Shown: one piece after another, positions 1-64,000 of the stretch | Layout: each line of letters opens with the position of its first letter | Position numbering within the stretch: the stretch's first letter is position 1 | Assembly (NCBI GenBank): GCA_023380475.1 | Contig: JAMCRD010000006.1 | Location: 117,996-181,995, forward strand | DNA length: 64,000 bases | Reading direction: 5' to 3' | From: Patescibacteria group bacterium | GTDB taxonomy: Bacteria; Patescibacteriota; Minisyncoccia; UBA6257; Colwellbacteraceae | The notes under the pieces: generated by a model | Databases searched by the model: none | What the model was told of the DNA's origin: nothing | What the model saw: the letters and a program-made list of their open reading frames with translations, nothing else | Translations under genes and position numbers: made by a program

Positions 1-79
1 CGATTGAAGCGCTGCGCTACGAGTAGTCTGATCTGAGCAATCGGCTGGCGGCCGTGATATATTATTCAGTAAGCTCTGC

Positions 80-1756
80 ATGACGCTTTTCACTGAAATA
101 GCTTTGTCGATAATAATCGCTGCGGCTCTGGGGATAATCGCCCATCTTCTAAAGCAGCCTGCCTTGATAGGTTTCATCGCCGCTGGCCTGATTGTCGGCA
201 GTATTACCCATCTGATCAATATCGATACCAATGTGATCGACAGCTTGTCATCATTGGGAGTGGCGCTACTTCTATTTATTGTCGGCTTGGACCTTGATCT
301 GCGGGAGCTCAAGAACGTAGGAATACACGTTATTATCATCGGTATCGGGCAGGTGCTAGTAACTTTCGGCATCGGCTTTTTACTCAGCCGCGTCCTGGGG
401 TTTGCTGTATTGCCTTCGGTCTACATATCAGCTGCTCTGACCTTCTCCTCGACCATCATCGTCGTTAAGCTTTTGTCGGAGAAGAAGGAGCTAAAGAGTC
501 TCTATGGCCGGATAGTGGTCGGAGTGCTTATTATCCAGGATTTCGTGGCTATGCTGGCCTTGCTTGTCCTATCTTCTGGATTGGCCAACCAGGGATTGGG
601 TCTGATCTCTCTAGGGTTGAGTTTGGCCAAGGGGATAGTTTTGGCTGTGATCTTGATCCTGCTGTCAAAATATCTGCCACGGCTCCTGGACCTCGTCGGT
701 CATTCCCAAGAGTTATTGTATTTATTCAGCATCGCTTGGGCGTTAGGGGTGTCACTACTGGCCGCTTCCCCTTATATCGGACTTTCAGTTGAGGTGGGGG
801 GACTGCTAGCCGGGCTAACCTTAGCCAATTCCGCCGAGCATTTTCAGATCAGCAGTCGGCTGTCTCCTTTGAGAGACTTCTTCGTAATGGTTTTCTTCTT
901 TGGGTTGGGTACGAAAATGGTTATCAGCGCTGGCGCTATTGCCTTGAAACCACTGATCATTTTTGTGCTATTTGTGATGGTGTTCGATCCGCTCATCGTT
1001 TACATCATCATGACCGTCTTGGGCTATCGCTCCCGCACCTCTTTCATGGCCGGTATAACTATGTCTCAGATCTCCGAGTTTAGCCTGGTACTGGTAACGT
1101 TGGGGGCTGAGTTGGGGCACATTACTGCAGCCGAGGGATCACTGGTCATCATCGTCGGCGTGATTACGATGTTCTGTTCGTCTTATCTGATAAGCTACAG
1201 CGATAAGCTTTACGAGTTGCTGAAGCCAGTCTTAAAACTGACGGAGCGCAAGATGGCTCGGCCGGAGGAGACCACACCGCAGGAAAAATTTATGAATCAC
1301 GTTATCTTGATAGGCGCGCACAGGATGGGGCGGACCATCTTGAGAGCGCTAGAATCTTCAGGGGGCAGGGTAGTCACGATCGACTTCGATCCGGTGGTAG
1401 TCAATAGGCTCAGAGCCGAAGGTAAGACGGTGATCTATGGCGACATAACCGACCCGGAGATTCAAGAAGTAGCTGAACTAAAGAAGGCCAGAGTGGTTAT
1501 CTCTACCGCTCCCGATCTTCGCGACAATGAGGCTATTTTGAACGCGGTACGCCGAGAGAATTCTTCAGCCAGAGTGATTCTGACGGCGGACGACGAAAAC
1601 TCGGGGCGCAAGCTTTATTCTATGGGAGCTGACTACGTCATAATGCCGCACCTGATCGGTGGCGAAGAGCTGGCCAGATTTATATTGCGAGATCGTAATT
1701 TTGAGAAGCTGGAGGAAATAAAGCAGCACCACCTCAATTTCTTAGGAAATCTGTAA
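80..1756 (+). CDS. Monovalent cation:proton antiporter (CPA2/Kef-like) with C-terminal RCK/TrkA-N regulatory domain
   Basis: About 12 predicted TM helices in the N-terminal 380 aa; C-terminal Rossmann-like block HVILIGAHRMGRTILRALE...VTIDFDP typical of the TrkA-N/RCK domain. Confidence 0.8.
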   Translation: MTLFTEIALSIIIAAALGIIAHLLKQPALIGFIAAGLIVGSITHLINIDTNVIDSLSSLGVALLLFIVGLDLDLRELKNVGIHVIIIGIGQVLVTFGIGFLLSRVLGFAVLPSVYISAALTFSSTIIVVKLLSEKKELKSLYGRIVVGVLIIQDFVAMLALLVLSSGLANQGLGLISLGLSLAKGIVLAVILILLSKYLPRLLDLVGHSQELLYLFSIAWALGVSLLAASPYIGLSVEVGGLLAGLTLANSAEHFQISSRLSPLRDFFVMVFFFGLGTKMVISAGAIALKPLIIFVLFVMVFDPLIVYIIMTVLGYRSRTSFMAGITMSQISEFSLVLVTLGAELGHITAAEGSLVIIVGVITMFCSSYLISYSDKLYELLKPVLKLTERKMARPEETTPQEKFMNHVILIGAHRMGRTILRALESSGGRVVTIDFDPVVVNRLRAEGKTVIYGDITDPEIQEVAELKKARVVISTAPDLRDNEAILNAVRRENSSARVILTADDENSGRKLYSMGADYVIMPHLIGGEELARFILRDRNFEKLEEIKQHHLNFLGNL

Positions 1757-1777
1757 TAGCGGCCGCAAGTCAGTGCT

Positions 1778-2401
1778 CTAGAATAGTTTTTCCTGTTTCA
1801 GATGTTTATCGGCGGCGGTTAGCTCGGCTGGCTTTTCAGCCAATAGATCGGCCAACTTACGGCGTACCGTGGGCAAAGTGCCGAACTTTTTACGTAGTTC
1901 TTCCAGAACTGCGGTTGATCTCAAGGCTGCCGCGGGGTGATATAGCGGAAATATTATCCAGTCGCCCTTCCTGAAGACTCTACCTTGATCACGCGATATC
2001 TTTGCGTCCGGCAGGAAAATATTCATTGAGAATCTCCCTAAGGGAACGATCAGTTTAGGATTGATAATGTCGATCTGCTTCTTGAGGTAAGGATAATAAG
2101 CTGTCACTTCCTCGGGGAGCGGATCGCGGTTCTCGGGTGGGCGGCGTTTAACGATGTTGGTTATGTAAACACTGCTGCGTTTCCAGTCTATCTCCTTAAG
2201 TAACTCATCCAACAGCTGTCCAGCTCGACCGACAAATGGCCGGCCTTGCTGGTTTTCATAAAAACCGGGCGCTTCTCCGATAAATATAACTTCCGCGTTG
2301 GGGTCACCTTCTCCGAATACCAAGTTGGATTCGATAAGCGGCAAAGATTTGTCGGCAGCGATCTCTCTTTTTAATTCTTCGAGGGCGGCAGCTTTGTTCA
2401 T
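1778..2401 (-). CDS. Uracil-DNA glycosylase, family 4-like (cysteine-free variant)
   Basis: Motif FIGEAPGFYENQQGRPFVGRAGQLL (the GEAPG...GRPFVGRAG signature of family 4/5 UDG); no Cys residues, so no Fe-S cluster. Confidence 0.75.
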   Translation of the reverse strand: MNKAAALEELKREIAADKSLPLIESNLVFGEGDPNAEVIFIGEAPGFYENQQGRPFVGRAGQLLDELLKEIDWKRSSVYITNIVKRRPPENRDPLPEEVTAYYPYLKKQIDIINPKLIVPLGRFSMNIFLPDAKISRDQGRVFRKGDWIIFPLYHPAAALRSTAVLEELRKKFGTLPTVRRKLADLLAEKPAELTAADKHLKQEKLF

Positions 2402-2823
2402 TGGTAGGATTATTTTACACCCAAAGTGCCTCGGGTTACGCGATGCAGCAAGTGCGCTATAATCTAATCATGATCGGCGTGCTCTATGTGGCTACACGCT
2501 TTTTGAATCGAATAGTCCAGTTTATCCGCGATTGGTATGTGGGCGGCTTTAATGCACTAGTCCATCGAGCCTTGCTTATCTTTGGCCGCCTGGACAGATT
2601 TTTGGCCCTTAGGGTTACCTTGCATCACATGTTTGAACCCCTCTATCAGGATCGATCAGTGCTCGGGCGCATTCTGGGTTTAATCTTCCGTAGCGTTCGG
2701 GTGGTTGTGGCTTTGCTTATCTACGGTGTCATTGCCCTCGTCTTTCTCGCGATATACGTCGCTTGGGCAGCCATACCGCTATTATTAATTTATTTCTTGT
2801 TTGCTGACTATGGAATCACCTAA
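2401..2823 (+). CDS. Hypothetical small membrane protein
   Basis: 140-aa ORF with 2-3 hydrophobic helices; overlaps the start of the downstream Clp ATPase gene by 23 nt; no recognisable motifs. Confidence 0.3.
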   Translation: MVGLFYTQSASGYAMQQVRYNLIMIGVLYVATRFLNRIVQFIRDWYVGGFNALVHRALLIFGRLDRFLALRVTLHHMFEPLYQDRSVLGRILGLIFRSVRVVVALLIYGVIALVFLAIYVAWAAIPLLLIYFLFADYGIT

Positions 2824-5308
2824 TTTTTATTTTGAAGACCCGAGGCTGAATATGTCCCTGCCCGCCAGGACGATCATTAACATCGTCATGTGGGTATGGA
2901 CGGTTGTGCTCGTTACGAGTACGGCCATATTCCTACTGTCCGGCGTTGCCTGGATGAGGGCGCTTGGCTTGCTGCTGGTGCTTTATCTGGCTGATCGTTT
3001 CATCCGCCGCAACCGTTCGAACAAGCCCCTGCGCAAGATACCCAAAGATGGGGATATAAACCTAGCAGACTACATGAGTCCGCAGGCGGTAAATTTGATG
3101 CTTTCTGCCTTTAGCCGAGCTCAGGTTTTCGGCGGCCACCCTTATCTGCATCTGGCCAAAGATCTGCTGGTAAGAAGCGAGGTGGACGAAGCGTTGCGCC
3201 GGCTGGATGTTTCCCGCGACGAACTGGGGGCAAAACTGGTCGAGCATCTGAATAAGAGTTTGCCAGTCAAATATAACCGCGAGCAGATAGCTAAATTGGC
3301 CAAGAAACTCACCTTAGCAGCAGCGCTCCAGGCCTCGAATGGGCAGACTGATGAGATAAATCCAGCCGACCTGTTTGCCGGCATATCGGCGGTGGGTGAG
3401 TTGGAAACAGCCAAAGTCTTCGACCTTTTCCAAATTGCCTCAGGCGATCTGGAAAAGGCTCTTATCTTTGGCCGCTTCAAATCCTCCCTGCGTTTTACCC
3501 GCCTACCCTCGAGCCTGGGAGGCTTTGCTAGGAGGGCCTATCGCACGAAGCACCGCTTTATGAACCGAGCTTGGACGGCCCGGCCCACGCCAGCCTTGGA
3601 TAGGGTCAGTTCTGATCTGACGGATATGGCGAGAGCCGCGAAGGTCGGTTTTATGATCGGGCACCACAAAGAATATGAAAGACTAGTCAATATCATTTCC
3701 CGCCCGGACAAGCCCAACGCGCTCTTGATCGGTGACCCAGGTGTCGGGAAAGCAACCGTAATCGACCATTTGGCGTACATGATCAATAGAGACGAAGTTC
3801 CACCGCCCTTGTTCGACAAGCGGTTGGTTGCTCTCGATATGAACGCCTTGCTGGCCGGAGCCGATCAAGGAGAAATTCAACGGCGGATCAAAGTTATCTT
3901 CAGTGAGATAGCGTCAGCCGGCAACATTATTTTGTACATACCGGATATACATAATCTCTCGCGCACTTCGCCTTCACGGGAGCTTTCGGCGGCCAATACC
4001 CTGCTGCCGCTCGTGGTTTCTAACGACTTCCCGACGATAGGCACGACTTACCCAAAGGAATACAAGCAGTTCATCGAGACAGACAGTGTTTTCGCCAGCT
4101 CTTTCCAGGAAATACAGATGGACGAGGTGAGTGAGGACGAGGCCGAGCGCATCATGGTCTACGACAGTGTGATTCTGGAAAAGATTTACAAGGTTAGGAT
4201 AACCTATGCTGCTATCAAGAACGCCGTGCAGCTGGCTAGAAGATACTTCCGCGAAAAACTTCTCCCTTCCTCGGCCGATGATCTGCTTAAAGAAGCTTTG
4301 ACAGAAGCCAATCGCAGCGGCGAGAAGTCGATCGGCAGCGATGATATAGCCCGCGTGGCGGAGAGGCGGGCTAGGGTGCCGATCCATAAGGCCGGTAATC
4401 TAGAGCGGGAGCAGCTGTTGCATCTCGAGGACATAATTCACGAGCAATTTATTGACCAGGAAGTCGCTGTTAAATCGGTGTCGCGGGCCCTACGCGAATA
4501 TCGCAGCGGCTTGGTGCGGAGAGGCGGTCCCATAAACTCATTCTTATTCGTCGGACCGACCGGGGTCGGTAAAACGGAGTTGTCCAAGATACTGGCCCGG
4601 GTTCAGTTCGGCTCAGAAAGTGCGATGATCCGCTTCGATATGTCCGAGTATCAGGATAAAGGTAGCGCCATGCGTTTGATTGGTTCGCCCGACGGCGCGG
4701 TAGCCGGCCTTTTGACCGACGCGGTCATCGAGCATCCTTACAGCTTGGTTTTGTTGGATGAATTTGAGAAAGCCAATCCGGACATTCTCAACTTGTTCCT
4801 GCAGGTTTTTGACGACGGGCGACTTACCGACAACTTGGGGCGGACGGTGAGTTTCGAGAACACGATGATCATCGCCACTTCCAACGCCCACTCCGAGTTT
4901 ATTAAAGACGAATTGGCCCAAGGCAAGAGCATGGAAGAAATAAGCAGCACCTTCAAGAGCAAACTGACCGACGTTTTCCACCCCGAGCTCTTAAACCGTA
5001 TGACAGTCATCGTCTTCCGTAACCTCGGTCCAGCAGATATAGCCAATATTGCCAAGTTTCAAATCGACGAACTGCGCAATACTCTCAAGAATGAGAAGGG
5101 TATAGAACTCAACGTGCCGACGGCGACCCTGACTAAGCTGGCAGAATGGGGTTACGATCCAGTTTTCGGAGCCAGGCCTCTCCGAGAGGTCATATCTGAG
5201 AAACTTCGCGGGCCTCTCTCAGAAATGATTCTGTCGACGGCCGTCGAAAGGGGAGCGGTGATAACAGCTGTGGTAGAGGGAGATAAAATCGGGCTAGATA
5301 TGAAATAG
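2801..5308 (+). CDS. Membrane-anchored Clp/Hsp100-family AAA+ ATPase (ClpC/ClpB-like, two nucleotide-binding domains)
   Basis: Two N-terminal TM helices, then Clp_N-like repeats. NBD1 Walker A is GDPGVGKAT and NBD2 Walker A is GPTGVGKTE. NBD2 Walker B is LVLLDEFEKA. C-terminal sensor-2 is GARPLRE. NBD1 Walker B reads ILYIPDIH, i.e. D but no catalytic E. Confidence 0.8.
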   Translation: MLTMESPNFYFEDPRLNMSLPARTIINIVMWVWTVVLVTSTAIFLLSGVAWMRALGLLLVLYLADRFIRRNRSNKPLRKIPKDGDINLADYMSPQAVNLMLSAFSRAQVFGGHPYLHLAKDLLVRSEVDEALRRLDVSRDELGAKLVEHLNKSLPVKYNREQIAKLAKKLTLAAALQASNGQTDEINPADLFAGISAVGELETAKVFDLFQIASGDLEKALIFGRFKSSLRFTRLPSSLGGFARRAYRTKHRFMNRAWTARPTPALDRVSSDLTDMARAAKVGFMIGHHKEYERLVNIISRPDKPNALLIGDPGVGKATVIDHLAYMINRDEVPPPLFDKRLVALDMNALLAGADQGEIQRRIKVIFSEIASAGNIILYIPDIHNLSRTSPSRELSAANTLLPLVVSNDFPTIGTTYPKEYKQFIETDSVFASSFQEIQMDEVSEDEAERIMVYDSVILEKIYKVRITYAAIKNAVQLARRYFREKLLPSSADDLLKEALTEANRSGEKSIGSDDIARVAERRARVPIHKAGNLEREQLLHLEDIIHEQFIDQEVAVKSVSRALREYRSGLVRRGGPINSFLFVGPTGVGKTELSKILARVQFGSESAMIRFDMSEYQDKGSAMRLIGSPDGAVAGLLTDAVIEHPYSLVLLDEFEKANPDILNLFLQVFDDGRLTDNLGRTVSFENTMIIATSNAHSEFIKDELAQGKSMEEISSTFKSKLTDVFHPELLNRMTVIVFRNLGPADIANIAKFQIDELRNTLKNEKGIELNVPTATLTKLAEWGYDPVFGARPLREVISEKLRGPLSEMILSTAVERGAVITAVVEGDKIGLDMK

Positions 5309-5316
5309 AGCGGGAA

Positions 5317-7047
5317 ATGAGGAATGAGGAGATCGCCAAAACGCTTGCGGCCATCGGAAGTTTCCTGGAGATGGACGAGGTGGCATTTAAGCCCAGGGCT
5401 TATGCTCGCGCTGCCGAGGCCATCTCCAATCTAGAGGAAGAAACATCGGAGATATATAAAAAAGGAGGTATAAAGGCGCTCGAGGAAATACCGGGAGTGG
5501 GTGCATCGATAGCTGAAAAAATTGAAGAGCTCTTAAAGACAGGCAAGCTGCAGTATTACGAGGATTTAAAGAAGAAGCATCCCATAAACGTGGCCGAGCT
5601 GTCGAGCATCGAGGGCCTCGGCCCGAAGACGATGCAGCTCTTATATAAGAAGCTGGGTGTAAAGAATTTGGCCGGGCTTGAGAAGGCCGTAAAAGACGGC
5701 AAGATTCGTAAGTTGCCCCGATTTGGGCAGAAATCGGAGGAGAAGATAGAAAAAGGTATTGAGGCTTACCACCGGCACTCCGGCCGCTTCCCCATCGGCG
5801 AAGTGGCGGGCCTAGCTGAATCGATCAAGGATATGCTCTGGAAAGTTCCTGGCGTATCCAGGGTAGATATCGCCGGATCGTTTAGGCGTCGTAAAGAAAC
5901 GGTTGGGGATCTGGACATGTTGGTTATATCAACGCGCCCCAAGGCGGTCATGGATGCGTTTATATCGCAGCCGGACGTGATCGAAGTAATCGCTCACGGC
6001 AATACCAAGTCTTCGGTGAGACTGAAGATCGGCATAGATGTCGATCTGCGTGTTGTTAATGCCGAGTCCTATGGGGCAGCACTGGCATACTTTACTGGTT
6101 CGAAACCGCACAATGTGGCCATGCGCCAGATGGCCCAAGATAAGGGGTGGAAACTTAACGAGTACGGTTTGTTCCGCAAGAGCGGGAAGGGGTGGATTGG
6201 TCTGGCCGGAAAGACGGAAGAGGAAATCTACGAAAAGCTCGGCTTGGAGTATGTACCGCCGGAGATGCGCGAAGACCTAGGTGAGCTGGATTTGGCGGCA
6301 GTGCACAAGCTGCCCCGCCTCATAGGCTACAAGGATCTGGTGGGCGACTTGCAGGTTCAATCCAACTGGACCGACGGCGCTAACTCGATCGAGGAAATGG
6401 CTCTGGCCGCTGAAAAAATGGGTTATAAGTATGTAGCTATAACCGATCATACCAAGCGGCTGGCTATGGCCCACGGCTTAGATGAAGCCGGGCTGGCGAA
6501 GCAGGGGGTAGAGATAGATCGAGTTAACAAGAAGTTGAAGGGTCGCATTAAAGTGCTGAAGGGGACGGAATGCGACGTTTTGAAAGATGGAACGTTGGAT
6601 ATATCCGACAAGACTCTGGCAAAGCTGGATATCGTCGGCGTTTCCATCCATTCCTACTTTGACTTGCCGCTTAAAGAACAGACAGCGCGACTCGAGAGAG
6701 CGATGCGCAACCCGAACGCCGATATAGTTTTTCATCCTACCTGCCGATTGATAAATAAACGCGAGCCAATCAGCATCGACATGGACAGAGTCATTAAAGT
6801 AGCCAAAGAGACGGGGATGGTTCTCGAGATAGACGGCATACCAGACAGACTGGACCTCAAGGACGAGTATATAAGAAAAGCTGTCGAGGTGGGGGTAAAA
6901 CTGTCGGTCGATTCCGACGCTCATGCTATCGCCCACTTGCCGTTTGCGAGCTACGGCTTGGCTCAAGCTCGCCGCGGCTGGGCCAAGCGCAGCGATATTG
7001 TGAATACTTGGCCGCTCGAGAGGATGAAGAAAATGTTAAAATCGTAA
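5317..7047 (+). CDS. polX: DNA polymerase X family protein with C-terminal PHP phosphoesterase domain
   Basis: N-terminal helix-hairpin-helix motifs (GVGASIAEKI, GLGPKTMQLL), Pol-beta-like nucleotidyltransferase core (GSFRRRKETVGDLDMLV), C-terminal PHP domain (ITDHT...HSYFD...DSDAH). Confidence 0.85.
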   Translation: MRNEEIAKTLAAIGSFLEMDEVAFKPRAYARAAEAISNLEEETSEIYKKGGIKALEEIPGVGASIAEKIEELLKTGKLQYYEDLKKKHPINVAELSSIEGLGPKTMQLLYKKLGVKNLAGLEKAVKDGKIRKLPRFGQKSEEKIEKGIEAYHRHSGRFPIGEVAGLAESIKDMLWKVPGVSRVDIAGSFRRRKETVGDLDMLVISTRPKAVMDAFISQPDVIEVIAHGNTKSSVRLKIGIDVDLRVVNAESYGAALAYFTGSKPHNVAMRQMAQDKGWKLNEYGLFRKSGKGWIGLAGKTEEEIYEKLGLEYVPPEMREDLGELDLAAVHKLPRLIGYKDLVGDLQVQSNWTDGANSIEEMALAAEKMGYKYVAITDHTKRLAMAHGLDEAGLAKQGVEIDRVNKKLKGRIKVLKGTECDVLKDGTLDISDKTLAKLDIVGVSIHSYFDLPLKEQTARLERAMRNPNADIVFHPTCRLINKREPISIDMDRVIKVAKETGMVLEIDGIPDRLDLKDEYIRKAVEVGVKLSVDSDAHAIAHLPFASYGLAQARRGWAKRSDIVNTWPLERMKKMLKS

Positions 7048-7049
7048 CT

Positions 7050-7559
7050 ATGCAGCAAGCGGTTAGTCATGAAGTATCAGCGGGTATAGTGGTCTACCGT
7101 CGCACCAACGAAGGCCCCAAATTTTTACTGCTCTACCACGGCGGCCGCTACTGGAACTTCCCAAAAGGACATATCGAGCCGCTAAAGACCGAAGGCGGAA
7201 ATACCACTCCGCTTATGGAAACGAGTTTCAGGGCCGCCGTACGCGAGACGTGTGAGGAAACCGGCCTCAAGGAGAGCGATCTTAGGTTCAGGCGCGGCTT
7301 TAAAGCTTACGAGCGCTACCTTTTTAACAAGGGCAAAACACGGGTATCTAAAACGGTAATTTTCTATCTAGCCGAGACCAGAGAAAGGCAGGTAAAGATA
7401 TCAGAGGAACACGAAGGGTTTGGCTGGTTTAAATATCGGGACGCCCTGCGGCTGTTAAATTCCTACCGCGAAAACGAGGCGGTGATAAAACGCGCTCACA
7501 ATTTTATATCCCATCCTAGGCCGGTGCCTAGCTCTTCAGAGACGCAACGATCTTCTTGA
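7050..7559 (+). CDS. NUDIX hydrolase
   Basis: Nudix box GHIEPLKTEGGNTTPLMETSFRAAVRETCEETGL (Gx5Ex7REUxEExGU). The track ORF begins at 7008 inside polX, so the start is placed at the first ATG after the polX stop. Confidence 0.8.
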   Translation: MQQAVSHEVSAGIVVYRRTNEGPKFLLLYHGGRYWNFPKGHIEPLKTEGGNTTPLMETSFRAAVRETCEETGLKESDLRFRRGFKAYERYLFNKGKTRVSKTVIFYLAETRERQVKISEEHEGFGWFKYRDALRLLNSYRENEAVIKRAHNFISHPRPVPSSSETQRSS

Positions 7560-7875
7560 AGACAGCTGGTTCGTTTTCAGCTATATTGGCCAGCACCTTG
7601 CGGTCAAGCTTTATATTATTGGCCTTGAGGGTATGGATTAGTTCGCTGTAGCGGACACCTTCACCCCGGGCGGCGGCGTTTATCTTGGCCTGCCATGCCG
7701 TACGGTTAACCCTCTTCTCTTCTTTACGTCCCCGGAAAGAGTGTGACCAAGCGTGGAGCAGAGCTTCCTTAGCGGCACGCTCTTTGGATTTACGGCTCCA
7801 CCTGAAACCCTTGGTGTATTTCAAGATCTTGCGGCGCTTCTTAGCTGCTATTTTCCCTCTTTTTACTCGTGCCAT
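7528..7875 (-). CDS. rplT: 50S ribosomal protein L20
   Basis: MARVKRGKIAAKKRRKILKYTKGFRWSRKS... canonical L20 sequence; last gene of the infC-rpmI-rplT operon. Confidence 0.95.
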   Translation of the reverse strand: MARVKRGKIAAKKRRKILKYTKGFRWSRKSKERAAKEALLHAWSHSFRGRKEEKRVNRTAWQAKINAAARGEGVRYSELIHTLKANNIKLDRKVLANIAENEPAVFKKIVASLKS

Positions 7876-8058
7876 TTATCCTAGATATTTCTTGGCGATT
7901 TTCTTGGAATCTGTAGAGATAAGGATTTTGTTTTTCCGCTTGTGGCGTATCCGGCCCTCGTTCTTGTTCGCCCGCGAATGTCCCAGTCCCATCGGCCGTC
8001 GTAGAATCTTGCCATTCTTGGTTACGCGGAATCGATCTGTTATAGCCCGTTTGGTCAT
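7876..8058 (-). CDS. rpmI: 50S ribosomal protein L35
   Basis: 60-aa basic protein MTKRAITDRFRVTKNGKILRRPMGLGHSRANK..., positioned between infC and rplT. Confidence 0.9.
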   Translation of the reverse strand: MTKRAITDRFRVTKNGKILRRPMGLGHSRANKNEGRIRHKRKNKILISTDSKKIAKKYLG

Positions 8059-8118
8059 ATCAGCAACTTTTAGTATCTAAGTACAGTAGCGATGATACCG
8101 TATAATAGATTTTTTGTC

Positions 8119-8174
8119 GAGACACCTCTCGTCTGGGAAAACACCTCTATTGCGAGAGGTGTTTTTGTTTTTTG
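8119..8174 (-). promoter_or_regulatory. Structured infC-rpmI intergenic leader (candidate L20 translational operator and/or attenuator)
   Basis: On the minus strand the hairpin CACCUCUCGCAAUAGAGGUG is followed by UUUUCCC and then by a second CGAGAGGUG copy that can alternatively pair with the first arm (pseudoknot or alternative-helix potential). Confidence 0.35.
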
Positions 8175-8187
8175 TAGACCAGCTGTT

Positions 8188-8697
8188 TTACTTACTCAAT
8201 TGTATAAGCAGGCCGTGCGCTCCTCTCTGGGCACTTTGAGTGACTTTATAGGGAGTAGAAATAAGTTTCAGGAAGGCGTCTAACTTCTCCCTAGCAAACC
8301 CTTCCATGGATTTCTCTCTGCCTCGCATGGTCAATTGGATTTCTATCTTGTGACCCTCGTTTAGGAATTCGTCTATCTTCTTAGCCTTACGGGCCATATC
8401 ATTCACAGCTTCGCGGACGCTAACCTGAACCTGCTTCATCTCCAGGGTTCTGGTGGCTGCCTTTTGTTTTTTGAGCTCTTTAGACTTCTCGTAGCGGAAT
8501 TTATCAAAGTTAACTACCCTCGCCACTGGCGGGGTAGCCTGAGCGGTGATTAAAACCAAGTCCAGCCCCTTCTCTTTGGCTATGCGTATGGCTTCATCAC
8601 GTTCAAGAACGCCAAGGTTGTTACCGGATTCGTCGATCACCCTGAGTTCCTTAGCTCCTATCTGATTGTTGAGGACGAAGTTTTCTATGGTTTCAAT
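8188..8697 (-). CDS. infC: Translation initiation factor IF-3
   Basis: VIDESGNNLGVLERDEAIRIAKEKGLDLVLI... plus conserved C-terminal domain. The track ORF starts at GTG 8640, but the in-frame upstream extension IETIENFVLNNQIGAKELR matches the conserved IF3 N-terminus. The likely non-AUG (AUU/AUA) start is near 8697, exact position uncertain. Confidence 0.85.
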   Translation of the reverse strand: METIENFVLNNQIGAKELRVIDESGNNLGVLERDEAIRIAKEKGLDLVLITAQATPPVARVVNFDKFRYEKSKELKKQKAATRTLEMKQVQVSVREAVNDMARKAKKIDEFLNEGHKIEIQLTMRGREKSMEGFAREKLDAFLKLISTPYKVTQSAQRGAHGLLIQLSK

Positions 8698-8766
8698 ATA
8701 TATGATGCCCGGCCCTAGTGCAACATCTCACAGCGAGGCTGAGCAACCCGTCGGCCGGACGGGCGT

Positions 8767-8772
8767 TATAAT
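8767..8772 (+). promoter_or_regulatory. -10 box TATAAT placed 6 nt upstream of the ATG of the 8779 gene (leaderless-type promoter)
   Basis: gttTATAATagggagATG; no convincing -35. Confidence 0.3.
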
Positions 8773-8778
8773 AGGGAG

Positions 8779-9942
8779 ATGATTCATAGGGGTATCGCCA
8801 CTTTTGGGCTAGACTACGGCCATTGTCCGCCATGGCTTTTTCAGCGGATGGTTAAACTCGGCCGCGAGATGACCGACATCCTCGTTGAGGAGTACGGGTC
8901 GGATGAATTTGTACGTCGCATGGCCGATCCAGTGTGGTTTCAATCTTTAGGGACAGTTTTGGCGTTCGACTGGAACGCTTCGGGCTTGACCACGATACTT
9001 ACAGCAGCGATGAAAGAGGCTATCCGCGGACGGGAAGCCGAGTTGGGCGTGTTTATCTGCGGTGGTAAAGGCAAAACTTCGCGGCGGGCGCCTGAAGAAA
9101 TTAGAAATTGGGGTGAGCGTTTGGCTTTACCGGAATCTAAAACCAACAACCTAGTTTATAACTCTAAGATGAGCGCCAAGGTGGACAGCGCTTTGGTCCA
9201 AGACGGTTTTCAGATATATCACCACAGTTTTATGTTTTCTAGGAACGGGGTGTGGGCGGTTGTCCAACAGGGTATGAATAAGGATCAGCTGTCAGCGCGC
9301 CGCTATCATTGGTACTCAGAGAAAGTGGAAGACTTGGTGTGCGAACCTCATGCTGGGATATCGTCCGAGGTTAAGCTTTCTAAGGCACTCAACCTGACAG
9401 CGCGGGACAGTTCCAAGACCAGAGAGATATCGACCGAACTGGTGGGAGGGGGTTACGCCACGCTGATGAAAGACATCAATTTACTTAGAAAATACTCTTC
9501 GTCGCTGTCGCAGATGGCCAAACTTGAGACCCAGCGGGGGCAGCTTACATTGCTTAACCTGGAAACGGTTGAGTTTAAATATCATCCGGTCGTGAAAGAA
9601 GATTTTTCCAAGAGCAAGTATTTGGATAAGGTTCTGCAGCGCGTGGCTTACACAAAGCCGGTAAACTATGAGCAACTGCTGGCGATGGAAGGGGTTGGCC
9701 CAAAAACAATGAGGGCGCTGGCCTTGGTGGGCGAAGTAATCTACGGCGCCAAACCATCCTACGAAGATCCGGCGCGTTACAGCTTTGCCCATGGCGGAAA
9801 GGATGCAACGCCGTATCCGGTTGACCGGCCGACCTACGACCGGACTATAGATGTGTTAGCCAGAGCCGTTCGCAAAACCAAATTGGACGCAAATACCAAG
9901 AGTGGTGCGCTGGGCAGACTATATAAGTCGACCAATAAGTAG
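8779..9942 (+). CDS. Conserved hypothetical protein with C-terminal helix-hairpin-helix motif (possibly DUF763-like)
   Basis: 387-aa soluble ORF with HhH-like LLAMEGVGPKTMRALALVGE near the C-terminus; family assignment from memory only. Confidence 0.45.
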   Translation: MIHRGIATFGLDYGHCPPWLFQRMVKLGREMTDILVEEYGSDEFVRRMADPVWFQSLGTVLAFDWNASGLTTILTAAMKEAIRGREAELGVFICGGKGKTSRRAPEEIRNWGERLALPESKTNNLVYNSKMSAKVDSALVQDGFQIYHHSFMFSRNGVWAVVQQGMNKDQLSARRYHWYSEKVEDLVCEPHAGISSEVKLSKALNLTARDSSKTREISTELVGGGYATLMKDINLLRKYSSSLSQMAKLETQRGQLTLLNLETVEFKYHPVVKEDFSKSKYLDKVLQRVAYTKPVNYEQLLAMEGVGPKTMRALALVGEVIYGAKPSYEDPARYSFAHGGKDATPYPVDRPTYDRTIDVLARAVRKTKLDANTKSGALGRLYKSTNK

Positions 9943-10039
9943 CTCCTGCACCCAGATCACTTCTCGAAGTGGGGCACGATAAGCTTCTGGTCAATGTTAA
10001 AAGATATTGCTTTTCCGCATGCAACACATTTCTGTTAGC

Positions 10040-10288
10040 CTACACCCCTTCTTCTACTAGCAGCTTAACTTTATTGGAGGCTTTGACCTCCATAAACCCT
10101 GAAAGCACGGGGATATAGTGGTCCTCTTTATTTGTGTCAGTCATTTCAACGACGCCCTTACTAAGTATCGAGATTAGGGGTCGGTGATTATCTAGTACAG
10201 TGATCTCACCAGACTTAGTCTTGCAGTTTATTGAAACAACTTCACCCTTGAACAATATTTTCTTGAGCGAATATATCTCTAGTTTCAT
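10040..10288 (-). CDS. atpC: F1 ATP synthase subunit epsilon (beta-sandwich domain only)
   Basis: 82 aa, MKLEIYSLKKILFKGEVVSINCKTKSGEITVLDNHRPLISIL...; last gene of the atp operon; lacks the C-terminal two-helix domain. Confidence 0.8.
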   Translation of the reverse strand: MKLEIYSLKKILFKGEVVSINCKTKSGEITVLDNHRPLISILSKGVVEMTDTNKEDHYIPVLSGFMEVKASNKVKLLVEEGV

Positions 10289-10299
10289 GCTTTTTATAG

Positions 10300-12624
<2,325 letters not shown>

Positions 12625-12625
<1 letters not shown>

Positions 12626-14154
12626 TACTTTGAATTCAAGAAGTGATCCAACGCCTCTTTGAGTTTCTCTTCAGTACTCTCACTGAAGTCGCCCGTGTCG
12701 CGTATCGGTTTTAGAATGTCATTGTCGTGCAGCTTCTTCAGGTAGTTAGTGAGATCGTGTTCGGTCTTCTTTACATTCTCGATGCCGACGGCTCCAAAGT
12801 AGTCGTTTAGAACTGCGTAAAGTATGCAAACTTCCTCCTCGAACGGCATGGGGGAAAGATCGTTTTGTTTCAAAACCTCGTTTATCTTCTGCCCGTGCAA
12901 TATTTTCTTCTTGGTGGCCTCATCGACGTCGGTCGCGAACTGTACGAAGGCCTGCAACTCCCTGAATTGAGCCAGAGCCAGCCTTAGTTTGCCAGCTACC
13001 TTCTTCATGGCTTTGGTTTGGGCGGCTGAACCGACGCGGGATACCGAGATACCGACATTGAGGGCCGGGCGTTGTCCTTGGTAGAACAAATCTGACTCGA
13101 GATAAATCTGACCGTCGGTGATCGAGATTATGTTGGTCGGGATATAGGCCGTGACATCGCCCAGCTGGGTTTCAACTATAGGCAACGCCGTAAGCGATCC
13201 GCCCCCTTTATCCTTGGATAGCTTTGCGGAGCGCTCCAGAAGACGTGAGTGCAGGTAAAAAATATCGCCTGGGTATGCTTCTCTTCCCGGTGGACGGCGC
13301 AGTAGCAATGATATCTGGCGGTAGGCCCAAGCGTGCTTGGACAGGTCGTCGTAGACGACTAGAGCGTCTTGGCCGCGGTCGCGGAAGTATTCTCCGATGG
13401 CGCAACCAGTGTAAGGCGCCAGGTACCACAATGAAGCTGGAGAGGATGCGGAGGCCGACACTATTATGGTGTATTTCAAAGCATCGAACTTTTTTATGGT
13501 CTCGACCATCTTGGCTATCTTCGATTCCTTCTGGCCGATAGCGACGTAGATGCATACCGGCGTACGGCGACCCTTATCGTTTAGCTGGTTTAGAATTGCA
13601 TCGAGTGCGATTGCCGTTTTCCCGGTTTGCCGGTCGCCGATGATCAATTCACGTTGGCCGCGGCCAATCGGGATCATCGCGTCGATGGCTTTTATGCCGG
13701 TGTGCAGGGGAGCGTTGACTGATTCCCGCTCCAAGACCGATGGCGCGCGGGCTTCAAGTGGGTTTCTTTTGGGCTCGGTTCCCTTTTTGAAAACTTCTCC
13801 CAGTCCGTCCTGGGGATTGCCCAGCGGATCTATCACCCGGCCGATGAGTTCTTCCCCGACTTGAATCGATAGAACCTCGCCGGTGCGTTTCACGGTATCG
13901 CCAACTTCAATTGCTAAGAAATCGTCCAATACCAAGGCGCCAATAGACTCTTCTTCGAGGTTCAAGGCCAGCGCCGTACGTACGCCTTTCGCTGTGTCGA
14001 TTTTTAATATCTCTTGGCTGACCGCGTTGCGCAGCCCAAGAATTTTAACGATCCCGTCGCCGACTTCTGTAACCTGGCCGACTTCGGCCCACTCAGGTTT
14101 TTCCCGATAACCCTCTATCTCCTTTTTTAGTTTTTCTATTATTTCGTAAGCCAC
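12625..14154 (-). CDS. atpA: F1 ATP synthase subunit alpha (GTG start)
   Basis: Walker A GDRQTGKT; conserved alpha-subunit sequence; start codon is GTG by sequence. Confidence 0.97.
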
Positions 14155-14163
14155 GTTAGTTTT

Positions 14164-14553
14164 TTAGTTTTGTATGTCTGAAAAAATCTTATCCAACTTC
14201 CCCTTAAGCGTTTCGTCCAATTGCAGCTCGTCATCAATAATTACCCTGACCCCTGCTACCAACTCTGGGTTTATGTTCTCCACGACTATATCTCCCGGCT
14301 TGACGAACTTGGCTATCTCCTTTTTATTCTGGGCACTGAGTTCACGAGCCGATTCGATAGTGACCTTGCGGATGCCGCTGTCGCGGCGTACGTAGCGCGA
14401 CGTTTCTTCTAGAATTTTCCGCAAGCTGCTCGCGTCGCCGTTTCTCTGGACAAGGCTTATGAAATTCTTCGCGATCTGCTCCGCTTTCTCGGATGGAGCT
14501 GCCGCTATGGCCTTAGCCAGGGCTGTAGCGTATATGTGGGCGGGATACTTCAT
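14164..14553 (-). CDS. atpH: F1 ATP synthase subunit delta (OSCP), short form
   Basis: 129-aa ORF between atpF and atpA, helical N-terminus; shorter than the typical ~180 aa. Confidence 0.7.
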   Translation of the reverse strand: MKYPAHIYATALAKAIAAAPSEKAEQIAKNFISLVQRNGDASSLRKILEETSRYVRRDSGIRKVTIESARELSAQNKKEIAKFVKPGDIVVENINPELVAGVRVIIDDELQLDETLKGKLDKIFSDIQN

Positions 14554-15053
14554 TGCGATTTTTTGATTTCTCCCACCGCCTTGGCTATGAGTGTGTTGTC
14601 TATTTGTTCTGGTGCGAGCTGTACTGTTTTGGCGATAGCACGACGCACAAGGTCAGCCGCTTCCCGCTCCATTTCCTTCTTGGCCTCAGCCTCTTTAGCC
14701 TTGATAGCAGCTTCGGAGTCGCGCATAGCCTCAGCCTCCCGGTGTTTAACCTGGCTAAGCAACTCCGCCTCCAAATCCTTAGCGCTGTTCTCTGTATCCT
14801 GAATGATTTTCAAGGCCCGCATCTCTGCTGCTCTGACTTTCTCTTCGCCCAGGGCGTCGATTTCACGCAGGCGATCGTCAGCCATTTTGGCCTTGGTTAA
14901 ACCGTCACTTATCCTATTTTGTCTGTCGTGCATCAGTTTCAGCAGTGGCCGGTATACAAAGAGACGCAGAATTATGAGCAGCAACAAAAAATTAACTGCT
15001 TGACTGAGAAGCAGGTGCCAATCTATTCCTAGCTGGGAAATTAGTTGTTGCAT
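14550..15053 (-). CDS. atpF: Fo ATP synthase subunit b
   Basis: Single N-terminal TM helix followed by a long charged coiled coil; operon position. Confidence 0.8.
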   Translation of the reverse strand: MQQLISQLGIDWHLLLSQAVNFLLLLIILRLFVYRPLLKLMHDRQNRISDGLTKAKMADDRLREIDALGEEKVRAAEMRALKIIQDTENSAKDLEAELLSQVKHREAEAMRDSEAAIKAKEAEAKKEMEREAADLVRRAIAKTVQLAPEQIDNTLIAKAVGEIKKSQ

Positions 15054-15101
15054 CTATGCTATTGTCTGAAGATCGCGACAAAAAGAACTGCTGGTTAACG
15101 C

Positions 15102-15332
15102 TTACGGCACGAATTTTATGATCAGCGCTACCACTAGACAGTAAATACCGATAGCTTCGGCGAAAGCGATGGCCAAAACCATCGATGTTTGTATCTTAGG
15201 AGCAGCTTCTGGATTGCGCCCGATGGCATCGGAGGCCTTTGAGCCTATCCAGCCGATAGCTATGGCCGGGCCTATCGCGCCTATGGCCATGGTGCCAGCT
15301 GTGGCCAGCAACCTTATCATATTTGCATCCAT
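15102..15332 (-). CDS. atpE: Fo ATP synthase subunit c
   Basis: 76-aa two-helix hairpin with GRNPE loop and the conserved carboxylate in helix 2 (AFAEAIGIY). Confidence 0.9.
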   Translation of the reverse strand: MDANMIRLLATAGTMAIGAIGPAIAIGWIGSKASDAIGRNPEAAPKIQTSMVLAIAFAEAIGIYCLVVALIIKFVP

Positions 15333-15334
15333 TA

Positions 15335-16117
15335 TTAGATTTCTTGTTGGTTTATTTCCGACCTTTCGCCGTTCTTCAAACTAACAACTTTTTCTTCGTC
15401 GCCGGTGCCTATAGCTACGAATACCAGTGTCAACATACCAAAAATAAAAGCTTGAATAAAGCCGACAAATATCTCCATAAACATGAAGGGAAGCGGCATT
15501 AGGTATGGCACTAGGAACGCCATGATGGCCAGCAGTACCTCGCCTGCAAATATATTTCCGAAGAGACGGAACGAGAACGACACAATTTTGGCGAATTCCG
15601 ATATGAGCTCGAGTATGCCTATGAAGAAGTCAATCGGACTCCGAAAGTCGAAGAATATCGATAGACGTGATTTAAGCCCCGTGGCGGCAACGCTGAGGGC
15701 GTTAACTAATGTGACGGCGATAAGAGCGATAGCCAAGGTGAAATTTAAGTCGCTAGCCGGAGATCGCAACAGCGGAGTCGATGTTCCGTTATTGTTCAAC
15801 ACTAGTGAACCTATCCCTGGGACAAGCCCTAGCCAATTGGAGAACAGTATGAACAAGAAAATCGTTAGCACTAAGGGCAGGTACTTCTCGGATTTCTCGC
15901 GGCTGCCCAATACGTCGTCCATCAGCCCAAGAGTGCCTTCTAAGATCAGCTCAGTAACGTTCTGGATGCCCCTTGGCACCAAAGACATCTTTCTATAAAG
16001 CGTTAAAGCTATAACTGCCATAAGTACAACCACTACAGAGGCCAGTAATACAGCGTTAGTGACCGGAAAAGTGCCTATTCTAAATACTTCTTGAGCGCGG
16101 AGCGATATATCTAACAT
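15335..16117 (-). CDS. atpB: Fo ATP synthase subunit a
   Basis: Polytopic membrane protein with conserved RLFGNIFAGE motif (essential Arg). Confidence 0.9.
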   Translation of the reverse strand: MLDISLRAQEVFRIGTFPVTNAVLLASVVVVLMAVIALTLYRKMSLVPRGIQNVTELILEGTLGLMDDVLGSREKSEKYLPLVLTIFLFILFSNWLGLVPGIGSLVLNNNGTSTPLLRSPASDLNFTLAIALIAVTLVNALSVAATGLKSRLSIFFDFRSPIDFFIGILELISEFAKIVSFSFRLFGNIFAGEVLLAIMAFLVPYLMPLPFMFMEIFVGFIQAFIFGMLTLVFVAIGTGDEEKVVSLKNGERSEINQQEI

Positions 16118-16232
16118 TTTCGGTGAGTAAAAACAGCTAGCCCGTTTGGGAGCCTAGCCGCATCCAATATACCAAATTGGGAAAATAAAAGCAGCTAGCG
16201 CCCATCCTTGTTCTCTAACCACATGCTTTGTG

Positions 16233-16238
16233 TATAAT
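16233..16238 (+). promoter_or_regulatory. -10 box TATAAT 11 nt upstream of the ATG at 16250
   Basis: tgtgTATAATtgtgattgactATG; weak -35 (TTGTTC) 19 nt upstream. Confidence 0.35.
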
Positions 16239-16249
16239 TGTGATTGACT

Positions 16250-16993
16250 ATGGCTAAATTCAAAAATACTGCGAGTAGCCCACCAGGCATACAGCCCGGG
16301 GAACTGATAACGGTGGGAGGTGTAACCTATGAGCGTTTCCCTATAAAGGTCCCGCGACTGATTGAATTTGGCGAGGATTTGAGTGGGGTGGTGAACGAGT
16401 TTGTGAAGCCTCACTATCAAAAAGGGGACTGGATAGCCGTATCGGAGAAAGTTTTTTCGATATCTCAAAACTTAGTGAGGCACATTTCCACGGTTAAGGT
16501 TGGATTCCTTGCCCGCTTTATCACGCTTGGCGTTAAGAAGTACAAAAACATGACAGCTTGGTCTAGGCCGGAGAAGATGCAGGTCGCTATAGAAATTGTC
16601 GGCGCTCCAAGGATGATCTTTGCCGCTGCTGTCGGAGCAGTAGGTAAATTAGTTGGGCAACACGGGGTATTCTGGAAAATAGCTGGGCATCGCGTTTCAG
16701 AGATAGACGGATTCATTCCTGAAGATATGTATCCTTACACCGAATGGGGCGTGCTACCGCCGCCCGATCCGCAGGGCGATTGCGATAAGCTGGAAAAAAT
16801 TACCGGTATACCGGCAGTAACGGCGGACGCTAACTACATAGACGTACAAGTACTTGGGGTAAGCAAAGGAGTTGGGCTCGATAAGAAAACAGTTAGGCAA
16901 ATCCTAATGGATAATCCCTTGGGGCAGGGCAACAAGATGACGCCATTCGTCATCGTCAGGCGGTTTAAGAATAAGAACCTTGAATCAGCATGA
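16250..16993 (+). CDS. CofE-like (F420-0:gamma-glutamyl ligase family-like) protein, paralog A
   Basis: Motifs GDWIAVSEKVFSISQN and C-terminal DNPLGQGNKMTPFVIVRR resemble the CofE GD..hhSKxVSKAEGR and GxGxxxPxVhhRG motifs. Clear paralogy with the 17778-18824 ORF. Start moved to the first ATG, since the track start is TTG 16244. Confidence 0.5.
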   Translation: MAKFKNTASSPPGIQPGELITVGGVTYERFPIKVPRLIEFGEDLSGVVNEFVKPHYQKGDWIAVSEKVFSISQNLVRHISTVKVGFLARFITLGVKKYKNMTAWSRPEKMQVAIEIVGAPRMIFAAAVGAVGKLVGQHGVFWKIAGHRVSEIDGFIPEDMYPYTEWGVLPPPDPQGDCDKLEKITGIPAVTADANYIDVQVLGVSKGVGLDKKTVRQILMDNPLGQGNKMTPFVIVRRFKNKNLESA

Positions 16994-17772
16994 CGTTCCG
17001 CGGCCAAGTTAAACGGCATGTGCCGTGGTTTGTGCATTATTTGTACCGCAAGTTTTATTACGCTCCCTTGGATGTACCGGCAGCGTTAGGCTTAGTTTTC
17101 CATTCTACGAAATCGCCGACCAGGTTTTTTGATAGATTAAAATTAGTTATCAGTTTCTATAAAATCTCTTACTACGTTGATTGTCCTCATACAGAGCATG
17201 AGTTTTTCACCATTGCACAGCGCATTCTTAATTTGGGCCCGTCGATTAGCGGCGTGATAGCTGAAGCCGGAGTGTTCCATGGTGGTAGCACGGCCAAGCT
17301 TAGCTTGGTCGCGAGGCTTTGCGATCGTGAAATAGACGCCTTCGACTCGTTTGAGGGTATGCCCGAAAACAATGAAGTTCACGGCAAGAGTATTTACGGC
17401 CGTGAGCATCGTTTCCCCAAGGGCAGCCATGCCGTCGGGCTGGATGAAGTTCGAAGGAATATCGCTAAGTATGGCGACTTAAGCCGGGCAGATCTCCATA
17501 AAGGGTTCTTCGACGTAACCATGCCTGGTTTCAAGAGGCCGGTTTCCATTGCCTGTATCAATGTAGATCTCGTGCAGTCAACAAAAGACTGCCTAAGATT
17601 TTTGTACCCATTAGTGTCGCCTGGCGGGCTAATTGTGTCCCAAGACGGCCACTTCCCCTGGATCATAAAACTTCTAGGAGACAAATCTTTCTGGAGGGAA
17701 GAGATAAATATAGACATGCCTAAAATGGAGGGATTGGGGTCATCTAAGTTCGTATTTATTCACAAATCTTAA
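16990..17772 (+). CDS. TylF/MycF-family (macrocin O-methyltransferase-like) SAM-dependent methyltransferase
   Basis: GVIAEAGVFHGGST (SAM glycine loop), AFDSFEGMPE and INVDLVQSTKD motifs characteristic of PF05711-type O-MTs; 4-nt overlap with the upstream gene. Confidence 0.7.
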   Translation: MTFRGQVKRHVPWFVHYLYRKFYYAPLDVPAALGLVFHSTKSPTRFFDRLKLVISFYKISYYVDCPHTEHEFFTIAQRILNLGPSISGVIAEAGVFHGGSTAKLSLVARLCDREIDAFDSFEGMPENNEVHGKSIYGREHRFPKGSHAVGLDEVRRNIAKYGDLSRADLHKGFFDVTMPGFKRPVSIACINVDLVQSTKDCLRFLYPLVSPGGLIVSQDGHFPWIIKLLGDKSFWREEINIDMPKMEGLGSSKFVFIHKS

Positions 17773-17777
17773 AAACA

Positions 17778-18824
17778 ATGCCGACGGAAAATCCTCAAGC
17801 TTACACAGAAATGAAGGACGGAACCGGCCTTGTGGTTTTTTACATACCGCATACAGATGGGTCGGCGGATGTCCGGCTTGCGACCGATGACGGCACTGTT
17901 GTAAGCGAAGCTACGTTTACTAGTGTAAGGATCGACGAAGCTCATATCCTATACATGGAGGTTACGGAACTCCTCCGTTCCCGGGCTGCCGTTAAGGAAA
18001 ACCCAATAAATATCCGCGATAGGGCTGAAAAATTGCTAGCCTCTTTTAGGGGAGAAAAAGTCTCTTTCGAGGAAAATGAACCAGTCTCAGCTTCTCGTCA
18101 CCCATCTGGAGAATTTGTGGCTAACCCCGGTAAGAGGATAGATATCAATGTCGATGGCGTGATCTACAAACGTCTTCCCGTCAGGACTAGGTTGATTACA
18201 GAGAAGGATAGCGACCTACTTCTACTACTGGAGGATTATGTGAAACCGTATATCAGTGCCGGCGATATGCTCTTCGTAAGCGAGAAAGCTCTTTCTATAA
18301 CGCAGGGGCGCGTGGTGGATATGGGTGATATCAAACCTAGATTGCTGGCTAGGGTTCTTGCAAAGAATGTGGGCAACTATTACGGCTCCAGTCAGTTTAG
18401 GGGCTTTGGCCATGGTACAGCACTGGCGATGCAGTTATTTATAGAGGAGGCTGGATATCCACGCGTAATCTTTGCCGCATTCATTTCCGCGCTGACTCGA
18501 TCATTTGGTGTACGTGGCCTCTTCTACCGCATCTGCGGCAAACAGGCAAAGTCAATCGATTGCCCAATGTCCTTCTTGGTTTTAAAGTACGCTCACTCAG
18601 CTAAGCTAGCACCACGCGATCCCAGCGGTGCCGCGCGCAGATTTAAAGAAAATCTTGGTTGCGAGACCGTTATTCTCGATGCCAACTATCGCGGTGCGTT
18701 TTCGCTTGGCAAGTCCAGTAACACCATCTCGGAATCTTTTATCGGCAAGTTGTTCCGCGACAATCCGTTGGGTCAGTCAGATGAAATGACTCCTTTTTGC
18801 ATAGTGCGAAGGGCTGATGCTTAG
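17778..18824 (+). CDS. CofE-like protein, paralog B, with ~100-aa N-terminal extension
   Basis: DGVIYKRLPVRT, KPYISAGDMLFVSEKALSITQGRVV and DNPLGQSDEMTPFCIVRR, collinear with paralog A. Confidence 0.5.
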   Translation: MPTENPQAYTEMKDGTGLVVFYIPHTDGSADVRLATDDGTVVSEATFTSVRIDEAHILYMEVTELLRSRAAVKENPINIRDRAEKLLASFRGEKVSFEENEPVSASRHPSGEFVANPGKRIDINVDGVIYKRLPVRTRLITEKDSDLLLLLEDYVKPYISAGDMLFVSEKALSITQGRVVDMGDIKPRLLARVLAKNVGNYYGSSQFRGFGHGTALAMQLFIEEAGYPRVIFAAFISALTRSFGVRGLFYRICGKQAKSIDCPMSFLVLKYAHSAKLAPRDPSGAARRFKENLGCETVILDANYRGAFSLGKSSNTISESFIGKLFRDNPLGQSDEMTPFCIVRRADA

Positions 18825-20341
18825 CTGAAACCCGGAAAGAAATCCGTTTTAATCTGTCGGGTCGGTATCTTCATGGTTTGCAATGTAGCCTTGGTATCGG
18901 CAACCATCTTGTATGTGCCGGAAATGTAAAAAGTCTTGTGTTGATAGTCCGGTACATGGTGTTTGATCATCTCTGTGTCTATTCTGCCCGTTGAGCCTTC
19001 CCATCCTGCGGGTATGCTGGTTTTATCAGTAAGCGTGTAAATCGTTCTAAGACCGATTTTGTCCTCGGCTTCTCTAAACACGTCTGAATAAACTACTTCA
19101 GACGCAGTATGGTTGGCATACAGTAGTGTGACAGAACGTTTATCTCCACTATCAGACAAGTATTTAATCATGCTTCTGAATGGTGTTATGCCTATGCCTC
19201 CAGCTATGAAGACCAGCCCGATTTTTTTATTTTTAGGCATAGTAAAATCTCCGGCTAGCTGGCCCGCCATAATTTCTTCGCCCGGGACCAGGGATAGTAA
19301 ATTATTCTTGAAGCTGCTGGGATAGTCATAGAATTTAACTCCTAGGCGTAGAGCGCTTTCGGTAGGCGATGAGGCCAGTGTGAAGTAACGGCGGCTGCCG
19401 CGATCATCCGAACGCCCGTGTGCAAGAGTCCATTCCATATACTGACCCGGCTTGAATCTCAGTTTCTTTGCTGGTTTAAACGTAAACTCGTATATCCCCG
19501 TACCAATTCGTTTTCGATCCTTTAGCTTAAGAATGAGCTTTTCTTTGGGGCTTACTATATAAGAGAATATATTCCCAACCACTAATGCCAGTTCCGGTGT
19601 GGAGTACAGTGTACCGATATGTATTGCTGGGGAAAAGAGAAACCCCACCATGGCGCCGTAGATTATTTCCAGCGACCGAGTGGGCGGCGTGGTAAGAGGT
19701 TCGGTTAGCATGACAAAAGCGAAGAAGAACAACGGCGTATGTAGAAGTAGCTGGGAGACGTTTGAAGCTATATCTCCTGAGTAGGTTAATGCCACAGTTA
19801 AAATCGCGACCGACAAAAAAGAGATAACCATCGATGATTTATTTACCTTTCTGACGATCAGCAACCCGCCCAATACAACGAAGGCCATCATCGGTAGGTT
19901 GCCGCCGACCCACCAGCTAGCCGCTCCACCGATGGTTAAAGCCGTTGTAGCTACCGCGAATGCTACCGGGTTAAAAACATGCTTGTTCTTTATAGCGATT
20001 ATATATTTCGAGGTTATAGCTAGAATCGCTGCCCAAATTAGGAGGGGCATGGCGGAAATCTGCGACGGCAGGGCGGGAGTTATAATCAAAGACAAGATCA
20101 ACGCTGTTATATAAGTAGACTCAGTATTAGGTTGCGACTTAAAAACGCTGACGCAGATCTTATTCGTCAGGATGCTAACGATTAGGATAACAGCTGTCGA
20201 AAAAATTATTGAAATCGGGCTGTAAGGAAGTATGTTTAATTGCCCAAATAGCACTGCCGCTATCAACAGTACTATTAGGAAATACAGTACCAACCGGTAC
20301 ATTGTTACCCCATTTAGAAGCTTATCTATCCGGTCGAGCAT
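18821..20341 (-). CDS. Polytopic membrane protein fused to a C-terminal ferredoxin-NADP reductase-like FAD/NAD(P)-binding domain
   Basis: About 8 TM helices in the N-terminal 280 aa; C-terminal RRYFTLAS (RxYS/T FAD motif) and GLVFIAGGIGITPFRSM (NAD(P) motif GGxGxxP); TM domain has only 3 His (no bis-heme pattern). Confidence 0.7.
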   Translation of the reverse strand: MLDRIDKLLNGVTMYRLVLYFLIVLLIAAVLFGQLNILPYSPISIIFSTAVILIVSILTNKICVSVFKSQPNTESTYITALILSLIITPALPSQISAMPLLIWAAILAITSKYIIAIKNKHVFNPVAFAVATTALTIGGAASWWVGGNLPMMAFVVLGGLLIVRKVNKSSMVISFLSVAILTVALTYSGDIASNVSQLLLHTPLFFFAFVMLTEPLTTPPTRSLEIIYGAMVGFLFSPAIHIGTLYSTPELALVVGNIFSYIVSPKEKLILKLKDRKRIGTGIYEFTFKPAKKLRFKPGQYMEWTLAHGRSDDRGSRRYFTLASSPTESALRLGVKFYDYPSSFKNNLLSLVPGEEIMAGQLAGDFTMPKNKKIGLVFIAGGIGITPFRSMIKYLSDSGDKRSVTLLYANHTASEVVYSDVFREAEDKIGLRTIYTLTDKTSIPAGWEGSTGRIDTEMIKHHVPDYQHKTFYISGTYKMVADTKATLQTMKIPTRQIKTDFFPGFS

Positions 20342-21082
20342 TTATGCGGTGTATTTATCGAGGCCGCTGGTCATGGTAGCAACGCCATTTTTGTCTATGG
20401 CATAGCCTTCGAAGCCCTCTAATCTTTCTACGAACTGTATCCCGCTGAGCCCCATAGCAAAAGCGGCGGTGGCGAAACGGTCGGCCTCGTATACATCCGG
20501 CCCGATCACGGTCAAGCTTAAAATTTCATCCGCCACTTTCCCGTTCTTGGGATTGTATATATGCAAGCCTCGTATATATGTGCCGGAAGTTGCTACGCCT
20601 CCGTCGCTTAGGTAAATTGATTTCACGATCTTACTTTGGTTGAAAGGGTCTTTGATGCCGATGAGCCATTTACCTCCCTTGGCGTTCTTCCCGCTAGTTT
20701 GTACGTCGCCGCCGGCATTTATGTAGAAGTTGTTGAAGCCCATCTCTTTTAATATCTTAGCGGCATCCCTTACCGACCAGCCTTTTACTAGTCCCGACGG
20801 GTCATATTTGCCGGCGGGTGTCCTTATGTCAAAGTAGCCGTCAGTTTCTTTTTTGGTTCTTTCGCTTAGGGCGAATACCAGCTTCATGTCGTTGCTCCAC
20901 AATTTCTCACCTAATCCGTCGTTGTTTATGCGGCTTATCTCGCTGGCCGCTTTATAGGTGCTGAATTTGTCGTCGATATATCTAAAGTAACCAAAGATAT
21001 CGTCGAAAACCTCGTCATCGACATCCTGGCCGACAATTTCCACGGATATCGGCATACCCATCACTATCTTGGTCTGTTTCAT
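20342..21082 (-). CDS. apbE: ApbE-family FAD:protein FMN transferase (short form, no signal peptide)
   Basis: MKQTKIVMGMPISVEIVG... N-terminus; conserved ...GYFDI..., GGVATSGTY and ...DAFATA-like (ADRFATAAFAMG) blocks of ApbE/Ftp. Confidence 0.8.
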   Translation of the reverse strand: MKQTKIVMGMPISVEIVGQDVDDEVFDDIFGYFRYIDDKFSTYKAASEISRINNDGLGEKLWSNDMKLVFALSERTKKETDGYFDIRTPAGKYDPSGLVKGWSVRDAAKILKEMGFNNFYINAGGDVQTSGKNAKGGKWLIGIKDPFNQSKIVKSIYLSDGGVATSGTYIRGLHIYNPKNGKVADEILSLTVIGPDVYEADRFATAAFAMGLSGIQFVERLEGFEGYAIDKNGVATMTSGLDKYTA

Positions 21083-21087
21083 TGGTG

Positions 21088-21537
21088 CTAGTTTTTAGCC
21101 TGACTCAGAGCCGAAGTTAACGACTGTTGGTAGGCCAAGCTGGTTTCAGTTGCTCCGGAGACGATATCGACGTTGGCGCTCTGTGACTGAATGGCTTCCT
21201 GTTTAAGTATTGGTAAGGCGTAGCCGCTTACTGCAAGCGAGTGGCCGTTGTCGTTGGGATATTGCAAAAACTGTACGTCGGTTAGCTTGCCGTTTTTTAT
21301 GGCTGCCGCTACCTGCACGTTTCCGTAAAAAGCATTTGCCACACCTCCGTAGAATAAGCCGCCTTTGTATGCCGGTGATCTTGTGACTGAGGCGGGGGAG
21401 GTGGGTCGGACGACGTCGCTACTGCTGGGGACGATAGCCTGTTGAGACGTGGTGAGGGAACCCTGGTTGTCGTTGCTCAGCAAGGCGTAAAGCACGAATG
21501 CGGTTATCACTCCCAGTGAAAACAGGAATTTCTTCAT
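21088..21537 (-). CDS. Secreted or anchored FMN-binding domain protein (FMN_bind; ApbE substrate type)
   Basis: N-terminal signal/anchor MKKFLFSLGVITAFVLYALL; C-terminal DIVSGATETS flavinylation motif (SGATxT). Confidence 0.75.
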   Translation of the reverse strand: MKKFLFSLGVITAFVLYALLSNDNQGSLTTSQQAIVPSSSDVVRPTSPASVTRSPAYKGGLFYGGVANAFYGNVQVAAAIKNGKLTDVQFLQYPNDNGHSLAVSGYALPILKQEAIQSQSANVDIVSGATETSLAYQQSLTSALSQAKN

Positions 21538-21732
21538 GTTGACGGCGTGTGGTGGTTAATCTGGTAACCTAAAGACTGTTGTATTATTACTACACGCAGG
21601 AATCGCAATTCCGTGCAGCGTCCCCCGTCACGCAGCGTTCATATGGGTCGGAGTGTATTATAGGTACATCTAATAGGTATGATGCTGTACGGAGGGGCTG
21701 CGGCGTGCCCATACATAAGTTATTACATTAGC

Positions 21733-22302
21733 ATGAGAGACATCTCGGACGAGAAATTAGTCGGGCTATCTCTGGGGGACGACAAGTATTATGGGGAGCT
21801 CGTTGACCGCTATGAAGGTAGGCTGCAAAAATACATCGTCAGATTCATAAACTGCGGCATAGAAGATGCGCAGGATATCGTGCAGGAGACATTCATAAAA
21901 GCCTATCGCAACCTGAACAACTTCAATCCCGATCTTAAGTTCTCCTCATGGATATATCGCATAGCTCACAATGAGGCCGTGAACTATTTTAGGCAAGCAA
22001 AATCGCATAAGGCGATTGCGATGGAGGATTTTAAACTGGAGGTATTCCCTTCGGGGCAGGATCTAGAGAGAGAACTTGGAGAAAAGATGGAACGGTCCAT
22101 GCTGCTCGATGCCCTCAGCCGTTTGGATACTAAGTATAAGGAAGTGCTCGTCCTGAGATATATGGAAGAAAAGGACTACATGGAGATCTCCGATATCTTG
22201 AAAAAGCCGGTGGGGACGGTGTCTTCGCTCATAAGTAGAGCCAAAAAGTTGCTGATAGAGGAAGTTAAACTAAAAGCTGAGTCAAATGTCAGATATAAGT
22301 AA
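21733..22302 (+). CDS. ECF-type RNA polymerase sigma-70 factor (sigma-24 family)
   Basis: Region 2 (AQDIVQETFIKAYRNLNNFN...FSSWIYRIAHNEAVNYFR) and region 4 (YKEVLVLRYMEEKDYMEISDILKKPVGTVSSLISRAKKLL). The track ORF starts at 21679, but 21733 gives a canonical-length N-terminus. Confidence 0.85.
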   Translation: MRDISDEKLVGLSLGDDKYYGELVDRYEGRLQKYIVRFINCGIEDAQDIVQETFIKAYRNLNNFNPDLKFSSWIYRIAHNEAVNYFRQAKSHKAIAMEDFKLEVFPSGQDLERELGEKMERSMLLDALSRLDTKYKEVLVLRYMEEKDYMEISDILKKPVGTVSSLISRAKKLLIEEVKLKAESNVRYK

Positions 22303-22708
22303 AAAAGTAATAGGGGAGATACATGAGAAGAATATAAAGCCGCTTTCAAAACGGTACTTTGTGGTAAGAAGCACTGCCGTCTGGCTATCCCTGCTTGCTT
22401 CGGTCATATTGGGCGGTATAGCAGTAAGCACAGAGGACATGTTTTTGGAAAGAGCCAACGGATTGATAAATTGGGTTTCCTTGTTCCTGGTGTTCTCTGT
22501 ATTTCTATTCATGACGTTGGCGTATCTCAATGTCCGGTCGACCGGGGACGGCTACCGCTACCGTACTGTGTGGGTTGTGATCAGCATAATTCTGATTTTT
22601 ATAGCTCTAGCAGTGCTTTTCCGCCAGGAAGGGATAGGAGACAGAGTTGAGTCTAGGTTTGATTCGCATTGTCCGGCGATATCGCAATACTGCCCCGACA
22701 GATACTAG
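22286..22708 (+). CDS. Membrane protein, possible cognate anti-sigma factor
   Basis: Overlaps the sigma gene by 17 nt; three predicted TM helices; no conserved motifs. Confidence 0.4.
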   Translation: MSDISKKVIGEIHEKNIKPLSKRYFVVRSTAVWLSLLASVILGGIAVSTEDMFLERANGLINWVSLFLVFSVFLFMTLAYLNVRSTGDGYRYRTVWVVISIILIFIALAVLFRQEGIGDRVESRFDSHCPAISQYCPDRY

Positions 22709-22949
22709 ACGGTGGTCGACCTCATTTTTTAGAGACGCCCTATTTGTTTTGAATAAGATGGTCGGCAGGCGTGTATTAGTTGGTGAAAGGCCACAATTAG
22801 CCTTACCAACTAAACATGAAAATAATCTACCATATACGCTGCCCTACCAGAAGCCAACCTACGACTAGCATAGATTGGTGATGTCGGTTCAACCTATGTA
22901 AAGTTTGCGTACATAAAACCGCGGCTAGGCCGCGGTTGTTATGTAAGTG

Positions 22950-23287
22950 TGGAGGCGGAGGGATTGAACCCTCGTCCAGGAAGTTGCTCAAAGGCGCTCT
23001 ACAAGCTTAGTCCTCTTGCGAAGACGTGGTTGCTCCCGGTGGTTTAACCTGCCTTATTGGGAACCTGTTGGGGCAGGCGATTCCGCTGTATGACACCGGT
23101 TTGACCTCTAGCGGAAATCGAGGACCGATGCCCGACTCATGTGGAGCCGAGGCCAGCATTAAGCCAAAGCCAATGCTGGGGCTGCAACTTTATAGTTGGC
23201 AGTTCTTGGTTTGCGACGGGTTTTACGAGCATGTCGCAGCTCGGCTTGCTACCTTTAAGGGTGCTCCCTGTCGAAGCTTGCGCCCCC
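22950..23287 (-). ncRNA. ssrA: tmRNA (SsrA)
   Basis: Minus-strand 5' end GGGGGCGCAAGC pairs with 3' end ...GGUUCAAUCCCUCCGCCUCC-A (tRNA-like T-arm and acceptor). Internal reading frame GCC AAC UAU AAA GUU GCA GCC CCA GCA UUG GCU UUG GCU UAA encodes the tag (A)NYKVAAPALALA. Located immediately downstream of smpB. Confidence 0.85.
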
Positions 23288-23725
23288 ATTACGTATCTCT
23301 TTCTGAAATTCTTGCTTTTTAAGAAACTCTCGCTTGTCAGCCTTATTTCTCGGGCGAACCAGGCCTATCTCTAGTTTGACTATGCCCAGTTTGCCGCGGG
23401 CAGTATAGATTCTGAGCGGGATAGCAGTCAACCCCTTCTCTTTTATCCGTCCTAACAGGAGGTTTATCTCTTTGCGGTTTAACAGTAGTCTGCGATCACG
23501 CTGCGGTTTATAGCTGGCAGGGGTATTCTTGGGCTGATAAGGTGGGACGTCAGCTCCAATAAGCCAGGCCTCGCCACCCCTCAGGGCGACATGGGCGCCG
23601 GCGATGTTAACCCGGCCCGACTTTATGGCTTTCACCTCGTGGCCGTGCAATTCGATACCCGCCTCAAACTTTTCCAACACGGCGTAATCGTGATAAGCCC
23701 TGCGATTGGCTGCCAATTCACTCAT
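23255..23725 (-). CDS. smpB: SsrA-binding protein SmpB
   Basis: MSELAANRRAYHDYAVLEKFEAGIELHGHEVKAIKSGRVNIAGAHVAL... canonical SmpB sequence; 3' end overlaps the tmRNA 5' end by ~33 nt. Confidence 0.9.
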   Translation of the reverse strand: MSELAANRRAYHDYAVLEKFEAGIELHGHEVKAIKSGRVNIAGAHVALRGGEAWLIGADVPPYQPKNTPASYKPQRDRRLLLNRKEINLLLGRIKEKGLTAIPLRIYTARGKLGIVKLEIGLVRPRNKADKREFLKKQEFQKEIRNGGASFDREHP

Positions 23726-23794
23726 TTAGTTAAGTATAACCTCAATTCGCGAGTTTTTGGTTTTTAGGCTCTTAGAAACTAGAATATATATGTT

Positions 23795-25510
23795 ATGTTT
23801 GAGGTTTTGAGGGATCTTATAGCGCAGGCCTCCGGGACGGATAGTTTTCAGCTGGGAGTGCCGGAGTTTGAAAAACTGGGTCATTTTATGACCAATGTCG
23901 CTTTTGCGGTTGGGAATAGAGACAAAATAGGACCGATGGAGGCCGCCCGCAGGCTGGAGAAAGAGATTCTAACCAGAAGCCCCAAGAACTTTATAGACCG
24001 CATCGACGTGGCCGCCCCTGGTTTTATAAACTTCTGGCTTACCCCCCAGGCTATCCAAACAGAGTTAAGTTTCATTTTTAAAGACAAGCAGTACGGTCTG
24101 GGCAAAAGTTGGAAAGGCAAGCGGGTGATGATCGAGTTTACCGACCCCAACCCATTCAAACTTTTTCATATCGGCCACCTGATGAGCAATACTATCGGCG
24201 AATCGTTCGCGCGGTTATTCGAGGCTGCCGGCGCCAAAGTTATCCGCGCCAACTACCAAGGCGACGTCGGTCTCCATGTGGCTAAGGCCATCTGGGGGAT
24301 GCGGCAGATGATCGAGCGCGGGGACAAAATGCCCAGTGCAGGCGACAGTCTGGTAACCAAAGTTGATTTCCTCGGCCGAGCCTACGCGCTGGGGGCTTCG
24401 GTCTACGAGGACCAAAGCGGTTCAGCGCGGCCGGAAGCCAAAGAAGAAATATTAGCGATAAACGAAAAAGTGTATTCGCGTCGCGACAAGTCGATCAATC
24501 AACTTTATGATATTGGTCGCAAGTGGAGCCTGGCTTACTTCGAGACGGTGTACAAGAAATTAGGTACGAAGTTCAACCACTACTTCTTTGAAAGCAAAGT
24601 TGGCCGGGATGGTTTGAAGTTGGTCATGGCTCACCAAGATATTTTTGAGGAGAGCCAAGGCGCCATAGTCTTCCCCGGAGAAAAGTACGGCTTGCATACG
24701 CGGGTGTTCGTTAACTCCAAAGGGCTGCCGACCTATGAAGCCAAAGAGCTTGGTCTTAACAAGAGGAAGTTCGAGCTGTACAAGCTCGATTTGTCGGCAA
24801 TAGTCACTGCCAACGAGATCAATGATTACTTCAAAGTACTGCTTAAGGTGATGAGCCTAATAATGCCGGAGGTGGCTCGAAAGACGCGCCATGTGTCACA
24901 CGGCTTTTTGCGCTTGCCCGGCGGCAAGATGTCTTCCAGGACGGGCAGTGTGATAACTGCCGAGTCGCTGATCGAGCAGGTCAAAGAGAAAATACGGGAG
25001 CGGGTTGGCCGGAACGGGGATATAAGCGGAAAAGACAAAGAAGTCATAACTGAAGCTATCGCCATTGGCGCTATAAAGTGTTCTATTTTAAGACAGAGCC
25101 CGGGTCAGGACATAATTTTTGATTTTGAGAGATCTTTATCGCTTGAAGGAGATTCGGGGCCGTACCTGCAATACGCTTTTGTCAGAGCGCTGAATATTCT
25201 TAATAAAGCGGGGAGGATCAGCAAGGTAAACTACGAACTCCTTGATAGCGGGGAAGAGCTGGCTCTGATTATGAAACTTATTGAATTTCCGACGGTTATT
25301 AAGACATGCATTGATTCTTTAGCTTCTAACGGACTTGTCACGTATCTATACGACCTTGCCAAGACGATGAATCGTTTCTATGATGCGAAAAACGTCTTGA
25401 AGGCGGAAGATAAGGTTCGCCGCGCAAGATTGGCGCTGGTCTTTGCAGCCGCCAGGACGCTTAAGACCGGTCTTGGCCTGTTGGGTATAAACACTGTGGA
25501 ACATATGTGA
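23795..25510 (+). CDS. argS: Arginine--tRNA ligase
   Basis: HIGH motif (FHIGHLMSNTIG), class I catalytic core, C-terminal DALR anticodon-binding domain. Confidence 0.9.
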   Translation: MFEVLRDLIAQASGTDSFQLGVPEFEKLGHFMTNVAFAVGNRDKIGPMEAARRLEKEILTRSPKNFIDRIDVAAPGFINFWLTPQAIQTELSFIFKDKQYGLGKSWKGKRVMIEFTDPNPFKLFHIGHLMSNTIGESFARLFEAAGAKVIRANYQGDVGLHVAKAIWGMRQMIERGDKMPSAGDSLVTKVDFLGRAYALGASVYEDQSGSARPEAKEEILAINEKVYSRRDKSINQLYDIGRKWSLAYFETVYKKLGTKFNHYFFESKVGRDGLKLVMAHQDIFEESQGAIVFPGEKYGLHTRVFVNSKGLPTYEAKELGLNKRKFELYKLDLSAIVTANEINDYFKVLLKVMSLIMPEVARKTRHVSHGFLRLPGGKMSSRTGSVITAESLIEQVKEKIRERVGRNGDISGKDKEVITEAIAIGAIKCSILRQSPGQDIIFDFERSLSLEGDSGPYLQYAFVRALNILNKAGRISKVNYELLDSGEELALIMKLIEFPTVIKTCIDSLASNGLVTYLYDLAKTMNRFYDAKNVLKAEDKVRRARLALVFAAARTLKTGLGLLGINTVEHM

Positions 25511-28500
25511 TTGATGGCGGAAGAGAATAAACAATTTAAATTGCCGGAAGGAGAGGAGCGCATCCTAAAGTTCTGGGACGAGCGCAAGATTTTCGAAAAG
25601 AGTCTTGAACAGACCCGCCGCAGCAAACCGTTTGCGTTTTATGACGGGCCGCCTTTTGCAACTGGCCTGCCCCACTACGGACATTTACTAGCCTCAACGG
25701 TGAAGGATGTTTTCGGCCGCTACCAGACGATGCGGGGGCGATACGTCCGCCGGCGTTGGGGCTGGGATTGCCACGGCTTGCCCATCGAGGAGGTGGTTGA
25801 AAGAAAGCTGGGCATCTCGGGCAAGAAGCAGATTGAGCAGATCGGCATAAAAAAGTTCAACGAGACCTGCCGCAGCATGGTTTTGGAATATGCCGGTGAG
25901 TGGAAGGAAACAATAAGACGCCTGGGCCGATGGGTCGAGTTCGACGATTCCTATAAAACCATGGATTCAACCTACATGGAGTCGGTCTGGTGGGCTTTCA
26001 AGGAAATATATAAGAAGGGTTTGGTCTACGAAGGTCGGAAGGTGTTGCTGTACTGCCCGCGCTGCGAGACGCCAGTCTCCAACTTCGAGGTAGCAATGGA
26101 CAACAGTTATAAGGATGTCACTGAAGAATCGGTAACGGTTAAGTTCAAAGTTAAGAACCCCGGTAAGATCGGGCTTGGCAACAAGGATTTGTATATCCTG
26201 GCTTGGACGACGACGCCTTGGACATTGCCTGGCAATGTGGCTTTGGCGGTCGGTTCGGAAATAAGGTACAGGATTGTTAGAAGCGGCAACGAATATCTGA
26301 TTGCTGCTGTTGACCGGCTTAAGGATATAGGCTTGGTCGGCGAAAGTGTCGAGTTCGGCCAGGAGCTCACGGGAGCAGACCTAGTTGGACTAGGATACGT
26401 GCCGTTGTTCAACGTTCCGGAAGTTAAGAATGAAAAGTCATTTAGGGTTTATCCGGCATCTTTTGTAACAACCACGGATGGTACAGGTATAGTCCATACG
26501 GCCGTGGTCTACGGTGAAGACGATTACAACCTTGGGGTGCAGGTCGGTTTGCCGGTGGTGCCCATGCTGGATGAGAAAGGAACGTTCAACGACAAGGCAC
26601 CGGAGTTTCTGCGGGGGCAATATTTTAAAAAGGCAGACGGGTTGGTGATAGCTGACCTGGAAAAACGCAACTTGGTTTTCAAGAAAGAGAGTTACACTCA
26701 CTCCTACCCGCACTGCTGGCGGTGCGGCAATATGCTGTTTTACAACGCGATACCGGCCTGGTTCTTCAACATCCAGAAGATAAAGCCGAAGTTGATCAAG
26801 TCCAATAGCAAGGAAATAAATTGGTTCCCGGAGCATTTGAAACACGGCCGCTATGAAAAAAGCATCGAGGCGGCTCCTGACTGGAACATCTCGCGCAACC
26901 GTTACTGGGGCAATCCGATACCGGCATGGAAATGCGATAAATGCGGCCAGACGGAAATCATCGGCAGTATCGACGAATTGTCAGCCCGAGTCGGCAAATC
27001 TAAAAACGAATACTGGATTATGCGCCACGGCGAGGCGGAGACCAATGTCTTTGACGTGACCGATTCAGGCCAGGGCAAATTCCATCTTACGCCTTTGGGC
27101 GAGCGGCAGGCCAAAGAAGCGATAGATAAGTTCGGGAAGGAGTTGTCCAGGCAAGGCAAGAGGATTGATTTGATAATCGCTTCCGACATCCTGCGCACCA
27201 AGGAAACGGCTAAGATCGACGATAAGGAACTCGGCGGGGAGTCGCTCACGTATGACGAGCGCTTGCGCGAGATAAACCTGGGGCCGATACTAAACGGCTG
27301 CCACGACGAGAAATACCACCAGATATTCCCGACCTACCAGGAAAAATTCGAGAAACGGCCGCAAGGCGGGGAATCACTGCGCGATTTGCGTAAGCGGCTG
27401 TGGGAATTTTTGGCTGATTGCGAAACTAAGTACGAGGGCAAGAACATATTGATTGTTACCCACGAATATCCGGCTTGGATGCTGGCTGTAGCCGCCGGAG
27501 CGATGGATGAACGTCAAGCTATAGTGGAGAAGGAAAAATACGGCAAGGATTACATAAATTTTGCTGAGATACGGAAGCTGGGGCTAAGGATAGCGCCCCG
27601 CAACGATACCGGCGAGGTTGACCTGCACCGTCCTTACATCGATGCCGTTACGTTCGCCTGTCGGTCGTGCGGCGGCAAAATGCGGCGCACAACGGAAATA
27701 TTCGACTCTTGGGTGGAAGCAGGATCAATGCCCTTCGCGGAGTTTCACTATCCTTTTGATAACAAGAAAGTGTTCGAAGCTCGTTTCCCGGGACAGTTTG
27801 TCGCTGAGTACATTGCTCAGACCAGGGCTTGGTTTTATGTCATGCATGTCATATCGCTGATTTTGTTCGGGGAAGCACCGTTCGAGAATGTAGTCACAAC
27901 CGGCACGATTTTAGCCGAGGACGGCTCCAAGATGAGCAAGTCCAAAGGCAACTACCCCGACCCCAAGATTGTGCTTGCCAGGTACGGGGCGGATAGCCTG
28001 CGTTTCTACCTTATGAACTCGGTAGTTATGCAGGCCGACAATCTTGATTTCTCGGAGAAGGGAGTGGAGGGTATATACCGCAAGGTGGAACTCCTGATAG
28101 CCAATGTTTACAAATTCTTCGCGACCTACGCCAGCACGAGCAATGCCACTGCGACCGGCGACGAGGCAGCCAGATTGCTGGATTTATGGATCAAGGTCCG
28201 AACGGAGGAGTTGGTGACCGAGGTAACCAAATATCTCGATGTCTACGATACGGTTCGGGCCACGCGCGCCGTCCAGGAATACGTTGACGACTTGTCCACT
28301 TGGTATCTGCGACGCAGCCGTAAGCGTGATGATCGAGCGTTTTTCAACACCTTGCACGATAGCCTCTTAACTCTTAGCAAGGTAATCGCGCCTTTCATGC
28401 CGTTCTTGGCAGATGACTTGTACGGGAAGATCAAGTCGCATGATTTGGCCGACAGCAGAGCTGAGTCGGTGCATTTAACTGCTTGGCCCAAAGCCAGCTT

Positions 28501-29035
28501 CTCCATGCGGGAGTCGAAGCGCCGGGAACTAACAAGCAAGATGGCCGAGGTTCGCCGTTTGGCCAGTTTAGGACTAGCTGGTCGCGAGAGGGTTAAGATT
28601 AAGATCCGTCAGCCGCTCTCTAAGATGTCGGTTAAAGGTAAAGTGACACTCAATAGCGATATGTTGAATATTCTGAAAGACGAGGTGAATGTTAAGGAAG
28701 TTGTGTTTGACCCCGACTTGGTTTTGCCTGAGGATCAGGAAATACAACTTGATACCAACCTAACCGAGGAGCTTAAGGAGGAAGGCGTGCTGCGTGAGAT
28801 GACGAGGTTGATCCAAGGATTAAGACGCGAGGCGGGCCTTGTACCAACCGACACCATAAATTTGCACGTTCAGTGCTCATCCGCAATGCAGCTGGCGCTC
28901 GAGCAGCATCTGGCCGATTTCAGAGACGACATCGGCGCCAGAGAGGTGCTTTTTGGGAAATCCGACAAGTTTACTGCCGAGAAAAGTACTCAAATCGACG
29001 GCGAGCCGATTTGGGTAGGGATAGCTAAGCTTTAG
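25511..29035 (+). CDS. ileS: Isoleucine--tRNA ligase with an inserted histidine-phosphatase (PGAM-family) domain
   Basis: HYGH (PPFATGLPHYGHLL), CP1 editing domain, NISRNRYWGNPIP, KMSKSKGN. Between KCDKCGQTEIIGS and LHRPYIDAV lies an ~200-aa block with IMRHGEAETN ... ILIVTHEYPAW, the two-His signature of the histidine phosphatase superfamily. Confidence 0.95.
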   Translation: MMAEENKQFKLPEGEERILKFWDERKIFEKSLEQTRRSKPFAFYDGPPFATGLPHYGHLLASTVKDVFGRYQTMRGRYVRRRWGWDCHGLPIEEVVERKLGISGKKQIEQIGIKKFNETCRSMVLEYAGEWKETIRRLGRWVEFDDSYKTMDSTYMESVWWAFKEIYKKGLVYEGRKVLLYCPRCETPVSNFEVAMDNSYKDVTEESVTVKFKVKNPGKIGLGNKDLYILAWTTTPWTLPGNVALAVGSEIRYRIVRSGNEYLIAAVDRLKDIGLVGESVEFGQELTGADLVGLGYVPLFNVPEVKNEKSFRVYPASFVTTTDGTGIVHTAVVYGEDDYNLGVQVGLPVVPMLDEKGTFNDKAPEFLRGQYFKKADGLVIADLEKRNLVFKKESYTHSYPHCWRCGNMLFYNAIPAWFFNIQKIKPKLIKSNSKEINWFPEHLKHGRYEKSIEAAPDWNISRNRYWGNPIPAWKCDKCGQTEIIGSIDELSARVGKSKNEYWIMRHGEAETNVFDVTDSGQGKFHLTPLGERQAKEAIDKFGKELSRQGKRIDLIIASDILRTKETAKIDDKELGGESLTYDERLREINLGPILNGCHDEKYHQIFPTYQEKFEKRPQGGESLRDLRKRLWEFLADCETKYEGKNILIVTHEYPAWMLAVAAGAMDERQAIVEKEKYGKDYINFAEIRKLGLRIAPRNDTGEVDLHRPYIDAVTFACRSCGGKMRRTTEIFDSWVEAGSMPFAEFHYPFDNKKVFEARFPGQFVAEYIAQTRAWFYVMHVISLILFGEAPFENVVTTGTILAEDGSKMSKSKGNYPDPKIVLARYGADSLRFYLMNSVVMQADNLDFSEKGVEGIYRKVELLIANVYKFFATYASTSNATATGDEAARLLDLWIKVRTEELVTEVTKYLDVYDTVRATRAVQEYVDDLSTWYLRRSRKRDDRAFFNTLHDSLLTLSKVIAPFMPFLADDLYGKIKSHDLADSRAESVHLTAWPKASFSMRESKRRELTSKMAEVRRLASLGLAGRERVKIKIRQPLSKMSVKGKVTLNSDMLNILKDEVNVKEVVFDPDLVLPEDQEIQLDTNLTEELKEEGVLREMTRLIQGLRREAGLVPTDTINLHVQCSSAMQLALEQHLADFRDDIGAREVLFGKSDKFTAEKSTQIDGEPIWVGIAKL

Positions 29036-30075
29036 ACCGCGTAGTCCTTGTTGGCAAAGTAGTCGATCTTGATCGCCTTACGGACTTTAGTCATGGTTTC
29101 TTTGGCGATCGCCTGCACTTTCTTAGTGCCATCAGATAAAACGGCTCGAACATATTCCGGATCTTTGGCTAACTTCTCGCGTCTTTCTCTTATAGGGCCG
29201 ATCACGTTTTCTAACACGTCGATTAGATGTTTCTTGATAGCGGTATCGCCCAACCCTCCTTTTCTATATTGCCGCTTGAGTTCTTCAGCTCCGGCTTTGT
29301 CGGTATCAAATGTGTCCAAATAAGTAAATACAACGTTGCCTTCTACTTTACCGGGATCGCTGGCATGGATGTGACCGGGATCGGTGTACATCATCATCAC
29401 CTTTCTTTCTATCTCTTCCTTCGAGTCGGCTAAATAGATTGCATTGCCGAGCGATTTGCTAGCTTTGGCATTGCCGTCGATGCCGATCAGCCGCGGCGTG
29501 TCTGATAACACCGGCTTAATTTTCCTAAACGTCTCGCCGTAAGTAGTGTTGAACTTATCGACGATTTCGTTGTCCTGCTCTATCACTGGTAACTGGTCCT
29601 CGCCGACCGGTATGATGTTGCTGTCGCAGAATAATATGTCTGCGGCCTGACTGATTGGGTATACTAGAAACCCAGCCGGCACATTTTCTCCAAATCCCTT
29701 CTGCTTCATCTCGGCCTTCACTGTCGGATTCCTTCTTAACCTAGCGAGAGTTACCAGATTAAGAAAAACGACAGTCAATTCTGCTATCTCAGGTATCTGC
29801 GATTGTATGAAGAAAGCTGTCTTTTTGGGATCGAGTCCTGCTGCCAGATTGTCCAAAGCGACCTCGAACACATTCTTTCTGACCTTATCTGGATTGCTGG
29901 CATTGTCGGTCAGCGCCTGTACGTCAGCGATCATATAAAAGCAGTGTTCGTACTTGTCCTGCAGCGCAATCCGGTTTTTGATTGAGCCTATGTAATGGCC
30001 AAGATGCAATTGGCCAGTCGGCCTATCGCCAGTCAATACGACGTCGGTGCTATTTTTCTTGCTAAACAGAGCCAT
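29032..30075 (-). CDS. trpS: Tryptophan--tRNA ligase
   Basis: TGDRPTGQLHLGHYIGS (HIGH-type), KASKSLGN (KMSKS-type), ~347 aa class Ic size; convergent with ileS, stop codons overlapping by 4 nt. Confidence 0.85.
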   Translation of the reverse strand: MALFSKKNSTDVVLTGDRPTGQLHLGHYIGSIKNRIALQDKYEHCFYMIADVQALTDNASNPDKVRKNVFEVALDNLAAGLDPKKTAFFIQSQIPEIAELTVVFLNLVTLARLRRNPTVKAEMKQKGFGENVPAGFLVYPISQAADILFCDSNIIPVGEDQLPVIEQDNEIVDKFNTTYGETFRKIKPVLSDTPRLIGIDGNAKASKSLGNAIYLADSKEEIERKVMMMYTDPGHIHASDPGKVEGNVVFTYLDTFDTDKAGAEELKRQYRKGGLGDTAIKKHLIDVLENVIGPIRERREKLAKDPEYVRAVLSDGTKKVQAIAKETMTKVRKAIKIDYFANKDYAV

Positions 30076-30095
30076 AATCCGGATAAGTGTTGCAA

Positions 30096-30323
30096 CTAAG
30101 AAAATTCTATTTTTGCTCCATGCGCGTTCATAGCCTCCACAATCTTTTTCGCCGTAAGTTTGTTTAATGAGTCATGCCGAGGGATCATAGTTATAAATTT
30201 ACCCGAAGAAGTACTTATCTTGGTGTGCTTAGATCCTTGGTAAATGCTAAACCCAAAACTTACAGCAATTTGTACAAGTTCTGAGTTAGAAGTATCTGCC
30301 GTATTAACACTTCTGGGCTTCAC
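30096..30323 (-). CDS. hicA: HicA-family toxin (YcfA-like mRNA interferase)
   Basis: 75 aa, ...SELVQIAVSFGFSIYQGSKHTKISTSSGKFITMIPRHDSLNKLTAKKIVEAMN... matches the HicA SH3-like fold consensus. Confidence 0.6.
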   Translation of the reverse strand: MKPRSVNTADTSNSELVQIAVSFGFSIYQGSKHTKISTSSGKFITMIPRHDSLNKLTAKKIVEAMNAHGAKIEFS

Positions 30324-30672
30324 TTGTAGAAAGCGGGAATACGAACCTTTGTGTGCTCTGGATAATAGGAAAGATATCTAATTTCTGGGCAGCCTCAATA
30401 GGAGGAATATAATTTGGTACATAAGGGATGAATTTGTCTGGTATTTCAAAATATGTCTTGACGGCGTCATTAACCATTTCTATCAATTCCGAGAAGCTAC
30501 TTGCTTCTGTAAAGAGACCGCTGAACGTGTGAATAGTCGCCAAAAAATCGCCGTTCTCCGAACGTTCAACGCTCACCTTTATTTCACTTGGGAATAAAGC
30601 CCGATATTTATTAACTTCTTCTACTTCTCTCTTATCCATTTTTTGATGGTCATCATAGCATATGGCTAACAA
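30304..30672 (-). CDS. hicB: HicB-family antitoxin
   Basis: 122 aa, upstream of and overlapping hicA by 20 nt; N-terminal RNase-H-like HicB block (KVSVERSENGDFLATIHTFSGLFTEASSFSELIEMVNDAVKTYFE). Confidence 0.5.
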   Translation of the reverse strand: MLAICYDDHQKMDKREVEEVNKYRALFPSEIKVSVERSENGDFLATIHTFSGLFTEASSFSELIEMVNDAVKTYFEIPDKFIPYVPNYIPPIEAAQKLDIFPIIQSTQRFVFPLSTSEAQKC

Positions 30673-30752
30673 GAAAAGGTTTCAATGCCTATCGACAAAG
30701 CTATGCCCCATATGTAATCGCCACAAAACCGTTATAGAATGGGCTTCGACGA

Positions 30753-32534
30753 TTATATCTCTATGATCACCGGCAAGACCATTGGTCTGCGGAAGGTTTG
30801 AGACCAGATAAGCTGACCAATCTGATCGCGGAATACCGCCTTAAGATAGTCAGGATCAATCTGCTGGTTGTGCGGTATACGGCCCATAATGCCCTTTGTT
30901 TTTTGTCTGATTTCATCCAGAAGTTTCTGGTTGTCGCGCAGATATATGAAACCTCTCGAAACTATGTCCGGATTCTTGATCAGCCGACCAGTCTTATGGT
31001 CGATGGTTACGATCATGACCAGCATTCCTTCCTCGGCCAGCATAAGCCGATCGCGGAGGACAACTTCACCGATGTCGCCGACGCCCAGACCGTCCACCAG
31101 AACATAGTTGGCCGGTACGGTTTCCTCTGTGATAATGAAGTCGTTCTTTGTCAGGAAAGCAACTTGGCCATTGTCCATCAAACGGACATTTTGGGGCAGC
31201 AGTCCGCCGCGGACGGCGTTCTCGCCGTTGGCCGAACGCATGAAGTAATGTCCGTGCACCGGCACGAAATACCTAGGTTTAAGTATGCTTACAACCAAGG
31301 AGATATCGTCCGCTGGAGCATGGCCGCTAGCGTGAATGTCTATCAAGCTGGACGTATACACCCTGGTTTTTTGTCTGGCTATGTTGTCCTTGAGATTTTG
31401 GACACTCCTTTCGTTGCCAGGAATAACTGATGAAGAGAAGATAACCGTGTCGCCCGGCTTGAGATGAATGTGCCTGTGCTCGCCGCTAATTATTCTCATC
31501 AAGCCCGCGCTGGATTCTCCTTGGGCACCGGTAGTGAGTATCAGTATCTTGTCGTCCTTATACTTCGAGACCTCCTCAGTTGTGATTAAAGTTCCTTTCT
31601 TAGCCTTCAGATATCCGAGGTTTTGGGCTATCTGGACGTTATCTTTCATCGAGCGGCCGTTGATAACCACCTTTCGATCCAGCCTTTCGGCGATTTTGAT
31701 CATCTCGGCGATACGAGTGAGCATTGAAGAAAAAGTGGCGACGATGATGCGTCCACTGGCTTCCTTGAACAAAGCCTCCAGATTTTTCTCGACCGTACGT
31801 TCGGATATGCTGTGGCCGGGCTCCTCGGCATTGGTGCTGTCGCACAAGAAGGTATGCACACCTTGTTTGCCTACGGCGGCTATCACATCCAAACCGTTGG
31901 GCTTGCCATCAGCAGTGTAATCGATACGAAAGTCGCCGAAGTGAACAATGTTCCCAATCGGGGTTTTGATTATGACTCCCACTGAGTCGGGGATGGTGTG
32001 TTCGATATTGAAGAACTCCAGTTCGAAGTATTTACCAACCTTAACTTTATCGCCGTGAGAGACACTGATAACGTTCAATTTAGGAGCGTTCACAAATTCT
32101 TCCTGCCGCTTCTCAATGATTGCTTTCGTCAGCTTTGCGGTATAGATGGTCGGATTGCCAACTTTGCCTATAAGGTAGGGGATCGCACCGATGTGATCGT
32201 AGTGGCCGTGAGTTAAGACCACGGCTTTAACGTTGTTCTTGCGCGGTTCGATATAACTCACGTTGGGAATAATGTAATCAATCCCGGGCGTATCTTCCTC
32301 GGGGAACTGGAAGCCCATATCGATTATTATCATCTCGTCCTTGTACTCGAGCAGGCTCATATTTCTCCCTATTTCCTCCATCCCCCCCAAGGGAATGAGG
32401 CGTAGAGTGTCATCTGGTGTAGGTTTAACCTTCTTAGAGGTTTCCGTTGTCTGTCCTTCTGGTTTTACATGCGGCGACAAGCGGACAGTGCGTGTTCGTG
32501 GCATGTTTGGATTGCGTCTTATGCGCGGTGTCAT
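30753..32534 (-). CDS. rnj: Ribonuclease J (metallo-beta-lactamase/beta-CASP)
   Basis: VLTHGHYDHIGAIPYL motif, beta-CASP region, ~50-aa basic N-terminal extension. Confidence 0.9.
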   Translation of the reverse strand: MTPRIRRNPNMPRTRTVRLSPHVKPEGQTTETSKKVKPTPDDTLRLIPLGGMEEIGRNMSLLEYKDEMIIIDMGFQFPEEDTPGIDYIIPNVSYIEPRKNNVKAVVLTHGHYDHIGAIPYLIGKVGNPTIYTAKLTKAIIEKRQEEFVNAPKLNVISVSHGDKVKVGKYFELEFFNIEHTIPDSVGVIIKTPIGNIVHFGDFRIDYTADGKPNGLDVIAAVGKQGVHTFLCDSTNAEEPGHSISERTVEKNLEALFKEASGRIIVATFSSMLTRIAEMIKIAERLDRKVVINGRSMKDNVQIAQNLGYLKAKKGTLITTEEVSKYKDDKILILTTGAQGESSAGLMRIISGEHRHIHLKPGDTVIFSSSVIPGNERSVQNLKDNIARQKTRVYTSSLIDIHASGHAPADDISLVVSILKPRYFVPVHGHYFMRSANGENAVRGGLLPQNVRLMDNGQVAFLTKNDFIITEETVPANYVLVDGLGVGDIGEVVLRDRLMLAEEGMLVMIVTIDHKTGRLIKNPDIVSRGFIYLRDNQKLLDEIRQKTKGIMGRIPHNQQIDPDYLKAVFRDQIGQLIWSQTFRRPMVLPVIIEI

Positions 32535-32560
32535 TTTTATTTGATTTTATTGTTTATTAG

Positions 32561-32643
32561 TGCCGAGGGCGGGACTTGAACCCGCAAGCCTTGAAGGCAC
32601 ACGGCCCTGAACCGTGCATGTTTGCCAGTTTCATCACCTCGGC
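32561..32643 (-). tRNA. tRNA-Leu (anticodon CAG), class II with long variable arm
   Basis: Minus-strand GCCGAGG acceptor / CCUCGGC-A, anticodon loop UUCAGGG (CAG), variable-arm hairpin GCCUUCAAGGC, T-arm GCGGGUUCAAGUCCCGC. Confidence 0.85.
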
Positions 32644-33287
32644 GATGTAACAAACTCTTTTGCTATAAAGAACTTTCTTTCTAAACGCGGTACGTTTGGT
32701 TTGTAGTAAATGCGATTCAGCAGGGCGATCGAGTCTTGTTTGCTGAATGTTAACCTGAATGTTACCGGATCATTTCTAATAAAGCCCCTTTTACCAGTTG
32801 CACTCGTAATCTTTCTCCTAAGCCACAAGATGTGCGGCAGTGAAGCAGACATAAAAGTGGTGTAAAGGCGTAGACTTTTTGGATAAACCGGATCGTTATA
32901 TTTCATGATACAACCATCTCCATCCAAATGTCCTCTGAGAAAATCAAAGAAGAGATCATTGGGTATCTTTAATGCCCCAAGACGTTTTGATTTATTGGGC
33001 ATTAAACCAACATCGAGAAGCCATCGGTAAAGTGTGACATTGCCAAATTGGATGTGAAACGAACTTAATCTGTTAGTGTAACTACTCCGCTTTCTAACTA
33101 TTCCGTTTTTTAAATTAAGGCACTTTTTAAAAGTCTCCATTTGATCCTTATCATTCGAAGTAAAGTCGAAGTGACGGCCATCCGGAGACAAACAGCCGTC
33201 TGTGGTGATAAGTCCCACGGCGTATGCAATCTGGGGTGACCAAGCAATTTCTTTTTGTCTAGGATACATTGACTTACTTGCGTCCAT
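32634..33287 (-). CDS. Free-standing LAGLIDADG homing endonuclease (two-motif, single-chain type)
   Basis: AYAVGLITTDGCL (motif 1) and FLRGHLDGDGCI (motif 2); wedged between pgi and tRNA-Leu, overlapping the tRNA 5' end by ~10 nt. Confidence 0.75.
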   Translation of the reverse strand: MDASKSMYPRQKEIAWSPQIAYAVGLITTDGCLSPDGRHFDFTSNDKDQMETFKKCLNLKNGIVRKRSSYTNRLSSFHIQFGNVTLYRWLLDVGLMPNKSKRLGALKIPNDLFFDFLRGHLDGDGCIMKYNDPVYPKSLRLYTTFMSASLPHILWLRRKITSATGKRGFIRNDPVTFRLTFSKQDSIALLNRIYYKPNVPRLERKFFIAKEFVTSPR

Positions 33288-34224
33288 AGTGTTTGTCTGA
33301 GCTGGCCGAACTTGCTTTCATCCAAGCTTTTAAGGTATCAATGCTCCGCGTTTCCTTTGGATCCCTGCCTTTGGCTATAGCCAGTTTGGTGGCTACAGCT
33401 TCTCCCAGGTAAACGCCTTTCCAGAAACGCTCGAACATAGTTTTACCATTTAATCTGACTACTAAAGTTTCTCCGCCAAGCTTTCTTATGATTTTCCCCG
33501 TAAGAGCTATGCGTTTTTCAATATACTCGGATTCACTCGGGTCTTGGATGAACATAACGCGGAACGGACTAGCCTGACCTTCGAAGCCGACAATCTCGTT
33601 ATGGTCCAGTTCCGGGAGCTGATCGACAAAGGCAGGAGTTTTGGCCGTTTCGTTAAGCCATATCTTCCAAATGTAAGCGAGAGACTTAAGTTGGTTTGAA
33701 GTATATATAAGAGGGACCTTTTTGTCAATAAATTTCAGGATGCCTGCGGCAGTGGCCGTTTTCTTTTTGGTGGGTATCGCCAGTTTCTTGCTGGTGACGC
33801 CGGCGGCGCTTGTTATCTTAATGAGTCCTTCAAATAGCGGAACTAGCGCGAAGCGCGGTACAAGCCCATCTTTATCAAATGTTACAAGCGGGAGTTTACG
33901 TGCCTCGGCCATTTTCTTCAGCTCTCCTCCAGTGGTAAGGACGGCTGTTTTCGAATGACCAACTTTTAATGCAGCCTCGAGGCCGCTGATGGTCTCGGCG
34001 GTCTCGCCGGAGAAGGAAACGGTTACAAACAAGGTGTACTTAGCGATATGCGGTGGCAGATTGTAATCTTTCCATATGACTACGGGAACTTTCACGCCTA
34101 ACGTGTCCCGGAAGGCGTCGAGTATCTCGCCTGGCAGGCCCGAACCGCCCATACCGCATATGACCAATTGGCTGGCCCTGAACCCTTTTAACTTTTCGAA
34201 GTGCTTTATGGAGTATTTGGTCAT
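33274..34224 (-). CDS. pgi: Bifunctional phosphoglucose/phosphomannose isomerase (SIS-domain, archaeal-type PGI/PMI)
   Basis: LVICGMGGSGLPGEILDAF and SFSGETAETI SIS-domain motifs; ~316 aa. Confidence 0.75.
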   Translation of the reverse strand: MTKYSIKHFEKLKGFRASQLVICGMGGSGLPGEILDAFRDTLGVKVPVVIWKDYNLPPHIAKYTLFVTVSFSGETAETISGLEAALKVGHSKTAVLTTGGELKKMAEARKLPLVTFDKDGLVPRFALVPLFEGLIKITSAAGVTSKKLAIPTKKKTATAAGILKFIDKKVPLIYTSNQLKSLAYIWKIWLNETAKTPAFVDQLPELDHNEIVGFEGQASPFRVMFIQDPSESEYIEKRIALTGKIIRKLGGETLVVRLNGKTMFERFWKGVYLGEAVATKLAIAKGRDPKETRSIDTLKAWMKASSASSDKHYGRK

Positions 34225-34227
34225 CGG

Positions 34228-35802
34228 TTACCTAAAGACTCTCTTGGTATTTATATACCATGAAGTTATATCTGAGAACCGGTCGGAGGCGACCGATATG
34301 TACTTGGTGCCGCTGAATCCGCCCAAGGTTGGGGTCGCAATATACAGATAATCCGGGGAATAGAGGAATATAGCCGGCAGGTCGCTGGCGATCTTGTTGC
34401 TGATCGTTTCCAAAAGCTGGGCGCGCTGGGTCGGATCAAAGGTGCTGCGATACTGCTCCAAAGCCGCGTCGACGCTTTTGTTGCTGTACAGTGATAGGTT
34501 CTGATCGGGGTAGAATCTTTGCGATGAATCCCAGAAAGCGAACAAGTCTTGGTTGGAGTCGGTGATATTGCCGAAGAGCAGCAGGGAATAATTGGAATTC
34601 TTGAGCGTATCTTCCTGGATGGTTTCGACCGGTAAAATGTTGAGGGCCAGGCTTATTCCCGCAGTTGCCCAGTCAGCTTGAATCATATCAGCGGTTTTAA
34701 CCAAGAAAGGATCGTCGGGTACGGTGAGTTGCAGCGACAGACCATTCAGAAGAGTTGAGGTAGATGACGTGGCGGATACGGGGTTCTGAGCCAGAGTGGT
34801 CGGTCCGTAGAGTACCTGGCCGTGGCCGCCCAGCACGTCGTTCACCAGTGCGGTGCGGTCGATAAGGGCCGATAGGGCCGAGCGGACTTTTATGTCTTGA
34901 AGCTGCTGCGGCGCCGTGGCCGGGTTTATGAATACGGCGTAGTAACGGTAGGTGTTCAGGTAGTACGGGGTATAACGTACAGCCAAGTTGGATATCACCG
35001 GATCATACGTTGAGAGGCCAAAGGAGTCTATCTGCCCGGCGTTGTAGGCGGCTACCAAACTTTGCGGGTCTTGGTAGAACTTGAAAACCAATGTGGAGAT
35101 ATTGGGAGCAGTGCCGAAATAGCGGTTGTTTGCAGCCAAGGTAACTGAGGTTATTGTCCCATCAGGAGCAGTCGAGTAGTCGTCGGCTATATAGGGACCC
35201 GAACCCACCGGCTTCAAGGCGTACACGGAGAGGTGCCAGTTTTGCACGGGTATATTGGCAAAGATATGCTCCGGAATTATAAGCATATTTTGCAGTTGGT
35301 TCTGCTGAAAGAAGGCGTACGGTGCCGGCAAGGAGAAGGTTACTTCTAGGGCGCTGACCCTGGTTACCTGAACGCCTTCAAAACTGCGGTAGAGGGGTGA
35401 ATTGTTATCGGGGTTTTGGATGGCCTGCATCGTGAAGACGACATCGTCCGCTGTTAGCTTCTGCCCGTCGCTCCAAAAGACATTTTGTTTCAAGCGCACA
35501 GTATAAGTCCGGTTGTCGGGAGACAGGGTTATGCTGTCGGCTAGATCGTCCACGCTCGAGTAAACCAGCTGTGAGATGTCGCGGTCGGCTTGGGTTACGG
35601 GTATTACCGGGTTTATTATGACCGGCTGGCTGGCTATGCCTTCGCGCAGTTCGCCGCCTGTGTCCCCGACCAAGTAACTGTTGGTTTGGACGTAGATGAC
35701 TGTGATTGCTACGGCGGAGACAATTGCGACCAAGAGCGCCACATAAAAGACGAAGCGTTCTCGGCTGGTCATGGCTTTGATTATCGCTGCAAGGCGTTTC
35801 AT
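34228..35802 (-). CDS. Extracellular solute-binding protein, family 5 (Opp/Dpp-type), orphan
   Basis: N-terminal anchor helix; SBP_bac_5-like core (YTVRLKQNVFWSDGQKLTADDVVFT); no ABC permease or ATPase adjacent. Confidence 0.75.
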   Translation of the reverse strand: MKRLAAIIKAMTSRERFVFYVALLVAIVSAVAITVIYVQTNSYLVGDTGGELREGIASQPVIINPVIPVTQADRDISQLVYSSVDDLADSITLSPDNRTYTVRLKQNVFWSDGQKLTADDVVFTMQAIQNPDNNSPLYRSFEGVQVTRVSALEVTFSLPAPYAFFQQNQLQNMLIIPEHIFANIPVQNWHLSVYALKPVGSGPYIADDYSTAPDGTITSVTLAANNRYFGTAPNISTLVFKFYQDPQSLVAAYNAGQIDSFGLSTYDPVISNLAVRYTPYYLNTYRYYAVFINPATAPQQLQDIKVRSALSALIDRTALVNDVLGGHGQVLYGPTTLAQNPVSATSSTSTLLNGLSLQLTVPDDPFLVKTADMIQADWATAGISLALNILPVETIQEDTLKNSNYSLLLFGNITDSNQDLFAFWDSSQRFYPDQNLSLYSNKSVDAALEQYRSTFDPTQRAQLLETISNKIASDLPAIFLYSPDYLYIATPTLGGFSGTKYISVASDRFSDITSWYINTKRVFR

Positions 35803-35846
35803 GCTGCGTAGTTGATAATGGGCCAGCCGCTAAGGCTGGTGCCAGG

Positions 35847-36068
35847 CTAGTGTTTTACAAGGTTGATCACCGACAGCGCGATGAATATCACTATCGCTGT
35901 GATGGTCGCTATAAACAATATTTTCTCTACACCGCGACGGGCTTGGTAGACCCCGCCCATGTCGCCACCGCCAAAAAGGCCGGAAATGCCGGACTCTCGC
36001 TCCTGTAACAAAATCAGGATGATGATTATTACCGAAACCAATATCTGGGCGATGTTGATGTAGCTCAT
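35847..36068 (-). CDS. secG: Preprotein translocase subunit SecG
   Basis: 73-aa two-TM protein with LLQERESGISGLFGGGDMGG glycine-rich loop typical of SecG. Confidence 0.7.
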   Translation of the reverse strand: MSYINIAQILVSVIIIILILLQERESGISGLFGGGDMGGVYQARRGVEKILFIATITAIVIFIALSVINLVKH

Positions 36069-36080
36069 GCGGTTTAGCGA

Positions 36081-36443
36081 CTAGATCATATGAACAACCA
36101 GGTTCACCAGAGTCAGGATGATGGTAGCATAGGCCAACGGGACAATTCCACTGAAACTGACCGTCGGCACGATAAGGGTCAGGATATACAAACCCACGCC
36201 GTTTATCACTAGGGTAAGCAGGCCGAGTGTCAGGGCGACCAGCGGCGAAAGGATGAATTTCAGGATAGCGACGACCGTCAAGTTTATCAGAGTTAAGACT
36301 AGGGCCGCTATGACAAGCAAGACCAGTCCGTCGACGCTAAGCGGTATCGTGACTCCGGGGATGGTGGCTCCGGAGACGTAAGTACCGGTAAGCCACAATC
36401 CTGCGCCGTTGGCGACTATGCCGATGATAATCTTCTTTAGCAT
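36081..36443 (-). CDS. Four-TM small membrane protein (phage holin family IV / DUF360-like)
   Basis: 120 aa, four hydrophobic helices, LTLGLLTLVINGVGLYILTLIVP resembles the DUF360 consensus. Confidence 0.4.
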   Translation of the reverse strand: MLKKIIIGIVANGAGLWLTGTYVSGATIPGVTIPLSVDGLVLLVIAALVLTLINLTVVAILKFILSPLVALTLGLLTLVINGVGLYILTLIVPTVSFSGIVPLAYATIILTLVNLVVHMI

Positions 36444-36487
36444 CTTCTGTTTAAATCTAGTTCAATCCGTGCCTTTTTTCAAAGCGA

Positions 36488-38029
36488 TCAGACAAGTAGT
36501 TTCAGCAGACTTACGCCGCTCATCTCGGCTGGCTGGGGCAGGCCTAGGATCTCAAGGATGGACGGGGCAACGTCGGATAGGACGCCGGCACTCTCTTTTT
36601 CTCCACTTTCGACGTCAAAATCGTCGCGGAGGCGTTCCCAATCTTTGGCAACTATATATATAGGTACGGGGCTGTCGTCGTGCTTAGTCTCGATCACCCC
36701 CGTTAGTGGATCGATCATCCGCTCGATATTACCATGATCTGATGTTACGACCATGACCGCCCCGGTGGCGTAGACGGCCTTGACCAACTCAGCGATTTGG
36801 GAATCGACGACCTCAATCGCTTTAAGGGCCGCATCAAAGTTGCCGGTATGGGCCATTAAGTCAGGGTTGGCGTAATTGATGAGGATAAAATCGTAAACGC
36901 GCTCGCTTATAGCCGAGATGGCTCGGGCGGTTATCTCTGGAGCCATGAGTTCGGGGAACTCCTCCGGCCGGGCGGTGGTGCGGGAGGGGATAACGGCCCG
37001 ATATTCGTTTTTGAAGGGGGGCTCGCGATAACCATTGAAGTAGTAAGTCACATGGGCGTACCGCTCCGATTCTGCCAGCCGCAGTTGTACCCGCCCGTTG
37101 TCCGAAAGCACCTTGCCGAGGGGGTTGTCGATAACTTCCTGCGGGAAGGCCACCGGTAGGGAGAATTTTTGGCTATAGTTTGTGAAAGTGGTTAGTAAAA
37201 CATCCGGCAATTCGGCATTTACGAACATTTCGGTCAGCTGACGCATGCTGTCCTCCCGGAAATTAAAGAAAATAGCGCTGTCGCCTTTTTGGATCGTTCC
37301 ATCCTCGAGCAATAAGGCCGGCTCGACGAACTCATCGGTCAGTCCACCGGCATAAAAACTGGTAATGTATTGCGCGGCATTTTTGCCAGTCGGACGATTT
37401 GCCGCCGGCGAACCGGTTAGGGCGTTATAGGCTTTTTCGGTCCGGTCGGTATGGAAGTCCCGATCCATAGCGAAGTACCTGCCGCAAACGCTGGCGATCC
37501 TCAATCCCGGGTTGTCAGCCAAAAGTTTATTCAAAAGGTCTATCGCGCTTTTGGGAGGGCTGTCGATGCCATCGGTGAACAGATGCAGATTCAGGCGTTC
37601 GTTGGCGATGCCTTCGCTCTTGACCAAGCGGACGAGGGCTTGCAGATGTTCCATGGATGAGTGAACGTGTCCGCTCGATAAGAGACCGACCAGATGGATG
37701 CGTGAATTGTTGTCTGTGCCGTGGCGCAAGGCTGCCAGCAACATCGGATTTTTATAGAAAGTCCCGTTCCTGATTGCCAGGGTTATACGGGGGAAAGACT
37801 GGTAGATGACTCGCCCGGCGCCCAAGGTAAGGTGCCCGACTTCGGAATTACCCTCTTCTTCCCACGGGAGCCCAACCGCTATGCCGGACGCTTGGAGCGA
37901 TCCGCTGTAGTGGTTGTGTTTTATCCAGTCAATTGTTGGCGGCTTGGCTATGTGGATTGGGTTGGATCCGTCTTTGCGTCCGATGCCCCATCCATCCAAG
38001 ATCACCATAACAACCGTCCGACGATTCAT
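36488..38029 (-). CDS. gpmI: 2,3-bisphosphoglycerate-independent phosphoglycerate mutase
   Basis: VMVILDGWGIG, NSEVGHLTLGAGR, TSDHGN motifs of iPGM; an AGGAG Shine-Dalgarno ~11 nt upstream (one of the few in the window). Confidence 0.95.
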   Translation of the reverse strand: MNRRTVVMVILDGWGIGRKDGSNPIHIAKPPTIDWIKHNHYSGSLQASGIAVGLPWEEEGNSEVGHLTLGAGRVIYQSFPRITLAIRNGTFYKNPMLLAALRHGTDNNSRIHLVGLLSSGHVHSSMEHLQALVRLVKSEGIANERLNLHLFTDGIDSPPKSAIDLLNKLLADNPGLRIASVCGRYFAMDRDFHTDRTEKAYNALTGSPAANRPTGKNAAQYITSFYAGGLTDEFVEPALLLEDGTIQKGDSAIFFNFREDSMRQLTEMFVNAELPDVLLTTFTNYSQKFSLPVAFPQEVIDNPLGKVLSDNGRVQLRLAESERYAHVTYYFNGYREPPFKNEYRAVIPSRTTARPEEFPELMAPEITARAISAISERVYDFILINYANPDLMAHTGNFDAALKAIEVVDSQIAELVKAVYATGAVMVVTSDHGNIERMIDPLTGVIETKHDDSPVPIYIVAKDWERLRDDFDVESGEKESAGVLSDVAPSILEILGLPQPAEMSGVSLLKLLV

Positions 38030-38127
38030 CGACCATATTTTATGCTCCTATGTTGTTTTAGTCATTCGGCAGGAGCGGGCGATAGTTATTTGACACTATT
38101 GCCGAGTTAGCCATATTCTTCCCCTCG

Positions 38128-38937
38128 ATGACCGAAGTCTGCAAGGCAAATATTGCCGATCACGCCCGAGAGATATCCCACGCCGTTTTCCGAGTGGCTA
38201 AAGTTATCGAGCAGCCAAAGCTTAAAGAGGAGCTTGAAAATGCGGCTGTAGAGTTGGTTGCCAAAGCTGGGGAGGTGCCGTATGTCTCGTTTGTGCCCAA
38301 GGACGTGGAGTTACCGTATTTGCCTTATGTGGATAGATTGATCAACCTGGTTAAGTTAGCCGAGGTTATCGGTGAAATAAAACCAGTCAACGCCCAAGTT
38401 ATAGCTAGAGAAGCCGCAAAACTTAGAATGGAAATTGCCGATTCAACCGGCAAAGTTAGTGAAGTAAACCTTGAGCACGTTTTTGGTGTAGAGAGCGAAT
38501 CAGAAAATCCGGCTCACGGCTTGGGAGATAAGAAAGTAGAGATAACTTCACCTGTCGCAGAAGACAGGCGAGAGTCAGAACAACCCCAACCCGACAGATT
38601 TGTTAAGCCCCAGGCACTTGAGTTGAACCAGGCATCCAGTCGGCAATCGGCAATGCTTAATTTCGTAAAGTCGCTGCCGAATGGTTGCCGAATGAAGGAT
38701 ATGCTTGAGCATTTCCCGAGTGTGAGCGAAAGAACCATCAGAAACGACCTTCAAACTTTAGTCTCAGGCGGCTTTATCGAAAGATTCGGAGCTGTGCAGG
38801 GGCCTTTTGCTTACTACCGAAGCAGGAACACGGTCTTTACAAAAGATCAAATAAATGGTGTTGGAGCTGCTCGGGCGAGTGATGACCTGTTGTCCGTGAC
38901 TAGTAACGAAGATAGGAAAGGTGGCGTTATAAGTTAG
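38128..38937 (+). CDS. Hypothetical protein with C-terminal winged-helix domain (putative transcriptional regulator)
   Basis: C-terminal FVKSLPNGCRMKDMLEHFPSVSERTIRNDLQTLVSGGFIERF resembles a DeoR/wHTH DNA-binding domain; acidic linker. Confidence 0.35.
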   Translation: MTEVCKANIADHAREISHAVFRVAKVIEQPKLKEELENAAVELVAKAGEVPYVSFVPKDVELPYLPYVDRLINLVKLAEVIGEIKPVNAQVIAREAAKLRMEIADSTGKVSEVNLEHVFGVESESENPAHGLGDKKVEITSPVAEDRRESEQPQPDRFVKPQALELNQASSRQSAMLNFVKSLPNGCRMKDMLEHFPSVSERTIRNDLQTLVSGGFIERFGAVQGPFAYYRSRNTVFTKDQINGVGAARASDDLLSVTSNEDRKGGVIS

Positions 38938-39317
38938 TAGGGCAATGGCCCTGCGCGATTCTGTCTCCGGTAGCTGGATAATTCACAATCATTCGGTTGC
39001 AGAGGCAGAGTACGTACATTATAATTTTGTCAGGCTTGTGTGAGGCGAGCCGCCCGTTTTTGCAATATAACTGTCGCTGACTAGCGACGGGCAAGAGCCT
39101 CACTCAAGAAAGTGGGGCTTTTGCTTATCCCAAGACCCCGTTAACAAGTTTCTAGGGTTATCTGCAGCCATCGGTTAGCCGACGCCTCACGAGTTCGGAG
39201 ACCGGTCGATGGTGACGCAAGTGGATAATCTCCCGGAAGAACCCATTCTTCTGTTGCTGTAATAAGCAAGGAGGAATCGGGGGTCAAAAACAAAACTGAA
39301 ATAGAAATCAAAGTCGA

Positions 39318-42300
39318 ATGAATAAATCACAGAAAGCGGTAGCCCTTGGCTTAGCTTTGACTACTGGACTTTGGTTGTTCGCAGGTGTGTTTGCTGCGCC
39401 GTTGGCGTCAGCTGCGACATCCGCCGACATCCAGGCTCAGATCAACCAGCTAATGGCCGAGATCCAGACTTTGCAATCACAGCTCGGAACTTCTTCGAGC
39501 AGCTCTTCTTCGTCCTATAACTTCACCCGCAACCTCACAGTGGGTTCGAAGGGAGCGGACGTAGGAGCTTTGCAGCAAATCTTGATCAATGGGGGTTACC
39601 TTACAGCAGTCTCGGCTCCGACGAATTACTTTGGTTCGGCTACCAAGGCAGCCCTTGCCAAATGGCAAGCGGCTAACAAGGTCTCGCCGGCCTCAGGATA
39701 CTTCGGTCCGTTGACTCGTGCAGCTTTAGCTTCGGCTAGTGGCTCTACCACTACTACTGGTGGATCTACTGGTACGACAGTAGTTGTACCTGCAGGCAGT
39801 GGATTGAGCGTCTCAGTGGCTTCGACCAACCCGGCGGCGGCAAATGTCGCTCTTGGTGCGGTCGCAACCCCATTGTTGGCGTTGAACTTCACAGCTGGTT
39901 CGCAGGCGCAGACCGTAACTTCGCTTACACTTCAGCGCTCTGGTCTATCGCAGGACGCTGATCTTCAGAACGTATATCTCTACAGCGGATCTACTAGGAT
40001 CGCAACCGATCAGAGCATTTCCAATGGGAATATAGTGTTCACTAATGCATCAGGCTTGTTCACCGTTGGTGCCGGTCAGATGCAAACCATCACCGTTGAG
40101 GCTGATATCTACAACGGCTCCTCGAGCGCAAGCCATGTTATGGCTTTGTCGGTCCCGGCAGCCTCTGATGTAGTTACTTCCAGCGGTGTCACGGTAAGCG
40201 GTAACTTCCCGGTAAGTGGTAACCAGATGACGTTGGTTAATGTCAGCAACTTAGCTACCTTAACCTTCACAGCCGTTAACCCGGGAGCCAGCTCGACGAT
40301 AAACGCCGGTCAGAAAAATAACTTGATCGGTCAGTTTACTTTGCTCGCTGGCAACAACCCGGTTAAGGTTACCAGCGCCCGTTTCACGATGACGGGCAGC
40401 GAACCCACTCAGGATATCCAGAACATATACCTGATGAACGGTTCAGCGCAGGTTGGCGCCAAGCTTTCGAGCTTGAACGGCAATGTTGCGCAGTTTGATC
40501 TTTCGGCTGCCCCATTGATGTTGGCAGCTGGCCAGACAGCGACCTTGTCGCTGTACGCTGATGTTACGGGCGGTGTCGGAGATTACTTCGAATTCACTGT
40601 CCAGCAGGCGTCTGATATTCAGGCGGTTGACAACATGTACAATGTTGGCATTGGCGCTCAGTTAACTGGCGGTGGGGCGTTTAGCGCCCAGAACCTCGCT
40701 TACATCAACGTGGCGGCAGGCGGCCTAGTGGTAACGGCTGCTCCGCAGTCGTCGATGTACGTGGTTACGAATAACACCAACGCGGTGTTGGGTCAGTTCA
40801 GTGTATTGGCTTCGGGTGACAGCATCCGCTTGCAAACACTGAGCATTGCCTTGAGCAATGCTTCCGACACGAACGTTTCCGTCTTAATCAACGGAACGCA
40901 GTTGGGTACGACTCAGACGGCGATTGCGACTTCTGCGTCGACGACAATATCTTCCAACCTGAACTACATCATTCCGGCTAACACGACCCAGACTCTAACG
41001 ATTCAGGGTACTGTGGCTTCCGGAAGCAGTGTCCAGGCGACGGTATACATGACGGGTCAGGCGCAAGCTAACTACGCCGGCGTGTCTGGTTACCAGACGG
41101 CTCCGAGCTTGACCATATTGTCTAGCACGTCCAACTTGACGGTTTACCAGAACGGTGCGTTCGGTACTCCAGTCTTGACGGCTGGCAGCAACAACCAACT
41201 TGCATCCTTCACCCTCCAGAGTGGCCAGGTTAACCCGGTCATTCTAAGCGGTGTGACGGTTGCGATTCCTTCCGGCTTATCGGCTGGTGAGTTGTCTAAC
41301 CTGTACGTGAACGTGAACGGTACGCAGTTTGGGATGACCCAAGGTGGAGTCACTTCTCCAAACTCCTACACCTTCAACTCGGCGAGCCCGATTACTATAA
41401 ACGCCAACTCGTCTGCTGAAGTGGATGTTTACGCCACAGTCAACAGCTCGGCTAGTCAGTCTACGCCTGGCTATCTTGCTACTCTAAGCAGCGTGAATGC
41501 GACGGCGGCTAATAACGCTATCACTATCACGTCGACTAACGGCCAGAATGTGACCATCTCGCAGGGCCAGACGTTGGCAAGCATTGCGCTTAACACCAAC
41601 TCTCCGGCGACAAGCACGATGGGCATGGGTACAAGCCAGAATACTCTGGCTATCTACCAGTTGAATGGTTCGGCTAATGGTCCGACAACTGTTACACAGT
41701 TGACGGTCATGGATGCTTCAACCACGAATTCAACTACCACGGCTAACGGCAGCTTGACTGCCTTCAACACCTTCAGCTTGGTGTACAACGGCAACTCGTT
41801 GAACGTTCAGCCTTCGTTGCAGTCCAGCGGCTCAGCCACTGGTACGGCGACATTCGTGTTTAGCTCGCCGATCGTTGTCCCGCAAAACGGTTACGCAACG
41901 GTCAGCTTGGTAGGCAATGCCGCCAACTACAACACTTCTACTTCGTCCGAGGGGACCACGCATTACTTTGATGTCGTCTCGTACGTTGTTCAGAAGTCTA
42001 GCGGCGCTAGCACGCAGCAGACTGGAGTCTCGGCTTACGGTAACGGGATAACCCTGTACCGCACGATGCCTTCAGCTATCAGCGCAGCTTCCGTACCGGC
42101 CGTTTCGTCGGCCAGCGGCGTCGGCAACATTCTCGCTGAGTTCAATACTGGAGCTCAGGCTGGTGGTGATGTCTACATAGAAGGCTTGGTCTTGGCTCAG
42201 AGCGGCTCAGTCGTTAATGCCACAGGGACAGAGATATCTTTCCAGGCTTACGACACAGCCAATTCTTCGGCCAGTCTCGGAACGTTTAACCTCGGCAGCA

Positions 42301-42602
42301 CCAGTGCTACATCCACGGCTACAACCACGGTGTACCTGGGTACCCTGAACGGAGGTAGCGGTCCGACTTCTACTACAACAACCGCCGGTTGGGATATTCC
42401 TGCCAACTCGACACACACCATAGCCTTTAAGGTTACGAGCGTGCCGGGCGCAACGAAGTCTCAGACCAACAGCAATGGTACATACCAGATCACAGTTAGT
42501 GGTGTGATATGGGGCGATGGTACGACAGGCAACTTAACCACTTTGCCTTCGACCATTACCTTGCCAGTTGCTGGAACGTTGTTGACCAACTTGTCTAACT
42601 AG
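39318..42602 (+). CDS. Large secreted repetitive surface protein with N-terminal peptidoglycan-binding domain
   Basis: Signal peptide (MNKSQKAVALGLALTTGLWLFAGVFAAPLASA), coiled segment, poly-Ser tract. PG_binding_1-like block (GSKGADVGALQQILINGGYL...KWQAANKVSPASGYFGPLTRAALA). This is followed by ~900 aa of Thr/Ser/Gly/Asn/Gln-rich beta-type repeats. Confidence 0.75.
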   Translation: MNKSQKAVALGLALTTGLWLFAGVFAAPLASAATSADIQAQINQLMAEIQTLQSQLGTSSSSSSSSYNFTRNLTVGSKGADVGALQQILINGGYLTAVSAPTNYFGSATKAALAKWQAANKVSPASGYFGPLTRAALASASGSTTTTGGSTGTTVVVPAGSGLSVSVASTNPAAANVALGAVATPLLALNFTAGSQAQTVTSLTLQRSGLSQDADLQNVYLYSGSTRIATDQSISNGNIVFTNASGLFTVGAGQMQTITVEADIYNGSSSASHVMALSVPAASDVVTSSGVTVSGNFPVSGNQMTLVNVSNLATLTFTAVNPGASSTINAGQKNNLIGQFTLLAGNNPVKVTSARFTMTGSEPTQDIQNIYLMNGSAQVGAKLSSLNGNVAQFDLSAAPLMLAAGQTATLSLYADVTGGVGDYFEFTVQQASDIQAVDNMYNVGIGAQLTGGGAFSAQNLAYINVAAGGLVVTAAPQSSMYVVTNNTNAVLGQFSVLASGDSIRLQTLSIALSNASDTNVSVLINGTQLGTTQTAIATSASTTISSNLNYIIPANTTQTLTIQGTVASGSSVQATVYMTGQAQANYAGVSGYQTAPSLTILSSTSNLTVYQNGAFGTPVLTAGSNNQLASFTLQSGQVNPVILSGVTVAIPSGLSAGELSNLYVNVNGTQFGMTQGGVTSPNSYTFNSASPITINANSSAEVDVYATVNSSASQSTPGYLATLSSVNATAANNAITITSTNGQNVTISQGQTLASIALNTNSPATSTMGMGTSQNTLAIYQLNGSANGPTTVTQLTVMDASTTNSTTTANGSLTAFNTFSLVYNGNSLNVQPSLQSSGSATGTATFVFSSPIVVPQNGYATVSLVGNAANYNTSTSSEGTTHYFDVVSYVVQKSSGASTQQTGVSAYGNGITLYRTMPSAISAASVPAVSSASGVGNILAEFNTGAQAGGDVYIEGLVLAQSGSVVNATGTEISFQAYDTANSSASLGTFNLGSTSATSTATTTVYLGTLNGGSGPTSTTTTAGWDIPANSTHTIAFKVTSVPGATKSQTNSNGTYQITVSGVIWGDGTTGNLTTLPSTITLPVAGTLLTNLSN
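39900..42560 (+). repeat. Degenerate tandem protein-coding repeats (~100-aa period) inside the surface-protein gene
   Basis: Recurring blocks such as QFTLLAGNNPVKVTSARFTMTG / QFSVLASGDSIRLQTLSIALSN / SFTLQSGQVNPVILSGVTVAIPSG. Confidence 0.5.
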
Positions 42603-42640
42603 TAGGCAAACTGGTTGAATCGTTTCCTCCTAGCGTATAA

Positions 42641-42692
42641 GGAGACCACAAACCGCCCGAAAGGGCGGTTTGTGGTCTCCGGATGGTTTGTT
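42641..42692 (+). terminator. Rho-independent terminator (18-bp perfect stem, GAAA loop, U-rich tail)
   Basis: GGAGACCACAAACCGCCC-GAAA-GGGCGGUUUGUGGUCUCC followed by GGAUGGUUUGUUU. Confidence 0.85.
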
Positions 42693-42716
42693 TAGGATAA
42701 GCAGCCATTATATAAT
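42688..42716 (+). promoter_or_regulatory. Sigma70-like promoter TTGTTT-17-TATAAT ending 6 nt before the ATG at 42723 (leaderless-type)
   Basis: ttgtttaggataagcagccattaTATAATcagctcATG. Confidence 0.45.
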
Positions 42717-42722
42717 CAGCTC

Positions 42723-43586
42723 ATGAAAGAAAGTAAAAATTTGGATCAAAATATAGAGGAAGGAAACAAATCGGAAATTGAAGTAGTGGACGTGCTGGTG
42801 GAGGAACAGGCAAAACCGAATTCTTCGGCTAGGACAAATAAGTTCTTGGCGATAAGTATCCTAGTGGCAGCTTTACTGATCTGTGGAACCTTGCTTTACG
42901 TTTTCAATCCTATGAGATCCAACAGCAATGTGACTGGGCAGCCTACTTCTGCGGCGGCCACGGCTAGTACAACCACCATAACTATTCCTAACTTTGCGAC
43001 GAGCTTGCCGTATCCGCAGACCAGGGAGGGCAACGAAGTGGTTTTAGGCAACCCAAAGGCACCGGTGCAAATAGTGGAATACGGAGATTACCAATGCACG
43101 TTCTGCAATCTATACTTTAACCAGACCGAGCCCCTTATAAGGCAGGACTATGTTGCCTCAGGTAAAGTTAGCGAAGTGTTCAAAAATCTTGTGGTTATAG
43201 ATAACTTTGTCCCGGGCGGGCACGAATCGGCCGACGCTGCCCTGGCTGCGAGTTGCGCCATGGACCAGAATAAGTTTTGGGAATACCACGATGCCATTTA
43301 TACATTCAAAACCGCTAACCCTGGAGAAAACGCCGGCGACCTTACCAGGGACATCTTTACCCAGATAGCGACAAAGTTGGGGATGAACGTGGGTCAGTTC
43401 ACGAGTTGTTTCGATTCGAAGAAATACAGCAGCCTTATCGCCAGCGATATGAAAGAAGCCACCTCGCTTTTCTCCCAAGTGGCCACCCCGAGCTTCGTGA
43501 TAAACGGTCAGACGGTGCAGGGAGCGGAGCCTTTCAGCACTTTCCAGACGATAATAGACGCGGTGCTTAAAAAAGCCGGCCAATAA
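42723..43586 (+). CDS. DsbA-family thiol:disulfide oxidoreductase, membrane-anchored/secreted
   Basis: N-terminal TM anchor; thioredoxin-fold CxxC (YGDYQCTFCNLYF); DsbA-like helical insertion. Confidence 0.75.
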   Translation: MKESKNLDQNIEEGNKSEIEVVDVLVEEQAKPNSSARTNKFLAISILVAALLICGTLLYVFNPMRSNSNVTGQPTSAAATASTTTITIPNFATSLPYPQTREGNEVVLGNPKAPVQIVEYGDYQCTFCNLYFNQTEPLIRQDYVASGKVSEVFKNLVVIDNFVPGGHESADAALAASCAMDQNKFWEYHDAIYTFKTANPGENAGDLTRDIFTQIATKLGMNVGQFTSCFDSKKYSSLIASDMKEATSLFSQVATPSFVINGQTVQGAEPFSTFQTIIDAVLKKAGQ

Positions 43587-43596
43587 ATCCAGTTTC

Positions 43597-43776
43597 ATGA
43601 AGTGGGTCGTCAGGGTAGTTTTTGTGATAGGAGTTTGGACGATGCTGTCTCCTTGGTTGGTGCCGTTTTTGGGGATAAGTCAGACATGGAACGGTGTATT
43701 CTCGGGGGCGATCGTCATAATATGCGGTTTGTGGTGGTTAGCTGACAAGAATTTACAGGCCGAAACTAAGTTATAA
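43597..43776 (+). CDS. Small two-TM membrane protein with SPW motif (SPW-repeat family-like); 59 aa, below the ORF-track cutoff
   Basis: ATG 43597 ... TAA 43776; MKWVVRVVFVIGVWTMLSPWLVPFLG...; my own translation. Confidence 0.35.
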   Translation: MKWVVRVVFVIGVWTMLSPWLVPFLGISQTWNGVFSGAIVIICGLWWLADKNLQAETKL

Positions 43777-43834
43777 GTGATTACTTATATATCCCTCTTG
43801 ACTTGCTAGGGGTCGGCGGGCTATTTTTATAGCA

Positions 43835-44065
43835 ATGGTAAAAATATATTCAACGCCCACTTGCGTTTACTGCAAGATGGCCAAAGAGTTCTTCAATAAA
43901 TATCACATACCGTACATCGACGTCGATGTGACCAAGGACGACCGGCTGGTTGAGGAAATGGTCCAAAAATCGCACCAGATGGGCGTGCCGGTAATAGATA
44001 TTGATGGCGAAATCTTCGTGGGTTTCGACCGTAGCGGGATAGCTGCGAAGCTGGGCATAAAATAG
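43835..44065 (+). CDS. NrdH/glutaredoxin-like small redoxin
   Basis: 76 aa, MVKIYSTPTCVYCKMAKEF... CxxC thioredoxin-fold glutaredoxin. Confidence 0.8.
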   Translation: MVKIYSTPTCVYCKMAKEFFNKYHIPYIDVDVTKDDRLVEEMVQKSHQMGVPVIDIDGEIFVGFDRSGIAAKLGIK

Positions 44066-44124
44066 TAACGGCAGTTGACCAAAGCAAGCACTCCTTCAAT
44101 AGGAGCGCTTGCGGTTAAAGGGAT

Positions 44125-44130
44125 ATAATA
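44125..44130 (+). promoter_or_regulatory. -10 box TATAAT 5 nt upstream of the ATG at 44136
   Basis: gggaTATAATaagacgATG. Confidence 0.3.
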
Positions 44131-44135
44131 AGACG

Positions 44136-45059
44136 ATGAACTATGAATTGGTTATTGTGGGCGGCGGTCCGGCCGGAGTGGCGGCTGGGGTTTACGCCGA
44201 GCGCAAGAAAATAAGGACGTTGCTGGTCGCCGAGTCGTTCGGTGGACAGTCGATCGTCTCCGGAGAGATAAGAAATTGGATCGGAACCAAGTCGATATCC
44301 GGTTTAGAGTTGGCTAAAGCGCTTGAAGAGCACCTCAAAGCTCACCAGGATATAGATATTCTGGAAGGCGAGCGCGTTGCCAAGATTTCCAGAGCCGATG
44401 GCGGATTTCAAATTGAGACTTCCGGCGGCAAAGTTTTCGGGGCCAAGACCATAATGATGGCAAGCGGTAGCCGCCGCCGACGCTTAGCTATTCCGGGCGA
44501 GGATAAGTTTGATGGCCACGGCGTTTCGTACTGTTCGATTTGTGACGCCCCGCTTTTCAAAAATAAGAATGTGGCCGTGGTGGGCGGAGGCAACTCAGCT
44601 TTGGAAGCGGTGGTTGATTTGTTGCCGTATGCCAGCAACATTTATTTGTTGCAGCACAGCGCTGCACTGAAGGGCGATCAGGTGACACAGGATAGGATAG
44701 CGAAGGAACCGAAAGTTAAAACCTGCCTTAATGCCGAAACAAAAGAAATTGTCGGCGACGATATGGTCAAAAGTCTCAAGTATCAGGACAATGTTACCAA
44801 GGAGATTAAGGAACTAGCGGTGGACGGCGTTTTTGTGGAGATAGGCATAGTCCCCAATTCGGAATTAGTTAAAGACCTAGTGCAGCTTAATCCATTGGGC
44901 GAGATTGTGGTTGACCAAAAGACTCAGCAGTCTTCGCTGGAGGGCATTTGGGCAGCCGGGGATGTAGGCGACGCGCTATATAAGCAGAACAATATATCCG
45001 CGGGCGACGCCATTAAGGCTATACTTAGCATCTACACCTATCTGAACAAGTCTAAATAG
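44136..45059 (+). CDS. trxB: Thioredoxin-disulfide reductase
   Basis: VIVGGGPAG FAD motif, redox-active CSICD, second Rossmann VAVVGGGNSALE. The track ORF starts at TTG 44109, but ATG 44136 gives the canonical M-x-Y-[ED]-hhIhGGGPAG N-terminus. Confidence 0.85.
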   Translation: MNYELVIVGGGPAGVAAGVYAERKKIRTLLVAESFGGQSIVSGEIRNWIGTKSISGLELAKALEEHLKAHQDIDILEGERVAKISRADGGFQIETSGGKVFGAKTIMMASGSRRRRLAIPGEDKFDGHGVSYCSICDAPLFKNKNVAVVGGGNSALEAVVDLLPYASNIYLLQHSAALKGDQVTQDRIAKEPKVKTCLNAETKEIVGDDMVKSLKYQDNVTKEIKELAVDGVFVEIGIVPNSELVKDLVQLNPLGEIVVDQKTQQSSLEGIWAAGDVGDALYKQNNISAGDAIKAILSIYTYLNKSK

Positions 45060-45524
45060 ATGGTGGTGGTATTACATAACATACGCAGCCTGCATAACGT
45101 CGGCTCGATATTCCGCACGGCGGATGCCGCCGGGGTAGAGAAAATATATCTGGGCGGTATAACTCCTACACCGGAAGACAAGTTCGGTCGGCTACGTCCG
45201 CAACTGATCAAAGTCTCCTTGGGGGCGGAAAAGTCCGTTCCTTGGGAAAAAGTTAGCGACACCAGCAAACTGTTGAACAAACTCCAAAAAGAAAAATATA
45301 AGATTGTGGCTGTTGAGCAGGACAAAAATTCTATACCTTACTTTAAGTTCAAGGCGGGCAGATCCCGAATGGCACTGGTTTTGGGCAATGAGATCAGCGG
45401 CCTGCCACAGTCCATATTGAAGATGGCCGATAGAATAGTGGAGATACCGATGCAAGGTAACAAGGAATCACTGAATGTCGCCGTTGCCTTTGGCATTGTG
45501 GCTTTCAGGGTGGCGTACAAATAA
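45060..45524 (+). CDS. SpoU/TrmH-family RNA 2'-O-methyltransferase
   Basis: SPOUT motifs LHNIRSLHNVGSIFRTADAAG ... LVLGNEISGL ... NVAVAFGIV. Confidence 0.8.
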   Translation: MVVVLHNIRSLHNVGSIFRTADAAGVEKIYLGGITPTPEDKFGRLRPQLIKVSLGAEKSVPWEKVSDTSKLLNKLQKEKYKIVAVEQDKNSIPYFKFKAGRSRMALVLGNEISGLPQSILKMADRIVEIPMQGNKESLNVAVAFGIVAFRVAYK

Positions 45525-45528
45525 ATCC

Positions 45529-46032
45529 ATGCACCGCAGAGCCATGACAGCAACAATCCTGACTATAGTTATCCTATTGATCTTGGGAGGGGCGGCCTAT
45601 TATCTATGGACGATAGGACATGCCGGTCATGCCGGAGCCCAGCCTTCCTTGCCCACCGTCAGCGCGGTTATAGGCGGGCAGCAATTTGAGCTGGAGGTGG
45701 CCAGCACCACTGCCGAACAGAATTGGGGGCTGTCGGGACGGATCAGTCTCGGTGGCAACGACGGCATGCTTTTCTTGTTTAGCGTCCCCGGCCCGCGTTT
45801 CTTCTGGATGAAAGACATGAATTTTGACATAGATTTGATATGGATCCGCGGTGACAAAGTAATAGGATTTTTGCAGGGATTGCCCACGCCGGCTGCTTTG
45901 CATGCCACCAGCACGATCAATCTGCCGATATATGTGTCGCCTGGGTTGGTGGATAAGGTCATAGAGATAAATTCTGGCGAGATAGCTAAATTGGGTCTGA
46001 AAGTAGGTGATACTATCCGAATAAACATTTGA
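45529..46032 (+). CDS. DUF192 domain protein, membrane-anchored
   Basis: N-terminal TM helix; MKDMNFDIDLIWIRGDKVIG matches the DUF192 core. Start placed at the ATG after the upstream stop, since the track start 45475 overlaps the previous gene. Confidence 0.65.
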   Translation: MHRRAMTATILTIVILLILGGAAYYLWTIGHAGHAGAQPSLPTVSAVIGGQQFELEVASTTAEQNWGLSGRISLGGNDGMLFLFSVPGPRFFWMKDMNFDIDLIWIRGDKVIGFLQGLPTPAALHATSTINLPIYVSPGLVDKVIEINSGEIAKLGLKVGDTIRINI

Positions 46033-46058
46033 GACTTACGTGAGGATGGTCGTATAAT
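46029..46058 (+). promoter_or_regulatory. Sigma70-like promoter TTGAGA-18-TATAAT, 8 nt upstream of the gap ATG
   Basis: TTGAGActtacgtgaggatggtcgTATAATttattgaaATG. Confidence 0.45.
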
Positions 46059-46066
46059 TTATTGAA

Positions 46067-47086
46067 ATGGCAAAAATAGCAATAAATGGTTTCGGTAGAA
46101 TAGGTCGCTTGTTCTTCAAGCAGGCTTTTGGCCAGCCTGGCTTGGACATAGTGGCGGTCAACGATCTAGGTGACGTCGAGAATCTGGCTTATCTCCTGAA
46201 GTACGACACGGTTTATGGGAAGTATGACAAGAGCGTTGCAACTCAGGCCGGAAAACTTATCGTCGACGGGAAGGAGATAGCGTTTTTGCAGATTAAGGAT
46301 CCGACTCAATTGCCATGGAAGGCCATGGGTGTAGACGTCGTCGTGGAATCAACCGGCATTTTCGAGGAATACGAAAAGGCAAAAGTTCACTTGCAGGCTG
46401 GAGCTAAGCGAGTTGTTATCACGGCGCCGGCCAAGGATCCGGATGGCACCGAAGGCAAGACAGTCCTAATGGGAGTAAACGAAGACGAAGCCAAAGGCGT
46501 GGTTATAACTTCCAACGGTTCATGCACCACCAACGCTTCATCGCCGGTTATCCAGATAATGTCGGAGAATCCGGGAATAGTTAAAGCGATACTTAATACG
46601 GTTCACGGCTATACCGCGACGCAGTCGATAGTTGACGGCCCGGTAAGGGGCGGCCACGATATGCGCCGTGGCCGCGCTGCGGCGCAGAACATAGTTCCCT
46701 CAACGACCGGAGCGGCGATAGCTGTCACTAGAGCTATCAAGGATCTGGTTGGGAAGTTCGATGGTATGGCTATGCGGGTACCGGTCGTATCTGGTTCCAT
46801 CGCTGATATTACTTTCATAGCAAAACGTAAAACTTCAGTTGAAGAGATAAATAACATATTCAAAGCTGCGGCCGAGTCGCCGCGGTGGAAGGGTATCTTA
46901 GGGGTGACTGAGGACCAGGTGGTCTCATCCGACATCTTAGGTGAACCCTACGGTGCTATCGTCGACCTCGGGTTTACGAAGGTAGTCGACGGCGATATGG
47001 TCAAAGTGCTTTCCTGGTACGATAACGAGGCCGGTTATGTGAGTACTTTGGTCAAGCACGTTCAAAGAGTGGCGCAACTTGTATAA
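46067..47086 (+). CDS. gap: Glyceraldehyde-3-phosphate dehydrogenase
   Basis: INGFGRIGR NAD-binding N-terminus, active-site SCTTN, full-length conservation. Confidence 0.95.
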   Translation: MAKIAINGFGRIGRLFFKQAFGQPGLDIVAVNDLGDVENLAYLLKYDTVYGKYDKSVATQAGKLIVDGKEIAFLQIKDPTQLPWKAMGVDVVVESTGIFEEYEKAKVHLQAGAKRVVITAPAKDPDGTEGKTVLMGVNEDEAKGVVITSNGSCTTNASSPVIQIMSENPGIVKAILNTVHGYTATQSIVDGPVRGGHDMRRGRAAAQNIVPSTTGAAIAVTRAIKDLVGKFDGMAMRVPVVSGSIADITFIAKRKTSVEEINNIFKAAAESPRWKGILGVTEDQVVSSDILGEPYGAIVDLGFTKVVDGDMVKVLSWYDNEAGYVSTLVKHVQRVAQLV

Positions 47087-47883
47087 TGACCGAAAAAGAT
47101 GGTTCATCTCCCAGACTTATCCCGATCGGATCATTGTTGCGCCGAAGCTGGCACAGATACAATCGGCAATTTGATACATTAATCTGGATACCGGTCCTGC
47201 CATCGCTGGCTGTAGCCCTAGCTTCCTATCTAGGCTTATTCAGCGGCGGGCTGGCGGGGACCTTGGCCATCGGGGTTAACATCATCGGTTTTGTACTATC
47301 GCTCTTGGCGGCGCTGGCACTTACTTACGCTGCCCAGAACGATAAACAGTTCGGCGAGAGTTATTGGTATGCGTTGGGTAACTTGCTGCCGTATTTCTGG
47401 GTGTATGTGCTGTCGCTGGCATTGATGAGCGGTGGCCTATTTCTTTTGATCATCCCTGCAGCCGTTTTGGCGGTCTGGCTGGCGTTTACGGAATACGTGT
47501 TCGTGGTGGAAGGCGCTCGCGGCCTGAGTGCTCTGCTTAAATCTAAGGAGTACGTCCGTGGTCGCTTTTGGCCGGTTGTCCTTAGACTGCTGGCGGCACT
47601 GCTGATTGGAATGATCGTATCCTTGGTGGCTGATGCCATCGGGCGCCTTGGCGGGCCGTCGGGATTGATAGCGGCCAACCTGCTGATCGGGATATTGCTG
47701 CCGCCGTTTCTGGTGATATATATGCTGGAGATATATGGGGACCTACGGCAGCTCCGCCCAGAAGTGGCCGGCACCGAGGTCCGGCGCAGCCGGGGGTGGT
47801 TCGTGGGAACCGCGATCTGGGGAGTGGCAGCTGCAGCTTTGTTTATCCTGATTGTGGCTTCGGGCTATCTGGGGCGGTTATAA
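47086..47883 (+). CDS. Hypothetical polytopic membrane protein
   Basis: 265 aa, ~6 TM helices, no recognisable catalytic motifs. Confidence 0.4.
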   Translation: MTEKDGSSPRLIPIGSLLRRSWHRYNRQFDTLIWIPVLPSLAVALASYLGLFSGGLAGTLAIGVNIIGFVLSLLAALALTYAAQNDKQFGESYWYALGNLLPYFWVYVLSLALMSGGLFLLIIPAAVLAVWLAFTEYVFVVEGARGLSALLKSKEYVRGRFWPVVLRLLAALLIGMIVSLVADAIGRLGGPSGLIAANLLIGILLPPFLVIYMLEIYGDLRQLRPEVAGTEVRRSRGWFVGTAIWGVAAAALFILIVASGYLGRL

Positions 47884-47893
47884 TAAGGAATCC

Positions 47894-48355
47894 ATGATCA
47901 TATATATAGGTGCGGATCATCGCGGCTTTCAATTGAAAGAAGCCATAAAAGAGTATGTTAAGAATCTGGGCTATCAGGTTTCTGATTTGGGCAATTCTGC
48001 CTACGACGAGAACGACGACTATCCTGGCTTTTCAGCGGCGGTGGCTGAGAAGGTCAGCGCCGATCCGACCGGTAGCCGAGGCATAGTTATTTGTGGTTCG
48101 GGCGTAGGGGTGGATGTGGTAGCCAACAAATTCAGGGGGGTAAGATCGGCTTTGGCTTTTTCTACCGACCAAGCGGGTGCCTCGCGAGCGGATGACGATA
48201 CCAACGTCTTAGCTCTGCCGGCCGACTTCTTGGATTTGGATACGTCTAAAAAAATTGTGAGCATTTGGTTGCAGACCCCCATATCCACCGATCCCCGCTA
48301 TAAACGCCGCTTGGAGGAGGTAAGGGCATTGGAACAAAAATTAAAGAACCAATAA
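47894..48355 (+). CDS. rpiB: Ribose-5-phosphate isomerase B
   Basis: MIIYIGADHRGFQLKE...GIVICGSGVGVDVVANK RpiB/LacAB family motifs; start at the ATG after the upstream stop. Confidence 0.85.
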   Translation: MIIYIGADHRGFQLKEAIKEYVKNLGYQVSDLGNSAYDENDDYPGFSAAVAEKVSADPTGSRGIVICGSGVGVDVVANKFRGVRSALAFSTDQAGASRADDDTNVLALPADFLDLDTSKKIVSIWLQTPISTDPRYKRRLEEVRALEQKLKNQ

Positions 48356-48991
48356 ATGCTAGTCATACCGGTCATAAACTGCCGCGATGCCAAGACTGCC
48401 GGTATTAATATTAAAAAAGCGGCGGAGTTTTCGAACTGGATACATATAGATATCGTCGACGGCCTGTTTGCCTCCGGAGTAACTTGGGGTGATCCCTCAG
48501 TGCTCCGTGGACTCAAGGACGAGTTTCCAAACATGCATTTCGAGATCCATTTGATGGTACAAGAGGCCGATGAAGCCGCACGTAACTGGCTGGAGGCCGG
48601 GGTAGATCGGGTGATAATACCATTGGAAACCATGAAAGATCCGGGATCGATACTGAACGAAGCTCGGCGGCATGCCGCCGAGGTGATGCTATCCATATCT
48701 CCTTCCACCTCAGCCGAGAACCTTATACCGTACCTGTCCTCCTTCACCGCCTTCCAAGTGCTGGCAGTTAGTCCCGGCCCCTCAGGGCAAAAGTTCTGGG
48801 CGGGCGCGGTAGATAAAGTGAGATTCATTGCCAAGAGTCGGCCGACGGCCGTGATTGAAGTCGACGGCGGGGTAAGCTTGGGGGTTTGTCACTCGTTGAG
48901 CGAAGCTGGAGCCACAGCGGTGGCCTCGGCTACCTATATTTTCGGCAGTCCTGATCCCAAACTAGCTTACAAAGAACTCTCCAGTTGTTAA
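48356..48991 (+). CDS. rpe: Ribulose-phosphate 3-epimerase
   Basis: HIDIVDGLFASGVTWG, HLMV, TIM-barrel Rpe pattern. Confidence 0.85.
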   Translation: MLVIPVINCRDAKTAGINIKKAAEFSNWIHIDIVDGLFASGVTWGDPSVLRGLKDEFPNMHFEIHLMVQEADEAARNWLEAGVDRVIIPLETMKDPGSILNEARRHAAEVMLSISPSTSAENLIPYLSSFTAFQVLAVSPGPSGQKFWAGAVDKVRFIAKSRPTAVIEVDGGVSLGVCHSLSEAGATAVASATYIFGSPDPKLAYKELSSC

Positions 48992-49021
48992 ATTTTCTTA
49001 TTTTGGATACAGTCGTATCCA

Positions 49022-49055
49022 TTGACGTAATGCCTCCGCAACCCTGTGATATAAT
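49022..49055 (+). promoter_or_regulatory. Promoter TTGACG-22-TGaTATAAT (extended -10), 8 nt upstream of the transketolase ATG
   Basis: aTTGACGtaatgcctccgcaaccctgTGaTATAATcaaatcacATG. Confidence 0.45.
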
Positions 49056-49063
49056 CAAATCAC

Positions 49064-49921
49064 ATGGTATTAAACGATGATAAGTTGCAGTCTCTTCGTG
49101 ACACAGCCGTTAAAATTAGGGAAACGATAATCGAGACTCTTATTGAAGCCGGATCCGGACATTCCGCCGGACCAATGGGCATGGCGGATGTGTTCACCGC
49201 TTTTTATTTTCACATCCTGAATCATGATCCCAAGAAACCGGATTGGCCGGATCGGGATCGGCTGATTCTCTCCAACGGTCACATCTGCCCGGTGCTCTAT
49301 GTCACTTTAGCCTATTCCGGATACTTCCCGATGGAGGAGTTGAAAACGCTGCGTAAACTGAATTCGCGGTTACAAGGCCACCCTCACCGCAAGTCACCGC
49401 CGGGCATTGAAACAACTTCCGGTCCGCTTGGTTCAGGACTAAGCCAAGCCATCGGCATGGCTCTTGCGGCCCGGCTCGATAAGGCAAAATACAGAATTTA
49501 CTGCCTGACCTCAGACGGCGAACACGACGAAGGGAATACTTGGGAAGCGATAATGTTTGCCGGTAAGAACAAGTTGTCTAACCTCACAGTGGTCATCGAT
49601 CGCAATAATATCCAGATAGACGGTTTTACGGAGAACGTCATGCCTTTGGAACCACTTAAGCAAAAATACGAGTCATTTGGTTGGCAGGTGCTGGAAATAG
49701 ACGGGCACAACTTTAACGCCATCATCGATGCTGTAAATGAGGCCAAGGCTATACATGAAAAGCCCACCGTTATAATTGCCCATACCATCCCGGGCAAGGG
49801 GGTGAGTTTTATGGAGAACGATTACTTGTGGCATGGTAAACCGCCGACGAGAGAAGAAGGTGAAAAAGCTTTGAAGGAGCTGCGGACTCTTCAAGGCAAA
49901 ATAGAATCAGAACATCAATGA
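49064..49921 (+). CDS. tkt: Transketolase, N-terminal (TPP pyrophosphate-binding) subunit
   Basis: GSGHSAGPMGMADV, GDGEHDEGNTWEA (TPP-binding GDG motif); split-gene arrangement. Confidence 0.9.
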   Translation: MVLNDDKLQSLRDTAVKIRETIIETLIEAGSGHSAGPMGMADVFTAFYFHILNHDPKKPDWPDRDRLILSNGHICPVLYVTLAYSGYFPMEELKTLRKLNSRLQGHPHRKSPPGIETTSGPLGSGLSQAIGMALAARLDKAKYRIYCLTSDGEHDEGNTWEAIMFAGKNKLSNLTVVIDRNNIQIDGFTENVMPLEPLKQKYESFGWQVLEIDGHNFNAIIDAVNEAKAIHEKPTVIIAHTIPGKGVSFMENDYLWHGKPPTREEGEKALKELRTLQGKIESEHQ

Positions 49922-49931
49922 CCATACTGAG

Positions 49932-50921
49932 ATGTTGAACCCTAAAGCGAAACTTAATCCGAAACTATTCGACGCCGATGTCGAGGCCAGACCGATACGT
50001 GACGGGTACGGTGAAGGATTGGTCGTAGCTGGTGAGAAGAACCCGAACGTGGTTGTGTTGTGTGCTGACCTGACTGAATCAACTAGGTCGGAAGCGTTCG
50101 CCAAGAAATTCCCGGAGCGATTCTTTGAGGTGGGCGTTGCTGAACAAAACATGGTCACAATAGCCTCCGGCTTGGGTATTGCTGGCAAGATCCCTTTTGT
50201 ATCGTCCTATGCAACTTTTTCGCCTGGGCGTAACTGGGAACAGATCCGCACGACCGTAACCTACAATGACTCCAACGTTAAGATTGCCGGTCACCATTCT
50301 GGGATATCGGTAGGGCCGGATGGGGCAACTCATCAGGCCATAGAAGACATAGCGACGATGCGTGTCCTAGCTAACATGAAAGTCTTCGTGCCGTGCGATG
50401 CGATCGAGGCTAGGAAAGCCACCCTAGCTGCTGCTCAGATTGTCGGGCCAGTCTATGTGCGGCTGGCCAGGGAGAAATCAGCTGTCATAACCACCGAAGA
50501 CACTCCGTATAGTCCCGGCAAGGCCGAAGTTTTCTGGGAGTCTGATAAGCCGGAAGTGGCTGTCGTAGCCTGCGGCCAGTTGGTATATCAATCGCTCTTG
50601 GCAGCGAAGGAGCTGGAAAAGGACGGGATAGACGTAGTCGTTCTCAATAACCAGAGCGTCAAACCGATGGATGAAGCTGGTTTGATCAACGCCGCTAAAA
50701 GCTGCGGCGCAGTAGTGACAGTCGAGGAACACCAAGTCGCAGGCGGAATGGGCAGTGCGGTAGCTGAGCTATTGGCTCGCAAATTCCCGGTGCCAATGGA
50801 ATTTGTCGGCATGCAAGACGTATACGGAGAATCCGGCAAGCCCAATGAACTTATTGAAAAATACGGTATGGGTGTTAAAGATATAAAAGAAGCCGTCAAA
50901 AAAGTTATCTCGAGAAAGTAA
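49932..50921 (+). CDS. tkt: Transketolase, C-terminal (pyrimidine-binding/C-terminal domains) subunit
   Basis: FEVGVAEQNMVTIASGL, HHSGISVGPDGATHQAIEDIA motifs. Confidence 0.9.
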   Translation: MLNPKAKLNPKLFDADVEARPIRDGYGEGLVVAGEKNPNVVVLCADLTESTRSEAFAKKFPERFFEVGVAEQNMVTIASGLGIAGKIPFVSSYATFSPGRNWEQIRTTVTYNDSNVKIAGHHSGISVGPDGATHQAIEDIATMRVLANMKVFVPCDAIEARKATLAAAQIVGPVYVRLAREKSAVITTEDTPYSPGKAEVFWESDKPEVAVVACGQLVYQSLLAAKELEKDGIDVVVLNNQSVKPMDEAGLINAAKSCGAVVTVEEHQVAGGMGSAVAELLARKFPVPMEFVGMQDVYGESGKPNELIEKYGMGVKDIKEAVKKVISRK

Positions 50922-51949
50922 TGGCGACCAGGAGAAAATATGATGTAGTAACAATTGGGTCGGCAACGCGCGATGCCTTCTTTGAAGGCGGTTTCAAAAT
51001 CGAACCTTACCCCAAGACGGAAAGCGGTCGGGCGATAATATTGCCGTTCGGGGAGAAATTTGGAGTAAAAAGAGTGTATTTCACGATTGGCGGAAACGCC
51101 GCCAACGCTGGTGTGACTTTCAGGAAACAGGGGTTCAAAACGGCTGTTGTGGCTAAGGTTGGCCGTGACGTATCGGGAGAAGAAGTAAGACGGCGTTTGG
51201 AGCGGGAGGGCGTAAGCACCTCACACATAACATTCTCGGAATTGCCGACAGCCTATTCGGTATTGCTGTTGGAGGGTGGAGAACGCACTATCCTTAATTA
51301 CCCTGGTGCAGCCAACGAGTTCTCTATAAAGGAAATAAACTTTGGTAGCCTTGATGCCAGATGGTGGTATGTGTCTATGCCGGGCAAGTCCTTCAGGTCG
51401 TTTCCGGATGTTTTGAGAATGGCGGAACGTAAGGGAATTAAAGTTGCTTTAAACCCCACCATGGCTCATATCACGGGCGCTAGGAAAGAACTCCTGAAGC
51501 TGATACCGCGAATATCGTTTTTGGTTATGAATGACAGCGAGGCTTCAGTTCTTACGGGGATATCCTTCAAGAAGGAAAGCACTATATTCAAGCGTATTGA
51601 GAAGATAGACCGGAGCATCGTAGCTATAACCGCGGGTCCTAAAGGAGTCACCGTCTCCGATGGAAGATTTATGTACCACGCCGGCATATTCAAAGAAAAA
51701 AGGTTGGTCGATAGAACCGGAGCGGGAGACGCCTTCGGTTCAGCGTTTGTGTCAGCCTTACTAAGGAAAGAACATCCGAACGGTAGAGGCTACGGCCAGG
51801 AGGATATCGAATATGCCATACGTCTTGCTTCAGCCAACTCCACCGCTACCGTTGAAGCCATGGGGGCGACTGAAGGTACATTGTCCAAGCGCCAATTTGA
51901 CACTGAGCTGCGCTTTAAGAAGCTAAATATAAGACGTAAACCTATATAA
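50921..51949 (+). CDS. PfkB-family carbohydrate/sugar-phosphate kinase
   Basis: Ribokinase-fold; C-terminal DRTGAGDAFGSAFV (GAGD anion hole). Confidence 0.8.
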   Translation: MATRRKYDVVTIGSATRDAFFEGGFKIEPYPKTESGRAIILPFGEKFGVKRVYFTIGGNAANAGVTFRKQGFKTAVVAKVGRDVSGEEVRRRLEREGVSTSHITFSELPTAYSVLLLEGGERTILNYPGAANEFSIKEINFGSLDARWWYVSMPGKSFRSFPDVLRMAERKGIKVALNPTMAHITGARKELLKLIPRISFLVMNDSEASVLTGISFKKESTIFKRIEKIDRSIVAITAGPKGVTVSDGRFMYHAGIFKEKRLVDRTGAGDAFGSAFVSALLRKEHPNGRGYGQEDIEYAIRLASANSTATVEAMGATEGTLSKRQFDTELRFKKLNIRRKPI

Positions 51950-51950
51950 G

Positions 51951-53198
51951 ATGAATCAGTATGAAAAATTGGCTGCGATTCTAAAGCTAGATCCGGCTGT
52001 GCTTGAAAATCTTGACCATGAAATGGCTGCTAGAACCGGCCAGCAAGACATTATGAAAAAAATTGTCGATGAGAATGAAAGAATGGTTAACACTACTCTT
52101 AGCGTCCTCGACCCCGGAGACCGTACCTCCAGGCATGTCCGAAGCATCTTGCGCAAGACAATTCTCCATCATGAGGATGAGTTACTTGATTACCTTGATG
52201 CCGTCGAAGGTGAAAATGAACTTGAGAAAGCAGTCGCGTTGGCGCGGAAGGTGGCTCACGTCGGCCCGGGCTATTTCCTGAAGAAAGAGCATGCAGCAGA
52301 GATATTGCGTAAATGCCCTCCAGAGAACGTCCTGAAATACCTCGGCGTGTCGGATGTAGATAGCGCTTTAAAAAACCATGATGTCGTCGAGATCTTTACG
52401 GCGCTCAGGTTTATGGAATCGGATGAGTGGATGCACGAAACTTTTGAAAAGGCTTACGGCAACTTCGCCGCCGCCGACTTTGAAGAACGGCCGATAGAAA
52501 TAAAGGTTCTTGGCAAGGAATGGCATGAGGTCGCCAAGAAATTCGTTGCGAAGAAACATCACAATGTTAGCCACCTTAAAGAGTTCGGAGTGATATTTTT
52601 GAACCCGATTCAAGAGAGACTGCCTGGCAAATTCTTCCGTGACTTCGCTTTGCTGTTTCACTATTCTCACGAAATCGAGTTTTACTCCAAGATGTTCAGG
52701 GTCTTCGCCGCTGGTCCGGATTTCGCACAAAAGTTCAAGGCGTTGCTCCGTGGTGACGTACCAGAGACGAACAAGCTTAATCCTGGGGAGTGGATGATTG
52801 TCCAGCGCTACCTGGCTAAGGTCAATCCGTCTGACCCACGTCTGTTCATGCCGAGAGTGAACCCTGAATCGCTACACTGGCGTCGCGGTGAGACAGATAT
52901 TGCTATGTTCCAAATCCCGCAGGTGAAGCTCAATCTTAACATATGGTCGGACCTCGATTGGGTAGGAGAAATATTTGATATAGATTCCCCGGCGGACGGT
53001 AAGGAGTTAGTCAGCTTCGATTTGGAGGATAACGCTATGACCCTAGTCTCATTTATGGAGGGCGAAGATCAGCAATCGTTTACATATCACCAAATGGAAG
53101 CTATGTGGACCAGGATTTTCAGCGAGTATGTTGGTGGCGACGATAATATGGAGAAGCTATTGATAACCAACTTCGACAAAGGAATAGTTAAGTTCTAA
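51951..53198 (+). CDS. Conserved hypothetical cytoplasmic protein embedded in the sugar-phosphate operon
   Basis: 415 aa, no TM, no motif I can assign; tightly coupled between the PfkB kinase (stop 51949) and the class II aldolase (start 53199). Confidence 0.5.
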   Translation: MNQYEKLAAILKLDPAVLENLDHEMAARTGQQDIMKKIVDENERMVNTTLSVLDPGDRTSRHVRSILRKTILHHEDELLDYLDAVEGENELEKAVALARKVAHVGPGYFLKKEHAAEILRKCPPENVLKYLGVSDVDSALKNHDVVEIFTALRFMESDEWMHETFEKAYGNFAAADFEERPIEIKVLGKEWHEVAKKFVAKKHHNVSHLKEFGVIFLNPIQERLPGKFFRDFALLFHYSHEIEFYSKMFRVFAAGPDFAQKFKALLRGDVPETNKLNPGEWMIVQRYLAKVNPSDPRLFMPRVNPESLHWRRGETDIAMFQIPQVKLNLNIWSDLDWVGEIFDIDSPADGKELVSFDLEDNAMTLVSFMEGEDQQSFTYHQMEAMWTRIFSEYVGGDDNMEKLLITNFDKGIVKF

Positions 53199-54071
53199 AT
53201 GAAAACGCTAAAGGAAATATTGGTAGATGCTGATGGCCGCAGAGTCGCGGTGGGACACTTTAATATCTCGGACTTGGGAGCGTTCAAGGGCATAACCTCC
53301 GCTGCCCAGGAATTGAAGGTACCGGTGCTAATCGGGGTCTCCGAAGGCGAAAGGGAGTTTCTGGGAGTGCGAACCGCTGCTGCTATCGTAAAGTCATATC
53401 AAGACCAATATGACTTTCCTATCTATCTCAATGCTGATCACACTCATTCCTTGGACAAGGTAAAGGAAGCGGCCGAAGCCGGATTCGACGAAATACTGTT
53501 CGACGGTTCGGCATTACCGATGAAGGAAAATATTAAACAAACCAAAGAAGCTGTTGAGATCGTGCGGTCGATAAACCCCGCGATCGTCGTTGAGGGTGAA
53601 ATAGGCTATATTGGCTCTTCCTCGGAAATAGTGAATGAACGGCCCGAGAGTTCGCTTAGGCTCTCAACGCCAGAAGAAGCCGTAAGCTTCGTAAAGGAGA
53701 CGGGGATTGACGTTCTGGCTCCAGCAGTTGGGAACATGCATGGCATGCTCAAGACAATGTTAAGCGGTGATGTCCATAAACGTTTGGATATCGGTCTTAT
53801 CGGAGAGATAAAAAAAGCCTGCGGCGGCATACTTATGACTCTCCATGGCGGTTCGGGAACGGCTGATGAAGACTTTACAGCTGCTGTTAAAGCGGGGATA
53901 GACATAGTCCATGTCTCGACAGAGTTACGTATAGCCTGGCGGAAAGGCTTGGAGGAGGCATTGCATGCCAAGCCCGACGAAGTCGCCCCCTATAAGCTGG
54001 TCGCCACAGCGACCGACAACATATATAAAGTGGTCTTGAACAGGCTGAAACTTTTCAACGGTTTGAGTTGA
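53199..54071 (+). CDS. fba: Class II fructose/tagatose-bisphosphate aldolase
   Basis: VAVGHFNISDLG, LNADHTHS, LHGGSGT metal-dependent aldolase motifs. Confidence 0.85.
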   Translation: MKTLKEILVDADGRRVAVGHFNISDLGAFKGITSAAQELKVPVLIGVSEGEREFLGVRTAAAIVKSYQDQYDFPIYLNADHTHSLDKVKEAAEAGFDEILFDGSALPMKENIKQTKEAVEIVRSINPAIVVEGEIGYIGSSSEIVNERPESSLRLSTPEEAVSFVKETGIDVLAPAVGNMHGMLKTMLSGDVHKRLDIGLIGEIKKACGGILMTLHGGSGTADEDFTAAVKAGIDIVHVSTELRIAWRKGLEEALHAKPDEVAPYKLVATATDNIYKVVLNRLKLFNGLS

Positions 54072-54134
54072 AATCGTGCCACCTCTTGAGTTTCTTGGAT
54101 TAATCCTTACAATGGGATTGTTAGTTTGCCTGGA

Positions 54135-54797
54135 ATGATAGAACTGAAAACAGAAAAAAGAACTGTCTTGGGCAGAGCCAGCGCTGCTTTACGAGAAAAG
54201 GGGCTGGTACCGGCGGAGTTATATGGTCACGGCGTCCCCAATGTTCACCTGGCTGTTGACGGCCGGGAGTTTGAGCAAGCCTTTAAAGTAGCCGGAGAAA
54301 ACACGGTTATCAACATGCTGGTTGATGGCAAGCCAGTTCCAGTTCTAATCTACTACGTCAACCGCGATCGGGTTAAGGACCAGATCCTAGCCATTGATTT
54401 CTATAAAGTGAACATGAAAGAGAAACTGCAGGCTGAGATACCGTTGCACTTCGAGGGAGAGTCACCAGCGGTTAAGGAGGGTGGAATACTCATAAAAGCC
54501 ATGGATGGTGTTAGGGTTGAGGCCTTGCCGCAAGATTTACCGGAGTACCTAGCGGTTGATCTCAGTAAACTGAACAAGATCGGGGACAGCATATATGTGC
54601 GTGATCTGGTTCAGAGCGACAAATTCGAATATCTAGTCGAAGCAGCTACAGTAGTGGCCAGTATTACCGAACAGGCTGAAGAAGAAGTTGCCGCCCCAAC
54701 GGTTACGCCGGAAGAGGTGGTGGTGGAAACCGAAGAAAAGAAAGCGGAGCGCGATCAGGCCAAAGCGGCTGAAAGCAGCAAGGGGGAGTCTAAGTAA
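54135..54797 (+). CDS. rplY: 50S ribosomal protein L25 / general stress protein Ctc, with acidic C-terminal tail
   Basis: MIELKTEKRTVLGRASAALREKGLVPAELYG...; C-terminal E/A/K-rich low-complexity extension. The track ORF starts at TTG 54126. Confidence 0.85.
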   Translation: MIELKTEKRTVLGRASAALREKGLVPAELYGHGVPNVHLAVDGREFEQAFKVAGENTVINMLVDGKPVPVLIYYVNRDRVKDQILAIDFYKVNMKEKLQAEIPLHFEGESPAVKEGGILIKAMDGVRVEALPQDLPEYLAVDLSKLNKIGDSIYVRDLVQSDKFEYLVEAATVVASITEQAEEEVAAPTVTPEEVVVETEEKKAERDQAKAAESSKGESK

Positions 54798-54889
54798 CGC
54801 AAGGACCCCGATAATTTTAAGGCTGACGCAACGGGTGTCGTGAAATGCTGCCTTGGCGTAGTCGCCAGCTGGTAATAGAATATCTTTAG

Positions 54890-56314
54890 ATGAGGCTGAA
54901 ACCTCGTACAATTTATGACGTTAAACCCAGTGGCGCGGATGTTTTCGTCCCAAGTAAGCGGATAGTCAATCTCAGCCGGGTTAAATATTTTGCGGCGCAC
55001 GGACAGCGTAAGCTTGTTGTGTTGCTCGCGGTTATCTTGCCGCTCCTGTTCCTTACCTCTGTGGGCGCCCCGGTTACGACTGGTAGTACCTCCGCTACAG
55101 CCGGTTCGACTGATGTCCAGCGTCAGGCTCTCGAAGCTCAGTTGCAGCAGCTTGAAAGCCAGATTGCAGGTTACGAAACAACGATTTCCAATTATCAAAA
55201 GCAGGGTAAAAGCTTGACCACGGAGATAAATACGCTAAATGCCAACATCGCCAAGATCAACCTGCAGATAAGGGCTATAAATATTTCTTTGGATGAATTG
55301 AACGGAGAAATTAAAGATACGAATTCACAGATAAGCGTGACGGAGAGCAACATCAATGCCGGCAAACTCAGTTTGGCCAGTGCCTTGCAGGATATGTATG
55401 AGAATGACAACCAGAATTTGGCTGAGATTCTTTTGGCCCACCCGCAACTGTCTGATTTCTTCGACAACGTGAACAACCTTGATCTACTGCAAGAAAACGT
55501 CCAGGTAGCCATCACCAACCTTGCGGCGATGGAAACCACTCTTCAGAATCAGAAGCAGGAATTGGGTGTAAAGTTGTCTGATGAAGCGACACTTAAGGCC
55601 TATCAAGCCCAACAAGCTACAGCTCTGCGGTCGACTAAGACAGACAAAACAAGCCTTCTCGCTGAGACCAAGGGTCAAGAAGCGGCCTATCAGAAAATAC
55701 TGGCTACCACTCAACAGACAGCTGCCCAGATCCGTAACCAGATATTCCAGTTGTTGGGCGGCGGCACGCTAACTTTCGAAAAGGCTTATGAGTATGCAGC
55801 AGCCGCTCAAAGCGCGACCGGAGTCAGGGCCGCTTTCTTGCTAGCCGTCTTGGATCGCGAGTCGGCTTTGGGACAGAACGTCGGCCAGTGCAGCTACAAA
55901 ACGGCCATGAGCCCCAGCAACATACCAATATTTCTGCAGATAACCAAAGCCCTCGGACTAGATCCGAACGAAATGTTAGTTTCCTGCCCCAACGCTGACG
56001 GAGTATACGGCGGTGCCATGGGTCCGGCGCAATTTATACCGTCGACGTGGAAACTTTATACCAGTGCTGTTTCCAATATCACAGGCAACAACCCGGCGTC
56101 GCCGTGGAGCGATGCGGATGCTTTTACGGCGGCGGCACTGTATCTCAAAGACGCTGGTGCAGCTACCAATGAGCAGAAAGCCGCGGCAGAGTATTACTGT
56201 GGGTCAAACTGGAACCGCTACGTCTGCACCCAAGTTTACGGTCTGAACGTTATTGAGCAAGCCGATCAATTCCAGCAGGATATAAACGTGCTGAACAGTA
56301 ATTCGACAGGCTAG
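54890..56314 (+). CDS. Secreted coiled-coil protein with C-terminal lytic transglycosylase (MltB/Slt35-like) domain
   Basis: N-terminal anchor, ~250-aa coiled-coil (QLQQLESQIAGYETTISNYQKQGKSL...), then LAVLDRESALGQNVGQCSY (catalytic E-S) and GGAMGPAQFIPSTW (G-x-M-G-x-x-Q-F-x-P-S-T-W signature). Confidence 0.7.
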   Translation: MRLKPRTIYDVKPSGADVFVPSKRIVNLSRVKYFAAHGQRKLVVLLAVILPLLFLTSVGAPVTTGSTSATAGSTDVQRQALEAQLQQLESQIAGYETTISNYQKQGKSLTTEINTLNANIAKINLQIRAINISLDELNGEIKDTNSQISVTESNINAGKLSLASALQDMYENDNQNLAEILLAHPQLSDFFDNVNNLDLLQENVQVAITNLAAMETTLQNQKQELGVKLSDEATLKAYQAQQATALRSTKTDKTSLLAETKGQEAAYQKILATTQQTAAQIRNQIFQLLGGGTLTFEKAYEYAAAAQSATGVRAAFLLAVLDRESALGQNVGQCSYKTAMSPSNIPIFLQITKALGLDPNEMLVSCPNADGVYGGAMGPAQFIPSTWKLYTSAVSNITGNNPASPWSDADAFTAAALYLKDAGAATNEQKAAAEYYCGSNWNRYVCTQVYGLNVIEQADQFQQDINVLNSNSTG

Positions 56315-56321
56315 GCATTAG

Positions 56322-57050
56322 TTAGGCGGTCGTCTTCCTGAAGGCCTTAACTATGCCGTCTATGTTGCCTTCCATAATATCCTCGATGTTGTGCCATTTC
56401 TTGCCGATACGGTGATCGGTTATCCGGTCGTCCGGAAAGTTATAGGTGCGTATTTTCTCAGAACGGTCAGCCGAGCCTATTTGTTCTCGGCGCAGGTCAG
56501 TGACAGAGCCGGCAGTTTTCAGCTGCTCGGCTTCGTAGAGTTTAGCGCGCAGAATTTCCAAAGCTTTCTCACGGTTGGCGTGTTGCGATCGCTCGGAGCG
56601 CGAGCTCACTACTATCCCCGTGGGTTTGTGCAGGATTCTGACTGCCGTTTCCACTTTGTTTACGTTTTGTCCGCCCGGCCCACCGGCCCGCGAGAAGGTG
56701 ACTTCGATATCGTTCGGACTGATGTTAACTTCCTGAGCTTCGACCATGGGCAGTACGGCCACCGAGGCAGTGGAGGTATGAACTCGACCGTTCTTTTCGG
56801 TCTTGGGGATGCGTTGAACGCGGTGAACCCCTGACTCCTGCTTGAGGTCGTCGTAGACTCCTTCACCACTCACCTCGGATATAAAAGTTTTATATCCGCC
56901 AATCGTGCCTTCATTGGTATCAAGTACTGCAAAGCCCCAGCCGCGTTTGGCGGCGTAGCGCTGATACATACGGGCTAGGTCACCGGCGAAAAGAGAGGCC
57001 TCGTCGCCGCCGGCTCCAGCTCTTATTTCCAAAATTATTTTATTGGTCAT
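56322..57050 (-). CDS. prfA: Peptide chain release factor 1, N-terminally truncated (lacks domain 1)
   Basis: Starts directly at the domain-2 sequence [20 protein letters not shown]; tripeptide-anticodon region [13 protein letters not shown] (PxT type); GGQ motif ([13 protein letters not shown]). Only 42 nt separate it from rpmE upstream. Confidence 0.8.
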
Positions 57051-57092
57051 CAGTTCCGTGACCGCTAACGATTAGACGATTGCGAAACGAGT

Positions 57093-57365
57093 CTACTTAT
57101 GTTTCTTGGCTTTGGCCTTTGCGGTCGCGCGCCTGATTTTCTTTTTGGGTGCCGGTTCAGCTACAGCCTTGGAACGTCTTGAGGCGAAACGTTCGATTCT
57201 TCCAGCAGTGTCGATCAGTTTCTCCTTACCGGTATAAAAAGGATGGCAGTTGCTGCATATTTCAACCTGAAGTTCTGACTTAGTCGAGCCGACGGTGAAT
57301 TCATAGCCGCAAGCACAGCGAACCTTGGCTTTAGGATAGTAGGTTGGATGTATTTTCTCCTTCAT
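57093..57365 (-). CDS. rpmE: 50S ribosomal protein L31 with Lys/Ala-rich C-terminal extension
   Basis: [23 protein letters not shown]...[11 protein letters not shown] (zinc-ribbon type A L31). Confidence 0.9.
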
Positions 57366-57395
57366 TGCGCCTTAGGTTACCATCGGTGCCAGAGT

Positions 57396-57424
57396 TTGAC
57401 AAGCTTAGGCCGAGGCTTTAATAT
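57396..57424 (+). promoter_or_regulatory. Near-consensus sigma70 promoter upstream of the 16S rRNA (TTGACA-17-TAATAT)
   Basis: TTGACAagcttaggccgaggcttTAATAT, ~160 nt upstream of the mature 16S 5' end. Confidence 0.5.
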
Positions 57425-57584
57425 TGTCTCTGCTCAACGATGGTGACAGATCGTTTACAAGTGAACAAATAAGTAACCAAATTGGTAAAGGTTCAAAACA
57501 ATAGATAATAAATAGAGAATTTTTTAGTTGTCCCAAAGCACTTTACTTTCGACCGGCCCAGCATGGGTGGTCGAAAGTTTTTTT

Positions 57585-59928
<2,344 letters not shown>

Positions 59929-60118
59929 TAAAGAACGAATCTGACATTTGTCAGATAAGGTTTTGGTCGAGGAGCCATTCAAGTCTCGACTCCTTCCGAG
60001 TAATTCGGATTGTATGGCTTTGGGATAACTAAAAAGTTTTCTATTCTATGTTCTCAACCTGACTATCTAGCAGACAGGATTGAGTCTGATAAACATTTTG
60101 TGCTAGTATTGAAGTAAC

Positions 60119-60508
60119 ATGGCGTTAAACAAGACAGTGATGGTGGTCGAAGACGACCAATTCTTGTCGCAATTGTTGAGCAACCGTTTAGGCCGCGAAG
60201 GCCTGAATGTTATTCGTGCTGGCGATGGGCAGGAAGCCTTGGATCTGCTTGGGGCCAACCAGCCGGATCTGATCCTGTTGGATTTGATTCTCCCTAAGAA
60301 GTCAGGTTTCGAGGTGATGGAGGAGATACAAAAGAATCCCCTGCTTAAGAATGCGCCGATCGTTATAATCTCCAACTTGGGGCAGGACGATGATATATCC
60401 CGCGGTAAGCAGTTGGGAGCTATCGAGTACTATGTTAAGGCAAAGATATCTATTGAAGATCTGGTAAGTAAGATCGAGCAGCTTCTAACCTCAAGCCGTG
60501 CGGCTTGA
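60119..60508 (+). CDS. Stand-alone response-regulator receiver domain protein (CheY-like)
   Basis: VMVVEDDQFL...DLILLDLILPKKSGFEV...PIVIISNLGQ (phospho-acceptor Asp in LLDL, T/S and K positions conserved); a TAGTAT -10-like box 9 nt upstream of the ATG. Confidence 0.8.
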   Translation: MALNKTVMVVEDDQFLSQLLSNRLGREGLNVIRAGDGQEALDLLGANQPDLILLDLILPKKSGFEVMEEIQKNPLLKNAPIVIISNLGQDDDISRGKQLGAIEYYVKAKISIEDLVSKIEQLLTSSRAA

Positions 60509-60616
60509 GGATTGGGGGCTGGGATAGCTATTTACAGGCTGCCCCTCGGCGGCTATACTTGGCTCTAATTGTGGTATAATAAGACGTAATTTCCTTTCAC
60601 TAACCCACAGAAATAA

Positions 60617-61297
60617 ATGGTCGACAAGACAAATCAACATGCAATGGATATGGAAAAGACAACCCCGAAGAGAGGCTTCACTTTGATCGAGTTGTTGATC
60701 GTGATAGCTATTTTGGGTGTTTTGGCTTCAGCGGTGGTGGTGGTTCTGAACCCGGCTGAGTTGCTGGCGGAAGCCAGGGACAGCCAGAGGATGTCTGACT
60801 TGAACAACGTAAGTACAGGTCTTAACCTCTTCTTGTCTCAGGTCGGAGCAACATCCTCGGCCAGCATGGATTATTCAACCTACGGACCAGGCGGCGGATG
60901 CAGTTATATCAACAGTACCTCCACGCAACCATTCAACTACACCAATGGTACTGGCGGCACTGCTCCGTATGCCTCCTCTTCGCAGGCTAGTACAACCAGA
61001 CTGATAAACGGAACCGGTTGGGCTGACGTTAACTTCGCTGCCATCCCGGGCGGTGCGCCATTCAGCGTTCTACCGATTGACCCGACTAACGGCAGCAACT
61101 ACTACACCTACTGTTACGTAGGTACCAGCACCCCCACTTACTCGTACAAGTTGGCGACGCGCATGGAGAGTGTCAAGTTTGCATCGAAGGAGATACAATG
61201 GGATGCTTCTACATCGACTACTGCTTGCGGCGGTAGCGGGCCAGCTGCTACTAACCAGTACTGCTGGTATCAGGTTGGGACCAACCTTGGTTTGTAA
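60617..61297 (+). CDS. Type IV pilin / pseudopilin (prepilin with class III signal peptide)
   Basis: Prepilin cleavage and N-methylation motif KRG|FTLIELLIVIAILGVLA. The true start is more likely ATG 60644 or 60650, giving leader MEKTTPKRG. Ser/Thr/Gly-rich C-terminal domain. Confidence 0.8.
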   Translation: MVDKTNQHAMDMEKTTPKRGFTLIELLIVIAILGVLASAVVVVLNPAELLAEARDSQRMSDLNNVSTGLNLFLSQVGATSSASMDYSTYGPGGGCSYINSTSTQPFNYTNGTGGTAPYASSSQASTTRLINGTGWADVNFAAIPGGAPFSVLPIDPTNGSNYYTYCYVGTSTPTYSYKLATRMESVKFASKEIQWDASTSTTACGGSGPAATNQYCWYQVGTNLGL

Positions 61298-61349
61298 TCT
61301 GCTTAGGACATAAACCTTAAAGAAGCACGCTATTTAGAGGCGTGCTTCT

Positions 61350-63077
61350 TTGGTATACTTAGTTGAGAAAACAATGCTTCAGATACCGGAAGGCAAACTC
61401 AAGGAAATCCTTGTAAGAGACGGACTTATCGATTCCCAGCTATTCGACTCCATAGCCTCTGAGGCCAAGAGGCTTAATCAGAATATAGCTGAGAATATAG
61501 TTTCCCGAGGGATTATCACGGATTCTTATTACAGCTCGGTCTTGTCTAAGTATTTTAACACGCCGCTGGCTGAACTGGACAAGGTACAGATTGATCCGTC
61601 TGTACTGACCCTGTTAACCGAGGATCTAGCTAGGCAGAAGAGGGTGGTGCTCTTTGGGCGCTTGCCGGATGGGACGATCAAGGCGGCCATGGAAGACCCG
61701 ACCGACTTGGTGGCCATCCAGTTTCTAGAAAACCATCTTAAATTACGCATCCAGCCGTTTTTGGCTCGGGAAGTGGATTTGAACAAGGGTTTTGCTTTGT
61801 ATGGTCAGGCCTCTGCCAGGGACTTTAAAAAGGTAATCGCGGAGAACCTCGAAGCCTCCCTGCGCAGCAAGGTTAAAGGCGAGGAAGCGGCCAGTGAGGT
61901 ACCGATCGTTGCCATTGTCGACAACGTCTTATCCTACGCTATGGCCCTCGGGGCATCGGACATTCACATAGAGATCTTCGAGGACTTCATTTACATTCGT
62001 TACCGCATCGATGGCGTATTGAGGGAGGTATTCCGGATGCCAGTTGAGATTCATAGCGCAATTGTGGCTCGCCTTAAGCTCCTTTCCGGCATGAAGATCG
62101 ATGAGCATTCTAAGCCTCAGGACGGTCGTTTTAGGTACAAGATAGGTTCAGATTTGGTCGACGTCCGTGTTTCGGCCATACCGACTTTCTATGGCGAGAA
62201 GATAGAGATGCGTATATTGCCGGCTACGAACCGTCCGCTTTCTTTCCAGGAACTTGGCATGTTTGGGGATACAGCAAAGTTGCTGGAGGATAACGTCCGC
62301 CGAACCTATGGCATGGTGCTGGTGACTGGTCCAACTGGCTCCGGCAAGACGACTACCCTCTACTCTGTTCTTAATATTCTGAATCGGCCGGAAGTTAATA
62401 TTGTAACCGTCGAGGACCCGATCGAGTACAACATCAAGTTTATTAACCAAACACAGATAAACGAGGCGGCAGGCGTGACCTTCGCTGAAGGCCTACGCTC
62501 CATCTTGCGTCAGGACCCAAACGTGATTCTGGTAGGAGAAATACGCGACAACGAAACTGCAGATATAGCCGTGCAAGCTGCTTTGACTGGCCACTTGGTA
62601 CTATCGACGCTGCACACCAACGATGCCCCCACCGCCATCCCGCGTTTCGTGGATCTTAATGTGCCGCCCTTCTTGGTAGCGGCCGTACTGGACGCGGTCT
62701 TGGCCCAGCGGCTGGTGCGCAAAATATGTACATCGTGCATTTACTCTTATGAACCGGCGCCGGAGGTTGTAGACGCCCTTAAAAGGCAGGCTGATCAGCT
62801 GGGCGTCGAAGGATTTGCGGTACCCAGGACGCTGTATGCCGGCAAGGGCTGCCCGGTTTGTGGCGGTACCGGCTATCGCGGCCGTTTGGGTATATTTGAA
62901 CTGCTCAATATAAGCGATGAGGTGAGAAAGCTGATTATAAACCCCAACTTTCTTATCGACGATCTGCGCGTTTTAGCTAAGAAAGAGGGCATGCTGACCA
63001 TGTTCCAGGACGGGCTGCGCAAGGTCGAACGGGGGATTACGACCATTGAGGAACTGCTTAGGGTTATAGGCGAATAA
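61350..63077 (+). CDS. pilB: Type IV pilus assembly ATPase PilB (GspE family)
   Basis: Walker A VTGPTGSGKTTTL, Asp box, Walker B, His box, tetracysteine motif CTSC...CPVCGGTG. Confidence 0.9.
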   Translation: MVYLVEKTMLQIPEGKLKEILVRDGLIDSQLFDSIASEAKRLNQNIAENIVSRGIITDSYYSSVLSKYFNTPLAELDKVQIDPSVLTLLTEDLARQKRVVLFGRLPDGTIKAAMEDPTDLVAIQFLENHLKLRIQPFLAREVDLNKGFALYGQASARDFKKVIAENLEASLRSKVKGEEAASEVPIVAIVDNVLSYAMALGASDIHIEIFEDFIYIRYRIDGVLREVFRMPVEIHSAIVARLKLLSGMKIDEHSKPQDGRFRYKIGSDLVDVRVSAIPTFYGEKIEMRILPATNRPLSFQELGMFGDTAKLLEDNVRRTYGMVLVTGPTGSGKTTTLYSVLNILNRPEVNIVTVEDPIEYNIKFINQTQINEAAGVTFAEGLRSILRQDPNVILVGEIRDNETADIAVQAALTGHLVLSTLHTNDAPTAIPRFVDLNVPPFLVAAVLDAVLAQRLVRKICTSCIYSYEPAPEVVDALKRQADQLGVEGFAVPRTLYAGKGCPVCGGTGYRGRLGIFELLNISDEVRKLIINPNFLIDDLRVLAKKEGMLTMFQDGLRKVERGITTIEELLRVIGE

Positions 63078-64000
63078 TGAGATTTCACTACGTAGCGTCA
63101 CAACCTAACGGACGGATTATGGAAGCGGATGTCGAGGCGCAAAGCCCCTCTGATGTCTTGACTTGGATGGCTACGCAGGGCCTGCGTCCTGTGTCGCTGA
63201 AAGCAGTAGGAGGACTTCAAGCCACCGGCATCCGAAAGATCTTCGGGGCATCTATTACCGTTGAAGACCAGGTTTTCCTGACAAAATATCTAGCGCTGAT
63301 GCTTAAGGTCGGGACGGACCTGTTCAAAGCGATAGATATTTTGATAGCGGACTTCGACAAGCCGGTGATGAAGGCCTTGCTCATTGAGATCCGAGACAAC
63401 CTTGGTAAGGGCCAGCCGTTTTACTCGACATTCGCCAAATACCCCAAATTCTTTTCTCCTGTTTTTGTAAACCTGATACGGGCCGGGGAAAAATCGGGCA
63501 ATCTGGAAAAAGTGTTCGATGATCTGAGTGTAGGTTTGGAAAAGGACGCCGAACTGCGCGGAAGCATAAAAGGAGCCTTGATTTATCCGACCATCTTGGT
63601 GTGTATGGCCATACTTATAATTTTGGGCATGGTGACGTTTGCCCTGCCCAAAATCGCCCAGAGTTTCAGTGGCAACGGCATAACCCCCCCAGCTTTCTCG
63701 GCCGCGGTTTTCGCCGTCGGCCTGTTCATAGGCGGCAACGTGGTTTACATATTGACGATTTTGGCCGCTCTAGTGGTCGGGGGGATATTTTTCTTCCGCA
63801 GCGATTTGGGAAAGCTGGTTTTTAACCGGATGGTGTCCCGAATCCCGGTAATCAATGAGGTAATCCACCGCATCGCATTGCAGCGTTTTGCTTCGACCTT
63901 GTCGTCTCTGATGAAAGCCGGCATGCCTATAATTGAATCTATCGAGATAGCAGCTGAAGCAGGCGGCTCGGCGGATATGAAGGCAGCCTTGTTACGGATA
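63077..64000 (+). CDS. pilC: Type IV pilus platform protein PilC (GspF family), 5' portion; runs off the window end
   Basis: My own translation from ATG 63077: MRFHYVASQPNGRIMEADVEAQSPSDVLTWMATQGLRPVS...; first GspF repeat and TM helices present; open to position 64000. Confidence 0.8.
   Translation, partial: MRFHYVASQPNGRIMEADVEAQSPSDVLTWMATQGLRPVSLKAVGGLQATGIRKIFGASITVEDQVFLTKYLALMLKVGTDLFKAIDILIADFDKPVMKALLIEIRDNLGKGQPFYSTFAKYPKFFSPVFVNLIRAGEKSGNLEKVFDDLSVGLEKDAELRGSIKGALIYPTILVCMAILIILGMVTFALPKIAQSFSGNGITPPAFSAAVFAVGLFIGGNVVYILTILAALVVGGIFFFRSDLGKLVFNRMVSRIPVINEVIHRIALQRFASTLSSLMKAGMPIIESIEIAAEAGGSADMKAALLRI

Follow-up and report, generated by a model that had tools for sequence, protein, structure and literature searches.

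The three genes A, MT and B, which lie in tandem in a 64-kb window (the whole stretch of DNA analysed, from a Patescibacteria MAG), very probably represent a lineage-specific hybrid junction of two cassettes, A-MT-PALP and PanD-B-PALP. MT is a TylF-type methyltransferase, PanD is aspartate 1-decarboxylase and PALP is a cysteine-synthase/SbnA-like PLP enzyme. A and B are paralogs that have, as we are practically certain, the fold of CofE. Our overall reading, to which we give somewhat less than an even chance, is that they are repurposed CofE-fold ligases working in two alternative amino-acid-ligating tailoring cassettes.

Locus layout and the two cassettes

All three ORFs were confirmed on the forward strand, and the features of the locus are as follows:

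16233 to 16238, + strand: TATAAT hexamer, possible -10 element, read from the sequence
16250 to 16993, + strand: gene A, 247-aa putative amide-bond ligase with the CofE fold
16990 to 17772, + strand: gene MT, 260-aa TylF/MycF/NovP-family SAM-dependent O-methyltransferase (PF05711, 67.8 bits)
17778 to 18824, + strand: gene B, 348-aa paralog of A
17778 to 18062, + strand: N-terminal domain of B (about aa 1-95), four strands and two long helices
18141 to 18824, + strand: CofE-like catalytic domain of B (about aa 122-348), aligning to A and CofE

The initial annotation had described a single module, tightly packed and driven by the TATAAT box. The stop of A and the start of MT do share 4 nt (ATGA, 16990-16993), while the gap between MT and B, given as 6 nt, is in fact 5 nt (17773-17777). 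The stop of B shares 4 nt with the stop of a convergent RnfD-FNR gene. As for the promoter, the perfect TATAAT is found 11 nt before the ATG of A, within the 132 nt that separate gene A from the divergently oriented atpB (reverse strand), but no acceptable -35 hexamer was found for it and a promoter consensus scan made no call there. It is plausible, judging from the sequence, that it serves as the -10 element of a near-leaderless transcript of A. No internal terminator rises above background in A-MT-B, and the three genes are probably co-transcribed in this genome, where their products could act on related substrates.

Such packing on one strand would also suit a conserved, dedicated ligase/methyltransferase/ligase operon acting sequentially on a single substrate, a reading that gene neighbourhoods make very improbable. 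We compared 80 genome loci retrieved through A, 80 metagenome loci retrieved through B and 16 loci of individual homologs: in none of these 176 does A lie next to B, and the A-MT-B order recurs in none, so that the idea of one conserved module has to be abandoned. Instead, A and B each have recurrent, separate partners. Of 35 close-clade loci, 32 have MT beside A and about 21 have PALP beside it, and the nearest relatives of A (84% identity) are arranged as A-MT-PALP. B is adjoined by PanD in half of its loci (40/80), in at least six gene orders that include PanD-B fusions, and by PALP in 26/80; its nearest relatives (71-74% identity) lie in PanD-B or SDR-B pairs, and some 16 well-flanked B loci have no PanD nearby. 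The window itself encodes neither PanD nor PALP within its 64 kb. The linkage and fusion of B with PanD, the strongest functional clue, is located outside the window and was absent from the initial annotation.

The two cassettes hold the same chromosomal slot in closely related, syntenic Paceibacteria genomes. Between locus L006 and loci L008-L019, the flanking genes are 62-98% identical on both sides, with different cassettes inside; DsbA-like, SmpB and ArgRS genes belong to the flanking synteny common to both types and lie outside the swapped unit. In the same way, the window has A-MT where locus L088 has PanD, directly upstream of B. Such a clean exchange at a single locus in close relatives suggests that the cassettes are functional alternatives.

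The partner enzymes can be assigned with different precision. The PanD of L006 scores 123.9 bits against TIGR00223 (equivalog cut-off 106), and the N-Y-V-G-S-I-T-I-D motif, with its Gly-Ser self-cleavage site, is present in free and fused forms. The PALP partners clearly match PF00291 and, in both cassettes, are cysteine-synthase/SbnA-like with an SSGN/TSGN loop, but they reach only 36-137 bits with the NCBIfam equivalogs (CysK, CysM, SbnA), far below cut-offs of 344-413; by sequence, they are divergent members of the beta-replacement branch. In the far clade, A adjoins AsnB in both Patescibacteria and Actinomycetota, and it adjoins MurJ, a MurC-like gene and a predicted peptidase with an M23-like motif in several distinct arrangements. 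The MurJ/MurC adjacency, seen in a handful of related lineages, may reflect synteny by descent, and the Actinomycetota contexts of A are heterogeneous.

Relationship of A and B to CofE

The paralogy claimed for A and B proved real, as did the collinear blocks quoted for it. The two proteins are 34% identical across 224 residues (BLASTP, E=5e-40), the CofE-like domain of B aligning to residues 20-238 of A, and the quoted blocks are invariant or near-invariant in both families. Invariant in both, and speaking for catalytic competence, are the polar motifs S-E-K, Q-x-R, I-D, D-A-N-Y, D-N-P-x-G-Q and M-T-P-F-x-x-x-R. An assembly duplication is ruled out by this divergence, which is far too great. 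The N-terminal domain of B, after which a linker modelled with low confidence runs to about aa 121, is kept across the B family and specific to it, with no Pfam match and no significant fold match in Foldseek. A short B subgroup (L154-L167) lacks this domain, yet is still linked to PanD.

Searches returned 430 homologs for A and 907 for B. Those with names are all annotated as "hypothetical", except for one member of the B family, P0177, that NCBI calls 'coenzyme F420-0:L-glutamate ligase'. Both families are large. The A family is hosted by Patescibacteria, Actinomycetota and two MAGs labelled Bacillota, with identities of 55-86% across Patescibacteria classes and of 43-49% to the Actinomycetota relatives; B shares 58-74% identity with its own. 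Both proteins are among the better-conserved of Patescibacteria.

The resemblance to CofE, described earlier as moderate, is weak by sequence and unambiguous by structure. The proposed profile searches place A below the PF01996 gathering score of 25 (21.3 bits, profile positions 6-69 of 218), and B above it (26.9 bits) but over positions 2-68 of 218 only; with just the N-terminal third matching, neither can be counted as a PF01996 member on these profile matches, B passing numerically and not over the domain. Against TIGR01916, with a cut-off of 180.65 bits, B scores 15.5 bits and A has no hit. The three-dimensional fold of CofE was, in contrast, recovered for both proteins. For B, the structure check that had been suggested gave an AF2 model of pLDDT 81 with CofE as its sole Foldseek match (E=9e-7), and hhalign aligned it to CofE at 93.8% (E=1.8e-7). 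Profile-profile comparison confirms the remote homology of A and B to CofE and the FbiB N-terminal domain (PF01996, TIGR01916; PDB 2phn, 2g9i, 7uld) over the N-terminal 140-150 residues, at an identity of only 17-23%.

Shared with CofE are an upstream Lys (Q-K in CofE, S-E-K in A/B), the Arg of the ...G-R motif, the L-P-x-D-P segment and the Asp of S-D-T, invariant in CofE, which hhalign places on D193 in A and on D301 in B (in D-A-N-Y). The catalytic motif is altered: where CofE has S47-K48-x-E50-x-R52, hhalign shows S-[IV]-S-Q-N-R for A and T-I-T-Q-G-R for B, so that the invariant Lys and Glu of V-S-K-x-E-G-R are replaced and the Ser/Thr and Arg retained. For the Asp of A-G-I-D-x-S-N two registers are conceivable: hhalign pairs it with R148 of A, and the other register with D153 (S-E-I-D-G). 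Because of the replaced Lys and Glu and of this ambiguity at the first metal-binding Asp, it is by inference that A and B are credited with nucleotide use, and indeed with ligase activity. A also differs from CofE in a helical insert at about residues 86-134, and B in its extra domain of about 95 aa and linker.

In Af-CofE, F420 is contacted by the D-T-x-G-R-P-W-R segment, a swapped beta-hairpin and a C-terminal Arg, R234 (PMC10861534). In the alignments with CofE, GRPWR, the long domain-swapped hairpin and the C-terminal R...DLFR, the elements that hold F420, are absent from A and B, which have only about 45-50 residues after D-A-N-Y, a region that hhalign left unaligned. The gene partners are also wholly unlike those of CofE: PanD, PALP, TylF-type MT and AsnB. 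We confirmed that F420 biosynthesis genes (cofC/cofD/cofGH, fbiA/C/D) are not encoded in the 64-kb window, and none recurs as a neighbour of A or B in about 170 related loci. The marginal PF01996 matches and the NCBI name of P0177 could be taken to mean that A and B are ordinary CofE enzymes adding the glutamate tail to F420. There is next to no chance of this, given the TIGR01916 score, the lost F420 contacts, the altered catalytic motif, the missing F420 genes and hosts that are mostly Patescibacteria with genomes below about 1 Mb. We are hence nearly certain that A and B do not serve F420.

Proposed chemistry and alternatives

The middle gene encodes, as stated in the initial annotation, a TylF-family methyltransferase: it scores 67.8 bits against PF05711 (gathering score 23; E=1.1e-18, residues 85-219) and matches no NCBIfam model. 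It aligns over residues 82-225 to solved members (4cdz/5i10, E=3.5e-14; NovP 2wk1, E=6.8e-10; MycF 4x7u, E=5e-8), which are sugar O-methyltransferases, and it shares with TylF, MycF and NovP a Gly-rich SAM motif (EAGVFHGG) and the FDSFEG motif. MT and the one homolog read (L020) carry N-V-D-L-V-Q-S-T; relative to D-x-D-L-Y-E-S-T, which we take to be the usual family consensus, the first Asp of D-x-D appears as Asn in MT. Unlike those systems, it has no genes nearby for making macrolides, aminocoumarins or deoxysugars, and its partner is in every case a CofE-like ligase, not a glycosyltransferase.

By analogy with CofE, A and B are likely to have amide-ligase chemistry: with a nucleoside triphosphate and a divalent metal, they would turn a carboxylate of the substrate into an activated acyl-phosphate, which would then be joined to an amine to form an amide bond. 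The first cassette consists of A, the O-methyltransferase and PALP, and the second of PanD, B and a PALP of its own. From its gene context, B would ligate beta-alanine, the product of PanD, and we consider this substrate rather probable. A would ligate another amino-acid-derived unit, with its substrate or product methylated by MT; in more distant lineages, the partner of A is an AsnB-type amidotransferase instead. PanD, AsnB and MT could then be three ways to supply or neutralise an aspartate-like unit. TylF-family enzymes methylate hydroxyls, which makes neutralisation of a carboxylate by MT speculative. The functional assignments of A, B and MT all draw on gene context.

The cassettes might decorate a precursor of the cell envelope (peptidoglycan or a glycopolymer) with an amino-acid side chain or bridge, although an envelope target is on the unlikely side of possible. 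Hints are the MurJ, MurC-like, M23-like and AsnB neighbours of far-clade A and the sugar-type relatives of MT. We also note that swaps among close relatives would be typical of surface-structure loci. Conversely, PALP and the glutaredoxin-like, DsbA-like and PAPS reductase genes fit thiol or cysteine chemistry equally well. In Lactococcus and Enterococcus, the D-aspartate ligase Aslfm and the AsnB-type amidotransferase AsnH form a peptidoglycan side-chain system; mDAP amidation by AsnB1/LtsA is another such case. The logic resembles that of A-AsnB, in that a residue of the aspartate type is attached by an NTP-dependent ligase and a partner enzyme takes away the spare negative charge. The AsnB-ligase pair of Patescibacteria and Actinomycetota, with MurJ, MurC-like and M23-like genes near in some lineages, recalls it too. 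However, Aslfm is an ATP-grasp enzyme and A has the CofE fold, the likeness being one of gene context.

An unlikely alternative is that the cassettes build a soluble peptide-like metabolite, for instance a low-molecular-weight thiol. PALP would supply cysteine or a beta-substituted alanine, PanD beta-alanine, and MT or AsnB would cap the product, A and B playing a GshA/GshB-like role; homoglutathione, which is gamma-Glu-Cys-beta-Ala, is a precedent for the Cys/beta-Ala compound that could result. Both cassettes do carry a cysteine-synthase/SbnA-like enzyme, a glutaredoxin-like ORF adjoins B in about six non-redundant loci, a Thioredoxin_4/DsbA gene comes after the cassette, a PAPS reductase adjoins PALP in L004, and CofE forms gamma-glutamyl amide bonds (PMC10861534). 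Yet the DsbA-like gene, like SmpB and ArgRS, is flanking synteny of both cassette types, every PALP falls far below the cysteine-synthase cut-offs, the MurJ/MurC context and the sugar-type methyltransferase are left unexplained, and an essential redox buffer is not expected to switch chemistries between close relatives.

Alternation at one locus in the related genomes examined speaks against B being a non-orthologous replacement in pantothenate/CoA-type cofactor synthesis, with A-MT as another route. B would here join beta-alanine to pantoate or phosphopantoate, as do PanC and the archaeal phosphopantothenate synthetase, or to cysteine. PALP could provide the cysteine from which the cysteamine moiety derives. 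The PanD-B fusions agree with this, as does the sole well-established bacterial role of PanD, which is to make beta-alanine for pantothenate (PMC3398536). Those two enzymes do consume beta-alanine in an NTP-dependent amide ligation, but their folds are unrelated to that of B. Moreover, across 71 non-redundant loci none of panB, panE, coaBC, coaD and coaE is a recurrent neighbour of B. The replacement cassette, A-MT-PALP, lacks a source of beta-alanine and includes a methyltransferase, an enzyme for which CoA synthesis has no use, all of which leaves this route improbable. Slightly less probable still is that the target is a macromolecule, either of the translation apparatus or some other conserved protein, which A and B would modify, for instance by placing beta-alanine or a different amino acid on a side chain, in analogy with beta-lysylation of EF-P by EpmA or glutamylation of ribosomal protein S6 by RimK. 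Conservation is unusually high for metabolic enzymes, and SmpB, ArgRS, GluRS, LepA, IF3 and L20 are frequent neighbours. These translation genes nonetheless belong to the syntenic flanks, which remain the same whichever cassette is present; no candidate target gene (efp, rpsF) recurs, and the PLP enzyme and sugar-type methyltransferase fit poorly.

Implications for CofE, PanD and Patescibacteria

A and B are, to our knowledge, the first clear non-F420 relatives of CofE. The A and B families being uncharacterised, the candidate novel pathway put forward in the initial annotation is likely. More speculatively, and less likely than not, A and B may form an ancient and so far unrecognised branch of the CofE superfamily, common in Patescibacteria and found also in Actinomycetota, that, in interchangeable cassettes, installs beta-alanine or other aspartate-derived residues on an envelope precursor or builds a beta-alanine/cysteine metabolite. 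If true, this branch would bear on the evolutionary origin of CofE, which has been described as unclear (PMC8498797).

The PanD-B fusions imply a use of beta-alanine beyond pantothenate. Patescibacteria are generally reported not to make CoA, and PanD would, if we are right, gain a role outside pantothenate in such bacteria. The swap between PanD-B-PALP and A-MT-PALP is a natural experiment, and it offers a compact unit of three genes suited to heterologous expression. A far-clade A homolog is carried by a cultivated bacterium, Phycicoccus elongatus Lp2, which makes the question testable. If our reading holds, interchangeable cassettes would diversify the product between close relatives; and if that product is an envelope decoration, they would bear on surface variation in these episymbiotic bacteria.

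Two old paralogs with the fold of CofE

The three genes lie on the forward strand, behind a perfect TATAAT box:

16233-16238: perfect TATAAT, 11 nt upstream of the ATG of A
16250-16993, + strand: gene A, ORF of 247 aa
16990-17772, + strand: gene MT, ORF of 260 aa
17778-18824, + strand: gene B, ORF of 348 aa

MT begins within the last 4 nt of A (ATGA), as the initial annotation had described, but the gap between MT and B is 5 nt and not 6; likewise, the TATAAT it had proposed as a promoter is in place, but has no usable -35 hexamer and is not called by a consensus scan. The middle gene, read from the start as TylF-like, scores 67.8 bits against PF05711 (TylF; gathering score 23), and among solved structures it is closest to the O-methyltransferase entries 4cdz and 5i10, followed by NovP and MycF. 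By its profile score, MT is a bona fide member of the TylF family. The paralogy claimed for the outer genes holds as well: A and B share 34% identity over 224 aligned residues (E=5e-40), B carrying an N-terminal extension of about 120 residues relative to A. So low a protein identity rules out an assembly duplication and, to judge from their sequences, A and B are genuine, old paralogs.

We found 430 detectable homologs of A (55-85% identity among the 120 matches listed) and 907 of B (mostly 62-74% identity), the latter with a conserved N-terminal domain that gave neither a Pfam nor a fold match. A B-family subgroup of about 235-255 aa (L154-L167; for example L160 10001-10765 and L162 782-1477) is devoid of this domain and still adjacent to PanD, the aspartate 1-decarboxylase that makes beta-alanine, so the domain seems dispensable for the PanD link. 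Both families have in common the invariant polar motifs S-E-K, I-D, D-A-N-Y, D-N-P-x-G-Q and M-T-P-F...R, which argues for catalytic activity in both, by a shared mechanism. Species-representative genomes hold 166 relatives of A. Its close clade comprises Paceibacteria/Parcubacteria relatives (62-86% identity), and its far clade other Patescibacteria lineages together with Actinomycetota and two Bacillota-labelled MAGs (43-56% identity for these last two groups); among the carriers is the cultivated actinomycete Phycicoccus elongatus Lp2. The identical database copy of A, from a MAG named "Patescibacteria group bacterium", is a hypothetical protein, as are all named members of both families but one.

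The initial annotation had noted a moderate resemblance to CofE, the F420-0:gamma-glutamyl ligase. At the level of fold this resemblance is clear, but as a sequence match it is marginal: A falls short of the PF01996 gathering score at 21.3 bits, B reaches 26.9 bits, and in both the match is confined to the profile's first third; B's TIGR01916 score of 15.5 bits lies far under the cut-off of 180.65. Searches of PDB sequences with single sequences and a family-A profile returned insignificant N-terminal CofE matches only (E 0.2-0.5), so that the relationship is seen only through fold search and profile-profile alignment. The AlphaFold model of A (pLDDT 88, pTM 0.84) matches CofE in Foldseek with E=2.5e-8, and CofE is the sole significant match of the B model (pLDDT 81; E=9e-7, TM 0.55 normalised to CofE). 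We also ran hhalign against an alignment of full-length CofE sequences from an exhaustive representative search, leaving out several with frameshifted C-termini; over the N-terminal 140-150 columns that the alignments span, B reaches 93.8% probability (E=1.8e-7) and A 68.5% (E=4.6e-5). As modelled, both proteins fold like CofE.

In these alignments the invariant S-K-x-E-x-R of CofE becomes S-[IV]-x-Q-x-R in A and B. Four features persist: the upstream Lys, the final Arg, L-P-x-D-P, and the S-D-T Asp, which aligns with D193 of A and D301 of B. The GRPWR motif, the domain-swapped-hairpin region and the C-terminal R...DLFR tail are without counterpart. In Af-CofE, the F420 chromophore is held by the G153-C155 segment, by R234 of the partner subunit and by the hairpin (PMC10861534). 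With TIGR01916 failed, the catalytic motif altered and the F420-holding elements missing, A and B are not CofE. They can be likened to it in NTP-dependent amide ligation, and by analogy probably share its chemistry, but differ from it in the profile, motif, F420-element and gene-context tests, though not in the fold. Since these tests failed, the NCBI name of the one annotated family member, 'coenzyme F420-0:L-glutamate ligase' for the B-family protein P0177 of a Minisyncoccota MAG, probably over-annotates it and could propagate into further records. The origin of CofE is itself unclear (PMC8498797), and our literature search found no description of CofE-like proteins or PanD in Patescibacteria. 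We classify the finding as a branch of CofE-fold ligases with probably new substrates and a distinctive organisation in interchangeable cassettes.

Two cassettes in one slot and a hybrid locus

The reading of A, MT and B as one module did not survive our neighbourhood surveys: A next to B was found in none of 80 A loci, 80 B loci and 16 loci fetched for individual homologs. We reject A-MT-B as a conserved operon and regard it as a local accident of two modules. In one genome (L006) the order is Nramp, CSD, AI-2E transporter and the unannotated h170, then PanD, B and PALP (a cysteine-synthase/SbnA-like PLP enzyme), then Thioredoxin_4/DsbA, SmpB and ArgRS. Six others (L008, L010, L011, L013, L014, L019) have A, MT and PALP between the same flanks, and the same A-MT-PALP arrangement, flanks included, was found independently in L168-L171.

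Identity of flanking proteins to those of L006
Nramp: 86-90%
CSD: 98%
AI-2E: 62-68%
h170: 69-86%
DsbA-like: 74-80%
SmpB: 83-86%
ArgRS: 69-77%

The central ligases share 32-35% identity between L006 and the A-MT-PALP loci, and the PALPs 25% or nothing detectable. Similar flanks around divergent centres thus mark two distinct three-gene cassettes in one orthologous slot of closely related genomes. The smpB-argS pair is a conserved downstream flank of ligase cassettes in related genomes; in the window, smpB is overlapped at its 3' end region by a tmRNA gene.

22947-23287, - strand: tmRNA, tag peptide ANYKVAAPALALA
23255-23725, - strand: smpB

The window itself takes part in a second swap, a partial one: locus L088 matches its order (atpF, atpE, atpB, PanD, B, then RnfD-FNR, ApbE, FMN_bind and sigma), its proteins being 64-78% identical to those of the window except FMN_bind (51%); the single difference is PanD in L088 where the window has A-MT. 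The nearest relatives of the window's A (84% identity) stand in A-MT-PALP, and those of its B (71-74%) in PanD-B, or in an SDR-B pair restricted to one lineage, so A-MT-B is a lineage-specific hybrid. We hold the two-cassette architecture and this hybrid origin with high confidence.

Convergent with B is a gene trio (18821-21537, - strand) for ApbE, FMN_bind and a 506-aa protein that joins an RnfD/NqrB-like membrane domain to an FNR-type NAD-binding domain; the stop codons of B and the RnfD-FNR gene overlap by 4 nt. The trio, syntenic in L088, L099 and L021/L002, has the appearance of an extracytosolic flavinylated redox module; its synteny is conserved within one lineage, and it probably lies outside the ligase system. 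Other window genes are those for ATP synthase, for enzymes of glycolysis and the pentose-phosphate pathway, for aminoacyl-tRNA synthetases and for pili. A group I intron is also present, some 460 nt 3' of a complete 16S rRNA gene; neither a 23S rRNA nor a tRNA gene that could host it was detected around it.

57579-59060: complete 16S rRNA gene
59523-59875, + strand: group I intron, Rfam RF00028, 75.9 bits

Partners of the two families

We surveyed A neighbourhoods in 35 close-clade and 45 far-clade loci. MT adjoins A in 32 of the former, the contig ending at A in the other three, and PALP (PF00291, 85 bits) in about 21. Across the far clade, MT is found beside A in 6/45 loci, and an AsnB-type amidotransferase (TIGR01536, 443 bits against a cut-off of 267) directly 5' of it in 10/45, from Patescibacteria and Actinomycetota. 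MurJ follows directly 3' of A in 5-6 of the 45, and a MurC-like ligase lies at most two genes away in eight. Among Actinomycetota, the neighbours (MprF-like TM protein, PIG-L deacetylase, M20 peptidase, solute-binding protein) point in no consistent direction. The AsnB-like gene 5' of the A homolog in P. elongatus Lp2 (L085 7989-9927) consists of two overlapping ORFs (167 and 541 aa) in different frames, which may reflect a frameshift, a pseudogene or a sequencing error. Also recurring beside far-clade A, upstream or downstream, in several Patescibacteria lineages (L043, L047, L051) is a Cys-rich protein of about 570-690 aa, present in two or three tandem copies and unmatched in Pfam (representative L050 3570-5321).

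For B we covered 80 metagenome loci, 71 of them non-redundant. Half (40/80) have an adjoining PanD, lying 5' of B (divergently or on the same strand), 3' of it in either orientation, or with PALP in between, and PanD-B fusions occur in at least three independent protein clusters. Single ORFs of PanD with full-length B are seen at L004 8001-9425, L105 and L122, and in the proteins P0125, P0151 and P0165. Scoring 124 bits against an equivalog cut-off of 106, with the Gly-Ser self-cleavage site intact, fusions included, the B-linked PanD is by sequence a true equivalog; in a fusion, the alpha chain would remain tethered to the ligase after self-processing. PALP adjoins B in 26/80 loci, a glutaredoxin-like ORF in about six, and h196, a multi-pass membrane protein (about 195 aa, unmatched in Pfam), in at least eight, mostly without PanD (L136 1367-1951, - strand; L174 7085-7675, - strand; also L089, L093, L106, L107, L131, L133 and L140). 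This protein may transport the substrate or product. Within the PALP phylogeny, one clade has 17 A-linked members and one B-linked, and another 19 B-linked and four A-linked; at about 27% identity, PALPs have diverged much further than the ligases.

At L172 5131-7618 an SDR of the NAD-dependent sugar-nucleotide epimerase/dehydratase type lies 15 nt upstream of B, as in L173; B proteins of this type are the nearest to the window's B (74% identity). Being confined to one lineage, this adjacency was set aside as general evidence. A PduO-type Cob_adeno_trans gene lies downstream of B, at 7 nt in L172/L173 and about 1.5 kb in L174, L175 and L089.

Proposed chemistry and target

By extension from CofE (PMC10861534), A and B would each bind NTP and a divalent metal and convert a substrate carboxylate to an acyl-phosphate, which an amine would attack. 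The fusion and adjacency of PanD and B make beta-alanine a rather likely substrate of B, most simply as the incoming amine, as the glutamate pocket of CofE would suggest by analogy. A would ligate another unit in a pathway with O-methylation by MT, and in other lineages with AsnB amidation in its place. Aspartate is the substrate of both PanD and AsnB. A speculative unifying idea is that an aspartate-derived residue is installed, and that PanD would remove its spare carboxylate, AsnB amidate it and MT modify it in some other way. The novel tailoring pathway of the initial annotation thus stands as an idea, but not as one three-gene module, and amino-acid chemistry, with beta-alanine, is what the evidence now points to.

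As to the target, we tentatively favour a cell-envelope precursor, a possibility suggested by the MurJ, MurC-like and M23-like genes that adjoin far-clade A, by the sugar O-methyltransferases of MT's family, and by the swapping of cassettes in close relatives, which would be typical of surface-structure loci. For PALP and the glutaredoxin-like and DsbA-like genes, a cysteine or thiol metabolite would be roughly as good an explanation as the envelope reading; every PALP falls well short of the equivalog cut-offs for cysteine synthase and SbnA, and we consider such a product unlikely. A pantothenate-like route seems more improbable still. No F420 genes were found in the 64-kb window, in agreement with what had been noted by eye, nor were CoA, PanD or cysteine-synthase genes. 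The putative ligases themselves form two large, conserved, unannotated families, and come with a clear and testable hypothesis and a cultivable carrier.

Follow-up and report, generated by a model that had tools for sequence, protein, structure and literature searches.

A compact predicted Nqr/Rnf-like flavin electron-transfer locus with a signal-less ApbE in a Patescibacteria genome

Among flavinylation-associated gene clusters, defined by an ApbE or FMN_bind gene within five genes, an NQR/RNF-like system has been delimited operationally by the presence of PF03116 and PF00175 in one protein (Méheust et al. 2021, eLife, PMC8238504). The Nqr/Rnf-like class was further described as having two structural subunits, with the flavinylation Thr of NqrB not conserved (Huang et al. 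2024, mSystems/bioRxiv, PMC10979944). A total of 127 clusters was reported earlier for this class, whose proposal relied solely on bioinformatics and AlphaFold models; we found no experimental study of any of its members in the literature. In Listeria, where extracellular electron transfer also involves a flavinylated protein, electrons cross through the quinone pool, and the transferase FmnB is exported as a lipoprotein and receives its flavin through a transporter. Patescibacteria (CPR) are not known to have electron-transport chains. A widespread module that comprises two structural genes and its own flavin transferase would, if it carries NAD(P)H electrons to the surface, be one of the few membrane redox devices of these bacteria, with a bearing on their redox rebalancing, iron acquisition, oxygen tolerance and host interaction.

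Gene layout, spread and relation to described systems

The window, meaning the whole 64-kb stretch of DNA that was analysed, contained all five ORFs of the initial annotation in its ORF listing, and the independent gene calls of the matching NCBI record, GCA_023476555.1 (JAMCXC010000004.1), comprise the identical five genes. Three of them are tightly packed on the minus strand and encode an NqrC/RnfG-like FMN_bind subunit (21088..21537; 149 aa; PF04205, 2.9e-8), a short ApbE-family FAD:protein FMN transferase (20342..21082; 246 aa; PF02424, 1.3e-40) and a membrane-FNR protein (18821..20341; 506 aa); ORFs and Pfam domains confirmed the co-directional arrangement noted initially. The FMN_bind and ApbE genes are 5 nt apart, and the ATG of the membrane-FNR gene follows the ApbE stop codon at 0 nt. 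Glycolysis genes, pentose-phosphate genes and an F-ATPase are also encoded in the window, in which domain and profile searches found no other Rnf/Nqr subunits and no respiratory complexes.

The 506-aa protein carries PF03116 fused to PF00175 and is adjoined by PF02424 and PF04205, in agreement with the definition of Méheust et al. (2021); the ApbE and FMN_bind genes lie directly upstream on the same strand, well within five genes. As in the class of Huang et al. (2024), the Thr that is flavinylated in NqrB/RnfD has not been kept, and there are only two structural subunits. Canonical Rnf and Na+-NQR are marked by a covalent SGAT Thr in RnfD/NqrB, which the trio lacks, and by a six-subunit operon that includes NqrD/E or RnfA/E plus an Fe-S or NADH subunit on the cytoplasmic side (RnfB/C, NqrA/F), none of which was found in the window or in related loci. 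The ApbE shows the fold and active-site motifs of its family but lacks the typical N-terminal signal or lipoprotein anchor. Judging from sequence and structural models, the trio belongs to the already described NQR/RNF-like system and does not differ from it in architecture. Because the class has been described, the locus adds little on the class itself; it is an ordinary member with one unexplained, testable feature, the signal-less ApbE, and offers a clean, compact example suited to experiment.

The class was found in at least 594 species genomes, mostly of CPR and Chloroflexota. In a set of 80 reference loci, ApbE was present in 72 and FMN_bind in 71, and all three genes were co-directional in at least 57, with six more mis-scored through overlapping ORF calls. 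A search of the 80 loci for a further conserved gene, for instance one for a transporter or terminal reductase, found none, and the best other real family was an ABC ATPase (11/80). The present analysis adds to the published description that the class is commoner than the 127 reported clusters, that its short signal-less ApbE is universal, and that an ECF sigma pair lies adjacent in this lineage. We also observed that the class occurs mainly in CPR and monoderm phyla.

We compared the trio with four other systems. With the Na+-NQR of Vibrio cholerae (NqrB, NqrC, NqrF), it shares the NqrB fold of the membrane domain, an NqrC-like topology and motif, and an FNR module resembling the FAD/NADH domain of NqrF. 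In contrast, NqrA, NqrD, NqrE and the 2Fe-2S domain of NqrF are missing, the loop with NqrB Thr236 is deleted, and the FNR is fused straight to the NqrB-like domain; no quinone chemistry is evident in the trio, and its electron flow would probably run one way outward, whereas that of Na+-NQR is semicircular. RnfD of the Rnf complex (RnfD, RnfG) was the best structural and sequence-profile match, but RnfA, RnfB, RnfC, RnfE, the ferredoxin link and the RnfD flavinylation site were all absent. As in Listeria-type extracellular electron transfer (FmnB/ApbE, PplA, Ndh2, EetA/B), an ApbE-flavinylated surface FMN_bind protein of a monoderm cell is predicted to take cytoplasmic NADH electrons, and a weak NCBIfam PplA match was present in the trio; unlike the Listeria system, the trio would form a direct protein conduit, and its ApbE has no export signal. 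The cytoplasmic ApbE of Klebsiella pneumoniae, which serves a soluble fumarate reductase, is likewise a signal-less transferase (JBC 2025 review), but its substrate is cytoplasmic, whereas that of the trio is predicted to be membrane-anchored and exported.

The membrane-FNR protein

The membrane domain of the 506-aa protein (residues 1-268; 19538..20341) matched PF03116 at 34.0 bits (cut-off 27.7), and a profile search of the PDB with this domain returned RnfD and NqrB as the only matches, with RnfD 8ahx_D as the best. The full-length fold search was dominated by the FNR domain and was uninformative on the membrane part; when the AF2 model of the TM domain was searched, the top 15 PDB matches were all RnfD or NqrB, with TMq values of 0.55-0.74. 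The best of these were the RnfD structures 8rbq_D, 7zc6_D, 8ahx_D and 9eri_D (TMq 0.71-0.74), and the similarity to the NqrB fold was lower (TMq ~0.6). The AlphaFold model contains about ten helices instead of the ~8 first counted, and three His residues in all (121, 201 and 241) occur in the TM domain, as had been reported. The earlier impression that a cofactor site is lacking in the membrane subunit was wrong, because the domain belongs to the cofactor-bearing NqrB/RnfD family, which provides the flavin-carrying subunit of Nqr and Rnf; a known transporter fold without a cofactor site did not emerge from the family comparison.

The [ST]GA[ST] motif was absent from residues 1-268, and the profile alignment revealed that NqrB residues ~200-271, including Thr236, have no counterpart in the membrane domain. 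By sequence profile and model, the domain is a homologue of NqrB/RnfD that has lost the flavinylated-Thr loop. In the AF2 model, the site of the deleted loop corresponds to residues 138-148 between helices 5 and 6, and it is predicted to lie on the outer face because the C-terminal FNR is necessarily cytoplasmic and about ten helices are present. Topology was assigned throughout from hydropathy, the positive-inside rule and the AF2 helices.

The remainder of the protein (residues 269-506; 18821..19537) is an FNR-type FAD/NAD(P)H module, in which PF00175 (NAD_binding_1) was found at 2.2e-17 (64.1 bits, cut-off 22) and to which NCBIfam alignments covered residues 272-502. A Foldseek search revealed high similarity to the FAD/NAD module of flavohaemoglobin (TM 0.85); NqrF matched too, and the module also resembled b5-reductase structures. 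Both motifs that had been assigned to this FNR-like domain, RRYFTLAS and GGIGITPF, were present.

The FMN-binding subunit, its ApbE and the proposed electron path

The FMN_bind protein is composed of an N-terminal signal-anchor, a Ser/Thr/Pro-rich linker and a C-terminal FMN_bind domain. Its single hydrophobic span comprises residues 1-22, in which MKK is followed by ~19 hydrophobic residues, and a motif search located the predicted ApbE flavinylation motif S127-G128-A129-T130 (codons at 21148..21159, minus strand) within VDIVSGATETS, with Thr130 as the putative acceptor. The description of this protein as exported in type and bearing an SGAT motif was therefore upheld. The best PDB match was 8p2a, an FMN-binding domain (1.5e-12), and the SGAT of the window protein aligned to that of the flavinylated domain in 8p2a. 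Among 65 homologues, [ST]GA[ST] was kept in 63 and the signal-anchor layout was present in 63; K/R residues were commoner on the N-terminal than on the C-terminal flank of the anchor in 59, which points to an N-in, C-out orientation. Hydropathy and charge suggest that the anchor is uncleaved, hence SignalP might not call it. The linker of the homologues is a variable Ser/Thr/Pro-rich tether of a kind typical of surface proteins.

In the window ApbE, no hydrophobic segment was found, and the ORF, which begins two residues ahead of the catalytic core, could not be extended upstream; in the alignment with 7esa_A, its residue 3 was paired with residue 24 of the solved chain. PDB ApbEs matched at 5e-16 and weaker, and alignment to these solved proteins showed that ~50 internal residues of canonical ApbE are skipped but that the motifs ATSG, H-x-x-[DN]-P and EAD..T have been retained. 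The class ApbE always has this short form of ~247 aa. The mismatch between a cytoplasmic ApbE and an exported substrate, already noted as an oddity, proved to be real and family-wide: all 70 ApbE homologues are signal-less and share the same start, and 63 of 65 partners are signal-anchored.

Several other explanations were considered and rejected. A mis-called ApbE start was ruled out by the already maximal ORF, and 15 apparent N-terminal extensions of ApbE elsewhere were Arg-rich out-of-frame overlaps, each with an internal MKxTR start. Relative to FMN_bind, ApbE of the window is in the -1 frame and lies 5 nt past AAAAAC-TAG; a programmed frameshift or read-through fusion that exports ApbE was rejected, because the three frame offsets occurred 28, 19 and 12 times over 59 loci, with stop-containing spacers of up to 151 nt and no constant frame relation. 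No Rosetta-stone fusion joining the short ApbE to a protein whose topology is known was present among the best 120 of at least 7,721 matches. The main texts of Méheust et al. (2021) and Huang et al. (2024) contain no discussion of a signal-less ApbE with an exported substrate.

Since ApbE lacks a signal in 70/70 homologues but its presumed substrate is predicted to be exported, maturation must take a path that has not been described, unless the topology model is mistaken. We tentatively suggest, as a possibility we do not favour strongly, that a dedicated mini-ApbE without a signal acts in the cytoplasm throughout the class, attaching FMN to the subunit destined for export before Sec/YidC inserts it or while insertion is under way; the pre-flavinylated segment would then be translocated, and FAD export would be unneeded. 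If true, this would mean that extracytosolic flavoproteins can mature by a new route, and it could help explain both the surface redox chemistry of genome-minimal CPR cells and the under-counting of CPR cases by surveys filtered on signal peptides. The family-wide lack of an ApbE export signal thus poses a concrete question to which current flavinylation models give no answer.

On the basis of the domains, the predicted topology and the published class model, the trio probably (at a probability of roughly 0.7) encodes a two-subunit Nqr/Rnf-like flavin-based transmembrane electron-transfer complex with a dedicated flavin transferase, which supports the initial proposal that a minimal conduit links NAD(P)H with a flavin outside the cytoplasm. 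The route of the electrons, from their direction and the flavin in between to the acceptor and the role in the cell, is inferred as follows. A flavin held non-covalently by the cytoplasmic FNR module would be reduced by NAD(P)H. The fused NqrB/RnfD-like domain would conduct the electrons across the bilayer, probably by way of a flavin that is bound non-covalently, as in NqrB. On the outer face the electrons would be received by the FMN that ApbE is predicted to attach to Thr130 of the signal-anchored subunit, and this FMN may fill the pocket vacated by the deleted NqrB loop. In the description of Huang et al. (2024), the NqrC-like subunit is docked onto the NqrB-like one so that its FMN comes close to the vacant pocket. 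The final acceptor would be encoded outside the cluster, with Fe(III), O2, a soluble flavin or quinone and a surface protein as candidates, and in a fermentative CPR cell the complex may serve NAD(P)+ regeneration or provide extracytoplasmic reducing power.

This outward path was weighed against a system that faces the cytoplasm, in which the FMN_bind domain is flavinylated inside and, at the inner face of the NqrB-like domain, cooperates with the FNR module, for instance by reducing a membrane quinone or another lipid-soluble acceptor, with no extracytoplasmic electron transfer. In Nqr structures, the quinone and riboflavin sites of NqrB lie towards the cytoplasmic side, which would suit such an arrangement, as would the uniformly signal-less ApbE. 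There is also precedent for cytoplasmic ApbEs with cytoplasmic substrates, among them the second one of Klebsiella pneumoniae (JBC 2025 review). However, the anchor is of the classical N-in type, with MKK, a hydrophobic stretch and the K/R excess of its N-terminal flank (59/65), and is followed by a surface-protein-like tether; NqrC and RnfG share this topology with the domain outside, and, provided that the FNR is inside, the deleted FMN loop between helices 5 and 6 would point outward. To our knowledge, CPR bacteria are generally without quinones, which also argues against a cytoplasm-facing role. With a signal-anchor predicted and a maximal ApbE ORF, a cytoplasmic FMN_bind protein next to a mis-called ApbE start was not what we found, and we regard the inward-facing arrangement as unlikely.

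Homology to NqrB/RnfD, which are subunits of ion-translocating complexes, together with an F-type ATPase operon ~3 kb from the trio both in the window and in the syntenic relative L081, raises the idea of an ion pump, in which electron transfer from NAD(P)H through the membrane domain is coupled to the movement of Na+ or H+, or of a system that works in reverse on the gradient of the neighbouring ATPase. Yet the other core membrane subunits, NqrD/E and RnfA/E, occurred neither in the window nor in the 80 loci, and the ATPase neighbourhood is a lineage-specific synteny that is not conserved across those loci, so pumping seems quite unlikely. Several homologues are named 'RnfABCDGE type electron transport complex subunit D' by NCBI, as would be expected if the trio were a piece of a standard Rnf/Nqr operon with its remaining genes elsewhere. 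Such a fragment is highly improbable: NqrF/RnfC is replaced by the FNR fusion, the flavinylation loop of RnfD and NqrB is deleted, RnfA/B/C/E and NqrA/D/E/F were not found in the 64-kb window, no further gene recurred in the 80 loci, and the class is described as two-subunit (Huang et al. 2024, PMC10979944).

The divergent ECF sigma pair

Across a divergent intergenic region (21538..21732), the plus strand encodes an ECF-type sigma factor (21733..22302; alternative ATG at 21679) and a 140-aa three-TM partner (22286..22708), whose genes overlap by 17 nt. The sigma factor matched Sigma70_r2 (7e-18) and Sigma70_r4_2 (1e-13) in Pfam and the NCBIfam model sigma70-ECF (101 bits, cut-off 42.9), and it contains regions 2 and 4 only, as in group IV sigma factors. 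The 140-aa protein has three hydrophobic spans and no family match in Pfam or NCBIfam; hhalign showed it to be a homologue of the membrane protein encoded after the sigma gene in L020, L026 and L063 (E 2.3e-5, probability 76%). It is possibly an anti-sigma factor, but only ~22 cytoplasmic residues precede TM1, which is too short a stretch to hold a classical anti-sigma domain.

A homologous pair of sigma factor and membrane partner adjoins the trio in only 5 of 82 distinct examples (the 80 reference loci, L081 and the window), in two different arrangements that are both lineage-restricted. Support for the suggested ECF control of the trio is weak. No conserved copy of AAC-N16-17-CGT was found upstream of 21537, and the five loci shared no AAC-N15-18-CGT motif upstream of either the trio or the sigma genes. 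Scans for the sigma-70 consensus and for terminators gave no more sites than shuffled sequence. In the alignment with L081, the intergenic region contained a conserved box at ~21656-21662, which reads TATAAT on the minus strand and TATTAT on the plus strand.

Gene organization and fold of the membrane subunit

The ORF list confirmed all five genes at exactly the positions reported in the initial annotation. On the minus strand, we found the genes of an FMN_bind protein (149 aa, 21088-21537; Pfam, 2.9e-8), an ApbE protein (246 aa, 20342-21082; Pfam, 1.3e-40) and a 506-aa membrane protein with a C-terminal NAD_binding_1 domain (18821-20341; Pfam, 2.2e-17), hereafter the trio. The gap between the FMN_bind and ApbE genes was 5 nt, and the ApbE stop codon adjoined the ATG of the 506-aa gene. 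The plus strand carried the gene of an ECF-type sigma factor (21733-22302, 189 aa, or 207 aa from an alternative ATG at 21679; Pfam and NCBIfam) and, overlapping it by 17 nt, that of a 140-aa three-TM protein (22286-22708; ORF list and hydrophobic spans). The FMN_bind protein contained a single N-terminal hydrophobic span directly after MKK, with its SGAT motif at residues 127-130, while ApbE contained no hydrophobic span. The NCBI MAG GCA_023476555.1 (Patescibacteria group bacterium) encodes an ApbE of identical sequence, and its gene calls agree with ours for all five genes.

Residues 151-261 of the 506-aa protein matched NQR2_RnfD_RnfE (PF03116) in Pfam with 34.0 bits against a curated cut-off of 27.7, and NCBIfam gave weak rnfD and RsxD matches. 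When a profile of the membrane domain only, made from 27 homologues, was compared with all PDB sequences, it matched solely RnfD (8ahx_D, 6e-4) and NqrB (7xk3_B and others, ~1e-3). For the AlphaFold model of residues 1-268 (pLDDT 76.6, pTM 0.77), the 15 highest-ranking PDB structures were all RnfD or NqrB chains (probability 1.00, TMq 0.55-0.74); Rh and urea transporters came next, with E > 0.1. The C-terminal half comprised an entire FNR-type FAD/NAD(P)H module, with NCBIfam alignments covering residues 272-502; Foldseek revealed a TM of 0.85 with a flavohaemoglobin FAD/NAD domain and numerous NqrF matches. These results contradicted the earlier view that the membrane subunit has no cofactor site. 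The model also raised the number of membrane helices from eight to about ten, the only numerical correction required, and the count of three His in the membrane part was reproduced.

No [ST]GA[ST] motif was present in the membrane domain of the 506-aa protein. The alignment with NqrB skipped NqrB residues ~200-271, a region that includes the flavinylated Thr236 and has a counterpart of only ~24 residues in the 506-aa protein. Given an internal FNR module and the about ten helices of the AlphaFold model, residues 138-148, where the FMN loop is deleted, would lie on the outer face, which agrees with an external partner.

Class membership, gene neighbourhood and proposed electron route

Méheust et al. 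2021 (eLife, PMC8238504) described the NQR/RNF-like system, in which a protein of a flavinylation cluster combines an N-terminal PF03116 with a C-terminal PF00175 domain. Huang et al. 2024 (PMC10979944) presented an AlphaFold-multimer model of the Ktedonobacter complex with two subunits, reported that the class does not conserve the flavinylation site of NqrB/RnfD and proposed that the NqrC-like subunit inserts its covalent FMN into the pocket left vacant in the NqrB-like subunit. The trio agreed with each testable part of the NQR/RNF-like definition and is a further member of this known class, which is defined by bioinformatics; a literature search found no experimental study of it.

At least 7,920 relatives of the 506-aa protein were found in the protein collection; among the matches listed, nearly all carried PF00175 and PF03116, and many were named Patescibacteria, Paceibacterota or Minisyncoccia. 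The species-level genome set contained at least 594 loci with a close relative, and the best 80 of these were compared. Lineage labels were CPR for 39 loci, Chloroflexota for 20, Thermoanaerobaculia for two and Thermoleophilia for one, with three further labels being automatic and doubtful and 15 loci having none. The module appears to be abundant in CPR, which is of real interest. Its carriers include complete genomes, among them OY970175.1, OY970354.1 and OY970195.1. ApbE was present in 72 and FMN_bind in 71 of these best 80 loci, and the one-strand order FMN_bind, ApbE, membrane-FNR was found in at least 57; six more were mis-scored solely through overlapping ORF calls. Spacers of -4 to +5 nt in most loci suggest translational coupling. 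Two loci (L002 and L010) had a 151-nt FMN_bind-ApbE spacer with long GC-rich inverted repeats, compared with ≤5 nt in most loci; the spacer may hold a structured insertion or act as a terminator/attenuator.

The published route from NAD(P)H to an external FMN is the best-supported reading, and the core proposal of the initial annotation, an NAD(P)H-to-extracytoplasmic-flavin conduit, is in agreement with this already published hypothesis. Electrons would pass from NAD(P)H to the FNR flavin of the 506-aa protein, then to its NqrB-like membrane domain, from there to the covalent FMN on the external FMN_bind subunit and finally to an acceptor that the cluster does not encode. Neither a cytoplasm-facing system nor an ion-coupled device is favoured over this route. 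The same holds for the trio being a fragment of a standard Rnf/Nqr operon, a case that the initial annotation had itself raised against its reading: when all neighbouring ORFs in the 80 loci were clustered, no further gene was conserved beside the three (the most frequent other real family reached 11/80), and no other Rnf/Nqr subunit or respiratory complex was found within the 64-kb window. Elsewhere, the window encoded glycolysis and pentose-phosphate enzymes, a thioredoxin reductase and an exported DsbA-like protein, along with an F-type ATPase. The trio therefore stands as a module by itself rather than as part of a standard operon.

A signal-less ApbE with a partner predicted to be exported

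A point of real interest is a mismatch seen across the family: ApbE carries no signal, and its presumed substrate is predicted to be exported. This pairing had already been regarded as odd, and the comparison of homologues revealed it to be real throughout the family. None of the 70 full-length ApbE homologues from the 80 loci had a hydrophobic N- or C-terminal segment, whereas 63/65 FMN_bind partners had one at the N-terminus. In 59 of the 65 partners, the N-terminal flank of this segment was richer in K/R than the C-terminal flank, which indicates an N-in, C-out orientation. The 65 partners lacked a twin-arginine motif; their linker was rich in Ser/Thr/Pro, and [ST]GA[ST] was found in 63. 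The FMN domain encoded in the window best matched the actinobacterial FMN-binding domain 8p2a (1.5e-12).

A mis-called ApbE start was rejected: the ORF in the window is already of maximal length, and all 70 full-length homologues start at MK-x-T-R-x-x-MGMP. The ApbE of the window begins two residues ahead of the catalytic core, with residue 3 aligned to residue 24 of Listeria FmnB; it is without ~50 internal residues of canonical ApbE and keeps the ATSG, H-x-x-[DN]-P and EAD..T motifs. The best 120 database matches were all stand-alone proteins of 235-269 aa. N-terminal extensions of 15 ApbE homologues proved to be out-of-frame artefacts, and a frameshift fusing ApbE to the exported protein was rejected upon comparison of frames and spacers across loci.

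Three options remain: the unfolded FMN_bind precursor may be flavinylated in the cytoplasm and then translocated, a second, exported ApbE may be encoded elsewhere in the genome, or the topology model may be wrong. Known cytoplasmic ApbEs serve cytoplasmic substrates only (JBC 2025 review), and the main texts of Méheust et al. 2021 (PMC8238504) and Huang et al. 2024 (PMC10979944) are silent on the conflict. The survey of Méheust et al. 2021 kept clusters only with a SignalP-positive target gene, a filter that may partly underlie its low CPR cluster count.

The ECF sigma pair and other features of the window

ECF control of the trio, as proposed in the initial annotation, is possible. In three loci (L020, L026 and L063, of which two bear the label Peregrinibacteria), the trio shares its strand with an upstream gene pair: first that of a sigma factor 38-41% identical to the one in the window and then, overlapping it, that of a membrane protein with three to four TM segments. 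The homology of this membrane protein to the 140-aa protein was seen with hhalign (E 2.3e-5, probability 76%); pairwise BLASTP gave E 0.017. The closest relative (L081, 69% identity) had the same divergent layout, although it is not independent evidence because it is syntenic with the window over the whole region. Only 8/80 loci had any ECF sigma within 8 kb of the trio, and BLAST found a homologue of the 140-aa protein in 0/80. The link recurs in two arrangements and is lineage-restricted. The loci had no ECF-type -35/-10 motif in common, the sole conserved element of the divergent region being a TATAAT/TATTAT box at ~21656-21662. The 140-aa protein had no anti-sigma family match in Pfam or NCBIfam, and its cytoplasmic N-terminus was very short.

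The ORF-free stretch by the sigma partner gene is explained by a tmRNA gene (22947-23287, minus strand; Rfam, 117 bits) with the tag peptide ANYKVAAPALALA, located directly downstream of smpB (23255-23725, minus strand) with a slight overlap. On the other side of the trio (16244-18824, plus strand), a TylF-type O-methyltransferase gene lies between two paralogous CofE-like genes (F420_ligase family, weak Pfam matches), the second of which converges with the trio with a 4-nt overlap. L081 retains just this second gene, and 79 of the 80 other loci lack the association.

A histidine-phosphatase domain, its RHGE motif visible in the translation, interrupts the isoleucyl-tRNA synthetase (1174 aa, 25511-29035, plus strand), an unusual insertion in an aminoacyl-tRNA synthetase; the L081 orthologue is annotated tRNA-synt_1 / His_Phos_1 / tRNA-synt_1. 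A LAGLIDADG-type homing-endonuclease-like ORF (32634-33287, minus strand; Pfam, 7.8e-6) adjoined tRNA-Leu(CAG) (32560-32643). A complete 16S rRNA gene (57579-59060, plus strand) was followed after ~460 nt by a group I intron (59523-59875, plus strand; Rfam, 75.9 bits), presumably inside the 23S rRNA gene, with ORFs at 60617-61297 and 61350-63077 beyond it. About 20 kb from the trio, a DsbA/Thioredoxin_4-like protein (42723-43586, plus strand) and a thioredoxin-reductase-like flavoprotein (44109-45059, plus strand) are further redox components and could be surface-related. We also observed a very strong DUF763 match (2.9e-123) at 8779-9942 on the plus strand.

Follow-up and report, generated by a model that had tools for sequence, protein, structure and literature searches.

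Organization of the ileS locus

The window, i.e., the whole stretch of 64,000 nucleotides analysed here, is from a bacterium of the candidate phyla radiation and contains one gene of isoleucyl-tRNA synthetase (IleRS), and no second ileS was found in it. The genes and features of the locus are collected in Table 1, with the IleRS domains named as in PMC7191050 and PMC7955072. A product of 1174 aa had been proposed by an earlier reading of the sequence alone (the sequence-only reading), and this length was borne out by the ORF that begins at TTG. In the NCBI model, MCL4405509.1, the next codon (ATG 25514) is taken as the start, which gives 1173 aa.

Table 1. Genes, domains, and motifs of the ileS locus, in positions of the window
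Feature	Position	Strand	Remark
smpB	23255..23725	-	in conserved smpB-argS-(hp)-ileS synteny block
argS	23795..25510	+	directly abutting ileS
ileS, IleRS with nested phosphatase	25511..29035	+	1174 aa from TTG 25511
IleRS N-terminal part, aa 1-497	25511..27001	+	through first half of CP3
First Rossmann half with HYGH	HYGH 25673-25684	+	
CP core, then CP1 editing domain with GTGIVH	GTGIVH 26480-26497	+	
CP2, then CP2-3 linker SRNRYWG	within 25511..27001	+	
CP3 zinc knuckle, first CxxC (C475, C478)	26933..26944	+	
Inserted histidine phosphatase domain, aa 498-702	27002..27616	+	~205 aa
RHG motif: Arg505, nucleophile His506, Gly507	27023..27031	+	
Arg562, second phosphate-binding arginine	27194..27196	+	
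Glu587, presumed general acid	27269..27271	+	LREI motif
His651, second catalytic histidine	27461..27463	+	ILIVTHE motif
IleRS C-terminal part, aa 703-1174	27617..29035	+	1ILE alignment, Pfam
DLHRPYID	27620-27643	+	
CP3 second CxxC (717/720)	27659-27670	+	
Second Rossmann half with KMSKS	KMSKS 27929-27943	+	
Anticodon-binding domain and DUF5915	within 27617..29035	+	Pfam

In profile search with the whole ORF product, the TIGR00392 (ileS) model was matched with 830.7 bits (cutoff 621.4), the insertion notwithstanding. The enzyme was assigned to type 2 IleRS, i.e., the Thermus/eukaryote/archaea-like class, and is collinear with the Thermus thermophilus IleRS (1ILE) over the whole synthetase (E=2.6e-212). 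The HYGH (55-58) and KMSKS (807-811) motifs were invariant in 121 full-length sequences. The CP1 editing-domain region was aligned to 1WK8/1UE0, and its GTGIVH motif is present. The HIGH-type motif, KMSKS, the CP1 editing domain, and both CxxC pairs of the zinc-containing CP3 are likewise found in 1ILE (PMC7191050). The models of mupirocin-resistant MupA/MupB (NF000257 and NF000258) scored 720 and 723 bits, below their cutoff of 1900.

Inserted histidine phosphatase domain

In Pfam search of the whole protein, the tRNA-synt_1 match was split in two by a match to PF00300 (His_Phos_1) at aa 502-664. The match was above the gathering threshold (E=1.7e-27, 96.8 bits against a cutoff of 21.7), and the insert alone scored 101.2 bits against the same cutoff. 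The in-frame fusion of synthetase and phosphatase that the sequence-only reading had proposed is borne out by this nested match. In the alignment to 1ILE, residues 10-497 of the query corresponded to residues 9-483, and residues 703-1026 to residues 488-817. The domain is therefore a clean insertion of ~205 aa, which is absent from 1ILE and replaces a 4-residue loop there. About 200 extra residues at 26990-27600 (aa 494-697) had been reported by the sequence-only reading, which is essentially right and was refined to 27002-27616. The motifs that it quoted, i.e., RHG at 505-507, VTHEY with His651, and the flanking CxxC pairs, are present as written.

The insertion point is the loop of the CP3 zinc knuckle, between the two CxxC pairs (475/478 and 717/720). 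The sequence-only reading had also given ~60-90 residues as normal for IleRS at this position. This number holds for the whole CP3 region, but not for the exact insertion point, where canonical IleRS, including type 2, has merely a loop of 4-10 residues in place of the 205-aa enzyme domain. The CP3 loop of class Ia synthetases is thus shown to be able to hold a whole enzyme. The insert is a complete branch-1 histidine phosphatase of ~200 aa, PhoE/PspA/CobC-like, and its content equals one whole free-standing family member and a return segment of ~10 aa.

The full-length AF2 model had a pLDDT of 86.5 and a pTM of 0.80; pLDDT was about 86-96 in the insert and at least 88 in each junction block. 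The insert-only AF2 model (pLDDT 92.6) showed an alpha/beta phosphoglycerate-mutase-like fold. Its best structural matches were GpgP, PspA, HFP, PhoE, and CobC (TM about 0.7, Foldseek probability 1.0), and the matches to dPGM/BPGM had higher rmsd than these phosphatases. All NCBIfam equivalog models scored below their cutoffs, i.e., CobC TIGR03162 (57-62 against 162.9), PspA NF045917 (39-43 against 350), SixA TIGR00249 (25 against 74.5), and the mutases NF038349 (68-72 against 225), NF002901 (44-49 against 261), and NF002339 (29-34 against 316). Because no equivalog cutoff was reached, the substrate specificity of known relatives is not transferable to the insert.

The GC and GC3 of the insert (0.524 and 0.659) agree well with the values elsewhere in the gene (0.514 and 0.637), and a recent foreign origin of the insert was rejected on this ground. 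The insert starts at ...GKS/KNEYW and ends at ...NDTGE/VDLHR. As the sequence-only reading had stated for both junctions, there is no Cys or Ser at the N-terminus and no terminal His-Asn; Thr is also missing at the N-junction. By Pfam, no Hint or endonuclease domain was found in the protein. The insert is not an intein, because these junction residues are missing and its closest relatives are ordinary free-standing genes.

Catalytic residues and their conservation

Arg505, His506, Arg562, and His651 were invariant in the 121 full-length sequences, and the Arg and His of RHG were also invariant in about 135 diverse sequences. The same four residues were near-invariant in 151 representatives with 33-57% identity, and ranked above the zinc cysteines in conservation. 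At the position of Glu587, Glu or Asp was found in 121/121 full-length and 144/148 diverse sequences. The claim that both catalytic His are intact can therefore be extended to the rest of the catalytic set, i.e., Arg505, Arg562, and Glu587.

Evolution is faster in the insert than in the synthetase core, with mean pairwise identities of 46% and 66%, respectively. It has eight invariant columns, four of which are catalytic. The specificity 'cap' (aa ~592-620) contains zero invariant residues, which is compatible with promiscuity of the enzyme or with substrate binding through other elements. Judged from the alignments, the active sites of both synthetase and phosphatase retain their signature residues, the catalytic set of the insert seems to be under purifying selection, and the phosphatase is apparently active.

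Distribution of the fusion

The insert was found in all of the best 120 full-length homologues (120/120), and about 150 clusters (50% identity) spanned the whole junction-insert-junction region. It was present in at least 164 GTDB species. Essentially all of these belong to Patescibacteria, and the fusion is a trait that runs through this lineage. The sequence pattern of the insert was derived from an alignment of 11 inserts; the alignment of 24 sequences was too diverse. The same in-frame architecture was present in hundreds of independent NCBI, JGI, ENA, and Logan assemblies. For this reason the insert is not an assembly chimera, and a chimera or frameshift at the junctions, which the sequence-only reading had allowed for, is ruled out. 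The fusion proteins are already deposited in NCBI and UniProt (e.g., A0A1F6BT94) under generic names. Since NCBI names them only 'class I tRNA ligase family protein', annotation gives no hint of the architecture.

One copy (locus L001) is fragmented with frameshifts, and its contig is a single error-prone assembly. The other collected loci showed scattered frameshift breaks only. Several representatives of ~750 aa start exactly 49 aa before the query, and a split ileS gene was considered for them. This was rejected, as P0177, the one representative that could be checked, is a truncation on a 2.5-kb contig.

Free-standing homologues and linkage to ileS

A new observation here is that related bacteria encode the phosphatase in a gene of its own, immediately upstream of an ileS that lacks the insert. 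The closest free-standing homologues were in this position in 6/6 look-ups, with gaps of -19 to +68 nt between the two genes, which often overlap. The free-standing gene is flanked by argS and ileS in related genomes, and it is still beside ileS where argS has moved away. The free-standing homologues retain the same catalytic residues.

Of 76 informative metagenome loci, the phosphatase was upstream of ileS in 46 (43 adjacent and 3 with an extra ORF), inserted in 26, and unlinked in 4, two of which are probably contigs ending too early. About 95% of the family members are physically tied to ileS in these two topologies. This phosphatase family of Patescibacteria is thus almost always linked to IleRS, either as the upstream gene or as the CP3 insert. 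Part of the adjacency could be due to inherited synteny within related Paceibacteria-type lineages. At L158 and L167 the phosphatase is present and unlinked to ileS. At L175 and L177-L179 there is no phosphatase at the ileS locus, which means that the IleRS enzymes of these lineages work without it.

The median pI was 9.8 for the free-standing forms and 6.8 for the inserted forms. As the inserted domain lacks a basic charge, it is less likely to bind RNA strongly on its own. The basic charge of the free-standing forms is common to many small proteins from AT-rich genomes, and charge is not discriminating for RNA binding.

Apparent switching between fused and separate states

In the neighbour-joining tree of IleRS, the fused and unfused states were interleaved, and unfused clades nest inside fused ones with 88-96% bootstrap. 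The loci L174 and L175 showed 96.6-98.4% DNA identity except for one replaced segment, i.e., CP3 plus phosphatase, with breakpoints in YWGxPLPIW and LHRPFID. The difference between these two may be an assembly chimera, because this evidence of a recent switch is one 2.5-kb metagenome contig. The neighbour-joining tree of the phosphatase domain (185 columns) has long branches and is poorly resolved, and its topology and direction are not fixed. In the co-inheritance comparison, phosphatase identity was weakly correlated with IleRS identity (Spearman 0.16-0.20). By these sequence comparisons, the module is accessory and appears to be exchanged. The configuration seems to change by recombination at the conserved motifs flanking CP3. 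Strains may thus be able to exchange a part of an essential translation gene in a cassette-like manner.

Comparison with known systems

The fold of the insert is shared by small branch-1 phosphatases, i.e., PhoE/YhfR (1EBB, 1H2E), PspA (4IJ5), GpgP Rv2419c (4QIH, 6S2Q), CobC (6E4B, 6NRU), and HFP (9MMH). PhoE, PspA, GpgP, CobC, and HFP match the insert at TM of about 0.65-0.75 and have the RHG...R...E...H set and the size of about 200 aa in common with it. However, their identity to the insert is only 18-25%, and all are metabolic enzymes that stand alone and are not linked to any tRNA synthetase.

The INS domain of ProRS and YbaK, as well as the AlaRS editing domain and AlaX, are cases in which a cis domain of some lineages is a separate protein in others. 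The IleRS phosphatase, as proposed here, shows the same pattern of a module that is either inserted or free-standing. The substrates of the ProRS and AlaRS modules are aminoacyl esters, which they hydrolyse, and their folds are unrelated to that of the IleRS insert, a predicted phosphomonoesterase. Most of the accessory catalytic modules so far known in aminoacyl-tRNA synthetases are domains for aminoacyl-ester editing.

An IleRS with a second, unrelated enzyme domain inside is also represented by NF040702 (isoleucine--tRNA ligase, N-acetyltransferase domain-containing). Segment-wise hmmscan placed its extra segment in the CP1 region (model positions 274-494) and showed a CP3 loop of the usual length. 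The window protein scored 277 bits with this model against a cutoff of 1999, and the domain type differs. The literature on IleRS with GNAT concerned the natural-product enzymes SbzA/SbzC, and nothing describing NF040702 was found. In the bifunctional RNase H/acid phosphatase (Rv2228c type, NF005567), a CobC-like phosphatase is joined to a nucleic-acid-processing enzyme. The insert matched this model at E of about 2e-19 to 3e-18, but with a score of 66-70, below the cutoff of 326. That protein is an end-to-end fusion with another partner enzyme, whereas the window protein is a nested insertion.

No paper on an architecture of IleRS with histidine phosphatase or phosphoglycerate mutase was found, in line with the sequence-only reading, which knew of no description; the search covered few subscription journals, and absence from it is not proof.

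Possible role of the phosphatase

The phosphatase has the appearance of a partner enzyme of IleRS that is exchangeable and has not been described before. We consider it fairly probable that it is an accessory phosphomonoesterase dedicated to IleRS. It would act as a cis domain in the window protein and elsewhere as a trans partner, which probably docks near CP3. A conserved phosphomonoesterase tied to IleRS across much of Patescibacteria points to a phosphorylated species in or around isoleucylation, outside the textbook reaction.

An independent housekeeping or metabolic phosphatase, e.g., a broad-specificity sugar-phosphate, phosphoserine, or nucleotide phosphatase, is a somewhat unlikely explanation. 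Such an enzyme would be co-expressed with or hitch-hiking in ileS with no mechanistic coupling to aminoacylation, and fusion would ensure that a tiny genome both expresses it and inherits it together with ileS. The nearest relatives that have been characterised are phosphatases of small molecules, the cap is not conserved, the inserted domain is near neutral in charge, and the gene is missing at the locus or unlinked in some lineages, all of which agree with this explanation. However, it leaves the tie of about 95% of the family to one particular gene in two topologies, and the persistence beside ileS when argS drifts away, without a reason. Insertion inside the catalytic domain of an essential enzyme is also a costly route to co-expression, and the junctions are predicted in the model to be rigid, not linker-like.

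The leucine-specific domain of LeuRS is an idiosyncratic non-enzymatic insertion in a class Ia catalytic domain, and such insertions are common in this class. A catalytically silent expansion of CP3, e.g., an extra tRNA- or protein-binding surface, could be imagined on this model. It is very unlikely, as all five catalytic residues are (near-)invariant across more than 270 sequences with identities as low as about 33%, although the insert diverges elsewhere, and the free-standing homologues keep them too. A glycolytic enzyme, i.e., a cofactor-dependent phosphoglycerate mutase fused to IleRS, has hardly any likelihood. Its basis is that the best NCBIfam match by E-value was the archaeal dPGM NF038349 (E about 1e-19 to 5e-20), but the scores of all mutase equivalogs are far below cutoff, the domain is compact (about 190 aa), and phosphatases are the best structural matches. 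It is next to impossible that the insert is an artefact, whether an assembly chimera or a frameshift, or that it is a selfish intein-like element, given the many independent assemblies, the host-like composition, and the lack of intein junction residues and of an endonuclease domain.

For the dedicated accessory phosphomonoesterase, a mechanism can be proposed from that of the family. His506 would attack the terminal phosphoryl group and form a phospho-histidine intermediate. Arg505, Arg562, and His651 would hold the phosphate, and Glu587 would protonate the leaving group. Speculatively, the substrate may be a phosphorylated species that otherwise blocks isoleucylation. The favoured candidates, equally speculative, would be the CCA end of tRNA-Ile blocked by a 2'/3'-phosphate, or else a nucleotide or inhibitor that is phosphorylated and occupies the CCA/adenylate pocket. 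In yeast IleRS, the CP2-3 linker lines the tRNA CCA pocket (PMC7955072). CP3 directly follows this linker.

In a more specific form of this reading, the phosphatase would be a 'repair or immunity' module that is dedicated to IleRS and can pass from strain to strain, either in a CP3 cassette or in an hp-ileS pair. Its task would be to take a blocking phosphate off the 2'/3' end of tRNA-Ile or off a lodged inhibitor. The end phosphate could arise, e.g., after toxin or nuclease damage, and the inhibitor would be in the CCA/adenylate pocket. We regard this form as doubtful and put it forward tentatively. If true, synthetase-associated enzymes would gain a new functional class that is different from aminoacyl-ester editing. 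The three natural states of the phosphatase, i.e., absent, in trans, and in cis, make a ready-made system for comparative and biochemical tests.

Insertion Site in the IleRS Gene

The protein of ileS is identical to MCL4405509.1 of NCBI, which was modelled from the ATG at 25514, i.e., one codon later, with 1173 aa. In the Pfam search, tRNA-synt_1 was split into two pieces flanking His_Phos_1 at aa 502-664 (E=1.7e-27), and Anticodon_1 and DUF5915 were also matched. The score against the NCBIfam model TIGR00392 (ileS) was 830.7 bits (cutoff 621.4), so the protein is an isoleucyl-tRNA synthetase (IleRS), though interrupted. On T. thermophilus IleRS (1ILE), aa 10-497 aligned to 9-483 and aa 703-1026 to 488-817, which indicates a clean insertion of approximately 205 aa in place of a 4-residue loop. 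The split domain, the His_Phos_1 match and this alignment confirm the in-frame phosphatase insert claimed in the sequence-only reading.

The insertion point lies between the CxxC pairs C475/C478 and C717/C720. This region is the zinc-containing CP3 subdomain in the published nomenclature (PMC7191050). It is directly preceded by the CP2-3 linker (...SRNRYWG), which lines the reveromycin/tRNA-CCA pocket in yeast IleRS (PMC7955072). The GC and GC3 of the insert were those of the remaining ileS sequence. The genes are tightly packed; the argS stop TGA (25508-25510) abuts the ileS TTG/ATG start (25511-25516), and the 3' ends of ileS and the convergent trpS share 4 nt (29032-29035).

Features of the window and of homologous loci, with coordinates on the respective sequence
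Sequence	Feature	Position	Strand	Description
Window	tmRNA gene	22947-23287	-	tag peptide ANYKVAAPALALA
Window	smpB	23255-23725	-	
Window	ileS	25511..29035	+	ORF, TTG start, 1174 aa
Window	phosphatase insert	27002-27616	+	aa 498-702, ~205 aa, 1ILE alignment
Window	tRNA-Leu(CAG)	32560-32643	-	
Window	217-aa ORF	32634-33287	-	weak LAGLIDADG_3 match, E=7.8e-6
Window	16S rRNA gene	57579-59060		full-length, bacterial
Window	group I catalytic intron	59523-59875		Rfam RF00028, 75.9 bits
Window	ORF	60617-61297		beyond group I intron
Window	ORF	61350-63077		beyond group I intron
L001	fused ileS	5178-8758		at least 4 ORFs
L082	RVT_1 ORF	2664-3668		334 aa
L083	RVT_1 ORF	75-1079		334 aa
L084	RVT_1 ORF	1015-2019		334 aa
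L086	unfused ileS	1935-4880		ORFs of 402 and 566 aa
L095	Glu/Lys-rich ORF	1811-2095		
L097	Glu/Lys-rich ORF	5164-6138		
L106	Glu/Lys-rich ORF	4584-5297		

Distribution of the Fused Architecture

PF00300 was found inside IleRS in all of the 120 best full-length homologues (54-100% identity), whose source names included Minisyncoccia, Paceibacteria, Jorgensen-, Lipton-, Doudna-, and Saccharibacteria. By exhaustive HMMER scan of 50%-identity cluster representatives with aa 470-740 as query, 118 representatives were hits at E<=1e-30, and approximately 150 covered junction, insert, and junction at 33-57% identity. The fused architecture is encoded by at least 164 GTDB species representatives, essentially all named as Patescibacteria-type. 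The ortholog survey suggested earlier thus recovered the same insert, and its presence in these homologues and species rules out an artefact.

Only one fused locus lacked a Patescibacteria-like or generic name, i.e., L009 (QYPD01000003.1), an 8.5-kb contig of a 'Spirochaetia bacterium' MAG, which was probably mis-binned. In L001, a 270-kb ENA contig ('contig_21914'), the breaks in the syntenic fused ileS fall at positions unrelated to one another, as expected of frameshift errors. Such breakage accounts for several short 'PF00133+PF00300' proteins in the databases.

Both parts are already known, i.e., type 2 IleRS and branch-1 histidine phosphatases. The sequence-only reading knew of no description of this architecture. 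No description of the combination was found in the literature searched, but fused proteins already sit unremarked in NCBI and UniProt, e.g., A0A1F6BT94. The nearest conceptual analogues are the editing modules of aminoacyl-tRNA synthetases (INS/YbaK; AlaRS editing domain/AlaX), which are likewise inserted or free-standing, although they differ in chemistry and fold. NF040702 of NCBIfam (IleRS with a GNAT domain) also hosts another enzyme, but its extra segment is in the CP1 region, not CP3.

Fold and Catalytic Residues of the Insert

The insert alone matched PF00300 with 101 bits, a check proposed in the sequence-only reading. The nearest solved structures by sequence were PhoE/YhfR, PspA, and CobC. 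The AF2 model of the insert was very confident (pLDDT 92.6, pTM 0.89), and its top structural matches were the compact phosphatases GpgP Rv2419c, PspA, HFP, PhoE, and CobC (TM ~0.7), whereas mutases matched less well. The full-length model reached pLDDT 86.5 and pTM 0.80, with pLDDT of at least 86 across the insert and its two junction blocks, which suggests a lobe fixed rigidly in place rather than tethered.

The insert scored below the NCBIfam equivalog cutoffs of dPGM, GpmB, CobC, PspA, and SixA, so homology gives no substrate for it. In membership tests of the window protein and insert, dPGM, CobC, PspA, SixA, MupA/B, and intein were all negative, the last in agreement with the lack of intein junction features noted before.

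Arg505, His506, Arg562, and His651 were invariant among 121 full-length sequences, and position 587 was Glu in 116 and Asp in 5; both catalytic His are thus intact, as first read. Among 151 diverse representatives, the counts were 136/136 for Arg505, 135/135 for His506, 145/147 for Arg562, 150/151 for His651, and 144/148 for Glu or Asp at 587, and these residues were conserved above the flanking zinc cysteines. The insert has diverged faster than the core of the synthetase (mean pairwise identity 46% vs 66%), and of the eight columns invariant in it, four hold the catalytic Arg/His/Arg/His. This pattern favours retained phosphatase chemistry and disfavours a silent structural domain. Judged by these residues and the models, the insert is apparently a complete, folded, and active histidine phosphatase. 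Its specificity cap contained no invariant residues.

Free-Standing Phosphatase Genes Beside ileS

The nearest free-standing relatives (~180-210 aa) showed 35-43% identity over the whole domain. All six that were looked up lay directly 5' of an insert-less ileS (938-980 aa), with the usual order argS, phosphatase gene, ileS and phosphatase-ileS gaps of -19 to +68 nt. At one of these loci, L089, two other genes separate argS, yet the 4-nt overlap with ileS is kept. At the insertion point, the paired IleRS proteins carry the 8-residue loop of canonical enzymes.

With the free-standing family as seed, a systematic metagenome scan gave 80 loci, 76 of them informative. In 43, the phosphatase was directly upstream of ileS (within 150 nt, many overlapping); in 3, it was upstream but separated from ileS by an additional ORF; in 26, it was inserted in IleRS; and in 4, it had no IleRS nearby. 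Two of the last four look like extra-ORF cases on contigs ending too early; when these are discounted, a single truly unlinked lineage is left (L158/L167). Approximately 95% of the family is physically joined to one gene, ileS, in two topologies, which makes a Rosetta-stone-type case for functional partnership. The proposed synthetase-phosphatase fusion is supported, and the upstream arrangement extends it. The free-standing forms were much more basic (median pI 9.8 vs 6.8 for inserted forms), which would match, as weak evidence, a need for extra affinity when untethered.

The ORF between phosphatase gene and ileS in L106, L097, and L095 is Glu/Lys-rich and begins MPEKFGDENLEPQQESEK. In one lineage (L082, L083, L084), a reverse-transcriptase ORF lies just 5' of the AA_kinase-argS-phosphatase-ileS block. 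In the unfused L086 (GCA_964490095.1), ileS has an in-frame stop exactly at the CP3 loop, the position of the insert in other lineages. A sequencing error, a pseudogene, or a true split of the gene at this loop may explain it.

Apparent Exchange of the Phosphatase Module

In L177 and L178/L179, the smpB-argS-ileS-recO synteny was kept without any phosphatase at the locus. In a bootstrapped neighbour-joining IleRS tree (874 core columns), one divergent clade of 16 loci (L085, L096, L102, L103, and relatives; bootstrap 100%, branch length 0.31) was all unfused, with the phosphatase gene still directly upstream and altered CP3 motifs, e.g., SPHRPWID vs DLHRPYID. The remaining clade held 60 fused and 20 unfused members, the unfused groups nested among the fused with support. 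The unfused L089 was sister of the window's clade (92%), the fused L017/L046 were sister of an 11-member unfused clade (96%), and another unfused clade had six members (88%). The phosphatase-domain tree was poorly resolved.

The fused IleRS P0177 (contig L174) offers one direct case. It is 95%, 86%, 77%, and 75% identical to unfused relatives, whereas identity to its nearest fused relatives is only ~65%. L174 and L175 share 98.4% DNA identity upstream and 96.6% downstream of a segment where L174 has 690 nt (CP3 first half and phosphatase) and L175 has 78 nt. Identity ends right after the conserved ...YWGxPLPIW and returns within LHRPFID. The phosphatase of P0177 shares no more than 52-57% identity with the fused relatives in the set, which makes the donor a distant one. 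On this single 2.5-kb metagenome contig, the segment looks like a cassette acquired by homologous recombination. The module is accessory and appears to undergo exchange.

Proposed Function

By signature residues, the window polypeptide has two intact active sites, and the genomic coupling to ileS, in cis or in trans, is tight. We infer that the phosphatase serves IleRS as a dedicated accessory enzyme; when separately encoded, it would probably dock near CP3. The main rival, an unrelated housekeeping phosphatase merely co-expressed with ileS, is less likely, though quite plausible. In its patchy, exchangeable distribution, the module resembles accessories for repair or immunity more than it does core metabolism.

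By the family mechanism, His506 would attack a terminal phosphoryl group bound by Arg505, Arg562, and His651, and Glu587 would protonate the leaving group. The lack of invariant cap residues is compatible with a promiscuous enzyme, or with a substrate that IleRS or the tRNA holds in position. In the favoured, speculative reading, the phosphatase may strip a phosphate that blocks isoleucylation; candidate substrates would be a tRNA-Ile end phosphorylated at 2'/3', or a phosphorylated nucleotide or inhibitor within the CCA/adenylate pocket. Across much of a major bacterial radiation, an essential synthetase would have a conserved second catalytic activity within or beside it. With absent, trans, and cis states all occurring in nature, the question can be tested directly.

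Other Features of the Window

The tmRNA gene is directly 3' of smpB, whose annotated 3' end it overlaps. The group I intron starts ~460 nt 3' of the 16S rRNA gene, presumably within the 23S rRNA gene, and the two ORFs beyond it might be intron- or insertion-encoded. The LAGLIDADG_3-like ORF abuts and overlaps tRNA-Leu(CAG), and the neighbours of the pair are the gene for RNase J on one side and one resembling phosphoglucose isomerase on the other.

Follow-up and report, generated by a model that had tools for sequence, protein, structure and literature searches.

How does a homing endonuclease gene (HEG) come to lie, without a recognizable host element, between a phosphoglucose isomerase gene and a tRNA gene? 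This question is raised by a 217-codon open reading frame (ORF) in the window analyzed here, a stretch of 64,000 nucleotides from a Patescibacteria group bacterium. The ORF, which extends from position 32634 to 33287 on the minus strand if the first ATG in the ORF list is taken as its start, is preceded by a gene for a SIS-domain phosphoglucose/phosphomannose isomerase (pgi; 33274 to 34224, minus strand), as judged by a match to Pfam bact-PGI_C (124 bits) and a score of 203 bits against NCBIfam G6PI_arch, slightly below the cut-off of 213.9. Directly 3′ of the ORF is an intact class II tRNA-Leu(CAG) gene (32560 to 32643, minus strand, detected with ARAGORN), followed by its conserved downstream neighbor, the RNase J gene (30753 to 32534, minus strand, identified with Pfam).

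The ORF product has both hallmarks of the superfamily, paired LAGLIDADG motifs and a catalytic Asp at the end of each. Motif 1, AYAVGLITTDGCL, occupies residues 21 to 33 (33189 to 33227, minus strand) and includes Asp30; motif 2, FLRGHLDGDGCI, occupies residues 116 to 127 (32907 to 32942, minus strand) and includes Asp124. Alignment of 36 sequences showed that G25, L26, T29, D30, G31 and L33 in the first motif and F116, R118, G119, D122, G123, D124 and G125 in the second are invariant, and 34 positions of the family alignment are invariant, including the catalytic ones. The motif degeneration that a preliminary description of the locus had named as the sign of a pseudogene is thus absent. Pfam LAGLIDADG_3 (PF14528) matched the N-terminal half only (26.5 bits versus a cut-off of 22.5), and no NCBIfam profile matched the protein. 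The top match in a sequence search of the PDB was I-Tsp061I (2dch; E = 0.005). An AlphaFold model of high confidence (pLDDT 89.6, pTM 0.88) consisted of two alpha-beta-beta-alpha-beta-beta-alpha halves, with no extra domain in the 217 residues. Foldseek searches with this model returned I-Tsp061I, E-DreI, I-SceI and I-DmoI as top matches, with a probability of 1.00 for I-Tsp061I, I-DmoI, I-SceI and I-AniI. By its motifs and modeled fold, the ORF product is a single-chain, two-domain LAGLIDADG enzyme, as first proposed, and it is predicted to cleave DNA.

Searches with intron models yielded no match at E ≤ 1 between positions 32400 and 33400 of the window, and neither group I nor group II intron models matched any of 22 family loci at the gathering threshold. 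We found no intein host either, as there is no flanking extein or Hint-domain match and the ORF has its own start and stop codons. The ORF is free-standing, neither intron- nor intein-borne, in agreement with the preliminary description. In contrast, two possibilities that it had considered found no backing. We saw no sign of a relocated intron ORF, and nothing ties the ORF to rRNA insertion sites: the window contains no second copy of it, and its 16S group I intron carries no such LAGLIDADG ORF.

We then compared the locus with those of relatives by using RNase J as a synteny anchor, which retrieved 77 related metagenome loci. The tRNA-Leu(CAG) gene is kept upstream of RNase J in 55 of them. 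The ORF is present in only one of these syntenic loci (L118), and the other 54 have a normal tRNA-Leu and no ORF. In the closest relative (L086), whose RNase J is 85% identical, the site is empty and reads pgi stop codon, six nucleotides (ttcatt), tRNA. Pairwise alignment of this empty site with the window showed a single clean gap. The DNA missing from L086 corresponds to positions 32644 to 33319 (minus strand; about 660 to 675 bp), that is, the ORF and a leader of roughly 25 to 45 nucleotides whose left edge is ambiguous, from 33311 to 33319. Because syntenic relatives have empty sites, as a proposed comparison of relatives was to reveal, the ORF is a sporadic insertion between pgi and tRNA-Leu(CAG) rather than a host gene. 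Presence/absence polymorphism at one site, together with a definable empty site, is characteristic of a mobile gene.

The insertion altered the end of pgi. The pgi genes of the window and L086 are 72% identical and colinear as far as the sequence KAWMK, and the last 13 codons in the window (33277 to 33315) are extra relative to L086 and are read from the inserted DNA. The pgi stop codon, TAA, is at positions 33274 to 33276. The reported overlap of this stop codon with the ORF start depends on the choice of ATG. It exists from the first ATG, but not from the probable start, Met7 (ATG at 33269, minus strand; 211 residues), with which the N termini of homologues align and which begins 4 nucleotides beyond the stop codon. 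The tRNA genes of the window and L086 are 72% identical within a region of 70 to 80% identity throughout, with no dip at the junction that would reveal co-conversion in this pair. Between HEG-free loci separated by an equal RNase J distance, tRNA identity ranges from 65% to 100%.

At its other end, the ORF overlaps the 5′ end of the tRNA gene by 10 nucleotides (32634 to 32643, minus strand), confirming the earlier reading of this junction. The overlap is read in the codons TCG CCG AGG TGA, with the TGA stop codon made of tRNA bases T8, G9 and A10, and the resulting "PR*" ending is common to many homologues. A local Rfam run gave the tRNA 49 bits (RF00005, 32561 to 32643) with all pairs standard, which rules out a defective tRNA, and nhmmer with a tRNA-Leu profile covered positions 1 to 85 with 63.9 bits. 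The tRNA was not listed by a window-wide Rfam run at the gathering threshold, presumably because of speed filters.

The ORF product and its homologues make up a family of at least 1,664 proteins, found in at least 438 species-level genomes of Patescibacteria, Chloroflexota and Omnitrophota. Among the best 120 database matches, most are stand-alone, full-length proteins of about 205 to 220 residues, and a smaller number, in part from contigs of about 1 kb, are shorter. Family members abut a tRNA-Leu gene in 80 of the 83 loci examined. The ORF lies 5′ of tRNA-Leu(CAG or GAG) in 72 loci, with the tRNA starting between −114 and +39 nucleotides from the ORF stop, and 3′ of tRNA-Leu(CAA) in eight, with the tRNA ending just before the ORF start. 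The upstream gene differs among loci and may be pgi, SBP_bac_5, a peptidase gene or another tRNA gene, although the order SecG-SBP-ORF-tRNA-Leu is common to Patescibacteria and one Chloroflexi genome. The constant partner of the family is thus the tRNA-Leu gene and not pgi. Of the suggested target, the tRNA-Leu/pgi junction, the tRNA-Leu side fits best among the alternatives, but the pgi side does not stand. The literature that we searched contains no description of a LAGLIDADG homing endonuclease tied to tRNA genes, and this family is apparently previously undescribed.

Several loci bear footprints of insertion. Upstream of the ORF, 5′ tRNA-Leu fragments are found in L012, L027, L038, L046 and L079; L057 has a 3′ tRNA-Leu fragment after the ORF, and L048 a degenerate one. 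Fragments in the family end at tRNA bases 26 to 28, 36 to 38 or about 53. The fragment and the intact tRNA of L046 are identical across 27 nucleotides. In 27 of 47 GAG loci, a motif corresponding to the D-loop-to-anticodon-loop segment is followed by TATAAT, and the fragment of L063 with its TATAAT box matched a promoter-like site with a score of 11 out of 12. No tRNA fragment was found in the subfamily of the window ORF (L006, L163, L165/166 and L167), nor upstream of the ORF itself, where a local alignment with the intact tRNA reached z = 0.6 and nhmmer detected none. Ahead of the first ATG, the sequence CAGACAAACAC is similar to bases 17 to 26 of the tRNA; we took this to be a chance resemblance, as those close relatives have no fragment. 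The window copy is a compact version without a visible fragment.

The tRNAs adjoining the ORFs also differ at a specific base pair. In the window, base A10 (32634) pairs with base 25, a T in the gene (32618, minus strand; tRNA alignment and pair counts), to form A10:U25 in the D stem, in contrast to the G10:C25 of HEG-free relatives. A base other than G occupies position 10 in 36 of 71 tRNAs with the ORF on their 5′ side, compared with 4 of 78 nonadjacent tRNA-Leu genes (Fisher p = 1e-10), counts that are not phylogenetically independent, because the HEG-free controls are mostly CAG genes of one host lineage. Standard pairing of positions 10 and 25 is preserved in 71 of the 72 HEG-linked tRNAs, and about half of these tRNAs retain G10:C25. 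That A10 serves merely as the source of the TGA stop codon was rejected as a full explanation. A10 is also present in loci whose ORF terminates ahead of the tRNA (L001, L004, L011, L016, L017 and L034), and C10 or T10 in other HEG-linked tRNAs creates no stop codon.

In a neighbor-joining tree, the proteins group into GAG, CAG and CAA clades, and those of Chloroflexi and Omnitrophota branch within the Patescibacteria. Bootstrap support is moderate (38 of 60 replicates for GAG, 46 for CAA and 24 for the core of the CAG clade). The protein lineages follow the tRNA-Leu isoacceptor and not the host phylum, within the limits of this support. In a close genome pair, HEG identity (72%) is lower than RNase J identity (83%). 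In distant pairs, the HEGs are 52 to 66% identical versus 39 to 50% for RNase J, and the window ORF and that of the Chloroflexi locus L004 are 57% identical versus 31% for the neighboring SBP protein. The mixing of phyla in the tree and the excess of HEG identity over that of RNase J or SBP in distant pairs suggest horizontal spread. HEG identity nevertheless correlates with RNase J identity (r = 0.62), and therefore much of the inheritance is vertical. No relatives were detected in IMG/VR, and GenBank phages contain only LAGLIDADG proteins 25 to 28% identical to the ORF product, arguing against a phage or virus reservoir. The two close pairs with unsaturated dS gave dN/dS values of 0.11 and 0.13, showing that the family genes are under purifying selection.

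Taken together, the sequence comparisons and the structural model argue, with a probability of roughly three in four, that the ORF encodes a monomeric LAGLIDADG homing endonuclease that is free-standing and probably active and belongs to a mobile family residing at the edge of tRNA-Leu genes. Activity is probable because of the low dN/dS (about 0.1), the invariant catalytic Asp residues and the predicted LAGLIDADG fold. We propose that the enzyme cuts HEG-free tRNA-Leu genes, its putative target being the region from the D arm to the anticodon arm. Repair of the break from an HEG-bearing copy would copy in the ORF with a replacement piece of the tRNA and rebuild an intact tRNA adjoining the ORF. 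A truncated tRNA fragment would stay on the far side of the ORF, as in many family members, and in the GAG lineage this leftover and its TATAAT box may serve as a promoter-like site. The compensated 10:25 swap, A10:U25 in the window, may allow the rebuilt tRNA to escape recutting, an immunity role that we infer from the pair counts. The lack of fragments in the subfamily of the window ORF, the retention of G10:C25 in about half of the HEG-linked tRNAs and the identity of fragment and intact copy in L046 weigh against this scheme. The window ORF, for which no promoter of its own was found, is presumably transcribed together with pgi and the tRNA. RNase P cleavage at the tRNA 5′ end would remove the ORF stop codon, and therefore ORF expression should stay low. 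As an insertion at the tRNA 5′ edge has only one flank conserved between species, homing across species is harder to explain than for an intron.

More tentatively, and with somewhat less than even odds, the whole process may amount to a tRNA gene replacement drive, in which cutting and repair install the ORF with a resistant, 10:25-flipped tRNA and the displaced piece becomes a promoter. If this is true, a promoter derived from the displaced tRNA piece serves both the ORF and the tRNA, the compensatory changes in an essential tRNA of three bacterial phyla are driven directly by a selfish element, and separate nuclease lineages have specialized in the genes of the CAG, GAG and CAA isoacceptors.

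Other explanations must be weighed against a mobile endonuclease. The ORF might encode a domesticated host protein, for example a factor that binds DNA or RNA and that the neighboring tRNA-Leu needs in order to be expressed or processed; such a protein would follow vertical inheritance and be maintained by selection for this role. The same location next to tRNA-Leu in three phyla, the dN/dS of about 0.1, the correlation with RNase J identity (r = 0.62) and the SecG-SBP-ORF-tRNA-Leu synteny shared by Patescibacteria and one Chloroflexi genome would fit, as would a tRNA whose transcription may have to pass through the ORF. According to the preliminary description, domestication would be indicated if relatives had the ORF at an identical location, with purifying selection and no footprint. 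Such conserved placement and selection were observed, but footprints exist in the family. Purifying selection at a constant place is in itself no proof of domestication, because 54 of the 55 syntenic relatives lack the ORF and have a normal tRNA-Leu, truncated tRNA fragments mark insertion events and the tree mixes phyla. The clean empty site in L086, the HEG identity exceeding that of housekeeping neighbors at deep divergence and the invariance of both catalytic Asp residues, unlike in WhiA, also make domestication unlikely.

Still less likely is an inactive or decaying selfish gene, kept only because its overlap with a tRNA that may need upstream transcription makes clean deletion impossible. 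The stop codon within the tRNA, the promoter-like fragment that precedes ORFs of the GAG lineage and the lack of an own promoter in the window are compatible with this idea, but not the dN/dS of about 0.1, the 34 invariant positions with the catalytic ones among them or the full length (about 205 to 220 residues) of most of the 120 best database matches. We regard as least likely of all that a group I intron in the tRNA-Leu anticodon loop lost its ribozyme by decay and left the ORF stranded and immobile. LAGLIDADG genes are usually intron-borne, the top structural match is an archaeal intron-encoded enzyme, and the upstream tRNA fragment of the GAG lineage stops within the anticodon loop, where group I introns of bacterial tRNAs are classically located (PMC13011429). 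However, no group I or II intron model matched the window region or the 22 family loci, the complete tRNA beside the ORF needs no splicing, and purifying selection with intact catalytic residues argues against decay. A 2026 survey of Patescibacteria tRNA introns reported no LAGLIDADG-bearing tRNA-Leu intron (PMC13011429).

Free-standing LAGLIDADG homing endonucleases are rarely reported from bacterial chromosomes. With a family of this size, tRNA-Leu genes would be a major residence of such elements in bacteria with small genomes, beside the known rRNA and tRNA introns. Its members, annotated as "hypothetical," overlap tRNA genes, and their tails (PR*, AEVVKL...) are in-frame readings of tRNA sequence. 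The family may explain variation of the near-universal tRNA pair G10:C25, and it is a source of many compact natural meganucleases of about 210 residues, for which related, predictable targets are expected.

Among characterized enzymes, I-DmoI and I-Tsp061I most resemble the ORF product, as single chains of about 200 residues with two LAGLIDADG motifs ending in an acidic residue and folds that match the model (Foldseek E = 1.5e-9 for 2dch). They are only about 16 to 17% identical to it and are archaeal and rRNA-intron encoded, whereas the ORF is bacterial and flanks a tRNA-Leu gene without an intron. LAGLIDADG_3 proteins occur with a patchy distribution in CPR 16S insertions, according to a study that covers rRNA insertions and in whose text "tRNA" occurs 0 times (PMC11270868). 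The genes described there share the host phylum and enzyme superfamily of the ORF, but they are embedded in rRNA genes, frequently within group I introns, and not beside a tRNA. WhiA (DUF199) is a core gene product that has lost the catalytic acidic residues and has a C-terminal helix-turn-helix domain. It is a bacterial chromosomal protein with the same two-domain fold (3hyi, rank 6 in Foldseek), but a WhiA-type domesticated regulator is not what we found, as the ORF product keeps both Asp residues, invariant in the family, has no added domain and is sporadic, being absent from 54 of 55 relatives.

In their genomic setting, the closest counterparts are mobile genes of phages and mitochondria. 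The Seg and Mob proteins of phage T4 are free-standing homing endonucleases of the GIY-YIG or HNH type that spread during coinfection, and the immunity of carriers is attributed to differences in target sequence. They include SegB in the T4 tRNA gene cluster. SegB is mentioned in PMC13096335. Like the ORF, the T4 genes are free-standing, wedged between conserved genes and polymorphic for presence or absence; unlike them, the ORF is of the LAGLIDADG type and is located in a cellular chromosome. Endonuclease elements of fungal mitochondria, such as the Allomyces atp6 element, carry a duplicate of the gene end that they displace. The window copy differs from that element in having no remnant, but the arrangement recurs in L038, L046, L079 and L057, with an intact gene beside the ORF and a truncated remnant on the opposite side. 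In the ORF family, the host gene is a tRNA gene, and compensated stem swaps take the place of synonymous changes.

The 217-aa ORF (32634 to 33287, minus strand) of the homing endonuclease gene (HEG) carries two LAGLIDADG motifs, AYAVGLITTDGCL at residues 21 to 33 and FLRGHLDGDGCI at residues 116 to 127, and a class II tRNA-Leu(CAG) gene (32560 to 32643, same strand; ARAGORN and Rfam RF00005) lies directly downstream. The ORF, motif, Pfam, and ARAGORN results thus bear out the preliminary description, which had placed both motifs in one ORF directly beside this tRNA gene. The N-terminal half matched Pfam LAGLIDADG_3 with 26.5 bits (cutoff, 22.5), and the archaeal intron enzyme I-Tsp061I was the sole meaningful sequence match in the PDB (E = 0.005). 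An AlphaFold model based on 36 homologues (pLDDT 89.6) predicted two alpha-beta-beta-alpha-beta-beta-alpha halves, for which a Foldseek search of the PDB returned I-Tsp061I at the top, then E-DreI, I-SceI, I-AniI, and I-DmoI, each with a probability of 1.00. By predicted fold and motifs, the ORF belongs to the LAGLIDADG superfamily and is of the I-DmoI/I-Tsp061I type. The N termini of the homologues correspond to Met7 (ATG at 33269), and a start there yields a 211-aa protein beginning 4 nt past the stop codon of the upstream gene pgi, encoding a SIS-domain phosphoglucose/phosphomannose isomerase. The reported overlap with the pgi stop therefore applies to the 217-aa reading but not to translation from Met7.

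The RNase J encoded downstream of the tRNA served as the query in a scan of metagenome contigs, which recovered 77 related loci. A tRNA-Leu(CAG) gene was found just upstream of RNase J in 55 of them, and a LAGLIDADG ORF was present in a single one of these 55 (L118). In the closest relative, L086 (85% identity for RNase J, 72% for pgi), the end of pgi, "...KAWMKK*", is followed by six bases and then the tRNA. Its alignment with the window contains one gap of ~660 nt in L086, from just past "TGGATG" (window position 33319) to the tRNA 5′ end, and the proposed synteny comparison with relatives lacking the HEG thus defined the insertion. The RNase J-anchored loci and the L086 gap show that tRNA-Leu(CAG) next to RNase J is the ancestral arrangement, to which the ORF was added sporadically with scarcely more than its own coding sequence. 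The insertion deprived pgi of its original stop codon, and the gene now has 13 extra codons supplied by the inserted DNA, ASSASSDKHYGRK (33277 to 33315), before a new TAA stop (33274 to 33276). Between the RNase J and TrpRS genes, a block at 30096 to 30672 (minus strand) contains two small ORFs with weak Pfam matches (HicA, 17.7 bits; HicB-like, 14.1 bits); because it does not align to the otherwise colinear L086 (identity ~0.49), it represents another insertion/deletion difference.

A word-indexed protein search returned 1,664 homologues, the best 120 of which were 53 to 69% identical to the window ORF, mostly ~205 to 220 aa long, and from Patescibacteria and Chloroflexi. Among representatives at 50% identity, an exhaustive search yielded 94 clusters with E ≤ 1e-30 and 711 with E ≤ 1e-10. 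When each species was represented by one genome, relatives were detected in 438 stretches, and the best 80 loci were spread over many lineages of Patescibacteria as well as Chloroflexi/Anaerolineales and Omnitrophota. At 72 of 83 loci, a tRNA-Leu gene on the same strand (CAG in 25, GAG in 47) starts between −114 and +39 nt from the ORF stop; at eight, a tRNA-Leu(CAA) gene ends immediately ahead of the ORF start, at two the contig ends right after the ORF, and one (L022) has an atypical arrangement. The C-terminal tails "PR*" and "AEVVKL..." in the protein alignment are in-frame translations of the tRNA 5′ end. Loci L030, L031, L043, L051, L060, L065, L074, and L085 of the GAG clade have a complete tRNA-Leu(CAG) just upstream of the HEG and tRNA-Leu(GAG) just downstream, and several such loci with the element between two tRNA-Leu genes are labeled Microgenomates (Levyi-, Curtiss-, and Daviesbacteria). 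The order SecG, SBP_bac_5, (pgi), tRNA-Leu(CAG) is common to Patescibacteria and a Chloroflexi genome (L004, 1440 to 4735; L001; L002; window, 32560 to 36068); as E. coli has a secG-leuU (tRNA-Leu) operon, this SecG-tRNA-Leu linkage may be very old.

The ORF of the window ends inside the tRNA 5′ end, as initially described: its final codons are TCG CCG AGG TGA, the overlap is 10 nt, and the stop codon coincides with tRNA bases 8 to 10. The tRNA scored 49 bits against RF00005 in a local scan, with every pair standard. With Rfam at gathering threshold on long stretches, HEG-linked tRNA-Leu genes seen by ARAGORN were omitted (window, L079, L041, L006, L001, and L004), and such genes may be under-called by routine pipelines. 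No recognizable promoter was found in the interval from pgi to the ORF start. The ORF probably shares a transcript with both pgi and the tRNA gene. Cleavage by RNase P at the tRNA 5′ end would then strip the ORF mRNA of its stop codon, leaving unprocessed transcripts as the only source of full-length protein, plausibly a built-in brake on the HEG. The tmRNA gene at 22947 to 23287 (tag peptide, ANYKVAAPALALA) is relevant here only because the cleaved mRNA would lack a stop codon.

A tRNA-Leu profile search located truncated tRNA copies flanking the ORF on the side opposite the intact gene. Fragments of profile positions 1 to 37 or 1 to 38 (L012, L038, L046, and L079) or 1 to 28 (L027) lie just upstream of it, and positions 53 to 85 (L057) or a degenerate 3′ piece (L048) come right after its stop. 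In L046 the fragment is identical to nucleotides 1 to 27 of the intact copy; the two L079 sequences agree in the acceptor strand but not in the D-arm and anticodon stem. At 27 of 47 GAG-type loci, the ORF is preceded by TTGG[TC]A[TG]ACGC-N6-7-CTTGAG and then (G)TATAAT, corresponding to a tRNA-Leu(GAG) stretch from the D-loop through the anticodon loop with a −10 box behind it; in L063 this is the best promoter-like site of the region (TTGGCA-18-TATAAT, 11/12). We infer that in the fragment-bearing lineages the insertion took place within the tRNA gene, that the element supplied a replacement tRNA segment, and that the old piece stayed behind and would now serve as a promoter. No tRNA fragment was seen in the subfamily of the window (L006, L163, L165/166, and L167). 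L063 has another strong promoter-like site (6601 to 6629; TTGAAA-17-TATAAT, 11/12) in the 3′ end of the HEG ORF, ~20 nt before the tRNA, which may thus retain its own promoter within the coding sequence. A tRNA-Leu 5′ fragment in L017 (4852 to 4879; profile positions 1 to 28, E = 0.005) does not adjoin the HEG ORF but lies 1.1 kb upstream.

The linked tRNAs also differ at D-stem pair 10:25. This pair is G:C in 53 of 54 HEG-free tRNA-Leu(CAG) genes and G·U in one, with no A:U, C:G, U:A, or U·U, whereas the 72 HEG-linked tRNAs comprise 35 G:C, 20 A:U, 12 C:G, 4 U:A, no G·U, and one U·U, a standard pair being kept in 71. A base other than G occupies position 10 in 36 of 71 tRNAs with an ORF on the 5′ side versus 4 of 78 nonadjacent tRNA-Leu genes in the same data (P = 1e-10, with phylogenetically nonindependent counts). 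The window tRNA has A10:U25, and A10 supplies the stop codon of the ORF. Stop-codon supply is not the whole reason for the change, as A10 is also present at loci whose ORF terminates earlier, and neither C10 nor U10 creates a stop. Because the swap adjoins the 5′ fragment ends (bases 26 to 28 and 36 to 38), we propose that the nuclease may recognize the part of the tRNA gene from D-arm to anticodon arm and that the compensated swap would protect carrier alleles.

In a neighbor-joining tree, the HEG proteins formed GAG-, CAG-, and CAA-associated clades with moderate bootstrap values (of 60 replicates: GAG, 38; CAG core, 24; CAA, 46), and Chloroflexi and Omnitrophota were nested among Patescibacteria. 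Ten HEG-bearing loci also contained RNase J. Identity in a close genome pair was 72% for the HEG and 83% for RNase J, and thus the HEG evolves faster under vertical inheritance; for distant pairs, the values were 52 to 66% versus 39 to 50%. Likewise, the window and a Chloroflexi locus share 57% identity in the HEG but only 31% in the adjacent SBP protein. On these identities, the greater likeness of the HEG than of its neighbors across distant hosts requires horizontal transfer. The dN/dS ratios of 0.11 and 0.13, for HEG pairs close enough for unsaturated dS, and 34 invariant positions including both catalytic Asp residues argue that the genes are kept functional. From sequence comparison, the HEG appears mobile rather than domesticated. 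Searches of IMG/VR and of GenBank phages turned up no viral reservoir.

Group I and II intron models gave no match in the window region or in 22 family loci, in agreement with the initial view that the ORF lies outside any recognizable intron. The 16S rRNA gene of the window (57579 to 59910) is interrupted near its 3′ end. The Rfam SSU match covers 57579 to 59060; conserved 3′ motifs lie beyond it, GCCCGTCACGCCA (~59417) and GAAGTCGTA|ACAAGG, the latter interrupted by a group I intron that lacks an ORF (59523 to 59875, 75.9 bits). This arrangement points to an insertion of several hundred nucleotides past ~59009 in addition to the intron. No 23S match was found before position 64000.

[quoted passage not shown] When tested, the window ORF did not qualify as intron-encoded, intein-associated, or WhiA-type, and we found no description of free-standing LAGLIDADG genes beside tRNA-Leu in the literature searched. 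In its behavior, the HEG resembles free-standing phage endonucleases, as well as fungal mitochondrial elements that carry along a duplicate of the gene end they displace.
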